NCBI GenBank assembly: GCA_964016885.1
Contig: OZ024743.1
Location: 141,174,001-141,238,000, forward strand
Source: Eledone cirrhosa
Taxonomy: Eukaryota
Length of the DNA: 64,000 bases
Direction: 5' to 3'
The position numbers and the translations under genes were made by a program. Of the stretch, positions 1-64,000 are shown piece after piece. Below the pieces are notes generated by a model, which was not told the DNA's origin, ran no database searches, and was given only the letters and a program-made list of their open reading frames with translations. The first letter of the stretch is position 1. Each line of letters opens with the position of its first letter.

Positions 1-3000
1 AAGCACCAAACACCAAGCACCAAGCACCAAGCACCAAGCACCAAACACCAAGCACCAAAGACCAAGCCCCAAATACCAAGCACCAAGCACCAAACACCAG
101 TCACCAGGCACCAAGCACCAAACACCAACAACCAAGCACCAAGCACTAAACACCAAACACCAAGCACCAAGCACCAAACACCAAACACCAAGCACCAAGT
201 ACCAAACTCCAAACACCAAACACCAAACACCAAGCACGAAGCACCAAATCCCAAGCACCAAACACCAAGCACCAATCAACAAACACCAAACACCAAGCAC
301 CAAGCACCAAACACCAAAAACCAAGCACCAAGCACCAAGCACCAAACACCAAACACCGAACACCAAGTACCAAGCACCAAACACCAAGCACCAGGCGCCA
401 AAGACCAAACACCAAGCACCAAGCACGAAACACCAAGCACCAAGCACCGAGCACCAAACACCAATTACCAGGCACCAATCAACAAACACCAAGCACCAAG
501 CACCAAATACCAGACAGCAAGCACCAAGCACCAAACACCAAACACCAAGCACCAAGCACCAAACACCAAGCACCAAGCGCCAAACACCAAACACCAATCA
601 CCAAGCACCAAACACCAAGCACCAACCACCAAGCACCAAACACCAAGCACCAAGCACCAAACACCAAGCACCAATCACCAAACAGCAAACACCAAGCACC
701 AAACACCAAACACCAAGCACCAAGCACCAAACACCAAGCACCAAGCACCAAACACCAAGCACCAAGCACCAAACACCAAAAACCAATCACCAAGCACCAA
801 AGAGCAAACACCAAGCCCCAAGCACCAAACACCAAACACCAAACACCAAATAGCAAACACTAAACACCAAACACCAAACAGCAAACACAAAACACCAAAT
901 AGCAAATACCAAACAGCAAACACCAAACACCAAACAGCAAACACCAAACACCAACCAGGAAACACCAAACACCAAGCACCAAACACCAAGCACCAAGCCC
1001 CAGGCACCAAACACCAAGCACCAAGCACCAAACACCAAGCACCAAGCACCATGCACCAAACACCTAGCACCAAGCACCAAACAGCAAACACCAAACAGCA
1101 AACACCAAACACCAACCAGCGAACACCAAGCAGCAAACACCAAACACCAAGCACCAAGCACCAAACACCAAACACCAAGCACCAAGCACCACACACCAAA
1201 TACCAAGCACCAAGCACTAAACACCAAACACCAAGCACCAAGCACCAAGCACTAAACACCAAACACCTAGCACCAAGCACCAAGCACCAAACACCAAGCA
1301 CCAAGCACCAAGCACCAAACACCAAGCACCAAAGACCAATCCCCAAATACCAAGCACCAAGCACCAAACACTAATCACCAGGGACCAAGCACCAAACACC
1401 AAGAACCAAGCACCAAGCACTAAACACCAAACACCAAGCACCAAGTACCAAACTCCAAACACCAAACAGCAAGCACCAAGCACCAAATCCCAAGCACCAA
1501 ACACCAAGCACCAATCACCAAACACCAAACACCAAGCACCAAGCACCAAACACCCAAAACCAAGCACCAAGCACCAAGCACCAAACACCAAACACTGAAC
1601 ACCAAGTACCAAGCACCAAACACCAAGCACCAAGCGCCAAAGACCAAACACCAAGCACCAAGCACGAAACACCAAGCACCAAGCACCGAGCACCAAACAC
1701 CAAGTACCAGGCACCAATCAACAAACACCAAGCACCAAGCACCAAATACCAGACAGCAAGCACCAAGCACCAAACACCAAACACCAAGCACCAAACACCA
1801 AACACCTAGCACCAAGCACCAAGCACCGAATCCCAAGCACCAAACACCAAGCACCAAGCACCAAGCACCAAGCACCAAGCACCAAACACCAATCACCAAG
1901 CCCGAAGCACCAAACACGAAGCACCAAGCACCAAACACCAAACACCAAGCACCATGCACCCAGAACCAAGCACCAAGCACCAAACACCAAACACCAAGCA
2001 CCAAGCACCAATCACCAAACACCAAGCACCAAGCACCAAGCACCAAGCACCAAACACCATACACCAAGCACCAAGCACCAAACACCAAAAACCAATCACC
2101 AAGCACCAAAGAGCAAACACCAAGCCCCAAGCACCAAACACCAAACACCATACACCAAACAGCAAACACTAAACACCAAACACCAAACAGCAAACACGAA
2201 ACACCAAATAGCAAACACCAAACACCAACCAGGAAACTCCAAACAGCAAACACCAAACAGCAAACGCCAAACAGCAAACATAAACACCAAACACCAAACA
2301 CCAAGCACCAAGCACCAAGCACAAAACACCAAGCAAGAAGCGCCAAGCACCAAACGCCAAACACCAAACACCAAACAGCAAACACCAATCACCAAACACC
2401 AGACTCCAAACACCAAACAGCAAACACCAAACACCAAACAGCAAACACCAAACACCAAACACCAAACAGCAAACACGAAACAGCAAACACGAAACAGTAA
2501 ACACCAAACAGCAAACACCAAACAGCAAACACCAAACACCAAACACCAAACACCAAGCACCAAGCACCAAACACCAAGCACCAAGCAACAAGCACCAATC
2601 ACCAAGCACCAAGCACTAAACACCAAACACCTAGCACCAAGCACCAAGCACCAAACACCAAGCACCAAGCACCAAGCACCAAGCACCAAACACCAAGCAC
2701 CAAAGACCAAGCCCCAAATACCAAGCACCAAGCACCAAACACCAGTCACCAGGCACCAAGCACCAAACACCAACAACCAAGCACCAAGCACTAAACACCA
2801 AACACCAAGCACCAAGCACCAAACACCAAACACCAAGCACCAAGTACCAAACTCCAAACACCAAACACCAAGCACCCAGCACCAAATCCCAAGCACCAAA
2901 CACCAAGCACCAATCACCAAACACCAAACACCAAGCACCAAGCACCAAACACCCAAAACCAAGCACCAAGCACCAAGCACCAAACACCAAACACTGAACA

Positions 3001-6000
3001 CCAAGTACCAAGCACCAAACACCAAGCACCAAGCGCCAAAGACCAAACACCAAGCACCAAGCACCAAGGACCAAGCACCAAACACCAAGCACCAAGCACC
3101 GAGCACCAAACACCAAGAACCAAGCACCAAGCACTAAACACCAAACACCAAGCACCAAGCACCAAACACCAAACACCAAGCACCAAGTACCAAACTCCAA
3201 ACACCAAACACCAAGCACCAAGCACCAAATCCCAAGCACCAAACACCAAGCACCAATCACCAAACACCAAACACCAAGCAGCAAGCACCAAACTCCAAAA
3301 ACCAAGCACCAAGCACCAAGCACCAAACACCAAACGCCAAACACCAAACACCAAGTACCAAGCACCAAACACCAAGCACCAAGCGCCAAAGACCAAACAC
3401 CAAGCACCAAGCACGAAACACCAAGCACCAAGCACCGAGCACCAAACACCAAGTACCAAGCACCAAACACCAAACACCAAGCACCAAGCACCAAACACCA
3501 AACACCAAGCACCAAGTACCAAACACCAAACACCAAACACCAAACACCAAACAGCAAACGCCAAAAAGCAAACGCCAAACTCCAAACGCCAAACAACAAA
3601 CGCCAAGGACCAAACACCAAACACCAAGCGCCAAGCACCAAACACCAAACACCAAGCACCAAGCACCAAACACCAATCACCAAGGACCAATCACCAAACA
3701 CCAAGCACCAAACACCAAGCACCAAACACCAAGCACCAAGCACCAAGCGCCAAACACCAAACACCAAACACCTAGCACCAAGCACCAAGCACCAAACACC
3801 AAGCACCAAACACCAAGCACCAAGCACCAAGCACCAAGCACCAAGCACCAAACACCAATCACCAAGCCCCAAGCACCAAACACCAAGCACCCAGCACCAT
3901 ACACCAAACACCAAGCACCAAGCACCCAGAACAAAGCACCAAGCACCAAACACCAAACACCAAGTTCCAAGCACCAAACACCAAACACCAAGCACCAAGC
4001 ACCAAGCACCAAGCACCAAACACCAAACACCAAGCACCAAGCACCAAACACCAAACACCAAGCACCAATCACCAAACACCAAGCACCAAGCGCCAAACAC
4101 CAAACACCAAACACCTAGCACCAAGCACCAAGCACCGAACATCAAGCACCAAACACCAAGCACCAAGCACCAAGCACCAAGCACCAAGCACCAAACACCA
4201 ATCACCAAGCCCCAAGCACCAAACACCAAGCACCAAGCACCAAACACCAAACACCAAGCACCAAGCACCCAGAACCAAGCACCAAGCACCAAACACCAAA
4301 CACCAAGCACCAAGCACCAAACCCCAAACACCAAGCACCAAGCACCAAGCACCAAGCACCAAACACCATACACCAAGCACCAAGCACCAAACACCAAAAA
4401 CCAATCACCAAGCACCAAAGAGCAAACACCAAGCCCCAAGCAACAAACACCAAACACCAAACACCAAAAAGCAAACACTAAACACCAAACACCAAATAGC
4501 AAACACCAAACACCAAATAGCAAACACCAAACACCAACCAGGAAACACCAAACAGCAAACACCAAACAGCAAACGCCAAACAGCAAACACAAACACCAAA
4601 CACCAAACACCAAGCACCAAGCACCAAGCACAAAACCCCAAGCACCAAGCGCCAAGCACCAAACACCAAGCACCAAACACCAAACACCAAGCACCAATCA
4701 CCAAACACCAAGCACCAAGCGCCAAACACCAAACACCAAACACCTAGCACCAAGCACCAAGCACCGAACACCAAGCACCAAACACCAAGCACCAATCACC
4801 AAGCACCAAGCACCAAGCACCAAACACCAATCACCAAGCCCGAAGCACCAAACACGAAGCACCAAGCACCAAACACCAAACACCAAGCACCATGCACCCA
4901 GAACCAAGCACCAAGCACCAAACACCAAGCACCAAGCACCAAGCACCAAACACCATACACCAAGCACCAAGCACCAAACACCAAAAACCAATCACCAAGC
5001 ACCAAAGAGCAAACACCAAGCCCCAAGCACCAAACACCAAACACCAAACACCAAACAGCAAACACTAAACACCAAACACCAAACAGCAAACACGAAACAC
5101 CTAATAGCAAACACCAAACACCAACCAGGAAACACCAAACAGCAAACACCAAACAGCAAACGCCAAACAGCAAACATAAACAGCAAACACCAAACACCAA
5201 GTACCAAGCACCAAGCACAAAACACCAAGCAACAAGCGCCAAGCACCAAACACCAAACACCAAACACCAAACAGCACACACCAATCACCAAACACCAGAC
5301 ACCAAACACCAAACAGCAAACACCAAACACCAAACACCAAACACCAAACACCAAACACCAAACAGCAAACACGAAACAGCAAACACGAAACAGCAAACAC
5401 CAAACAGCAAACACCAAACAGCAAGCACCAAACACCAAACACCAAACACCAAACACCTAGCACCAAGCACCAAGCACCAAACACCAAGCACCAAGCACTA
5501 AACACCAAACACCTAGCACCAAGCACCAAGCACCAAACACCAAGCACCAAGCACCAAGCACCAAACACCAAGCACCAAAGACCAAGCCCCAAATACCAAG
5601 CACCAAGCACCAAACACCAGTCACCAGGCACCAAGCACCAAACACCAACAACCAAGCACCAAGCACTAAACACCAAACACCAAGCACCAAGCACCGAACA
5701 CCAAACACCAAGCACCAAGTACCAAACTCCAAACACCAAACACCAAGCACGAAGCACCAAATCCCAAGCACCAAACACCAAGCACCAATCAACAAACACC
5801 AAACACCAAGCACCAAGCACCAAACACCAAAAACCAAGCACCAAGCACCAAGCACCAAACACCAAACACCGAACACCAAGTACCAAGCACCAAACACCAA
5901 GCACCAGGCGCCAAAGACCAAACACCAAGCACCAAGCACGAAACACCAAGCACCAAGCACCGAGCACCAAACACCAATTACCAGGCACCAATCAACAAAC

Positions 6001-9000
6001 ACCAAGCACCAAGCACCAAATACCAGACAGCAAGCACCAAGCACCAAACACCAAACACCAAGCACCAAGCACCAAACACCAAGCACCAAGCGCCAAACAC
6101 CAAACACCAAGCACCAAGCACCAAACACCAAGCACCAACCACCAAGCACCAAACACCAAGCACCAAGCACCAAACACCAAGCACCAATCACCAAACAGCA
6201 AACACCAAGCACCAAACACCAAACACCAAGCACCAAGCACCAAACACCAAGCACCAAGCACCAAACACCAAGCACCAAGCACCAAACACCAAAAACCAAT
6301 CACCAAGCACCAAAGAGCAAACACCAAGCCCCAAGCACCAAACACCAAACACCAAACACCAAATAGCAAACACTAAACACCAAACACCAAACAGCAAACA
6401 CAAAACACCAAATAGCAAATACCAAACAGCAAACACCAAACACCAAACAGCAAACACCAAACACCAACCAGGAAACACCAAACACCAAGCACCAAACACC
6501 AAGCACCAAGCCCCAAGCACCAAACACCAAGCACCAAGCACCAAACACCAAGCACCAAGCACCATGCACCAAACACCTAGCACCAAGCACCAAACAGCAA
6601 ACACCAAACAGCAAACACCAAACACCAACCAGCGAACACCAAGCAGCAAACACCAAACACCAAGCACCAAGCACCAAACACCAAACACCAAGCACCAAGC
6701 ACCACACACCAAATACCAAGCACCAAGCACTAAACACCAAACACCAAGCACCAAGCACCAAGCACTAAACACCAAACACCTAGCACCAAGCACCAAGCAC
6801 CAAACACCAAGCACCAAGCACCAAGCACCAAACACCAAGCACCAAAGACCAATCCCCAAATACCAAGCACCAAGCACCAAACACTAATCACCAGGGACCA
6901 AGCACCAAACACCAAGAACCAAGCACCAAGCACTAAACACCAAACACCAAACACCAAGCACCAAGCACCAAACACCAAGCACCAAGCACCAAATCCCAAG
7001 CACCAAACACCAAGCACCAATCACCAAACACCAAACACCAAGCACCAAGCACCAAACACCAAAAACCAAGCACCAAGCACCAAGCACCAAACACCAAGCA
7101 CCAAGCACCAAACACCAAACAGCAAGCACCAAGCACCAAACACCAAACACCAAGCACCAAGCACCACACACCAACTACCAAGCACCAAGCACTAAACACC
7201 AAACACCAAGCACCAAGCACCAAGCATCAAGCACCAAGCACCAAACACCAAGCACCAAGCACCAAGCACCAAACATAAAACAACAAGTACCAAGCACCAA
7301 ACACCAAACACCAAACACCAAACACCAAGCACAAAGCACCAAACACCAAACACCAAGCACCAAGCACCAGACACCAAGCACCAAGCACCAAGCACCAAGC
7401 ACCAAAAACCAAGCACCAAGCACCAAGGACCAAACACCAAGCACCAAACACCAAACACCAAGCACCAAGCACCAAACACCAAACACCAAGCACCAAACAC
7501 CAAACACCAAGCACCAAACACCAAACACCAAGCACCAAGCGCCAAACACCAAACACCAAACACCTAGCACCAAGCACCAAGCACCGAATCCCAAGCACCA
7601 AACACCAAGCACCAAGCACCAAGCACCAAGCACCAAGCACCAAACACCAATCACCAAGCCCGAAGCACCAAACACGAAGCACCAAGCACCAAACACCAAA
7701 CACCAAGCACCATGCACCCAGAACCAAGCACCAAGCACCAAACACCAAACACCAAGCACCAAGCACCAATCACCAAACACCAAGCACCAAACACCAAGCA
7801 CCAAGCACCAAACACCATACACCAAGCACCAAGCACCAAACACCAAAAACCAATCACCAAGCACCAAAGAGCAAACACCAAGCCCCAAGCACCAAACACC
7901 AAACACCAAACACCAAACAGCAAACACTAAACACCAAACACCAAACAGCAAACACGAAACACCAAATAGCAAACACCAAACACCAACCAGGAAACACCAA
8001 ACAGCAAACACCAAACAGCAAACGCCAAACAGCAAACATAAACACCAAACACCAAACACCAAGCACCAAGCACCAAGCACAAAACACCAAGCAACAAGCG
8101 CCAAGCACCAAACGCCAAACACCAAACACCAAACAGCAAACACTAATCACCAACCACCAAACACCAAACACCAAACAGCAAACACGAAACAGCAAACACC
8201 AAACAGTAAACACCAAACAGCAAACACCAAACAGCAAACACCAAACACCAAACACCAAACACCAAGCACCAAGCACCAAACACCAAGCACCAAGCAACAA
8301 GCACCAATCACCAAGCACCAAGCACTAAACACCAAACACCTAGCACCAAGCACCAAGCACCAAACACCAAGCACCAAGCACCAAGCACCAAGCACCAAAC
8401 ACCAAGCACCAAAGACCAAGCCCCAAATACCAAGCACCAAGCACCAAACACCAGTCACCAGGCACCAAGCACCAAACACCAACAACCAAGCACCAAGCAC
8501 TAAACACCAAACACCAAGCACCAAGCACCAAACACCAAACACCAAGCACCAAGTACCAAACTCCAAACACCAAACACCAAGCACCAAGCACCAAATCCCA
8601 AGCACCAAACACCAGGCACCAATCACCAAACACCAAACACCAAGCACCAAGCACCAAACACCCAAAACCAAGCACCAAGCACCAAGCACCAAACACCAAA
8701 CACTGAACACCAAGTACCAAGCACCAAACACCAAGCACCAAGCGCCAAAGACCAAACACCAAGCACCAAGCACGAAACACCAAGCACCAAGCACCGAGCA
8801 CCAAACACCAAGTACCAGGCACCAATCAACAAACACCAAGCACCAAGCACCAAATACCAGACAGCAAGCACCAAGCACCAAACACCAAACACCAAGCACC
8901 AAACACCAAACACCTAGCACCAAGCACCAAGCACCGAATCCCAAGCACCAAACACCAAGCACCAAGCACCAAGCACCAAGCACCAAGCACCAAACACCAA

Positions 9001-10500
9001 TCACCAAGCCCGAAGCACCAAACACGAAGCACCAAGCACCAAACACCAAACACCAAGCACCATGCACCCAGAACCAAGCACCAAGCACCAAACACCAAAC
9101 ACCAAGCACCAAGCACCAATCACCAAACACCAAGCACCAAGCACCAAGCACCAAGCACCAAACACCATACACCAAGCACCAAGCACCAAACACCAAAAAC
9201 CAATCACCAAGCACCAAAGAGCAAACACCAAGCCCCAAGCACCAAACACCAAACACCAAACACCAAACAGCAAACACTAAACACCAAACACCAAACAGCA
9301 AACACGAAACACCAAATAGCAAACACCAAACACCAACCAGGAAACTCCAAACAGCAAACACCAAACAGCAAACGCCAAACAGCAAACATAAACACCAAAC
9401 ACCAAACACCAAGCACCAAGCACCAAGCACAAAACACCAAGCAAGAAGCGCCAAGCACCAAACGCCAAACACCAATCACCAAACACCAGACTCCAAACAC
9501 CAAACAGCAAACACCAAACACCAAACAGCAAACACCAAACACCAAACACCAAACAGCAAACACGAAACAGCAAACACCAAACAGTAAACACCAAACAGCA
9601 AACACCAAACAGCAAACACCAAACACCAAACACCAAACACCAAGCACCAAGCACCAAACACCAAGCACCAAGCACCAAGCACCAAACACCAAGCACCAAG
9701 CACCAAGCACCAAGCACCAAACACCAAGCACCAAAGACCAAGCCCCAAATACCAAGCACCAAGCACCAAACACCAGTCACCAGGCACCAAGCACCAAACA
9801 CCAACAACCAAGCACCAAGCACTAAACACCAAACACCAAGCACCAAGCACCAAACACCAAACACCAAGCACCAAGTACCAAACTCCAAACACCAAACACC
9901 AAGCACCAAGCACCAAATCCCAAGCACCAAACACCAAGCACCAATCACCAAACACCAAACACCAAGCACCAAGCACCCAACACCCAAAACCAAGCACCAA
10001 GCACCAAGCACCAAACACCAAACACTGAACACCAAGTACCAAGCACCAAACACCAAGCACCAAGCGCCAAAGACCAAACACCAAGCACCAAGCACGAAAC
10101 ACCAAGCACCAAGCACCGAGCACCAAACACCAAGTACCAGGCACCAATCAACAAACACCAAGCACCAAGCACCAAATACCAGACAGCAAGCACCAAGCAC
10201 CAAACACCAAACACCAAGCACCAAGCACCAAACACCGAGCACCAAGCGCCAAACACCAAACACCAAGCACCAAGCACCAAACACCAAGCACCAACCACCA
10301 AGCACCAAACACCAAGCACCAAGCACCAAACACCAAGCACCAATCACCAAACAGCAAACACCAAGCACCAAACACCAAACACCAAGCACCAAGCACCAAA
10401 CACCAAGCACCAAGCACCAAACAACAAGCACCAAGCACCAAACACCAAAAACCAATCACCAAGCACCAAAGAGCAAACACCAAGCCCCAAGCACCAAACA
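1..10500 (+). repeat. Left-arm HOR layer with dispersed segment copies at offsets ~5513 and ~7108 bp
   Basis: Near-identical ORFs 479..856/5992..6369 and 1051..1374/6564..6887 (offset 5513); 1515..1805/8623..8913 and 1718..2011/8826..9119 (offset 7108). Layer boundaries are approximate. Confidence 0.85.
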
Positions 10501-10899
10501 CCAAACACCAAACACCAAATAGCAAACACTAAACACCAAACACCAAATAGCAAACACAAAACACCAAATAGCAAATACCATACAGCAAACACCAAACACC
10601 AAACAGCAAACACCAAACACCAACCAGGAAACACCAAACACCAAGCACCAAACACCAAGCACCAAGCCCCAAGCACCAAACACCAAGCACCAAGCACCAA
10701 ACACCAAGCACCAAGCACCATGCACCAAACACCAAGCACCAAGCACCAAACAGCAAACAGCAAACAGCAAACACCAAACACCAAACACCAACCAGCAAAC
10801 ACCAAGCACCAAACACCAAACACCAAGCACCAAGCACCAAACACCAAACACCAAGCACCAAGCACCACACACCAAATACCAAGCACCAAGCACTAAACA

Positions 10900-13800
10900 C
10901 CAAACACCAAGCACCAAGCACCAAGCATCAAGCACCAAGCACCAAACACCAACCACCAAGCACCAAGCACCAAACACAAAACAACAAGTACCAAGCACCA
11001 AACACCAAACACCAAACACCAAACACCAAGCACCAAGCACCAGACACCAAGCACCAAGCACCAAGCACCAAGCACCAAAAACCAAGCTCCAAGCTCCAAG
11101 CACCAAACACCAAGCACCAACCACCAAGCACCAAACACCAAGCACCAGGCACCAAGCACCAAGCACCAAGCACCAAACACCAAGCACCAAGCACCAAACA
11201 GCAAACACCAAGCACCAAACACCAAACACCAAGCACCAAGCAACAAACACCAAACACCAAGCACCAAACACCAAGCACCAAGCCCCAAGCACCAAACACC
11301 AAGCACCAAGCACCAAACACCAAGCACCAAGCACCAAGCACCATGCACCAAACACCAAGCACCAAGCACCAAACAGCAAACACCAAACACCAAACACCAA
11401 ACAGCAAACGCCAAAAAGCAAACGCCAAACTCCAAACGCCAAACAGCAAATGCCAAACCCCAAACGCCAAACAGCAAACGCCAAGCACCAAACACCAAAC
11501 GCCAAGCGCCAAGCACCAAACACCAAACACCAAGCACCAAGCACCAAACACCAAACACCAAGCACCAAGAACCAAACACCAAACACCAAGCACCAAACAC
11601 CAAAGAGCAAACGCAAAAAAGCAAACGCCAAACCCCATACGCCAAACAACAAATGCCAAACCCCAAACGCCAAACAGCAAACGCCAAGCACCAAACACCA
11701 AACACCAAGCACCAAGCGCCAAACACCAAGCACCAAGCACCAAGCACCAAACACCAAACACCAAGCACCAATCACCAAACACCAAACACCAAGCGCCAAA
11801 CACCAAACACCAAACACCTAGCACCAATCACCAATCACCAAACACCAAGCACCAAACACCAAGCACCAAGCACCAAGCACCAAGCACCAAGCACCAAACA
11901 CCAATCACCAAGCCCCAAGCACCAAACACCAAGCACCCAGCACCAAACACCAAACACCAAGCACCAAGCACCCAGAACAAAGCACCAAGCACCAAACACC
12001 AAGCACCAAACACCAAGCACCAAGCACCAAACACCAATCACCAAGCCCCAAGCACCCAGAACCAAGCACCAAGCACCAAACACCAAACACCAAGCACCAA
12101 GCACCAAACACCAAACACCAAGCACCAAGCACCAAGCACCAAGCACCAAACACCATACACCAAGCACCAAGGACCAAACACCAAAAACCAATCACCAAGC
12201 ACCAAAGAGCAAACACCAAGCCCCAAGCACCAAACACCAAACACCAAACACCAAATAGCAAACACTAAACACCAGACACCAAACAGCAAACACAAAACAC
12301 TAAATAGCGAACACCAAACAGCAAACACCAAACACCAAACAGCAAACACCAAACACCAACCAGGAAACACCAACCAGGAAACACCAAACACCAAGCACCA
12401 AGCCCCAAGCACCAAACACCAAGCACCAAGCACCAAACACCAAGCACCATGCACCAAGCACCATGCACCAAACACCAAGCACCAAGCACCAAACAGCAAA
12501 CACCAAACAGCAAACACCAAACACCAAACACCAACCAGCAAACACCAAACACCAAACACCAAACAGCAAACACCAAACACCAAACACCAAGCACCAAGCA
12601 CCCAGAACCAAGCACCAAGCACCAAACACCAAACACCAACCACCAAGCACCAGGCCCAAACACCAAGCACCAATCACCAAGCACCAAGCACCAAGCAACA
12701 AACACAAAGCACCAATCACCAAGCACCGAGCACCAAGCACCAAGCACCAAGCACCAAACACCAAGCACCAAACACTAAACACCAAGCACCAAGCACCAAT
12801 CACCAAACACCAAGCACCAAGCACCAAACACCAAACAGCAAGCACCAAGCACCAAACACCAAACACCAAGTACCAAGCCCAAAGCACCAAACACCAAGCA
12901 CCTAGCAGCAAGCACCAAACACCAAACACCAAGCACCAAGCACCAAGCACCAAGCACCAAGCACCAAGCACCAAGCACCAAACACCAATCACCAAGCCCC
13001 AAGCACCAAACACCAAGCACCAAGCACCAAACACCAAACACCAAGCACCAAGCACCCAGAACCAAGCACCAAGCACCAAACACCAAACACCAACCACCAA
13101 GCACCAAACACCAAACACCAAGCACCAAGCACCAAGCACCAAGCACCAAACACCAAGGACCAATCACCAAACACCAAGCACCAAGCACCAAACACCAAAC
13201 ACCAAACACCTAGCACCAAGCACCAAGCACCAAACACCAAGCACCAAACACCAAGCACCAAGCACCAAGCACCAAGCACCAAGCACCAAACACCAATCAC
13301 CAAGCCCCAAGCACCAAACACCAAGCACCCAGCACCATACACCAAACACCAAGCACCAAGCACCCAGAACAAAGCACCAAGCACCAAACACCAAACACCA
13401 AACACCAAACACCAAGCACCAAGCACCAGACACCAAGCACCAAGCACCAAGCACCAAGCACCAAAGACCAAGCACCAAGCTCCAAGCACCAAACACCAAG
13501 CACCAAACACCAAACACCAAGCACCAAGCACCAAACACCAAGCACCAAGCGCCAAACACCAAACTCCAAGCACCAAGCACCAAACACCAAGCACCAACCA
13601 CCAAGCACCAAACACCAAGCACCAGGCACCAAGCACCAAGCACCAAGCACCAAACACCAAGCACCAAGCACCAAGCAACAAACACCAAACACCAAGCACC
13701 AAATACCAATCACCAAGCCCCAAGCACCAAACACCAAGCACCAAGCACCAAACACCAAGCACCAAGCACCAAGCACCATGCACCAAACACCAAGCACCAA

Positions 13801-16000
13801 GCACCAAACAGCAAACACCAAACAGCAAACACCAAACAGCAAACACCAAACAGCAAACACCAAACACCAAACAGCAAACAGCAAACGCCAAAAAGCAAAC
13901 GCCAAACTCCAAACGCCAAACAGCAAATGCCAAACCCCAAACGCCAAACAGCAAACGCCAAGCACCAAACACCAAACACCAAGCGCCAAGCACCAAACAC
14001 CAAACACCAAGCACCAAGCACCAAACACCAAACACCAAGCACCAAGTACCAAACACCAAACACCAAGCACCAAACACCAAACAGCAAACGCAAAAAAGCA
14101 AACGCCAAACCCCATACGCCAAACAGCAAATGCCAAACCCCAAATGCCAAACAGCAAACGCCAAGCACCAAACACCAAACACCAAGCGCCAAGCGCCAAG
14201 CACCAAGCACCAAGCACCAAGCACCAAGCACCAAACACCAAACACCAAGCACCAATCACCAAACACCAAACACCAAGCGCCAAACACCAAACACCAAACA
14301 CCTAGCACCAATCACCAATCACCAAACAGCAAGCACCAAACGCCAAGCACCAAGCACCAAGCACCAAGCACCAAGCACCAAACACCAATCACCAAGCCCC
14401 AAGCACCAAACACCAAGCACCCAGCACCAAACACCAAACACCAAGCACCAAGCACCCAGAACAAAGCACCAAGCACCAAACACCAAGCACCAAGCACCAA
14501 GCACCAAGCACCAAACACCAATCACCAAGCCCCAAACACCAAACACCAAGCACCAAGCACCCAGAACCAAGCACCAAGCACCAAACACCAAACACCAAGC
14601 AACAAGCACCAAACACCAAACACCAAGCACCAAGCACCAAGCACCAAGCACCAAACACCATACACCAAGCACCAAGGACCAAACACCAAAAACCAATCAC
14701 CAAGCACCAAAGAGCAAACACCAAGCCCCAAGCACCAAACACCAAACACCAAACACCAAATAGCAAACACTAAACACCAAACACCAAACAGCAAACACAA
14801 AACACCAAATAGCAAACACCAAACAGCAAACACCAAACACCAAACAGCAAACACCAAACACCAAGCACCAAGCCCCAAGCACCAAACACCAAGCACCAAG
14901 CACCAAACACCAAGCACCATGCACCAAGCACCATGCACCAAACACCAAGCACCAAGCACCAAACAGCAAACACCAAACAGTAAACACCAAACACCAAACA
15001 CCAACCAGCAAACACCAAACACCAAACACCAAACAGCAAACACCAAACAGCAAACACCAAACAGCAAACACCAAACACCAAACACCAAGCAGCAAACGCC
15101 AAAAAGCAAACGCCAAACTCCAAACGCCAAACAGCAAACGCCAAGGACCAAACACCAAACACCAAGCGCCAAGCACCAAACACCAAACACCAAGCACCAA
15201 GTACCACACATCAAACACCGAGCACCAAACACCAAACACCAGGCCCAAACACGAAGCACCAATCACCAAGCACCAAGCACCAAGCAACAAACATAAAGCA
15301 CCAATCACCAAGCACCGAGCACCAAGCACCAAGCACCAAGCACCAAACACCAAGCACCAAACACTAAACACCAAGCACCAAGCACCAATCACCAAACACC
15401 AAGCACCAAGCACCAAACACCAAACATCAAGCACCAAGCACCAAACACCAAACACCAAGTACCAAGCCCAAAGCACCAAACACCAAGCACCTAGCAGCAA
15501 GCACCAAACACCAAACACCAAGCACCAAGCACCAAGCACCAAGCACCAAGCACCAAGCACCAAACACCAATCACCAAGCCCCAAGCACCAAACACCAAGC
15601 ACCAAGCACCAAACACCAAACACCAAGCACGAAGCACCCAGAACCAAGCACCAAGCACCAAACACCAAACACCAACCACCAAGCACCAAACACCAAACAC
15701 CATGCACCAAGCACCTAGCACCAAGCACCAAACACCAAACACCAAACACCAAACACCAAGGACCAATCACCAAACACCAAGCACCAAGCACCAAACACCA
15801 AACACCAAACACCTAGCACCAAGCACCAAGCACCAAACACCAAGCACCAAACATCAAGCACCAAGCACCAAGCACCAAGCACCAAGCACCAAACACCAAT
15901 CACCAAGCCCCAAGCACCAAACACCAAGCACCCAGCACCATACACCAAACACCAAGCACCAAGCACCCAGAACAAAGCACCAAGCACCAAACACCAAACA
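10900..16000 (+). repeat. Left-arm HOR layer with ~2.5-2.6 kb period, containing CpG-rich CGCCAAA blocks
   Basis: Similar ORFs 11828..12037/14312..14521 (offset 2484) and ORF starts 13209/15812 (offset 2603). The motif CGCAAAAAAGCAAACGCCAAACCCCATACG occurs at ~11612 and ~14089. Boundaries are approximate. Confidence 0.75.
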
Positions 16001-16199
16001 CCAAGCTCCAAGCACCAAACACCAAACACGAAGCACCATGCACCAAGCACCAAGCACCAAACACCAAACACCAAGCACCAAGCACCAAACACCAAACACC
16101 AATCACCAATCACCATACACCAAGCACCAAGCACCAAACACCAAACACCAAGCACCAAACACCAAGCACCATGCACCAAGCACCAAGCACCAAGCACCA

Positions 16200-19100
16200 A
16201 ACACCAATCACCAAGACCCAAGCACCAAACACTAAGCACCAAGCACCAAACACCAAACACCAAGCACCAAGCACCCAGAACCAAGCACCAAGCACCAAAC
16301 ACCAAACACAAAGCACCAAGCACCAAACACCAAACACCAAGCACCAAGCACCAAGCACCAAGTACCAAACACCATACACCAAACACCAAGCACCAAACAC
16401 CAAAAACCAATCACCAAGCACCAAAGAGCAAACACCAAGCCCCAAGCACCAAACAACAAACACCAAACACCAAAAAGCAAACACTAAACACAAAACACCA
16501 AACAGCAAACACAAAACACCAAATAGCAAACACCAAACACCAACCAGGAAACACCAAACAGCAAACACCAAACAGCAAACGCCAAACAGCAAACACAAAC
16601 ACCAAACACCAAACACCAAGCACCAAGCACCAAGCACAAAACACCAAGCACCAAGCGCCAAGCACCAAACACCAAACACCAAACACCAAACAGCAAACAC
16701 CAATCACCAAACACCAGACACCAAACACCAAACAGCAAACACCAAACACCAAACAGCAAACACCAAACACCAAACACCAAACAGCAAACACGAAACAGCA
16801 AACACCAAACAGCAAACACCAAACAGCAAACACTCAAACAGCAAACAGCAAACACCAAACTCCAAACACCAAGCACCAAGCACCAAACACCAAGCACCAA
16901 GCAACAAGCACCAATCACCAAGCACCAAGCACTAAACACCAAACACCTAGCACCAAGCACCAAACACCAAGCACCAAGCACCAAGCACCAAACACCAAGC
17001 ACCAAAGACCAAGCCCCAAATACCAAGCACCAAGCACCAAACACTAATCACCAGGGACCAAGCACCAAACACCAAGAACCAAGCACCAAGCACTAAACAC
17101 CAAACACCAAGCACCAAGCACCAAACACCAAACACCAAGCACCAAGTACCAAACTCCAAACACCAAACACCAAGCACCAAGCACCAAATCCCAATCACCA
17201 AACACCAAGCACCAATCACCAAACACCAAACACCAAGCGCCAAGCACCAAACACCAAGCACCAAGCACGAAACACCAAGCACCAAGCACCGAGCACCAAA
17301 CACCAAGTACCAAGCAACAATCACCAAACACCAAGCACCAAGCACCAAACACCAAACAGCAAGCACCAAGCACCAAGCACCAAACATAAAACAACAAGTA
17401 CCAAGCACCAAACACCAAACACCAAACACCAAACACCAAGCACAAAGCACCAAACACCAAACACCAAGCACCAAGCACCAGACACCAAGCACCAAGCACC
17501 AAGCACCAAAAACCAAGCACCAAGCTCCAAGGACCAAACACCAAGCACCAAACACCAAACACAAAGCACCAAGCACCAAACACCAAACACCAAGCACCAA
17601 GCACCAAACACCATACACCAAGCACCAATCACCAAACACCAAGCACCAAGCGCCAAACACCAAACACCAAACACCTAGCACCAAGCACCAAGCACCGAAC
17701 ACCAAGCACCAAACACCAAGCACCAAGCACCAAGCACCAAGCACCAAGCTCCAAACACCAATCACCAAGCCCCAAGCACCAAACACCAAGCACCAAGACC
17801 CAAACACCAAACACCAAGCATCATGCACCCAGAACCAAGCACCAAGCACCAAACACCAAACACCAAGCACCAAGCACCAAACACCAAACACCAAGCACCA
17901 AGCACCAAACACTATACACCAAGCACCAAGCACCAAACACCAAAAACCAATCACCAAGCACCAAAGAGCAAACACCAAGCCCCAAGCACCAAACACCAAA
18001 CACCAAACACCAAAAAGCAAACACTAAACACAAAACACCAAACAGCAAACACCAAACACCAAATAGCAAACACCAAACACCAACCAGGAAACAGCAAACA
18101 CCAAACAGCAAACGCCAAACAGCAAACACGAACACCAAACACCAAACACCAAGCACCAAGCACCAAGCACAAAACACCAAGCACCAAGCGCCAAGCACCA
18201 AACACCAAACACCAAACACCAAACAGCAAACACCAATCACCAAACACCAGACACCAAACACCAAACAGCAAACACCAAACACCAAACAGCAAACACCAAA
18301 CACCAAACACCAAACAGCAAACACGAAACAGCAAACACCAAACAGCAAACACCAAACAGCAAACACCAAACAGCAAACAGCAAACACCAAACTCCAAACA
18401 CAAAGCACCAAGCACCAAACACCAAGCACCAAGCAACAAGCACCAATCACCAAGCACCAAGCACTAAACACCAAACACCTAGCACCAAGCACCAAGCACC
18501 AAACACCAAGCACCAAGCACCAAGCACCAAACACCAAGCACCAAAGACCAAGCCCCAAATACCAAGCACCAAGCACCAAACACTAATCACCAGGGACCAA
18601 GCACCAAACACCAAGAACCAAGCACCAAGCACTAAACACCAAACACCAAGCACCAAACACCAAACACCAAGCACCAAGTACCAAACTCCAAACACCAAAC
18701 ACCAAGCACCAAGCACCAAATCCCAAGCACCAAACACCAAGCACCAATCACCAAACACCAAACACCAAGCGCCAAGCACCAAACACCAAGCACCAAGCAC
18801 GAAACACCAAGCACCAAGCACCGAGCACCAAACACCAAGTACCAAGCACCAATCACCAAACACCAAGCACCAAGCACCAAACACCAAACAGCAAGCACCA
18901 AGCACCAAGCACCAAACATAAAACAACAAGTACCAAGCACCAAACACCAAACACCAAACACCAAACTCCAAGCACAAAGCACCAAACACCAAACACCAAG
19001 CACCAAGCACCAGACACCAAGCACCAAGCACCAAGCACCAAGCACCAAAAACCAAGCACCAAGCTCCAAGGACCAAACACCAAGCACCAAACACCAAACA

Positions 19101-21100
19101 CAAAGCACCAAGCACCAAACACCAAACACCAAGCACCAAGCACCAAACACCAAACACCAAGCACCAATCACCAAACACCAAGCACCAAGCGCCAAACACC
19201 AAACACCAAACACCTAGCACCAAGCACCAAGCACCGAACACCAAGCACCAAACACCAAGCACCAAGCACCAAACACCAAGCACCAAGACCCAAACACCAA
19301 ACACCAAGCACCATGCACCCAGAACCAAGCACCAAGCACCAAACACCAAACACCAAGCACCAAGCACCAAACACTCAACACCAAGCACCAAGCACCAAGC
19401 ACCAAGCACCAAACACCATACACCAAGCACCAAGCACCAAACACCAAAAACCAATCACCAAGCACCAAAGAGCAAACACCAAGCCCCAAGCACCAAACAC
19501 CAAACACCAAACACCAAAAAGCAAACACTAAACACAAAACACCAAACAGCAAACACCAAACACCAAATAGCAAACACCAAACACCAACCAGGAAACACCA
19601 AACCGCAAACACCAAACAGCAAACGCCAAACAGCAAACACAAACACCAAACACCAAGCACCATGCACCAAGCACAAAACACCAAGCACCAAGCGCCAAGC
19701 ACCAAACACCAAACACCAAACACCAAACAGCAAACACCAATCACCAAACACCAGACACCAAACACCAAACAGCAAACACCAAACACCAAACAGCAAACAC
19801 CAAACACCAAACACCAAACAGCAAACACCAAACAGCAAACACCAAACAGCAAACACCAAACAGCAAACACCAAACAGCAAACAGCAAACACCAAACTCCA
19901 AACACCAAGCACCAAGCACCAAACACCAAGCACCAAGCAACAAGCACCAATCACCAAGCACCAAGCACTAAACACCAAACACCTAGCACCAAGCACCAAG
20001 CACCAAACACCAAGCACCAAGCACCAAGCACCAAACACCAAGCACCAAAGACCAAGCCCCAAATACCAAGCACCAAGCACCAAACACTAATCACCAGGGA
20101 CCAAGCACCAAACACCAAGAACCAAGCACCAAACACTAAACACCAAACACCAAGCACCAAGCACCAAACACCAAACACCAAGCACCAAGTACCAAACTCC
20201 AAACACCAAACACCAAGCACCAAGCACCAAATCCCAAGCACCAAACACCAAGCACCAATCACCAAACACCAAACACCAAGCGCCAAGCACCAAACACCAA
20301 GCACCAAGCACGAAACACCAAGCACCAAGCACTGAGCACCAAACACCAAGTACCAAGCACCAATCACCAAACACCAAGCACCAAGCACCAAACACCAAAC
20401 AGCAAGCACCAAGCACCAAGCACCAAACATAAAACAACAAGTACCAAGCACCAAACACCAAACACCAAACACCAAACACCAAGCACAAAGCACCAAACAC
20501 CAAACACCAAGCACCAAGCACCAGACACCAAGCACCAAGCACCAAGCACCAAGCACCAAAAACCAAGCACCAAGCTCCAAGGACCAAACACCAAGCACAA
20601 AACACCAAACACAAAGCACCAAGCACCAAACACCAAACACCAAGCACCAAGCACCAAACACCAAACACCAAGCACCAATCACCAAACACCAAGCACCAAG
20701 CGCCAAACACCAAACACCAAACACCTAGCACCAAGCACCAAGCACCGAACACCAAGCACCAAACACCAAGCACCAAGCACCAAGCACCAAGCACCAAGCA
20801 CCAAACACCAATCACCAAGCCCCAAGCACCAAACACCAAGCACCAAGACCCAAACACCAGAAACCAAGCACCATGCACCCAGAACCAAGCACCAAGCACC
20901 AAACACCAAACACCAAGCACCAAGCACCAAACACCAAACACCAAGCACCAAGCACCAAGCACCAAGCACCAAACACCATACACCAAGCACCAAGCACCAA
21001 ACACCAAAAACCAATCACCAAGCACCAAAGAGCAAACACCAAGCCCCAAGCACCAAACACCAAACACCAAACACCAAACAACAAACACTAAACAACAAAC
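16200..21100 (+). repeat. Left-arm HOR layer: about three tandem copies of a ~1.5 kb unit
   Basis: The landmark CCAAAGAGCAAACACCAAGCCCC occurs at ~16425, 17965, 19469 and 21029 (spacings 1540, 1504, 1560). The marker CTAATCACCAGGGACC occurs at ~17044, 18583 and 20087. Confidence 0.85.
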
Positions 21101-24100
21101 ACCAAACAGCAAACACCAAACACCAAATAGCAAACACCAAACACCAACCAGGAAACACCAAACAGCAGACACCAAACAGCAATCGCCAAACAGCAAACAC
21201 AAACAACAAACACCAAACAGCAAGCACCAAGCACCAAGCACAAAACACCAAGCACCAAACAGCAAACACCAATCACCAAACACCAGACACCAAACACCAA
21301 ACAGCAAACACCAAACACCAAACAGCAAACACCAAACACCAAACACCAAACAGCAAACACCAAACAGCAAACACCAAACACCAAACACCAAACACCAAGC
21401 ACCAAGCACCAAACACCAAGCACCAAGCAACAAACACCAATCACCAAGCACCAAGCACTAAAAACCAAACACCCAGCACCAAGCACCAAGCACCAAAGAC
21501 CAAGCACCAAGCACCAAGCACCAAACACCAAGCACCAAAGACCAAGCCCCAAATACCAAGCACCAAGCACCAAACACCAATCACCAGGCACCAAGCACCA
21601 AACACCAAGAACCAAGCACCAAGCACTAAACACCAAATACCAAGCACCAAGCACCAAACTCCAAACACCAAGCACCAAGTACCAAACTCCAAACACCAAA
21701 CACCAAGCACCAAGCACCAAATCCCAAGCACCAAACACCAAGCACCAATCACCAAACACCAAACACCAAGCACCAAGCACCAAACACCAAAAACCAAGCA
21801 CCAAGCACCAAGCACCAAACACCAAACGCCAAACACCGAACACCAAGTACCAAGCGCCAAACACCAAGCACCAAGCGCCAAAGACCAAACACCAGGCACC
21901 GAGCACGAAACACCAAGCACCAAGCACCAAACACCAAGAACCAAGCACCAAACACCAGACAGCAAGCACCAAGCACCAAACACCATGCACCCAGAACCAA
22001 GCACCAAGCACCAAACACCAAACACCAAGCACCAAGCACCAAACACCAAACACCAAGCACCAAGCACCAAGCACCAAGCACCAAACACCATACACCAAGC
22101 ACCAAGCACCAAACACCAAAAACCAATCACCAAGCACCAAAGAGCAAACACCAAGCCCCAAGCACCAAACACCAAACACCAAACACCAAACAACAAACAC
22201 TAAACACCAAACAACAAACAGCAAACACCAAACACCAAATAGCAAACACCAAACACCAACCAGGAAACACCAAACAGCAAACACCAAACAGCAAACGCCA
22301 AACAGCAAACACAAACACCAAACACCAAACACCAAGCACCAAGCACCAAGCACAAAACACCAAGCACCAAGCACCAAGCACCAAACACCAAACACCAAAC
22401 ACCAAACAGCAAACACCAATCACCAAATACCAGACACCAAACACCAAACAGCAAACCCGAAACAGCAAACACCAAACAGCAGACACCAAACAGCAAACAC
22501 CAAACAGCAAACACCAAACACCAAACACCAAACACCAAGCACCAACCACCAAACACCAAGCACCAAGCAACAAACACCAATCACCAAGCACCGAGCACTA
22601 AAAACCAAACATCTAGCACCAAGCACCAAGCACCAAACACCAAGCACCAAGCACCAAGCACCAAACACCAAGCACCAAAGACCAAGCCCCAAATACCATG
22701 CACCAAGCACCAAACACCAATCACCAGGCACCAAGCACCAAACACCAAGAACCAAGCACCAAGCACTAAACACCAAATACCAAGCACCAAGCACCAAACA
22801 CCAAACACCAAGCACGAAGTACCAAACTCCAAACACCAAACACCAAGCACCAAGCACCAAATCCCAAGCACCAAACACCAAGCACCAAGCACCAAACACC
22901 AAAAACCAAGCACCAAGCACCAAGCACCAAACACCTAACGCCAAACACCGAAAACCAAGTACCAAGCACCAAACACCAAGCACCAAGCGTCAAAGACCAA
23001 ACACCTAGCACCAAGCACGAAACACCAAGCACCAAGCACCGAGCACCAAACACCAAGTACCAGGCACCAATCACCAAACACCAAGAACCAAGCACCAAAC
23101 ACCAGACAGCAAGCACCAAGCACCAAACACCAAACTCCAAGCACCAAGCACCAAACACCAAGCACCAAGCGCCAAAGACCAAACACCAGGCACCAAGCAC
23201 GAAACACCAAGCACCAAGCACCAAACACCAAGAACCAAGCACCAAACACCAGACAGCAAGCACCAAGCACCAAACACCAAACACCAAGCACTAAGCACCA
23301 AACACCAAGCACCAAGCGCCAAACACCAAACACCAAGCACCAAGCACCAAACACCAAGCACCAACCACCAAGCACCAAAGACCAAGCACCAAGCACCAAA
23401 CACCAAGCACCAATCACCAAACAGCAAGCACCAAGCACCAAACACCAAACACCAAGCACCAAGCACCAAACACCAAGCACCAAGCACCAAACACCAAGCA
23501 CCAAGCACCAAACACCAAAAACCAATCACCAAGCACCAAAGAGCAAACACCAAGCCCCAAGCACCAAACACCAAACACCAAACACCAAATAGCAAACACT
23601 AAACACCAAACACCAAACAGCAAACACAAAACAGCAAATAGCAAATACCAAACAGCAAACACCAAACAGCAAACAGCAAACACCAAACACCAACCAGGAA
23701 ACACCAAAGACCAAGCACCAAACACCAAGCACCAAGCACCATGCACCAAACACCAAGCACCAAGCACCAAACAGCAAACACCAAACAGCAAACACCAAAC
23801 ACCAAACACCAACCAGCAAACACCAAACACCAAACACCAAACAGCAAACACCAAACAGCAAACACCAAACAGCAAACACCAAACACCAAACACGAAACAC
23901 CAAACGCCAAAAAGCAAACGCCAAACCCCAAACGCCAAACAGCAAATGCCAAACCCCAAACGCCAAACAGCAAACGCCAAGCGCCAAACACCAAAGACCA
24001 AGCGCCAAGCAACAAACACCAAACACCAAGCACCAAGCACCAAACACCAAACACCAAGCACCAAGTACCAAACACCAAACACCAAGCACCAAACACCAAA

Positions 24101-27100
24101 CAGCAAACGCCAAAAAGCAAACGCCAAACCCCAAACGCCAAACAGCAAACGCCAAGGACCAAACACCAAACACCAAGCGCCAAGCACCAAATACCAAACA
24201 CCAAGCACCAAGCACCAAACACCAAGCACCAAGCGCCAAACACCAAACACCATACACCTAGCACCAAGCACCAAGCACTAAACACCAAGCACCAAGCCCC
24301 AAGCACCAAATAGCAAGCACCCAGCACCATACACCAAACACCAAGCACCAAGCACCCAGAACAAAGCACCAACCACCAAACACCAAACACCAAGCTCCAA
24401 GCACCAAACACCAAACACCAAGCACCAAGCACCAAGCACCAAGCACCAAACACCAAACACCAAGCACCAAGCACCAAACACCAAGCACCAAGCGCCAAAC
24501 ACCAAACACCTAGCACCAAGCACCAAGCACCGAACACCAAGCACCAAACACCAAGCACCAAGCACCAAGCACCAAGCACCAAGCACCAAACACCAATCAC
24601 CAAGCCCCAAGCACCAAACACCAAGCACCAAGCACCAAACACCAAACACCAAGCACCAAGCACCCAGAACCAAGCACCAAGCACCAAACACCAAACACCA
24701 AGCACCAAGCACCAAACACCAAACACCAAGCACCAAGCACCAAGCACCAAGCACCAAACACCATGCACCAAGCACCAAGCACCAAACACCAAAAACCAAT
24801 CACCAAGCACCAAAGAGCAAACACCAAGCCCCAAGCACCAAACACCAAACACCAAACAGCAAACACTAAACACCAAACACCAAACAGCAAACACCAAACA
24901 GCAAATAGCAAACACCAAACACCAACCAGGAAACACCAAACAGCAAACACCAAACAGCAAACGCCAAACAGCAAACACAAACACCAAACACCAAGCACCA
25001 AGCACCAAGCACAAAACACCAAGCACCAAGCGCCAAGCACCAAACACCAAACACCAAACACCAAACACCAAACACCAATCACCAGACACCAGACACCAAA
25101 CACCAAACAGCAAACACCAAACACCAAACAGCAAACACCAAACACCAAACACCATGCACCCAGAACCAAGCACCAAGCACCAAACACCAAACACCAAGCA
25201 CCAAGCACCAAACACCAAACACCAAGCACCAAGCACCAAGCACCAAGCACCAAACACCATACACCAAGCACCAAGCACCAAACGCCAAAAACCAATCACC
25301 AAGCACCAAAGAGCAAACACCAAGCCCCAAGCACCAAACACCAAACACCAAACACCAAACAACAAACACTAAACACCAAACACCAAACAGCAAACACCAA
25401 ACACCAAATAGCAAACACCAAACACCAACCAGGAAACACCAAACAGCAAACACCAAACAGCAAACGCCAAACAGCAAACACAAACACCAAACACCAAACA
25501 CCAAGCACCAAGCACCAAGCACAAAACACCAAGCACCAAGCGCCAAGCACCAAACACCAAACACCAAACACCAAACAGCAAACACCAATCACCAAATACC
25601 AGACACCAAACACCAAACAGCAAACACCAAACACCAAACAGCAAACACCAAACACCAAACACCAAACAGCAAACACCAAACAGCAAACACCAAACAGCAG
25701 ACACCAAACAGCAAACACCAAACAGCAAACACCAAACACCAAACACCAAACACCAAGCACCAACCACCAAACACCAAGCACCAAGCAACAAACACCAATC
25801 ACCAAGCACCGAGCACTAAAAACCAAACATCTAATACCAAGCACCAAGCACCAAACACCAAGCACCAAGCACCAAGCACCAAACACCAAGCACCAAAGAC
25901 CAAGCCCCAAATACCAAGCACCAAGCACCAAACACCAATCACCAGGCACCAAGCACCAAACACCAAGAACCAAGCACCAAGCACTAAACACCAAATACCA
26001 AGCACCAAGCACCAAACACCAAACACCAAGCACCAAGTACCAAACTCCAAACACCAAACACCAAGCACCAAGCACCAAATCCCAAGCACCAAACACCAAG
26101 CACCAATCACCAAACACCAAACACCAAGCACCAAGCACCAAACACCAAAAACCAAGCACCAAGCACCAAGCACCAAACACCTAACGCCAAACACCGAAAA
26201 CCAAGTACCAAGCACCAAACACCAAGCACCAAGCGTCAAAGACCAAACACCTAGCACCAAGCACGAAACACCAAGCACCAAGCACCGAGCACCAAACACC
26301 AAGTACCAGGCACCAATCACCAAACACCAAGAACCAAGCACCAAACACCAGACAGCAAGCACCAAGCACCAAACACCAAACTCCAAGCATGAAGCACCAA
26401 ACACCAAGCACCAAGCGCCAAACACCAAACACCAAGCACCAAGCACCAAACACCAAGCACCAACCACCAAGCACCAAACACCAAGCACCAAGCACCAAAC
26501 ACCAAGCACCAATCACCAAACAGCAAACACCAAGCACCAAACACCAAACACCAAGCACCAAGCACCAAACACCAAGCACCAAGCACCAAACACCAAGCAC
26601 CAAGCACCAAACACCAAAAACCAATCACCAAGCACCAAAGAGCAAACACCAAGCCCCAAGCACCAAACACAAAACACCAAATACCAAATAGCAAACACTA
26701 AACACCAAACACCAAACAGCAAACACAAAACAACAAATAGCAAATACCAAACAGCGAACACCAAACACCAAACAGCAAACACCAAACACCAACCAGGAAA
26801 CACCAAAGACCAAGCACCAAACACCAAGCACCAAGCCCCAAGCACCAAACACCAAGCACCAAGCACCAAACACCAAGCACCAAGCACCAAGCACCATGCA
26901 CCAAACACCAAGCACCAAGCACCAAACAGCAAACACCAAACAGCAAACACCAAACACCAAACACCAACCAGCAAACACCAAACACCAAACACCAAACAGC
27001 AAACACCAAACAGCAAACACCAAACAGCAAACACCAAACACCAAACACCAAACACCAAACGCCAAAAAGTAAACGCCAAACCCCAAACGCCAAACAGCAA

Positions 27101-30100
27101 ATGCCAAACCCCAAGCGCCAAACACCAAAGACCAAGCGCCAAGCAACAAACACCAAACACCAAGCACCAAGCACCAAACACCAAACACCAAGCACCAAGT
27201 ACCAAACACCAAACACCAAGCACCAAACACCAAACAACAAACGCCAAAAAGCAAACGCCAAACCCCAAACGCCAAACAGCAAACGCCAAGGACCAAACAC
27301 CAAACACCAAGCGCCAAGCACCAAATACCAAACACCAAGCACCAAGCACCAAACACCAAACACCAAGGACCAATCACCTAACACCAAGCACCAAGCGCCA
27401 AACACCAAAAACCAAACACCTAGCACCAAGCACCAAGCACCAAACACCAAGCACCAAGCCCCAAGCACCAAACAGCAAGCACCCAGCACCATACACCAAA
27501 CACCAAGCACCAAGCACCCAGAACAAAGCACCAAGCACCAAACACCAAACACCAAGCTCCAAGCACCAAACACCAAACACCAAGCACCAAGCACCAAGCA
27601 CCAAGCACCAAACACCAAACACCAAGCACCAAGCACCAAACACCAAGCACCAAGCGCCAAACACCAAACACCAAACACCTAGCACCAAGCACCAAGCACC
27701 GAACACCAAGCACCAAACACCAAGCACCAAGCACCAAGCACCAAGCACCAAGCACCAAACACCAATCACCAAGCCCCAAGCACCAAACACCAAGCACCAA
27801 GCACCAAACACCAAACACCAAGCACCAAGCACCCAGAACCAAGCACCAAGCACCAAACACCAAACACCAAGCACCAAGCACCAAACACCAAACACCAAGC
27901 ACCAAGCACCAAGCACCAAGCACTAAACACCATACACCAAGCAACAAGCACCAATCACTAAACACTAAACACCAAGCACCAAGCACCAAACACAAACACC
28001 AAGCACCAAGTAACCAAACTCCAAACACCAAACACCAAGCACCAAGCACCAAATCCCAAGCACCAAACACCATTCACCATAAAACAAACACCAAACACCA
28101 AGCATGAAGCACCAAGCACCAAATACCAATCACCAAGCACCAAAGAGCAAACACCAAGCCCCAAGCACCAAACAGCAAACACCAAACACCAAACAGCAAA
28201 CACTAAACACCAAACACCAAAGAGCAAACACCAAACACCAAATAGCAAACACCAAACACCAACAAGGAAACACCAAACAGCAAACACCAAACAGCAAACG
28301 CCAAACAACAAACACAAACACCAAACACCAAACACCAAACACCAAGCACCAAGCACAAAACACCAAGCACCAAGCGCCAAGCACCAAACACCAAACACCA
28401 AACACCAAACACCAAACACCAATCACCAAACACCAGACACCAAACACCAAACAGCAAACACCAAACACCAAACAGCAAACACCAAACACCAAACACCAAA
28501 CAGCAAACACCAAACAGCAAACACCAAACAGCAAACAGCAAACAGCAAACAGCAAACACCAAACACCAAACACCAAGCACCAAGCAGCAAACACCAACAC
28601 CAAGCAACAAGCACCAATCACCAAGCACCAAGCACTAAACACCAAACACCTAGCACCAAGCACCAAGCACCAAACACCAAGCACCAAGCACCAAGCACCA
28701 AACACCAAGCACCAAAGACCAAGCCCCAAATACCAAGCACCAAGCACCAAACACCAATCACGAGGCACCAAGCACCAAACACCAAGAACCAAGCACCAAG
28801 CACTAAACACCAAACACCAAGCACCAAGCACCAAACACCAAGAACCAAGCACCAAGCGCAAACACCGAACACCAAGCACCAAGCACCAAACACCAAGCAC
28901 CAACCACCAAGCACCAAACACCAAGCACCAAGCACCAATCACCAAACACCAAGCACCAAGCACCAAACACCAAACATCAAGCACCAAGCACCAAACACCA
29001 AACTACAAGCACCAAGCACCAAACACCAAACACCAAGCACCAAGCACCAAGCACCAAGCACCAAACACCATACACCAAGCACCAAGCACCAAACACCAAA
29101 AACCAATCACCAAGCACCAAAGAGCAAACACCAAGCCCCAAGCACCAAACACCAAACACCAAACACCAAACAACAAACACTAAACAACAAACACCAAACA
29201 GCAAACACCAAACACCAAATAGCAAACACCAAACACCAACCAGGAAACACCAAACAGCAGACACCAAACAGCAATCGCCAAACAGCAAACACAAACAACA
29301 AACACCAAACAGCAAGCACCAAGCACCAAGCACAAAACACCAAGCACCAAACAGCAAACACCAATCACCAAACACCAGACACCAAACACCAAACAGCAAA
29401 CACCAAACACCAAACAGCAAACACCAAACACCAAACACCAAACAGCAAACACCAAACAGCAAACACCAAACACCAAACACCAAACACCAAGCACCAAGCA
29501 CCAAACACCAAGCACCAAGCAACAAACACCAATCACCAAGCACCAAGCACTAAAAACCAAACACCCAGCACCAAGCACCAAGCACCAAAGACCAAGCACC
29601 AAGCACCAAGCACCAAACACCAAGCACCAAAGACCAAGCCCCAAATACCAAGCACCAAGCACCAAACACCAATCACCAGGCACCAAGCACCAAACACCAA
29701 GAACCAAGCACCAAGCACTAAACACCAAATACCAAGCACCAAGCACCAAACTCCAAACACCAAGCACCAAGTACCAAACTCCAAACACCAAACACCAAGC
29801 ACCAAGCACCAAATCCCAAGCACCAAACACCAAGCACCAATCACCAAACACCAAACACCAAGCACCAAGCACCAAACACCAAAAACCAAGCACCAAGCAC
29901 CAAGCACCAAACACCAAACGCCAAACACCGAACACCAAGTACCAAGCGCCAAACACCAAGCACCAAGCGCCAAAGACCAAACACCAGGCACCGAGCACGA
30001 AACACCAAGCACCAAGCACCAAACACCAAGAACCAAGCACCAAACACCAGACAGCAAGCACCAAGCACCAAACACCATGCACCCAGAACCAAGCACCAAG

Positions 30101-33100
30101 CACCAAACACCAAACACCAAGCACCAAGCACCAAACACCAAACACCAAGCACCAAGCACCAAGCACCAAGCACCAAACACCATACACCAAGCACCAAGCA
30201 CCAAACACCAAAAACCAATCACCAAGCACCAAAGAGCAAACACCAAGCCCCAAGCACCAAACACCAAACACCAAACACCAAACAACAAACACTAAACACC
30301 AAACAACAAACAGCAAACACCAAACACCAAATAGCAAACACCAAACACCAACCAGGAAACACCAAACAGCAAACACCAAACAGCAAACGCCAAACAGCAA
30401 ACACAAACACCAAACACCAAACACCAAGCACCAAGCACCAAGCACAAAACACCAAGCACCAAGCACCAAGCACCAAACACCAAACACCAAACACCAAACA
30501 GCAAACACCAATCACCAAATACCAGACACCAAACACCAAACAGCAAACCCGAAACAGCAAACACCAAACAGCAGACACCAAACAGCAAACACCAAACAGC
30601 AAACACCAAACACCAAACACCAAACACCAAGCACCAACCACCAAACACCAAGCACCAAGCAACAAACACCAATCACCAAGCACCGAGCACTAAAAACCAA
30701 ACATCTAGCACCAAGCACCAAGCACCAAACACCAAGCACCAAGCACCAAGCACCAAACACCAAGCACCAAAGACCAAGCCCCAAATACCATGCACCAAGC
30801 ACCAAACACCAATCACCAGGCACCAAGCACCAAACACCAAGAACCAAGCACCAAGCACTAAACACCAAATACCAAGCACCAAGCACCAAACACCAAACAC
30901 CAAGCACGAAGTACCAAACTCCAAACACCAAACACCAAGCACCAAGCACCAAATCCCAAGCACCAAACACCAAGCACCAAGCACCAAACACCAAAAACCA
31001 AGCACCAAGCACCAAGCACCAAACACCTAACGCCAAACACCGAAAACCAAGTACCAAGCACCAAACACCAAGCACCAAGCGTCAAAGACCAAACACCTAG
31101 CACCAAGCACGAAACACCAAGCACCAAGCACCGAGCACCAAACACCAAGTACCAGGCACCAATCACCAAACACCAAGAACCAAGCACCAAACACCAGACA
31201 GCAAGCACCAAGCACCAAACACCAAACTCCAAGCACCAAGCACCAAACACCAAGCACCAAGCGCCAAAGACCAAACACCAGGCACCAAGCACGAAACACC
31301 AAGCACCAAGCACCAAACACCAAGAACCAAGCACCAAACACCAGACAGCAAGCACCAAGCACCAAACACCAAACACCAAGCACTAAGCACCAAACACCAA
31401 GCACCAAGCGCCAAACACCAAACACCAAGCACCAAGCACCAAACACCAAGCACCAACCACCAAGCACCAAAGACCAAGCACCAAGCACCAAACACCAAGC
31501 ACCAATCACCAAACAGCAAGCACCAAGCACCAAACACCAAACACCAAGCACCAAGCACCAAACACCAAGCACCAAGCACCAAACACCAAGCACCAAGCAC
31601 CAAACACCAAAAACCAATCACCAAGCACCAAAGAGCAAACACCAAGCCCCAAGCACCAAACACCAAACACCAAACACCAAATAGCAAACACTAAACACCA
31701 AACACCAAACAGCAAACACAAAACAGCAAATAGCAAATACCAAACAGCAAACACCAAACAGCAAACAGCAAACACCAAACACCAACCAGGAAACACCAAA
31801 GACCAAGCACCAAACACCAAGCACCAAGCACCATGCACCAAACACCAAGCACCAAGCACCAAACAGCAAACACCAAACAGCAAACACCAAACACCAAACA
31901 CCAACCAGCAAACACCAAACACCAAACACCAAACAGCAAACACCAAACAGCAAACACCAAACAGCAAACACCAAACACCAAACACGAAACACCAAACGCC
32001 AAAAAGCAAACGCCAAACCCCAAACGCCAAACAGCAAATGCCAAACCCCAAACGCCAAACAGCAAACGCCAAGCGCCAAACACCAAAGACCAAGCGCCAA
32101 GCAACAAACACCAAACACCAAGCACCAAGCACCAAACACCAAACACCAAGCACCAAGTACCAAACACCAAACACCAAGCACCAAACACCAAACAGCAAAC
32201 GCCAAAAAGCAAACGCCAAACCCCAAACGCCAAACAGCAAACGCCAAGGACCAAACACCAAACACCAAGCGCCAAGCACCAAATACCAAACACCAAGCAC
32301 CAAGCACCAAACACCAAGCACCAAGCGCCAAACACCAAACACCATACACCTAGCACCAAGCACCAAGCACTAAACACCAAGCACCAAGCCCCAAGCACCA
32401 AATAGCAAGCACCCAGCACCATACACCAAACACCAAGCACCAAGCACCCAGAACAAAGCACCAACCACCAAACACCAAACACCAAGCTCCAAGCACCAAA
32501 CACCAAACACCAAGCACCAAGCACCAAGCACCAAGCACCAAACACCAAACACCAAGCACCAAGCACCAAACACCAAGCACCAAGCGCCAAACACCAAACA
32601 CCTAGCACCAAGCACCAAGCACCGAACACCAAGCACCAAACACCAAGCACCAAGCACCAAGCACCAAGCACCAAGCACCAAACACCAATCACCAAGCCCC
32701 AAGCACCAAACACCAAGCACCAAGCACCAAACACCAAACACCAAGCACCAAGCACCCAGAACCAAGCACCAAGCACCAAACACCAAACACCAAGCACCAA
32801 GCACCAAACACCAAACACCAAGCACCAAGCACCAAGCACCAAGCACCAAACACCATGCACCAAGCACCAAGCACCAAACACCAAAAACCAATCACCAAGC
32901 ACCAAAGAGCAAACACCAAGCCCCAAGCACCAAACACCAAACACCAAACAGCAAACACTAAACACCAAACACCAAACAGCAAACACCAAACAGCAAATAG
33001 CAAACACCAAACACCAACCAGGAAACACCAAACAGCAAACACCAAACAGCAAACGCCAAACAGCAAACACAAACACCAAACACCAAGCACCAAGCACCAA

Positions 33101-36100
33101 GCACAAAACACCAAGCACCAAGCGCCAAGCACCAAACACCAAACACCAAACACCAAACACCAAACACCAATCACCAGACACCAGACACCAAACACCAAAC
33201 AGCAAACACCAAACACCAAACAGCAAACACCAAACACCAAACACCATGCACCCAGAACCAAGCACCAAGCACCAAACACCAAACACCAAGCACCAAGCAC
33301 CAAACACCAAACACCAAGCACCAAGCACCAAGCACCAAGCACCAAACACCATACACCAAGCACCAAGCACCAAACGCCAAAAACCAATCACCAAGCACCA
33401 AAGAGCAAACACCAAGCCCCAAGCACCAAACACCAAACACCAAACACCAAACAACAAACACTAAACACCAAACACCAAACAGCAAACACCAAACACCAAA
33501 TAGCAAACACCAAACACCAACCAGGAAACACCAAACAGCAAACACCAAACAGCAAACGCCAAACAGCAAACACAAACACCAAACACCAAACACCAAGCAC
33601 CAAGCACCAAGCACAAAACACCAAGCACCAAGCGCCAAGCACCAAACACCAAACACCAAACACCAAACAGCAAACACCAATCACCAAATACCAGACACCA
33701 AACACCAAACAGCAAACACCAAACACCAAACAGCAAACACCAAACACCAAACACCAAACAGCAAACACCAAACAGCAAACACCAAACAGCAGACACCAAA
33801 CAGCAAACACCAAACAGCAAACACCAAACACCAAACACCAAACACCAAGCACCAACCACCAAACACCAAGCACCAAGCAACAAACACCAATCACCAAGCA
33901 CCGAGCACTAAAAACCAAACATCTAATACCAAGCACCAAGCACCAAACACCAAGCACCAAGCACCAAGCACCAAACACCAAGCACCAAAGACCAAGCCCC
34001 AAATACCAAGCACCAAGCACCAAACACCAATCACCAGGCACCAAGCACCAAACACCAAGAACCAAGCACCAAGCACTAAACACCAAATACCAAGCACCAA
34101 GCACCAAACACCAAACACCAAGCACCAAGTACCAAACTCCAAACACCAAACACCAAGCACCAAGCACCAAATCCCAAGCACCAAACACCAAGCACCAATC
34201 ACCAAACACCAAACACCAAGCACCAAGCACCAAACACCAAAAACCAAGCACCAAGCACCAAGCACCAAACACCTAACGCCAAACACCGAAAACCAAGTAC
34301 CAAGCACCAAACACCAAGCACCAAGCGTCAAAGACCAAACACCTAGCACCAAGCACGAAACACCAAGCACCAAGCACCGAGCACCAAACACCAAGTACCA
34401 GGCACCAATCACCAAACACCAAGAACCAAGCACCAAACACCAGACAGCAAGCACCAAGCACCAAACACCAAACTCCAAGCATGAAGCACCAAACACCAAG
34501 CACCAAGCGCCAAACACCAAACACCAAGCACCAAGCACCAAACACCAAGCACCAACCACCAAGCACCAAACACCAAGCACCAAGCACCAAACACCAAGCA
34601 CCAATCACCAAACAGCAAACACCAAGCACCAAACACCAAACACCAAGCACCAAGCACCAAACACCAAGCACCAAGCACCAAACACCAAGCACCAAGCACC
34701 AAACACCAAAAACCAATCACCAAGCACCAAAGAGCAAACACCAAGCCCCAAGCACCAAACACAAAACACCAAATACCAAATAGCAAACACTAAACACCAA
34801 ACACCAAACAGCAAACACAAAACAACAAATAGCAAATACCAAACAGCGAACACCAAACACCAAACAGCAAACACCAAACACCAACCAGGAAACACCAAAG
34901 ACCAAGCACCAAACACCAAGCACCAAGCCCCAAGCACCAAACACCAAGCACCAAGCACCAAACACCAAGCACCAAGCACCAAGCACCATGCACCAAACAC
35001 CAAGCACCAAGCACCAAACAGCAAACACCAAACAGCAAACACCAAACACCAAACACCAACCAGCAAACACCAAACACCAAACACCAAACAGCAAACACCA
35101 AACAGCAAACACCAAACAGCAAACACCAAACACCAAACACCAAACACCAAACGCCAAAAAGTAAACGCCAAACCCCAAACGCCAAACAGCAAATGCCAAA
35201 CCCCAAGCGCCAAACACCAAAGACCAAGCGCCAAGCAACAAACACCAAACACCAAGCACCAAGCACCAAACACCAAACACCAAGCACCAAGTACCAAACA
35301 CCAAACACCAAGCACCAAACACCAAACAACAAACGCCAAAAAGCAAACGCCAAACCCCAAACGCCAAACAGCAAACGCCAAGGACCAAACACCAAACACC
35401 AAGCGCCAAGCACCAAATACCAAACACCAAGCACCAAGCACCAAACACCAAACACCAAGGACCAATCACCTAACACCAAGCACCAAGCGCCAAACACCAA
35501 AAACCAAACACCTAGCACCAAGCACCAAGCACCAAACACCAAGCACCAAGCCCCAAGCACCAAACAGCAAGCACCCAGCACCATACACCAAACACCAAGC
35601 ACCAAGCACCCAGAACAAAGCACCAAGCACCAAACACCAAACACCAAGCTCCAAGCACCAAACACCAAACACCAAGCACCAAGCACCAAGCACCAAGCAC
35701 CAAACACCAAACACCAAGCACCAAGCACCAAACACCAAGCACCAAGCGCCAAACACCAAACACCAAACACCTAGCACCAAGCACCAAGCACCGAACACCA
35801 AGCACCAAACACCAAGCACCAAGCACCAAGCACCAAGCACCAAGCACCAAACACCAATCACCAAGCCCCAAGCACCAAACACCAAGCACCAAGCACCAAA
35901 CACCAAACACCAAGCACCAAGCACCCAGAACCAAGCACCAAGCACCAAACACCAAACACCAAGCACCAAGCACCAAACACCAAACACCAAGCACCAAGCA
36001 CCAAGCACCAAGCACTAAACACCATACACCAAGCAACAAGCACCAATCACTAAACACTAAACACCAAGCACCAAGCACCAAACACAAACACCAAGCACCA

Positions 36101-37121
36101 AGTACCAAACTCCAAACACCAAACACCAAGCACCAAGCACCAAATCCCAAGCACCAAACACCATTCACCATAAAACAAACACCAAACACCAAGCATGAAG
36201 CACCAAGCACCAAATACCAATCACCAAGCACCAAAGAGCAAACACCAAGCCCCAAGCACCAAACAGCAAACACCAAACACCAAACAGCAAACACTAAACA
36301 CCAAACACCAAAGAGCAAACACCAAACACCAAATAGCAAACACCAAACACCAACAAGGAAACACCAAACAGCAAACACCAAACAGCAAACGCCAAACAAC
36401 AAACACAAACACCAAACACCAAACACCAAACACCAAGCACCAAGCACAAAACACCAAGCACCAAGCGCCAAGCACCAAACACCAAACACCAAACACCAAA
36501 CACCAAACACCAATCACCAAACACCAGACACCAAACACCAAACAGCAAACACCAAACACCAAACAGCAAACACCAAACACCAAACACCAAACAGCAAACA
36601 CCAAACAGCAAACACCAAACAGCAAACACCAAACAGCAAACAGCAAACACCAAACACCAAACACCAAGCACCAAGCAGCAAACACCAACACCAAGCAACA
36701 AGCACCAATCACCAAGCACCAAGCACTAAACACCAAACACCTAGCACCAAGCACCAAGCACCAAACACCAAGCACCAAGCACCAAGCACCAAACACCAAG
36801 CACCAAAGACCAAGCCCCAAATACCAAGCACCAAGCACCAAACACCAATCACGAGGCACCAAGCACCAAACACCAAGAACCAAGCACCAAGCACTAAACA
36901 CCAAACACCAAGCACCAAGCACCAAACACCAAGAACCAAGCACCAAGCGCAAACACCGAACACCAAGCACCAAGCACCAAACACCAAGCACCAACCACCA
37001 AGCACCAAACACCAAGCACCAAGCACCAATCACCAAACACCAAGCACCAAGCACCAAACACCAAACATCAAGCACCAAGCACCAAACACCAAACTACAAG
37101 CACCAAGCACCAAACACCAAA
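20914..37121 (+). repeat. Near-identical tandem duplication of an ~8092-bp higher-order unit (copy 1 ~20914-29005, copy 2 ~29006-37097)
   Basis: Identical ORF translations at a constant offset of 8092 (21015/29107, 23599/31691, 24763/32855, 27766/35858), then 8091 after a 1-bp indel at ~28012 (28130/36221). The rare variant AACTACAAG occurs at 29001 and 37092. Confidence 0.95.
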
Positions 37122-39987
37122 TACCAAGCACCAAGCACCAACCACCAAGCACCAAACACCAAGAACCAAGCACCAAGCACCAAACACCAAGCACCAAATA
37201 CCAAGCACCAGACGCGAAGCACCAAGCACCAAGCACCAAAAACCAAGCACCAAGCTCCAAGCACCAAACACCAAGCACCAAACAACAAACACCAAGCACC
37301 AAGCACCAAACACCAAGCACCAAGCGCCAAAAACCAAACAATAAGCACCAAGCACCAAATACCAAGCACCAAGCACCAAGCACCAAGCACCAAACACCAA
37401 ACACCAAACACCAAACAGCAAACAGCAAACACCAAACACCAAACACCAAACAGCAAACGCCAAACATCAAACGCCAAACACCAAACGCCAAACAGCAAAC
37501 GCCAAACACCAAACGCCAAACAGCAAGCGCCAAGCACGAAACGCCAAACACCAAACACCAAGCACCAAACACTAGACACCTAGCACCAAGCACCAAACAC
37601 CAAACACCAAGCACCAAGCACTAAACGCCAAACACCAAGCGCCAAGCACCAAGCACCAAACACCAAGCACCAAGCACCGAGCACCAAACACCAAACACCG
37701 AGCACCAAGCACCAAGCACCAAACACCAAGCCCCAAGCACCAAACACCAACCAGCAAACACCAAACACCAAACACTAAAAAGCAAACACCAAACAGCAAA
37801 CACCAAACAGAAACACCAAACACCAAACACCAAACAGCAAACGCCAAGCACCCAACGCCAAACAGCAAACGCCATACCCCAAACGCCAAGCACCAAACAC
37901 CGAACACCAAGCACCAAGCACCAAACACCAAACACCAAGCACCAATCACCAAGCACCAAACACCAATCATCAAGCCCCAAGCACCAAACACCAAGCGTCA
38001 AGCACCAAACACCAAACACCAAGCACCAAGCACCCAGAACCAAGCACCAAGCACGAAACACCAAACACCAAGCACCAAGCACCAAACACCAAATACCAAG
38101 CACCAAGCACCAAACAGCATACACCAAGCACCGAGCACCAAACACCAAAAACCAATCACCAAGCACCAAAGAGCAAACACCAAGCCCCAAGCACCAAACA
38201 CCAAACACCAAACACCAAACACTAAACAGCAAACACCAACCAGCAAACACCAAACAGCAAACACCAAACAGCAAACGCCAAACAGCAAACACAAACACCA
38301 AACACCAAACAACCAAACACCAAGCACCAAACACCAAACACCAATCACCAGGCACCAAGCACAAAACACCAAGCACCAAGCTCCAAACACCAAACACCAA
38401 GCACCAACCACCAAGCACCAAGCACAAAGCACCAAGCACCAAACACAAAACACCAAGTACCAGTCACCAAGCACCAAACACCAAACACCAAACACCAAAC
38501 ACCAAACAGCAAACACTAAACACCAAACACAAAACACCAAACACCAAACAGCAAACACCAAACACCAAACAGCAAACACCAAACACCAAACACCAAACAG
38601 CAAACACCAAACAGCAAACACCAAACAGCAAACACCAAACAGCAAACAGCAAACACCCAACACCAAACGCAAAGCACCAAGCACCAAACACCAAGCACCA
38701 AGCAACAAGCACCAATCACCAAGCACCAAGCCCTAAACACCAAACACCAAGCACCAAGCACCAAGCACCAAACACCAAGCACCAAGCACCAAGAACCAAA
38801 CGCCAAGCCCCAAGCACCAAACACCAAGCACCAAGCACCAAGCACCAAGCACCAAAAACCAAGCACTAAGGACCAAGCACCACACACCAAGGACCAAGCA
38901 CCAAACACCAAACACCAAGCACCAAGCACTAAACACCAAACACCAAGCACCAAGCACCAAACACCAAACACCAAGCACCAAGTACCAAACTCCGAACACC
39001 AAACACCAGGCACCAAGCACCAAGAACCAAGCAGCAAACACCAAACACCAAGCACCAAGCACCAAACACCAAACACCAAGCACCAAGCACCAGACACCAA
39101 ATACCAAGCACCAAGCACTAAACACCAAACACCAAACACCAAGCACCAAGCACTAAACACCAAACACCAAGCACCAAGTACCAAACTCCGAACACCAAAC
39201 ACCAGGCACCATGTACCAAGAACCAAGCAGCAAACACCAAACAGCAAGCACCAAGCACCAAGCACCAAACACCAAACACCAAACACCAAGCACCAAGCAC
39301 CAAACACCAAGCACCAAGCGCCAAAGACCAAACACCAAGCACCAAGCATGAAACACCAAGCACCAAGCACCGAGCACCAAACACCAAGTACCAAGCACCA
39401 ATCACCAAACACCAAGAACCAAGCAGCAAACACCAAACACCAAGCACCAAGCACCAAACACCAAACACCAAGCACCAAGCACCAAACACCAATTACCAAG
39501 CACCAAGCACTAAACACCAAACACCAAGCACCAAGCACCAAGCATCATGCACCAAGCACCAAACACCAAGCACCAAGCACCAAGCACCAAGCACCAAACA
39601 CAAAACACCAAGTACCAAGCACCTACCACAAAACACCAAACACCAAACACCAAGCACCAGACACCAAGCACCAAGCACTAAGCACCAAGCACCAAAAACC
39701 AAGCACCAAGCTCCAAGCACCAAACACCAAGCACCAAGCACCAAACACCAAACACCAAGCACCAACCACCAAACACCAAATACCAAGCACCAAGCACCAG
39801 GCACCAAGCACCAAATACCAAGCACCAAGCACCAAGCACCAAGCACCAGACACCAAGCACCAAGCACCAAGCACCAAAAACCAAGCACCAAGCTCCAAGC
39901 ACCAAACGCCAAGCACCAAACACCAAGCAGCACCAAGCACCAAACACCAAGCACCAAGCACCAAACACCAAGCACCAAGCACCAAAT

Positions 39988-40027
39988 ACCAAGCACCAAG
40001 CACCAAGCTTGGTGCTTGGTGCTTGGT
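39988..40027. other. Strand-switch (inversion) junction: perfect 40-bp spacer-less palindrome centred on AAG|CTT (40005-40010)
   Basis: ACCAAGCACCAAGCACCAAG|CTTGGTGCTTGGTGCTTGGT. The first mismatch is at 39987 (T) versus 40028 (G). Confidence 0.97.
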
Positions 40028-41299
40028 GCTTGGTGTTTGGTGCTTGGTGCTTGGTGCTTGGTGTTTGGTGCTTGGTGCTTGGTGCTTGCTCTTTGGTGGT
40101 TGCTGTTTGGTGCTTGGTGTTTGGTGCTTGGTGCTTGGTGCTGGGTGGTTGGTGTTTGGTGCTTGGTGCTTGGTGTTTGGTGCTTGGTGCTTGGTGCTTG
40201 TTGTTTGGTGCTTGGTGCTTGGTCTTTGGTGCTTGGTGTTTGGTGTTTGGTGATTGGTGCTTGGTGCTTGGTGCTTGGTGTTTGGTGCTTGGTGCTTGGT
40301 GATTAGTGTTTGGTGCTTGGTGCTTGGGGTTTGGTGTTTTGTGCTTAGTGCTTGGTGTTTGGTGTTTGGTGTTTGCTGTTTGCTGTTTGGTGTCTGCTTT
40401 TTGGTATTTGGTGTTTGCTGTATGGTGTTTGCTGTTTCGTATTTGGTGTTTGCTGTTTGGTGTTTGGTGTTTGGTGTTTGGTGCTTGGTGTTTGGTGCCT
40501 GGTGCTTGGTGTTTGGCGTTTGGTGTTTGGTGTTTGGTGCTTGGTGCCTGGTGCTTGTTGTTTCGTGTTTGGTACTTGGTGCTTGGTGTTTGGTGTTTGG
40601 TGTTTGCTGTTTGGTGTCTGCTTTTTGGTATTTGGTGTTTGCTGTATGGTGTTTGCTGTTTCGTATTTGGTGTTTGCTGTTTGGTGTTTGGTGTTTGGTG
40701 TTTGGTGCTTGGTGTTTGGTGCCTGGTGCTTGGTGCTTGGTGTTTGGTGTTTGGTGTTTGGTGCTTGGTGCCTGGTGCTTGTTGTTTGGTGTTTGGTACT
40801 TGGTGCTTGTTGTTTGGTGTTTGGTGTTTGGTGTCTGGTGTTTGGTGCTTGGTGTTTGGTGTTTGGTGCTTGGTGCTTGGTGTTGGTGTTTGGTGTTTGG
40901 TGCTTGGTGCTTGGTGTTTTGTGTTTGGTGCTTAGTGCTTGGTGTTTGGTGTTTGGTGCTTGGTGTTTGGTGTTTGGTGTTTGATGCTTGGTTTTTGCTG
41001 CTTGGTGCTTGGTGCTTGGTGCTTGGTGTTCTGTGTTTGGTGCTTGATGCTTGGTGCCTGGTGCTTGGTGCTTGGTGCTTGTTGTTTGGTGCTTGGTGCT
41101 TGGTGATTAGTGTTTGGTGCTTGGTGCTTGGTGTTTGGTGTTTGGTGTTTCGTGCTTGGTGTCTAGTGTTTGGGTTTTGGTGTTTGGTGCTTGGTGCTTG
41201 GTGTTTGGTGTTTGGTGCTTGGTGCTTGGTGTTTGGTGATTGGTGCTTGGTGTTTGGTGCTTGGTGCTTTGTGCTTGGTGTTTGGTGCTGGGTGCTTGG

Positions 41300-44200
41300 T
41301 GTTTGGTGCTTGGTGCTTGGTGTTTGGTGTTTGGTGCTTGGTACTTGGTGTTTGGTGTGTGATGCTTGGTGTTTGATGCTTGTTGCTTGGTGCTTGGTGT
41401 TTTGTGTTTGGTGTTTGGTGCTTGGTGTATGTACTTGGTGCTTGGTGCTTGGTGTTTGGTGCTTGGTTCTTGGTGTTTGGTGCTTGGTGCTTGGTGCTTG
41501 GTGTTTGGTGCTTGGTGCTTGGTGTTTGGTGCTTGGTGTTTGGTGTTTGGTGCTTGGTGTTTGGTGCTTGGTGCTTGGCGCTTGGTGTTAAGTGTTTGGT
41601 GCTTGGTGCTTGGTGTTTGGTGCTTCGTGCTTGGTGCTTGGTGTTTGGTGCATGGTGCTTGGTGTTTGGGGCTTGGTGCCTGGTGCTTTGTGTTTGGTGC
41701 TAGGTGCTTGGTGCTTGGTCTTTGGTGTTTGGTGCTTGGTGCTTGGTGTTTGGTGCTAGGTGTTTGGTGCTTGGTGTTCGGTGCTTGGTGCTTGGTGCTT
41801 GGTGCTTGGTGTTAGGTGTTTGGTGCTTGGTGCTTGGTGTTTGATGTTTGGTCCTTGGTGCTTGGTGTTTGGTGTTTGGTGCTTGGTGCTTGGTGTTTCG
41901 TGTTTGGTGCTTGCTGCTTGCTGCTTGGTGTTTGGTGCTTGGTGATTGGTGCTTGGTGTTTGGTGATTGGTGCTTGGTGTTTGGTGTTTCGTGCTATGTG
42001 CTTGGTGCTTGGTGCTTGGTGTTTGGTGCTTGGTGCTTGGTGTTTGGTGTTTGGTGCTTGATGCTTGGGGCCTGGTGTTTGGTGCTTGGTGCTTGGTGCT
42101 TGGTGTTTGGTGCTTGGTGCTTGGTGCTTGGTGTTTGGTGTTTGGTGTTTGGTGCTTGGTGTTTTGTGCTTGGTGCTTGTTGCTGGGTGGTTGGTGTTTG
42201 GTGCTTGGTGCTTGGTGTTTGGTGCTTGGTGCTTGGTGCTTATTGTTTGGTGATTGGTGCTTGGTGCTTGGTGCTTGGTGTTTGGTGTTTGGTGTTTGGT
42301 GTTTGGTGCTTGGTGCTTGGTGCTTGGTGTTTGGTGCTTGGTGTTTGGTGCTTGGTGCTTGGTGCTTGGTTATTAGTGTTTGGTGCTTGGTGCTTGGGGT
42401 TTGGTGTTTGGTGCTTGGTGTTTGGTGTTTGGTGTTTGCTGTATGGTGTTTGCTGTTTCGTGTTTGGTGTTTGCTGTTTGGTGTTTAATGCTTGGTGCTT
42501 GGTGCTTGGTGTTTGGTGCTTGGTGTTTGGTGTTTGGCGTTTGCTGTTTGCTGTTTGTTGTTTGGTGCTTGCTGTTTGGTGCTTGGTGCTTGGTGCTGGT
42601 TAGTTGGTGTTTGGTGCTTGGTGCTTGGTGTTTGGTGCTTGGTGCTTGGTGCTTGTTGTTTGGTGCTTGGTGTTTGGTGTTTGGTGCTTGGTGCTTGGTG
42701 CTTGGTGTTTGGTGCTTGGTGCTTGGTGCTTGGTGTTTGGTGGTTGGTGCTTGGTGATTTGTGTTTGGTGCTTGATGCTTGGGGTTTGGTGTTTTGTGCT
42801 TAGTGCTTGGTGTTTGGTGTTTGCTGTTTGGTGTCTGCTTTTTGGTATTTGGTGTTTGCTGTATGGTGTTTGCTGTTTCGTATTTGGTGTTTGCTGTTTG
42901 GTGTTTGGTGTTTGGTGTTTGGTGCTTGGTGTTTGGTGCTTGGTGCTTGGTGTTTGGCGTTTGGTACTTGGTGCTTGGTGTTTGGTGCTTGGTGCTTGGT
43001 GTTTGGTGTTTGGTGCTTGGTGTTTGGTGTTTGGTGCTTGGTACTTGGTGTTTGGTGTGTGAAGCTTGGTGATTGATGCTTGTTGCTTAGTGCTTGGTGT
43101 TTGCTGTTTGGTGTTTGGTGCTTGGTGTATGTACTTGGTGCTTGGTGCTTGGTGTTTGGTGCTTGGTTCTTGGTGTTTGGTGCTTGGTGCTTGGTGCTTG
43201 GTGTTTGGTGCTTGGTGCTTGGTGTTTGGTGCTTGGTGTTTGGTGTTTGGTGCTTGGTGTTTGGTGCTTGGTGCCTGTTGCTTGGTGTTAAGTGTTTGGT
43301 GTTTGGTGCTTGGTGTTTGGTGCATGGTGCTTGGTGTTTGGGGCTTGGTGCCTGGTGCTTTGTGTTTGGTGCTAGGTGTTTGGTACTTGGTGTTCGGTGC
43401 TTGGTGCTTGGTGCTTGGTGCTTGGTGTTAGGTGTTTGGTGCTTGGTGCTTGGTGTTTGATGTTTGGTCCTTGGTGCTTGGTGTTTGGTGTTTGGTGCTT
43501 GGTGCTTGGTGTTTCGTGTTTGGTGCTTGCTGCTTGCTGCTTGGTGTTTGGTGCTTGGTGATTGGTGCTTGGTGCTTGTTGCTTGGTGCTTGGTGTTTGG
43601 TGCTTGGTGCTTGGTGTTTGGTGTTTGGTGCTTGGTGCTTGGGGCTTGGTGTTTGGTGCTTGGTGTTTGGTGCTTGGTGTTTGGTGCTTGGTGCTTGGTG
43701 CTTGGTGTTTGGTGTTTGGTGTTTGGTGCTTGGTGTTTTGTGCTTGGTGCTTGTTGCTGGGTGGTTGGTGTTTGGTGCTTGTTGCTTGGTGTTTGGTGCT
43801 TGGTGCTTGGTGCTTATTGTTTGGTGATTGGTGCTTGGTGCTTGGTGCTTGGTGTTTGGTGCTTGGTGCTTGGTGCTTGGTGTTTGGTGCTTTGTGCTTG
43901 GTGCTTGGTTATTAGTGTTTGGTGCTTGGTGCTTGGGGTTTGGTGTTTGGTGCTTGGTGTTTGGTGTTTGGTGTTTGCTTTATGGTGTTTGCTGTTTCGT
44001 GTTTGGTGTTTGCTGTTTGGTGTTTAATGCTTGGTGCTTGGTGCTTGGTGTTTGGTGCTTGGTGCTTGGTGTTTGGAGTTTGCTGTTTGCTGTTTGGTGT
44101 TTGGTGCTTGCTGTTTGGTGCTTGGTGCTTGGTGCTGGTTGGTTGGTATTTTGTGCTTGGTGCTTGGTGTTTGGTGCTTGGTGCTTGGTGCTTGTTGTTT

Positions 44201-44470
44201 GGTGCTTGGTGCTTGGTCTTTGGTGCTTGGTGTTTGGTGTTTGGTGCTTGCTGCTTGGTGCTTGGTGTTTGGTGCTTGGTGCTTGGTGCTTGGTGTTTGG
44301 TGGTTGGTGCTTGGTGATTAGTGTTTGGTGCTTGATGCTTGGGGTTTGGTGTTTTGTGCTTAGTGCTTGGTGTTTGGTGTTTGCTGTTTGGTGTCTGCTT
44401 TTTGGTATTTGGTGTTTGCTGTAAGGTGTTTGCTGTTTCGTATTTGGTGTTTGCTGTTTGGTGTTTAGTG
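41300..44470 (-). repeat. Right-arm diverged duplication with a ~1.5-1.7 kb period
   Basis: Similar ORFs 41366/43066 (offset 1700), 41760/43376 (1616) and 42380/43919 (1539), with visibly more substitutions than the 47.7-58 kb layer. Confidence 0.75.
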
Positions 44471-47400
44471 TTTGGTGTTTGGTGTTTGGTGCTTGGTGCT
44501 TGGTGCTTGGTGTTTAGTGTTTGGTGTTTGGTGCTTGGTGTTTGGTGCTTGGTGCTTGGTGCTGGGTGGTTGGTGTTTGGTGCTTGGTGCTTGGTGCTTG
44601 GTGTTTGGTGCTTGGTGCTTGGTGCTTGTTGTCTGGTGCTTGGTGCTTGGTGCTTGGTCTTTGGTGCTTGGAGTTTGGTGGTTGGTGCTTGGTGCTTGGT
44701 GTTTGGTGTTTGGTGTTTGCTGTTTGGTGTTTGCTGTTTGGTGTCTGCTTTTTGGTGTTTGGTGTTTGCTGTATGGTGTTTGCTGTTTCGTATTTGGTTT
44801 ATGCTGTTTGGTGTTTGGTGTTTGTTGTTTGATGCTGCGTGCTTGGTGTTTGGTGTTTGGTGCTTTGTGCTTGGTGCTTGGTGTTTGGCGCTTGGTGCTT
44901 GGTGTTTGGTGCTTGGTGCTTGGTGCTTGGTGTTTGGTGTTTGGTGCTTGGTGCCTGGTGCTTGTTGTTTGGTGTTTGGTGCTTAGTGCTTGGTGTTTGG
45001 TGTTTGGTGCTTGGTGCTTGGTGGCTGGTGGTTGGTGCTTGTTGTTTGGTGTTTGGTGTTTGGTGCTTGGTGCTTGGTGCCTGGTGTTTGGTGCCTGGTG
45101 CTTGGTGCTTGTTGTTTGGTATTTGGTGCTTGGTGTTTGGTGTTTGGTACTTGGTGCTTGGTGCTTGGTGCTTGGTGTTTGGTCCTTGGTGCTTGGTGCT
45201 TGGTCTTTGCTGCTTGGGGTTTGGTGTTTGGTGCTTGGTGCTTGGTGTTTGGTGCCTGGTGCTTGGTGCTTGGTGTTTAGTGTTTAATGCTTGGTGCTTG
45301 GTGCTTGGTGTTTGGTACTTGGTGCTTGGTGCTTGGTGTTTGGTGTTTGGTGTTTGGTGTTTGGTGTTTGCTGTTTGCTGTTTGGTGCTTGCTGTTTGGT
45401 GTTTGGTGTTTGGTGTTTGGTGTTTGGTGTTTGCTGTTTGCTGTATGGTGTTTGCTGTTTCGTATTTGGTTTTTGCTGTTTGGTGTTTGGTGTTTGCTGT
45501 TTGGTGTTTAGTGTTTGGTGCATGGTCCTTGGTGTTTGTTGTTTGGTGCTTGGTGCTTGGTGTTTGGTGTTTGGTGTTTGGTGCCTGGTGCTTGGTGTTT
45601 GGTGCTTGGTGCTTGGTGCTGGGTGTTTGTTGCTTGGTGCTTGGTGTTTGGTGCTTGGTGCTTGGTGCTTGGTGCTTGGTGCTTGGTGTTTGGTCCTTGG
45701 TGCTTGGTGCTTGGTCTTTGGTGCTTGGGGTTTGGTGTTTGGTGCTTGGTGCTTGGTGTTTGGTGGTTGGTGGTTGGTGCTTGGTGTTTGGTGTTTGGTG
45801 CTTGCTGCTTGGTGCTTGGTGTTTGATGCTTGGTGCTTGGTGTTTGGTGTTTGGTGCTTGGTGCGTGGGACTTGGTGTTTGGTGGTTGGTGTTTGGTGCT
45901 TGGTGTTTGGTGCTTGGTGCTTGGTGCTTGGTGTTTGGTGTTTGATGTTTGCTGCCTGGTGCTTGGTGTTTTGTGTTTGGAGTTTGGTGCTTGGTGTTTG
46001 GTGCTTCGGTCTTGGTGCTTGGTGTTTGGTGCTTGGTGCTTGGTGTTTGGTGCTTCGTGCCTGGTGTTTGGTGTTTGGTGCTTGGTGCTTGGTGTTTGGT
46101 GATTGGTGCTTGGTGTTTGGTGCTTGGTGCTTGGTGCTTGGTGCTTGGTGTTAGGTGTTTGGTGCTTGATGCTTGGTGTTTGTTGTTTGGTCCTTGGTGC
46201 TTGGTGTTTGGTGCTTGGTGCTTGGTGATTGGTGTTTGGTGTTTGGTGCTTGCTGCTTGCTGCTTGGTGTTTGGTGCTTGGTGATTGGTGCTTGGTGTTT
46301 TGTGCTTGGTGCTTGGTGTTTGGTGTTTGGTGCTAGGGGCTTGGTGCTTGGTGCTTGGTGTTTGGTGCTTGGTGCTTGCTGTTTGTTGTTTGGTGCTTGG
46401 TGCGTGGGACTTAGTGTTTGATGTTTGGTGCTTGGTGTTTGGTGCTTGGTGTTTGGGGCTTGGTGTTCGGTGCTTGGTGCTTGGTGCTTGGGGCTTGGTG
46501 TTTGGTGTTTGGTGCTAGGTGCTTGGTGTTTGATGTTGGGTCCTTGGTGCTTGGTGTTTGGTGTTTGGTGCTTGGTTTTTGGTGTTTGGTGCTTGGTGCT
46601 TGATGTTTGGTGTTTGGTGCTTGGTGCTTGGGGCTTGGTGTTTGGTGCTTGGTGCTTGGTGTTTGGTGTTTGGTGCTTGGTGCTTGGGGCTTGGTGTTTG
46701 GTGCTTGGTGCTTGGTGCTTGGTGTTTAGTGTTTGGTGTTTGGTGCTTGGTGTTTGGTGCTTGGTGCTTGGTGCTGGGTGGTTGGTGTTTGGTGCTTGGT
46801 GCTTGGTGTTTGGTGCTTGGTGCTTGGTGCTTGTTGTTTGGTGCTTGGTGCTTGGTGCTTGGTCTTTGGTGCTTGGAGTTTGGTGGTTGGTGGTTGGTGC
46901 TTGGTGTTTGGTGTTTGGTGTTTGCTGTTTGGTGTTTGCTGTTTGGTGTCTGCTTTTTGGTGTTTGGTGTTTGCTGTATGGTGTTTGCTGTTTCGTATTT
47001 GGTTTTTGCTGTTTGGTGTTTGGTGTTTGCTGCTTGGTGTTTGGTGTTTGGTGTTTGGTGCTTTGTGCTTGGTGCTTGGTGTTTGGCATTTGGTGCTTGG
47101 TGCTTGGTGTTTGGTGCTTGGTGCTTGGTGTTTGGTGTTTGGTGCTTGGTGCCTGGTGCTTGTTGTATGCTGTTTGGTGCTTGGTGCTTGGTGTTTGGTG
47201 TTTGCTGCTTGGTGTCTGGTGTTTGGTGCTTGGTGTTTGGTGTTTGGTGCTTGGTGCTTGGTGCTTGGTATTTGGTGTTTGATGCTTGGTGCTTGGTGAT
47301 TGTTGTTTGGTGCTGGGTGCTTGGAGTTTGGTGCTTGGTGCTTGGTGCTTAGTGCTTGGTGTTTGGTGTTTGGGGCTTGGTGTTGGGTGTTTGGTGTTTG

Positions 47401-47699
47401 ATGCTTGGTGTGTGCTGCTTGGTGCTTGGTGCTTGGTGTTTTGTGTTTGGTGCTTGGTGCTTGGTGCCTGGTGCTTGGTGCTTGGTGCTTGTTGTTTGGT
47501 GCTTGGTGCTTGGTGATTAGTGTTTGGTGCTTGGTGCTTGGGGTTTGCTGTTTGGTGCTTGGTGCTTGGTGTTTGGTGCTTGGTGCTTGGTGTTTGGTGT
47601 TTGGTGCTTGGTGCTTGGTGTTTGGGTTTTGGTGCTTGGTGCTTGGTGTTTGGTGTTTGGTGCTTGGTGTTTGGTGCTTGGTGTTTGGTGCTGAGTGCT

Positions 47700-50600
47700 T
47701 GGTGTTTGGTGTTTGACGCTTGGTGTTTGATGCTTGTTGCTTGGTGCTTGGTGTTTTGTGTTTGGTGTTTGGTGCTTGGTGTATGTACTTGGTGCTTGGT
47801 TCTTGGTGTTTGGTGCTTGGTTCTTGGTGTTTGGTGATTGGTGCTTGGTGCTTGGTGTTTGGTGCTTGGTGCTTGGTGTTTGGTACTTGGTGCTTGGTGT
47901 TTGGTTTTTGATGCTTGGTGTTTGATGCTTGGTGCTTGGTGCTTGGTGTTAAGTGTTTGGGGCTTGGTGCTTGGTGCATGGTGCTTGGTGTTTGGTGCTT
48001 GGTGCCTGGTGCTTGGTGTTTGGTGCTTGGTGCTTGGTGCTTGGTGTTTGGTGCTTGGTATTTGGTGCTTGGTGCTTGGTGTTTGGTGCTTGGTGTTTGG
48101 TGCTTGGTGTTCGGTGCTTGGTGCTTGGTGTTTGGTGCTTGGTGTTAGGTGATTGGTGCTTGGTGCTTGGTGTTTGATGTTTGATCCTTGGTGCTTGATG
48201 TTTGGTGCTTGGTGCTTGGTGTTTGGTGTTTGGTGCTTGCTGCTTGCTGCTTGGTGTTTGGTGCTTGGTGATTGGTGCTTGGTGTTGGGTACTTGGTGCT
48301 TGTTGTTTGGTGTTTGGTGCTAGGTGCTTGGTGCTTGGTGCTTGGGGTTTGGTGCTTGGTGCTTGGTGTTTGGTGTTTGGTGCTTGGTGCTTGGGGCTTG
48401 GTGTTTGGTGCTTTGTGCTTGGTGCTTGTTGTTTGGTGCTTGGTGCTTGGTGCTTCGTGTTTGGTGTTTGGTGTTTGGTGCTTGGTGTTTGGTGCTTGGT
48501 GCTTGGTGCTGGGTGGTTGGTGTTTGGTGCTTGGTGCTTGGTGTTTGGTGCTTGGTGCTTGGTGCTTGTTGTTTGGTGCTTGGTGCTTGGTGCTTGGTCT
48601 TTGGTGCTTGGAGTTTGGTGGTTGGTGCTTGGTGCTTGGTGTTTGGTGTTTGGTGTTTGCTGTTTGGTGTTTGCTGTTTGGTGTCTGCTTTTTGGTGTTT
48701 GGTGTTTGCTGTATGGTGTTTGCTGTTTCGTATTTGGTTTTTTCTGTTTGGTGTTTGGTGTTTGCTGTTTGGTGTTTGGTGTTTGGTGTTTGGTGCTTTG
48801 TGCTTGGTGCTTGGTGTTTGGCATTTGGTGCTTGGTGCTTGGTGTTTGGTGCTTGGTGCTTGGTGTTTGGTGTTTGGTGCTTGGTGCCTGGTGCTTGTTG
48901 TATGCTGTTTGGTGCCTGGTGCTTGGTGTTTGGTGTTTGGTGTTTGGTGCTTGGTGTCTGGTGTTTGGTGTTTGGTGTTTGGTGCTTGCTGCTTGGTGTT
49001 TGGGTTTTGGTGCTTGGTGCTTGGTGTTTGGTGTTTGGTGCTTGGTGTTTGGTGCTTGGTGTTTGGTGCTGAGTGCTTGGTGTTTTGTGCTTGGTGCGTG
49101 GTGCTTGGTGTTTGGTGTTTGGTGCTTGGTGCTTGGTGTTTGGTGTTTGATGCTTGGTGTTTGATGCTTGTTGCTTGGTGCTTGGTGTTTTGTGTTTGGT
49201 GTTTGGTGCTTGGTGTATGTACTTGGTGCTTCGTTCTTGGTGTTTGGTGCTTGGTTCTTGGTGTTTGGTGATTGGTGCTTGGGGCTTGGTGTTTGGTGCT
49301 TGGTGCTTGGTGTTTGGTACTTGGTGCTTGGTGTTTGGTTTTTGATGCTTGGTGTTTGATGCTTGGTGCTTGGTGCTTGGTGTTAAGTGTTTGGGGCTTG
49401 GTGCTTGGTGCTTGGTGTTTGGTGCTTGGTATTTGGTGCTTGGTGCTTGGTGTTTGGTGCTTGGTATTTGGTGCTTGGTGTTCGGTGCTTGGTGCTTGGT
49501 GTTTGGTGCTTGGTGTTAGGTGATTGGTGCTTGGTGCTTGGTGTTTTATGTTTGATCCTTGGTGCTTGGTGTTTGGTGCTTGGTGCTTGGTGTTTGGTGT
49601 TTGGTGCTTGGTGCCTGGTGCTTGTTGTATGCTGTTTGGTGCTTGGTGTTTGGTGTTTGGTGTTTGCTGCTTGTTGTCTGGTGTTTGGTGCTTGGTGTTT
49701 GGTGTTTGGTGCTTGGTGCTTGGTGCTTGGTATTTGGTGTTTGGTGCTTGGTGCTTGGTGTTTGTTGTTTGGTGCTGGGTGCTTGGAGTTTGGTTCTTGG
49801 TGCTTGGTGCTTAGTGCTTGGTGTTTGGTGTTTGGTGCTTGGTGTTGGGTGTTTGGTGTTTGATGCTTGGTGTGTGCTGCTTGGTGCTTGGTGCTTGGTG
49901 TTTTTTGTTTGGTGCTTGGTGCTTGGTGCCTGGTGCTTGGTGCTTGGTGCTTGTTGTTTGGTGCTTGGTGCTTGGTGATTAGTGTTTGGTGCTTGGTGCT
50001 TGGGGTTTGCTGTTTGGTGCTTGGTGCTTGGTGTTTGGTGTTTGGTGTTTGGTGCTTGGTGTCTGGTGTTTGGTGTTTGGTGTTTGGTGCTTGGTGCTTG
50101 GTGTTTGGGTTTTGGTGCTTGGTGCTTGGTGTTTGGTGTTTGGTGCTTGGTGTTTGGTGCTTGGTGTTTGGTGCTGAGTGCTTGGTGTTTTGTGCTTGGT
50201 GCGTGGTGCTTGGTGTTTGGTGTTTGGCGCTTGGTGCTTGGTGTCTGGTGTTTGATGCTTGGTGTTTGATGCTTGTTGCTTGGTGCTTGGTGTTTTGTGT
50301 TTGGTGTTTCGTGCTTGGTGTATGTACTTGTTGCTTGGTTCTTGGTGTTTGGTGCTTGGTTCTTGGTGTTTGGTGATTGGTGCTTGGTGCTTGGTGTTTG
50401 GTGCTTGGTGCTTGGTGTTTGGTATTTGGTGCTTGGTGTTTGGTTTTTGATGCTTGGTGTTTGATGCTTGGTGCTTGGTGCTTGGTGTTTAAGTGTTTGG
50501 GGCTTGGTGCTTGGTGCATGGTGCTTGGTGTTTGGTGCTTGGTGCCTGGTGCTTGGTGTTTGGTGCTTGGTGCTTGGTGCTTGGTGTTTGGTGCTTGGTA

Positions 50601-53600
50601 TTTGGTGCTTGGTGTTTGGTGTTTGGTGCTTGGTGTTTGGTGCTTGGTGTTTGGTGCTGAGTGCTTGGTGTTTGGTGTTTGACGCTTGGTGTTTGATCCT
50701 TGTTGCTTGGTGCTTGGTGTTTTGTGTTTGGTGTTTGGTGCTTGGTGTATGTACTTGGTGCTTGGTTCTTGGTGTTTGGTGCTTGGTTCTTGGTGTTTGG
50801 TGATTGGTGCTTGGTGCTTGGTGTTTGGTGCTTGGTGCTTGGTGTTTGGTACTTGGTGCTTGGTGTTTGGTTTTTGATGCTTGGTGTTTGATGCTTGGTG
50901 CTTGGTGCTTGGTGTTAAGTGTTTGGGGCTTGGTGCTTGGTGCATGGTGCTTGGTGTTTGGTGCTTGGTGCCTGGTGCTTGGTGTTTCGTGCTTGGTGCT
51001 TGGTGCTTGGTGTTTGGTGCTTGGTATTTGGTGCTTGGTGCTTGGTGTTTGGTGCTTGGTGTTTGGTGCTTGGTGTTCGGTGCTTGGTGCTTGGTGTTTG
51101 GTGCTTGGTGTTAGGTGATTGGTGCTTGGTGCTTGGTGTTTGATGTTTGATCCTTGGTGCTTGATGTTTGGTGCTTGGTGCTTGGTGTTTGGTGTTTGGT
51201 GCTTGCTGCTTGCTGCTTGGTGTTTGGTGCTTGGTGATTGGTGCTTGGTGTTGGGTACTTGGTGCTTGTTGTTTGGTGTTTGGTGCTAGGTGCTTGGTGC
51301 TTGGTGCTTGGGGTTTGGTGCTTGGTGCTTGGTGTTTGGTGTTTGGTGCTTGGTGCTTGGGGCTTGGTGTTTGGTGCTTTGTGCTTGGTGCTTGTTGTTT
51401 GGTGCTTGGTGCTTGGTGCTTCGTGTTTGGTGTTTGGTGTTTGGTGCTTGGTGTTTGGTGCTTGGTGCTTGGTGCTGGGTGGTTGGTGTTTGGTGCTTGG
51501 TGCTTGGTGTTTGGTGCTTGGTGCTTGGTGCTTGTTGTTTGGTGCTTGGTGCTTGGTGCTTGGTCTTTGGTGCTTGGAGTTTGGTGGTTGGTGCTTGGTG
51601 CTTGGTGTTTGGTGTTTGGTGTTTGCTGTTTGGTGTTTGCTGTTTGGTGTCTGCTTTTTGGTGTTTGGTGTTTGATGTATGGTGTTTGCTGTTTCGTATT
51701 TGGTTTTTTCTGTTTGGTGTTTGGTGTTTGCTGTTTGGTGTTTGGTGTTTGGTGTTTGGTGCTTTGTGCTTGGTGCTTGGTGTTTGGCATTTGGTGCTTG
51801 GTGCTTGGTGTTTGGTGCTTGGTGCTTGGTGTTTGGTGTTTGGTGCTTGGTGCCTGGTGCTTGTTGTATGCTGTTTGGTGCCTGGTGCTTGGTGTTTGGT
51901 GTTTGGTGTTTGGTGCTTGGTGTCTGGTGTTTGGTGTTTGGTGTTTGGTGCTTGCTGCTTGGTGTTTGGGTTTTGGTGCTTGGTGCTTGGTGTTTGGTGT
52001 TTGGTGCTTGGTGTTTGGTGCTTGGTGTTTGGTGCTGAGTGCTTGGTGTTTTGTGCTTGGTGCGTGGTGCTTGGTGTTTGGTGTTTGGTGCTTGGTGCTT
52101 GGTGTTTGGTGTTTGATGCTTGGTGTTTGATGCTTGTTGCTTGGTGCTTGGTGTTTTGTGTTTGGTGTTTGGTGCTTGGTGTATGTACTTGGTGCTTGGT
52201 TCTTGGTGTTTGGTGCTTGGTTCTTGGTGTTTGGTGATTGGTGCTTGGGGCTTGGTGTTTGGTGCTTGGTGCTTGGTGTTTGGTACTTGGTGCTTGGTGT
52301 TTGGTTTTTGATGCTTGGTGTTTGATGCTTGGTGCTTGGTGCTTGGTGTTAAGTGTTTGGGGCTTGGTGCTTGGTGTTTGGTGCTTGGTATTTGGTGCTT
52401 GGTGCTTGGTGTTTGGTGCTTGGTATTTGGTGCTTGGTGTTCGGTGCTTGGTGCTTGGTGTTTGGTGCTTGGTGTTAGGTGATTGGTGCTTGGTGCTTGG
52501 TGTTTTATGTTTGATCCTTGGTGCTTGGTGTTTGGTGCTTGGTGCTTGGTGTTTGGTGTTTGGTGCTTGGTGCCTGGTGCTTGTTGTATGCTGTTTGGTG
52601 CTTGGTGTTTGGTGTTTGGTGTTTGCTGCTTGTTGTCTGGTGTTTGGTGCTTGGTGTTTGGTGTTTGGTGCTTGGTGCTTGGTGCTTGGTATTTGGTGTT
52701 TGGTGCTTGGTGCTTGGTGTTTGTTGTTTGGTGCTGGGTGCTTGGAGTTTGGTTCTTGGTGCTTGGTGCTTAGTGCTTGGTGTTTGGTGTTTGGTGCTTG
52801 GTGTTGGGTGTTTGGTGTTTGATGCTTGGTGTGTGCTGCTTGGTGCTTGGTGCTTGGTGTTTTTTGTTTGGTGCTTGGTGCTTGGTGCCTGGTGCTTGGT
52901 GCTTGGTGCTTGTTGTTTGGTGCTTGGTGCTTGGTGATTAGTGTTTGGTGCTTGGTGCTTGGGGTTTGCTGTTTGGTGCTTGGTGCTTGGTGTTTGGTGT
53001 TTGGTGTTTGGTGCTTGGTGTCTGGTGTTTGGTGTTTGGTGTTTGGTGCTTGGTGCTTGGTGTTTGGGTTTTGGTGCTTGGTGCTTGGTGTTTGGTGTTT
53101 GGTGCTTGGTGTTTGGTGCTTGGTGTTTGGTGCTGAGTGCTTGGTGTTTTGTGCTTGGTGCGTGGTGCTTGGTGTTTGGTGTTTGGCGCTTGGTGCTTGG
53201 TGTCTGGTGTTTGATGCTTGGTGTTTGATGCTTGTTGCTTGGTGCTTGGTGTTTTGTGTTTGGTGTTTCGTGCTTGGTGTATGTACTTGTTGCTTGGTTC
53301 TTGGTGTTTGGTGCTTGGTTCTTGGTGTTTGGTGATTGGTGCTTGGTGCTGGGTGTTTGGTGCTTGGTGCTTGGTGTTTGGTATTTGGTGCTTGGTGTTT
53401 GGTTTTTGATGCTTGGTGTTTGATGCTTGGTGCTTGGTGCTTGGTGTTTAAGTGTTTGGGGCTTGGTGCTTGGTGCATGGTGCTTGGTGTTTGGTGCTTG
53501 GTGCCTGGTGCTTGGTGTTTGGTGCTTGGTGCTTGGTGCTTGGTGTTTGGTGCTTGGTATTTGGTGCTTGGTGCTTGGTGTTTGGTGCTTGGTGTTTGGT

Positions 53601-56600
53601 GCTTGGTGTTCGGTGCCTGGTGCTTGCTGTTTGGTGCTTGGTGTTAGGTGATTGGTGCTTGGTGCTTGGTGTTTGATGTTTGATCCTTGGTGCTTGGTGT
53701 TTGGTGCTTGGTGCTTGGTGTTTGGTGTTTGGTGCTTGTTGCTTGCTGCTTGGTGTTTGGTGCTTGGTGATTGGTGCTTGGTGTTGGGTACTTGGTGCTT
53801 GTTGTTTGGTGTTTGGTGCTAGGTGCTTGGTGCTTGGTGCTTGGGGTTTGGTGCTTGGTGCTTGGTGTTTGGTGTTTGGTGCTTGGTGCTTGGGGCTTGG
53901 TGTTTGGTGCTTTGTGCTTGGTGCTTGGTGTTTGGTGCTTGGTGCTTGGTGCTTCGTGTTTGGTGTTTGGTGTTTGGTGCTTGGTGTTTGGTGCTTGGTG
54001 CTTGGTGCTGGGTGGTTGGTGTTTGGTGCTTGGTGCTTGGTGTTTGGTGTTAGGTGATTGGTGCTTGGTGCTTGGTGTTTGATGTTTGATCCTTGGTGCT
54101 TGATGTTTGGTGCTTGGTGTTAGGTGATTGGTGCTTGGTGCTTGGTGTTTGATGTTTGATCCTTGGTGCTTGATGTTTGGTGCTTGGTGCTTGGTGTTTG
54201 GTGTTTGGTGCTTGCTGCTTGCTGCTTGGTGTTTGGTGCTTGGTGATTGGTGCTTGGTGTTGGGTACTTGGTGCTTGTTGTTTGGTGTTTGGTGCTAGGT
54301 GCTTGGTGCTTGGTGCTTGGGGTTTGGTGCTTGGTGCTTGGTGTTTGGTGTTTGGTGCTTGGTGCTTGGGGCTTGGGGCTTGGTGTTTGGTGCTTTGTGC
54401 TTGGTGCTTGTTGTTTGGTGCTTGGTGCTTGGTGCTTCGTGTTTGGTGTTTGGTGTTTGGTGCTTGGTGTTTGGTGCTTGGTGCTTGGTGCTGGGTGGTT
54501 GGTGTTTGGTGCTTGGTGCTTGGTGTTTGGTGCTTGGTGCTTGGTGCTTGTTGTTTGGTGCTTGGTGCTTGGTGCTTGGTCTTTGGTGCTTGGAGTTTGG
54601 TGGTTGGTGCTTGGTTCTTGGTGTTTGGTGCTTGGTTCTTGGTGTTTGGTGATTGGTGCTTGGTGCTTGGTGTTTGGTGCTTGGTGCTTGGTGTTTGGTA
54701 CTTGGTGCTTGGTGTTTGGTTTTTGATGCTTGGTGTTTGATGCTTGGTGCTTGGTGCTTGGTGTTAAGTGTTTGGGGCTTGGTGCTTGGTGCATGGTGCT
54801 TGGTGTTTGGTGCTTGGTGCCTGGTGCTTGGTGTTTCGTGCTTGGTGCTTGGTGCTTGGTGTTTGGTGCTTGGTATTTGGTGCTTGGTGCTTGGTGTTTG
54901 GTGCTTGGTGTTTGGTGCTTGGTGTTCGGTGCTTGGTGCTTGGTGTTTGGTGCTTGGTGTTAGGTGATTGGTGCTTGGTGCTTGGTGTTTGATGTTTGAT
55001 CCTTGGTGCTTGATGTTTGGTGCTTGGTGCTTGGTGTTTGGTGTTTGGTGCTTGCTGCTTGCTGCTTGGTGTTTGGTGCTTGGTGATTGGTGCTTGGTGT
55101 TGGGTACTTGGTGCTTGTTGTTTGGTGTTTGGTGCTAGGTGCTTGGTGCTTGGTGCTTGGGGTTTGGTGCTTGGTGCTTGGTGTTTGGTGTTTGGTGCTT
55201 GGTGCTTGGGGCTTGGTGTTTGGTGCTTTGTGCTTGGTGCTTGTTGTTTGGTGCTTGGTGCTTGGTGCTTCGTGTTTGGTGTTTGGTGTTTGGTGCTTGG
55301 TGTTTGGTGCTTGGTGCTTGGTGCTGGGTGGTTGGTGTTTGGTGCTTGGTGCTTGGTGTTTGGTGCTTGGTGCTTGGTGCTTGTTGTTTGGTGCTTGGTG
55401 CTTGGTGCTTGGTCTTTGGTGCTTGGAGTTTGGTGGTTGGTGCTTGGTGCTTGGTGTTTGGTGTTTGGTGTTTGCTGTTTGGTGTTTGCTGTTTGGTGTC
55501 TGCTTTTTGGTGTTTGGTGTTTGCTGTATGGTGTTTGCTGTTTCGTATTTGGTTTTTTCTGTTTGGTGTTTGGTGTTTGCTGTTTGGTGTTTGGTGTTTG
55601 GTGTTTGGTGCTTTGTGCTTGGTGCTTGGTGTTTGGCATTTGGTGCTTGGTGCTTGGTGTTTGGTGCTTGGTGCTTGGTGTTTGGTGTTTGGTGCTTGGT
55701 GCCTGGTGCTTGTTGTATGCTGTTTGGTGCCTGGTGCTTGGTGTTTGGTGTTTGGTGTTTGGTGCTTGGTGTCTGGTGTTTGGTGTTTGGTGTTTGGTGC
55801 TTGCTGCTTGGTGTTTGGGTTTTGGTGCTTGGTGCTTGGGGTTTGGTGTTTGGTGCTTGGTGTTTTGTGCTGGGTGCGTGGTGCTTGGTGTTTGGTGTTT
55901 GGTGCTTGGTGCTTGGTGTTTGGTGTTTGATGCTTGGTGTTTGATGCTTGTTGCTTGGTGCTTGGTGTTTTGTGTTTGGTGTTTGGTGCTTGGTGTATGT
56001 ACTTGGTGCTTGGTTCTTGGTGTTTGGTGCTTGGTTCTTGGTGTTTGGTGATTGGTGCTTGGGGCTTGGTGTTTGGTGCTTGGTGCTTGGTGTTTGGTAC
56101 TTGGTGCTTGGTGTTTGGTTTTTGATGCTTGGTGTTTGATGCTTGGTGCTTGGTGCTTGGTGTTAAGTGTTTGGGGCTTGGTGCTTGTTGCATGGTGCTT
56201 GGTGTTTGGTGCTTGGTGCCTGGTGCTTGGTGTTTGGTGCTTGGTGCTTGGTGCTTGGTGTTTGGTGCTTGGTATTTGGTGCTTGGTGCTTGGTGTTTGG
56301 TGCTTGGTGTTTGGTGCTTGGTGTTCGGTGCTTGGTGCTTGGTGTTTGGTGCTTGGTGTTAGGTGATTGGTGCTTGGTGCTTGGTGTTTTATGTTTGATC
56401 CTTGGTGCTTGGTGTTTGGTGCTTGGTGCTTGGTGTTTGGTGTTTGGTGCTTGGTGCCTGGTGCTTGTTGTATGCTGTTTGGTGCTTGGTGCTTGGTGTT
56501 TGGTGTTTGCTGCTTGGTGTCTGGTGTTTGGTGCTTGGTGTTTGGTGTTTGGTGCTTGGTGCTTGGTGCTTGGTATTTGGTGTTTGGTGCTTGGTGCTTG

Positions 56601-57950
56601 GTGTTTGTTGTTTGGTGCTGGGTGCTTGGAGTTTGGTTCTTGGTGCTTGGTGCTTAGTGCTTGGTGTTTGGTATTTGGTGCTTGGTGTTGGGTGTTTGGT
56701 GTTTGATGCTTGGTGTGTGCTGCTTGGTGCTTGGTGCTTGGTGTTTTTTGTTTGGTGCTTGGTGCTTGGTGCCTGGTGCTTGGTGCTTGGTGCTTGTTGT
56801 TTGGTGCTTGGTGCTTGGTGATTAGTGTTTGGTGCTTGGTGCTTGGGGTTTGCTGTTTGGTGCTTGGTGCTTGGTGTTTGGTGTTTGGTGTTTGGTGCTT
56901 GGTGTCTGGTGTTTGGTGTTTGGTGTTTGGTGCTTGGTGCTTGGTGTTTGGGTTTTGGTGCTTGGTGCTTGGTGTTTGGTGTTTGGTGCTTGGTGTTTGG
57001 TGCTTGGTGTTTGGTGCTGAGTGCTTGGTGTTTTGTGCTTGGTGCGTGGTGCTTGGTGTTTGGTGTTTGGCGCTTGGTGCTTGGTGTCTGGTGTTTGATG
57101 CTTGGTGTTTGATGCTTGTTGCTTGGTGCTTGGTGTTTTGTGTTTGGTGTTTCGTGCTTGGTGTATGTTCTTGTTGCTTGGTTCTTGGTGTTTGGTGCTT
57201 GGTTCTTGGTGTTTGGTGATTGGTGCTTGGTGCTTGGTGTTTGGTGCTTGGTGCTTGGTGTTTGGTATTTGGTGCTTGGTGTTTGGTTTTTGATGCTTGG
57301 TGTTTGATGCTTGGTGCTTGGTGCTTGGTGTTTAAGTGTTTGGGGCTTGGTGCTTGGTGCATGGTGCTTGGTGTTTGGTGCTTGGTGCCTGGTGCTTGGT
57401 GTTTGGTGCTTGGTGCTTGGTGCTTGGTGTTTGGTGCTTGGTATTTGGTGCTTGGTGCTTGGTGTTTGGTGCTTGGTGTTTGGTGCTTGGTGTTCGGTGC
57501 TTGGTGCTTGGTGTTTGGTGCTTGGTGTTAGGTGATTGGTGCTTGGTGCTTGGTGTTTGATGTTTGATCCTTGGTGCTTGGTGTTTGGTGCTTGGTGCTT
57601 GGTGTTTGGTGTTTGGTGCTTGTTGCTTGCTGCTTGGTGTTTGGTGCTTGGTGATTGGTGCTTGGTGTTGGGTACTTGGTGCTTGTTGTTTGGTGTTTGG
57701 TGCTAGGTGCTTGGTGCTTGGTGCTTGGGGTTTGGTGCTTGGTGCTTGGTGTTTGGTGTTTGGTGCTTGGTGCTTGGGGCTTGGTGTTTGGTGCTTTGTG
57801 CTTGGTGCTTGGTGTTTGGTGCTTGGTGCTTGGTGCTTCGTGTTTGGTGTTTGGTGTTTGGTGCTTGGTGTTTGGTGCTTGGTGCTTGGTGCTGGGTGGT
57901 TGGTGTTTGGTGCTTGGTGCTTGGTGTTTGGTGCTTGGTGGTTGGTGCTT
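47700..57950 (-). repeat. Right-arm homogeneous HOR layer with ~2.96 kb and ~3.85 kb periods
   Basis: Near-identical ORFs 47838/50804 and 48202/51168 (offset 2966), 49524/52483 and 50259/53218 (2959), 50804/54653 and 51168/55017 (3849), 52483/56367 and 53680/57564 (3884). Confidence 0.88.
54044..54189 (-). repeat. 70-bp (10-monomer) exact tandem duplication
   Basis: TAGGTGATTGGTGCTTGGTGCTTGGTGTTTGATGTTTGATCCTTGGTGCTTGATGTTTGGTGCTTGGTG starts at both 54051 and 54121. Confidence 0.92.
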
Positions 57951-59899
57951 GGGGTTTGGTGCTTGGTGCTTGGTGCTTGGTGCTTGGTCTTTGGTGCTTG
58001 GTGTTTTGTGTTTGGTGCTTGGTGCTTGGTGTTTGATGCTTGGTGCTTGGTGATTGGTGTTTGGTGCTTGGTGCTTGGTGCTTGGTGATTAGTGTTTGGT
58101 GCTTGGTGCTTGGTGCCTGGTGCTTGGTGCTTGGTGCTTGTTGTTTGATGCTTGGTGCTTGGTGATTAGTGTTTGGTGCTTGGTGCTTGGGGTTTGGTGT
58201 TTGGTGCTTGGGGTTTGGTGTTTGGTGCTTGGTGCTTGGTGTTTGCTGCTTGGTGCTTGGTGTTTGGTGCTTGGTGCTTTGTGTTTGATGCTTGGTGTTT
58301 GGTGCTTGGTGCTTGATGCTTGGTGCTTGGAGTTAGGTGTTTGGTGCTTGGTCCTTGGTGTTTGATGTTTGGTCCTTGGTGCTTGGTGTTTGGTGTTTGG
58401 TGCTTGGTGCTAGGTGTTTTGTGTGTGGTGCTTGCTGCTTGGTGCTTGGTGTTTTGTGTTAGGAGTTTGGTGCTTGATGTTTGGTGCTTCTGTCTTGGTG
58501 CTTGGTGTATGGTGCTTGGTGCTTGGTGTTTGGTGCTTGGTGCTTCGTGCTTGGTGTTTGGTGCATGGTGCTTGGTGTTTGGGGCTTGGTGCCTGGTGCT
58601 TTGTGTTTGGTGCTAGGTGCTTGGTGCTTGGTGTTAGGCGTTTGGTGCTTGGTGCTTGGTGTTTGATGTTTGGTCCTTGGTGCTTGGTGTTTGGTATTTG
58701 GTGCTTGGTGCTTGGTGTTTGGTGTTTGGTGCTTGCTGCTTGCTGCTTGGTGTTTGGTGCTTGGTGATTGGTGCTTGGTGTTTTGTGCTTGGTGCTTGGT
58801 GTTTGGTGTTTGGTGCTAGGGGCTTGGTGCTTGGTGCTTGGTGTTTGGTGCTTGGTGCTTGGTGTTTGGTGTTTGGTGCTTGGTGCGTGGGACTTGGTGT
58901 TTGGTGCTTGGTGTTTGGTGCTTGGTGTTTGGTGCTTGGTGCTTGGTGCTTGGTGGTTGGTGTTTGGTGCTTGGTATTTGGTGATTGGTGCTTGGTGCTT
59001 GGTGTTTGGTGCTTGGTGCTTGGTGTTTGGTACTTGGTGCTTGGTGTTTGGTCTTTGGTGCTTGGTGTTTGGTGCTTGGTGCTTGGTGCTTGGTGCTTGG
59101 TCTTAAGTGTTTGGGGCTTGGTGCTTGGTGCATGGTGCTTGGTGTTTGGTGCTTGGTGCCTGGTGCTTGGTGTTTGTTGCTTGGTGCTTGGTGCTTTGTG
59201 TTTGGTGCTTGGTATTTGGTGCTTGGTGCTTGGTGTTTGGTGCTTGGTGTTTGGTGCTTGGTGTTCGGTGCTTGGTGCTTGGTGTTTGGCATTTGGTGCT
59301 TGGTGCTTGGTGTTTGGTGCTTGGTGCTTGGTGTTTGGTGTTTGGTGCTTGGTGCCTGGTGCTTGTTGTATGCTGTTTGGTGCTTGGTGCTTGGTGTTTG
59401 GTGTTTGCTGCTTGGTGTCTGGTGTTTGGTGCTTGGTGTTTGGTGTTTGGTGCTTGGTGCTTGGTGCTTGGTATTTGGTGTTTGGTGCTTGGTGCTTGGT
59501 GATTGTTGTTTGGTGCTGGGTGCTTGGAGTTTGGTGCTTGTTGCTTGGTGCTTAGTGCTTGGTGTTTGGTGTTTGGTGCTTGGTGTTGGGTGTTTGGTGT
59601 TTGATGCTTGGTGTGTGCTGCTTGGTGCTTGGTGCTTGGTGTTTTGTGTTTGGTGCTTGGTGCTTGGTGCCTGGTGCTTGGTGCTTGGTGCTTGTTGTTT
59701 GGTGCTTGGTGCTTGGTGATTAGTGTTTGGTGCTTGGTGCTTGGGGTTTGCTGTTTGGTGCTTGGTGCTTGGTGTTTGGTGCTTGGTGCTTGGTGTTTGG
59801 TGTTTGGTGCTTGGTGCTTGGTGTTTGGGTTTTGGTGCTTGGTGCTTGGTGTTTGGTGTTTGGTGCTTGGTGTTTGGTGCTTGGTGCTTGGTGCTTGGT

Positions 59900-62050
59900 G
59901 TTTGGTGCTTGGTGCTTGGTGTTTGGTACTTGGTGCTTGGTGTTTGGTTTTTGATGCTTGGTGTTTGATGCTTGGTGCTTGGTGCTTGGTGTTAAGTGTT
60001 TGGGGCTTGGTGCTTGGTGCATGGTGCTTGGTGTTTGGTGCTTGGTGCCTGGTGCTTGGTGTTTGGTGCTTGGTGCTTGGTGCTTGGTGTTTGGTGCTTG
60101 GTATTTGGTGCTTGGTGCTTGGTGTTTGGTGCTTGGTGTTTGGTGCTTGGTGTTCGGTGCTTGGTGCTTGGTGTTTGGTGCTTGGTGTTAGGTGATTGGT
60201 GCTTGGTGCTTGGTGTTTGATGTTTGATCCTTGGTGCTTGGTGTTTGGTGCTTGGTGCTTGGTGTTTGGTGTTTGGTGCTTGCTGCTTTCTGCTTGGTGT
60301 TTGGTGCTTGGTGATTGGTGCTTGGTGTTGGGTACTTGGTGCTTGTTGTTTGGTGTTTGGTGCTAGGTGCTTGGTGCTTGGTGCTTGGGGTTTGGTGCTT
60401 GGTGCTTGGTGTTTGGTGTTTGGTGCTTGGTGCTTGGGGCTTGGTGTTTGGTGCTTTGTGCTTGGTGCTTGTTGTTTGGTGCTTGGTGCTTGGTGCTTCG
60501 TGTTTGGTGTTTGGTGTTTGGTGCTTGGTGTTTGGTGCTTGGTGGTTGGTGCTGGGTGGTTGGTGTTTGGTTCTTGGTGCTTGGTGTTTGGTGCTTGGTG
60601 CTTGGTGCTTGTTGTTTGGTGCTTGGTGCTTGGTGCTTGGTCTTTGGTGCTTGGAGTTTGGTGGTTGGTGCTTGGTGCTTGGTGTTTGGTGTTTGCTGTT
60701 TGGTGTTTGCTGTTTGGTGTCTGCTTTTTGGTGTTTGGTGTTTGCTGTATGGTGTTTGCTGTTTCGTATTTGGTTTTTGCTGTTTGGTGTTTGGTGTTTG
60801 CTGTTTGGTGTTTGGTGTTTGGTGTTTGGTGCTTTGTGCTTGGTGCTTGGTGTTTGGTGTTTGGTGCTTGGTGCTTGGTGTTTGGTGCTTGGTGCTTGGT
60901 GTTTGGTGTTTGGTGCTTGGTGCCTGGTGCTTGTTGTATGCTGTTTGGTGCCTGGTGCTTGGTGTTTGGTGTTTGGTGTTTGGTGCTTGGTGTCTGGTGT
61001 TTGGTGTTTGGTGTTTGGTGCTTGGTGCTTGGTGTTTGGGTTTTGGTGCTTGGTGCTTGGTGTTTGGTGTTTGGTGCTTGGTGTTTGGTGCTTGGTGCTT
61101 GGTGCTTGGTGTTTGGTGCTTGGTGCTTGGTGTTTGGTACTTGGTGCTTGGTGTTTGGTTTTTGATGCTTGGTGTTTGATGCTTGGTGCTTGGTGCTTGG
61201 TGTTAAGTGTTTGGGGCTTGGTGCTTGGTGCATGGTGCTTGGTGTTTGGTGCTTGGTGCCTGGTGCTTGGTGTTTGGTGCTTGGTGCTTGGTGCTTGGTG
61301 TTTGGTGCTTGGTATTTGGTGCTTGGTGCTTGGTGTTTGGTGCTTGGTGTTTGGTGCTTGGTGTTCGGTGCTTGGTGCTTGGTGTTTGGTGCTTGGTGTT
61401 AGGTGATTGGTGCTTGGTGCTTGGTGTTTGATGTTTGATCCTTGGTGCTTGGTGTTTGGTGCTTGGTGCTTGGTGTTTGGTGTTTGGTGCTTGCTGCTTT
61501 CTGCTTGGTGTTTGGTGCTTGGTGATTGGTGCTTGGTGTTGGGTACTTGGTGCTTGTTGTTTGGTGTTTGGTGCTAGGTGCTTGGTGCTTGGTGCTTGGG
61601 GTTTGGTGCTTGGTGCTTGGTGTTTGGTGTTTGGTGCTTGGTGCTTGGGGCTTGGTGTTTGGTGCTTTGTGCTTGGTGCTTGTTGTTTGGTGCTTGGTGC
61701 TTGGTGCTTCGTGTTTGGTGTTTGGTGTTTGGTGCTTGGTGTTTGGTGCTTGGTGGTTGGTGCTGTGTGGTTGGTGTTTGGTTCTTGGTGCTTGGTGTTT
61801 GGTGCTTGGTGCTTGGTGCTTGTTGTTTGGTGCTTGGTGCTTGGTGCTTGGTCTTTGGTGCTTGGAGTTTGGTGGTTGGTGCTTGGTGCTTGGTGTTTGG
61901 TGTTTGGTGTTTGCTGTTTGGTGTTTGCTGTTTGGTGTCTGCTTTTTGGTGTTTGGTGTTTGCTGTATGGTGTTTGCTGTTTCGTATTTGGTTTTTGCTG
62001 TTTGGTGTTTGGTGTTTGCTGTTTGGTGTTTGGTGTTTGGTGTTTGGTGC
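59900..62050 (-). repeat. Right-arm tandem duplication with a 1211-bp period
   Basis: ORFs 59958/61169, 59996/61207 and 60224/61435 share offset 1211 (173 monomers). The variant GCTGCTTTCTGC occurs at ~60282 and ~61493. Confidence 0.88.
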
Positions 62051-64000
62051 TTTGTGCTTGGTGCTTGGTGTTAAGTGTTTGGGGCTTGGTGCTTGTTGCA
62101 TGGTGCTTGGTGTTTGGATCTTGGTGCCTGGTGCTTGGTGTTTGGTGCTTGGTGCTTGGTGCTTGGTGTTTGGTGCTTGGTATTTGGTGCTTGGTGCTTG
62201 GTGTTTGGTGCTTGGTGTTTGGTGCTTGGTGTTCGGTGCTTGGTGCTTGGTGTTTGGTGCTTGGTGTTAGGTGATTGGTGCTTGGTGCTTGGTGTTTTAT
62301 GTTTGATCCTTGGTGCTTGGTGTTTGGTGCTTGGTGCTTGGTGTTTGGTGCTTGTTATTTGGTGCTTGCTGCTTGCTGCTTGGTGTTTGGTGCTTGGTGA
62401 TTGGTGCTTGGTGTTGGGTACTTGGTGCTTGTTGTTTGGTGTTTGGTGCTAGGTGCTTGGTGCTTGGTGCTTGGGGTTTGGTGCTTGGTGCTTGGTGTTT
62501 GGTGTTTGGTGCTTTGTGCTTGGGGCTTGGTGTTTGGTGCTTTGTGCTTGGTGCTTGTTGTTTGGTGCTTGGTGCTTGGTGCTTCGTGTTTGGTGTTTGG
62601 TGTTTGGTGCTTGGTGTTTGGTGCTTGGTGCTTGGTGCTGGGTGGTTGGTGTTTGGTGCTTGGTGCTTGGTGTTTGGTGCTTGGTGCTTGGTGCTTGTTG
62701 TTTGGTGCTTGGTGCTTGGTGCTTGGTCTTTGGTGCTTGGAGTTTGGTGGTTGGTGCTTGGTGCTTGGTGTTTGGTGTTTGGTGTTTGCTGTTTGGTGTT
62801 TGCTGTTTGGTGTCTGCTTTTTGGTGTTTGGTGTTTGCTGTATGGTGTTTGCTGTTTCGTATTTGGTTTTTGCTGTTTGGTGTTTGGTGTTTGCTGTTTG
62901 GTGTTTGGTGTTTGGTGTTTGGTGCTTTGTGCTTGGTGCTTGGTGTTTGGCATTTGGTGCTTGGTGCTTGGTGTTTGGTGCTTGGTGCTTGGTGTTTGGT
63001 GTTTGGTGCTTGGTGCCTGGTGCTTGTTGTATGCTGTTTGGTGCCTGGTGCTTGGTGTTTGGTGTTTGGTGTTTGGTGCTTGGTGTCTGGTGTTTGGTGT
63101 TTGGTGTTTGGTGCTTGCTGCTTGGTGTTTGGGTTTTGGTGCTTGGTGCTTGGTGTTTGGTGTTTGGTGCTTGGTGTTTGGTGCTTGGTGTTTGGTGCTG
63201 AGTGCTTGGTGTTTTGTGCTTGGTGCGTGGTGCTTGGTGTTTGGTGTTTGGTGCTTGGTGCTTGGTGTTTGGTGTTTGATGCTTGGTGTTTGATGCTTGT
63301 TGCTTGGTGCTTGGTGTTTTGTGTTTGGTGTTTGGTGCTTGGTGTATGTACTTGGTGCTTGGTTCTTGGTGTTTGGTGCTTGGTTCTTGGTGTTTGGTGA
63401 TTGGTGCTTGGGGCTTGGTGTTTGGTGCTTGGTGCTTGGTGTTTGGTACTTGGTGCTTGGTGTTTGGTTTTTGATGCTTGGTGTTTGATGCTTGGTGCTT
63501 GGTGCTTGGTGTTAAGTGTTTGGGGCTTGGTGCTTGTTGCATGGTGCTTGGTGTTTGGTGCTTGGTGCCTGGTGCTTGGTGTTTGGTGCTTGGTGCTTGG
63601 TGCTTGGTGTTTGGTGCTTGGTATTTGATGCTTGGTGCTTGGTGTTTGGTGCTTGGTGTTGGTGCTTGGTGTTCGGTGCTTGGTGCTTGGTGTTTGGTGC
63701 TTGGTGTTAGGTGATTGGTGCTTGGTGCTTGGTGTTATATGTTTGATCCTTGGTGCTTGGTGTTTGGTGCTTGGTGCTTGGTGTTTGGTGTTTGGTGCTT
63801 GGTGCCTGGTGCTTGTTGTATGCTGTTTGGTGCTTGGTGCTTGGTGTTTGGTGTTTGCTGCTTGTTGTCTGGTGTTTGGTGCTTGGTGTTTGGTGTTTGG
63901 TGCTTGGTGCTTGGTGCTTGGTATTTGGTGTTTGGTGCTTGGTGCTTGGTGTTTGTTGTTTGGTGCTGGGTGCTTGGAGTTTGGTTCTTGGTGCTTGGTG

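What the first reader, a model, noticed from the sequence alone, without database searches (positions are those of the whole stretch)
39988..40027. Seamless, spacer-less strand switch inside a satellite array
Seen: the array flips from CACCAAG to CTTGGTG with no inserted bases, no transposon remnant and no loss of register, giving a perfect 40-bp palindrome. The switch sits at the only self-complementary dinucleotide of the consensus repeat (the GC at the G|C monomer boundary). Inference: a template switch, fold-back or microhomology-mediated join at that GC produced the inversion. Established: spacer-less palindromes can extrude cruciforms and are often fragile, so persistence of this junction is notable.
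Basis: partly seen in the sequence, partly recalled or inferred. Interest (0 to 1): 0.8.

Follow-up and report, generated by a model that had tools for sequence, protein, structure and literature searches.

The report
One satellite strand flip, copied elevenfold
The spacer-less strand flip is in the assembly and is one of eleven near-identical copies of a single junction in a 14.6-million-base repeat array; it likely arose once and was then multiplied by large duplications, much like the conserved flip points described in beetle satellite DNA.

Summary
Observation confirmed: the window is all 7-bp satellite (CACCAAG/CACCAAA), flips strand at 40007|40008 and has a perfect 40-bp palindrome. It is not a lone event. 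The same junction, with the same two unlike flanks, occurs 11 times on contig C4 (130.4-142.9 Mb): 9 intact, 1 point-mutated, 1 with a ~500-bp asymmetric central deletion. Ten copies pair with an opposite-type junction (B) 105-256 kb away, bounding a block of a distinct satellite subfamily. Copies carry private changes (mostly 0.2-1%). The arms are not mirror images, so this is no kilobase fold-back, and A and B do not rejoin as reciprocal inversion breakpoints. A 20-bp perfect arm is expected in 6% of in-register joins. Both independent head-to-head junction families sit at G|C (chance about 5e-4), which supports the GC idea in part; the five tail-to-tail junctions show no 2-bp GC microhomology where resolved. 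Most likely: one end-joining or template-switch event, then amplification inside megabase macro-repeats. New member of a known kind (Tribolium conserved inversion sites, human HSat3 strand switches).

The parts
1..40007 (+). C-rich arm: right end of the ~180-kb inverted 'block' subfamily of the 7-bp satellite (rich in CAGCAAA, CGCCAAA/G, GAGCAA; kb-scale higher-order periods 8092, 5513, 1504)
   Evidence: the block starts at junction B, G000:C4:141,034,458
40008..64000 (-). G-rich arm: 'background' subfamily of the same satellite on the opposite strand (rich in CATCAAA, CACCAGG, CAACAAG; periods 2966, 1211, 3884)
39988..40027 (.). perfect 40-bp palindrome around junction A; a single strand is predicted to fold at -22.7 kcal/mol, and 39938-40077 at -81.6 with a one-monomer slip
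40005..40010 (.). junction A core AAGCTT (switch at 40007|40008); same junction 11 times on C4
39830..40007 (+). the only part of the left flank that the window's copy shares with the other copies; further left this copy is rearranged on the same strand (approximate start)
43062..43067 (.). second AAGCTT site, about 3 kb from the junction, present at copy-specific distances in most copies; handle for a restriction test

Best explanation
This junction is one of 11 copies of a single head-to-head join between two different subfamily domains of a 7-bp satellite; it likely formed once by end-joining or a template switch using at most 2 bp of microhomology at the G|C boundary, and was likely multiplied passively when a megabase unit carrying it was duplicated. 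Shown: 11 copies with the same unlike flanks, 10 of them paired with junction B across a 105-256-kb block, 9 pairs direct and 1 inverted. Inferred: B is the novel joint of a first tandem duplication that spanned A (it joins background to block, and block continuous with background on one strand still exists elsewhere); unequal exchange or break-induced replication then spread the B-block-A-background unit at 0.4-1.9-Mb spacing, other joins (C-G) flipped parts of it, and local repeat turnover changed the block lengths. The 40-bp palindrome would be a by-product of joining near-identical monomers in register; it is only mildly fragile, with one of 11 copies losing its centre by an asymmetric ~500-bp deletion.
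For: 9 exact copies of the 28-bp core, all on C4 130.4-142.9 Mb, same asymmetric flanks, 7 direct and 2 flipped; a point-mutant and a deleted copy. Junction B: 9 copies by pattern plus 1 variant; B-to-A lengths 226, 256, 163, 105, 185, 156, 191, 187, 180 and 235 kb. Block and background differ in variant monomers. Parents of A and B do not rejoin; A-left and B-right belong to one family, A-right and B-left to the other. Same-strand background-to-block transitions at 140.0 and beyond 142.89 Mb, and like sequence at 142.41 and 205.39 Mb. Nearly all copies carry private substitutions and the pattern is star-like; the flipped 134.53/134.76 pair shares variants with 130.44/130.21. Founder joins show 0-2 bp microhomology and no foreign sequence: C GC, E GT, B C, A C or GC, G none, F none or unclear, D unresolved. 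One substitution in 400 palindrome cells against 1.2 expected from flanks (about 0.6 if seven alignment-artefact sites in one copy are dropped).
Against: No reads were laid on the junction; the run search used 600 bp and is not junction-specific. The array is scaffolded: a 200-N gap lies at 137.41 Mb, so unit order and some copies (136.17 and 138.93 share variants and are each followed by junction G) could be allelic duplicates. The order A-then-B is inferred, not dated. The G half of the microhomology at A is not confirmed. The four monomers right of the centre differ from the nearest parents at two monomers, and a slipped 70-bp mirror has only 3 mismatches (P=0.0175), so a short fold-back tract is not excluded. 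The array was sampled (about 1.2 Mb of satellite held), not read whole; the switch count is a lower bound.
Confidence: 0.72

Rival explanations
1. The palindrome was made by a short fold-back: the left arm's 3' end snapped back, copied 20-28 bases of itself, then jumped to the background template. Amplification afterwards as in the best explanation.
For: The perfect arm stops exactly at the left arm's TACCAAG variant; the four monomers right of the centre are plain CACCAAG, unlike the nearest parents; slipped mirror P=0.0175.
Against: The T variant is not mirrored; monomers 5-14 of the right arm follow their own higher-order repeat; arms of 20 bp or more arise by chance in 5.7% of in-register joins; family C has the same register with only a 1-bp perfect arm.
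Confidence: 0.12
2. A and B are the two breakpoints of one in-place inversion of the block, blurred by later deletions, and the whole was then amplified.
For: 10 of 11 A copies have a B partner bounding the same block.
Against: Uninterrupted parents of B-left do not continue into A-left, nor B-right into A-right; scores 174-175 against chunk medians of 216-227. The copy at 142.89 Mb has no B and stays on one strand in all probes to the array end.
Confidence: 0.08
3. Assembly artefact: a misjoin or a read fold-back chimera made the switch, and false duplication made the copies.
For: Gaps exist inside the array; no read-level check was made; some copy pairs are close enough to be alleles.
Against: Chimeric fold-back gives mirror arms, which are absent. 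Eleven copies in both orientations, with private substitutions, indels, a point mutant and a central deletion, cannot come from one misjoin or from two haplotypes alone. No N in the window or in the 10-kb stretches around the other copies.
Confidence: 0.03
4. The B-block-A cassettes are kept by selection as structural or centromeric elements (hairpin, cruciform or loop anchors), as proposed for Tribolium macro-dyads.
For: Recurrent cassette of a minor subfamily in opposite orientation inside a major one; lengths 105-256 kb, like the ~200-kb spacing of inverted centroids in cichlid centromeres (PMC13652916, abstract); 9 of 11 palindromes intact.
Against: Conservation is no greater than in the flanks; one copy lost the centre and one is mutated; no satellite hit on C1-C3 for the one 42-bp motif tried (first 100 of 159 rows), so it is not a genome-wide centromeric repeat; no chromatin data.
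Confidence: 0.05

Closest known systems
Tribolium freemani TfSat01 inversion segments and T. madens TmSat1/TmSat2 macro-dyad symmetries (PMC12581902, passages; PMC13081366, passages and first part of Discussion)
   Same: A few junction types, no extraneous sequence between the opposed monomers, each type conserved at 95-99.9% in many copies; a minor family embedded in a major one as a cassette with fixed borders.
   Different: There: long monomers, subarrays of kb to tens of kb, thousands of sites on many chromosomes, loops of 9-27 bp, mostly two-subarray symmetric arrays. Here: a 7-bp repeat, one chromosome, 11 copies, 0.1-0.26-Mb blocks in megabase units, zero spacer, and arms from different subfamilies.
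Strand switches in human HSat3B5 and beta satellite; polymorphic 1.7-Mb inversion in the chr1 alpha HOR (10.1101/2021.07.12.452052, passages)
   Same: Over 200 inversion breakpoints inside large satellite arrays, including a simple-sequence one.
   Different: The passages read do not describe junction sequences or whether switches descend from few founders; here 29 direct switches trace to 7 founders.
Cichlid centromeres with four alternating satellite blocks and inverted centroids (PMC13652916, abstract and outline only)
   Same: Alternating orientation blocks with about 200-kb spacing.
   Different: There a ~15-kb element lies at the switches, one pair per centromere; here no element at A or B and ten pairs.
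Asymmetric central deletion of palindromic junctions in transgene concatemers (PMC8701086, passages)
   Same: The 131.69-Mb copy lost about 77 bp left and 425 bp right of the centre.
   Different: There most inverted junctions are deleted and arms are identical; here arms are about 80% alike and 9 of 11 centres are intact.

Membership tests
Conserved spacer-less satellite inversion site (Tribolium type) | No foreign sequence between opposed monomers | tested here: met
Conserved spacer-less satellite inversion site (Tribolium type) | Few junction types, each in many near-identical copies | tested here: met
   A x11, B x10, C x3, G x2, D, E, F x1; mostly 0.2-1% apart
Tribolium macro-dyad symmetry | Opposed subarrays of the same satellite, roughly symmetric, on many chromosomes | tested here: not met
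   arms are different subfamilies and unequal; junction and motif hits only on C4 in the rows listed
Tribolium macro-dyad symmetry | Confirmed on raw long reads; (peri)centromeric position | not testable with these tools
   no reads laid; no chromatin data
Fold-back palindrome (breakage-fusion-bridge or chimeric read) | Arms are mirror copies for kilobases | tested here: not met
   9 of 12,722 70-mers shared; ungapped mirror identity about 40% beyond 100 bp
Simple reciprocal inversion | The two breakpoints rejoin into uninterrupted parents | tested here: not met
Microhomology-guided join | Shared bases present in both parents at the join | tested here: inconclusive
   left parent C confirmed; right parent G in only 2 of 18 closest homologues; family C shows GC on both sides
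Fragile cruciform-forming palindrome | Excess of central lesions over non-palindromic junctions | tested here: inconclusive
   central deletion in 1 of 11 A against 0 of 15 B, C and G copies, Fisher p=0.42; substitutions 1 observed, 0.6-1.2 expected
Cichlid centroid structure | A transposon-like element of about 15 kb at the switches | tested here: not met
   direct satellite-to-satellite joins at A and B

The most novel reading that the evidence does not exclude
Outside Tribolium, a simple 7-bp satellite has built a row of ten megabase-spaced cassettes, each an inverted 0.1-0.26-Mb subfamily block closed by a perfect cruciform-capable palindrome, and these cassettes set the centromere or loop architecture of this chromosome.
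Probability: 0.06. Interest if true: 0.72.

Novelty: new member of a known kind. Interest (0 to 1): 0.33.

Why it matters
Strand switches in satellites are often counted as independent inversions. Here 29 direct switches trace to 7 founder joins, so most are copies, and counts overstate inversion rates. The 11 sister copies of one palindrome, beside 15 copies of less palindromic joins in the same array, form a natural test of how fragile a 40-bp spacer-less palindrome is in a germ line: 9 intact, 1 mutated, 1 centrally deleted. A 2026 paper (PMC13081366) says array-scale dyad symmetries were documented only in Tribolium; this is a partly similar case in another genome. Nothing here shows a function.

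Tried and rejected
Seamless reciprocal TTGGTG|CACCAA: 0 hits. Kilobase fold-back: rejected. Target-site-like duplication between B-left and A-right: a shared motif exists but is an ordinary higher-order-repeat motif; the direct alignment was uninformative. First substitution-density and register simulations were flawed (end effects, loose pattern) and were redone. Run search: 60 bases held too few sampled words; 600 bases gave 20 of 24 rows holding part of the stretch, best 0.65-0.69 of 54 words in three runs of one sample, which may be the source, and 0.2-0.3 in marine metagenomes: not junction-specific, not used as evidence. Literature searches for the satellite's heptamers found nothing (0 papers); this covers only the library held. 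Earlier scan notes: none for this genome. A loose head-to-head search listed no new satellite junction on C4, but 74 of 174 rows on later contigs were not shown. Parents of D could not be resolved. AAGCTT is not unique to the junction. Supplements of the cited papers were not opened; junction alignments there may bear on the comparison.

Full report
Observation. The window is entirely a 7-bp satellite, mainly CACCAAG and CACCAAA, about 83% homogeneous. It is C-rich to 40007 and G-rich from 40008, with a one-step flip of both skews. The centre reads CACCAAG|CTTGGTG, and 39988-40027 is the only perfect palindrome in the window, arm 20 bp. There is no N and no foreign base.

The arms are not mirror copies. 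Ungapped mirror identity is 81% for 100 bp and about 40% beyond. The arms have different higher-order periods and share 9 of 12,722 70-mers. They differ in variant monomers: the left arm is rich in CAGCAAA, CGCCAAA/G and GAGCAA, the right in CATCAAA, CACCAGG and CAACAAG. This excludes a kilobase fold-back and a fold-back chimeric read. The 20-bp arm needs no special cause: random in-register G|C joins between these two subfamilies give 13 bp or more in 22% and 20 bp or more in 5.7% of 200,000 trials.

The junction is multi-copy. The window is G000:C4:141,174,001-141,238,000 in a 3.0-Gb assembly; C4 is 378.8 Mb. The 28-bp core occurs 9 times, all on C4 between 130.4 and 142.9 Mb, each with the same two unlike flanks, 7 in one orientation and 2 flipped. 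A wider pattern added a copy with T>A near the centre (138.93 Mb) and one with the centre deleted (131.69 Mb). The latter lost about 77 bp left and 425 bp right of the centre by the colinear alignment (an alternative placement gives about 655 right). That makes 11 copies of junction A. Over 2-kb arms most pairs differ by 0.2-1% plus a few indels; some pairs read 1-5% where an arm is rearranged, and the window's own left arm departs from the others beyond about 170-220 bp. In 4-kb arms nearly all copies have private substitutions and shared ones are few.

The array and its other switches. Probing places the array at 128.823-143.422 Mb. It is not strictly continuous: other repeats interrupt it at 140.036-140.137 and near 142.45 Mb, and a 200-N gap lies at 137.41 Mb. 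A tail-to-tail junction B (TTTG|CACCCAA) occurs 10 times; each lies 105-256 kb from an A, and where sampled the two bound the left-arm subfamily. Other direct joins are C (head-to-head, 3 copies), G (2 copies) and single D, E and F. In all, 29 direct switches trace to 7 founders, and two more switches pass through other repeats or the gap. This is a lower bound: the array was sampled, about 1.2 Mb of satellite held. The trio C'-B-A at 130.02-130.44 Mb recurs inverted as A'-B'-C at 134.53-134.98 Mb, and those copies share variants.

A and B are not clean reciprocals. No seamless TTGGTG|CACCAA exists. Uninterrupted parents of B's arms do not continue into A's arms; the reciprocal pairs score 174-175 against chunk medians of 216-227, while A-left groups with B-right and A-right with B-left. 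Block sequence continues into background on one strand at 140.0 Mb and beyond the last, B-less copy at 142.89 Mb, with like sequence at 142.41 and 205.39 Mb. The simplest reading (inference) is that A came first, and B is the new joint of a tandem duplication spanning A. Unequal exchange then needs no new joints to multiply the unit.

The GC idea. Both head-to-head founders read G|C in register: A, and C (CACCAAG|CCTGGTG). A phase-random blunt join reads so in 2.3% of trials, two of two about 5e-4 (post hoc). For C the parents show GC on both sides, the right one by a weak match; for A the left parent continues with C, but 16 of 18 closest parents of the right arm have A where G is needed. Tail-to-tail joins show 1 bp (B, C), 2 bp (E, GT), none (G), none or unclear (F) and unresolved (D). 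Random joins give 2 bp or more in 2.7%. So short microhomology probably helped, GC being the commonest 2-bp overlap between the strands, but it is not required. Joins with 0-2 bp overlap and no insert fit end-joining or template switching (established knowledge). A very short fold-back tract is not excluded: a slipped 70-bp mirror has 3 mismatches, P=0.0175.

Fragility. A single strand is predicted to fold at -22.7 kcal/mol over 40 nt and -81.6 over 140 nt, more than at C (-53.6), B (-42.1) or the deleted copy (-62.7); any strand switch folds far better than shuffles, so the z-scores say little. One of 11 A copies lost its centre against 0 of 15 B, C and G copies (p=0.42), and substitutions in the 40 bp number 1 against 0.6-1.2 expected. 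The deletion has the asymmetric form reported for palindromic transgene junctions (PMC8701086, passages), but the data show neither unusual fragility nor protection.

Artefact. Not tested on reads. The run search on 600 bp is not junction-specific. Against an artefact stand unlike arms, 11 diverged copies in both orientations, decayed derivatives and no N near any copy (only 2 loci hold N). Some copies may still be allelic duplicates placed in tandem.

Comparison. T. freemani has six conserved inversion types with no intervening sequence, 95-99.9% alike across copies (PMC12581902, passages). T. madens has thousands of conserved inversion sites and a cassette-like minor satellite, and the authors state that macro-dyads are documented only in that genus (PMC13081366, passages and first part of Discussion). 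Human HSat3B5 and beta satellite hold over 200 strand switches (10.1101/2021.07.12.452052, passages). Cichlid centromeres have alternating blocks about 200 kb apart with an element at the switches (PMC13652916, abstract). The finding is a new member of the conserved spacer-less inversion-site kind, not a Tribolium-type symmetric macro-dyad. The satellite itself was not found in print by heptamer searches.

Verdict. Real in the assembly and very probably in the genome; ordinary in kind; of modest interest because the copies expose how few founder events underlie many switches and allow a test of palindrome stability. Interest 0.33.

Noticed in passing
L145:1313-7037 (G000:C4 about 128.816-128.822 Mb): Six tRNA-Arg genes in tandem (five TCG, one GCG), and a further decayed-looking copy near 7683, lie just left of the array's first monomer.
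   Followed up: partly
G000:C4:140.036-140.137 Mb (L184, L185, L203, L218); similar near 137.41 (L237); non-satellite also at 142.45 Mb (L247): About 100-kb island of other repeats inside the array: a ~6.1-kb composite unit with an 11-12-bp A-rich repeat that itself switches strand, and a second satellite with an ATTATCTCCCC motif.
   Followed up: partly
G000:C4:205.36-205.42 Mb (L190, L226-L228): A piece of about 55 kb of the same satellite, 60 Mb from the main array, starts right at a 200-N gap and resembles the 140.0- and 142.41-Mb segments; possibly a misplaced contig.
   Followed up: partly
L174:5533-10000 (G000:C4 about 100.0 Mb): A different satellite with 20-, 38- and 58-bp periods containing TTGGTGACACAG.
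   Followed up: no
G000:C4:134.43-134.98 Mb (L158, L010, L159, L168, L137): A, E, A', B', C form a large imperfect inverted duplication centred on junction E, with 35 and 59 kb to the nearest A copies; E has a GT microhomology.
   Followed up: partly
many places on C1-C5: A dispersed 28-bp quasi-palindrome, CACCAAGCA...TGTTTGGTG with an AT-rich spacer, recurs dozens of times, probably inside a transposon; it carries both satellite monomers head to head.
   Followed up: no
L066:1350-1700 (G000:C1 about 186.05 Mb): GC-rich, coding-like stretch that looks by eye like a LINE reverse-transcriptase region; chance hit of a pattern search, not tested.
   Followed up: no
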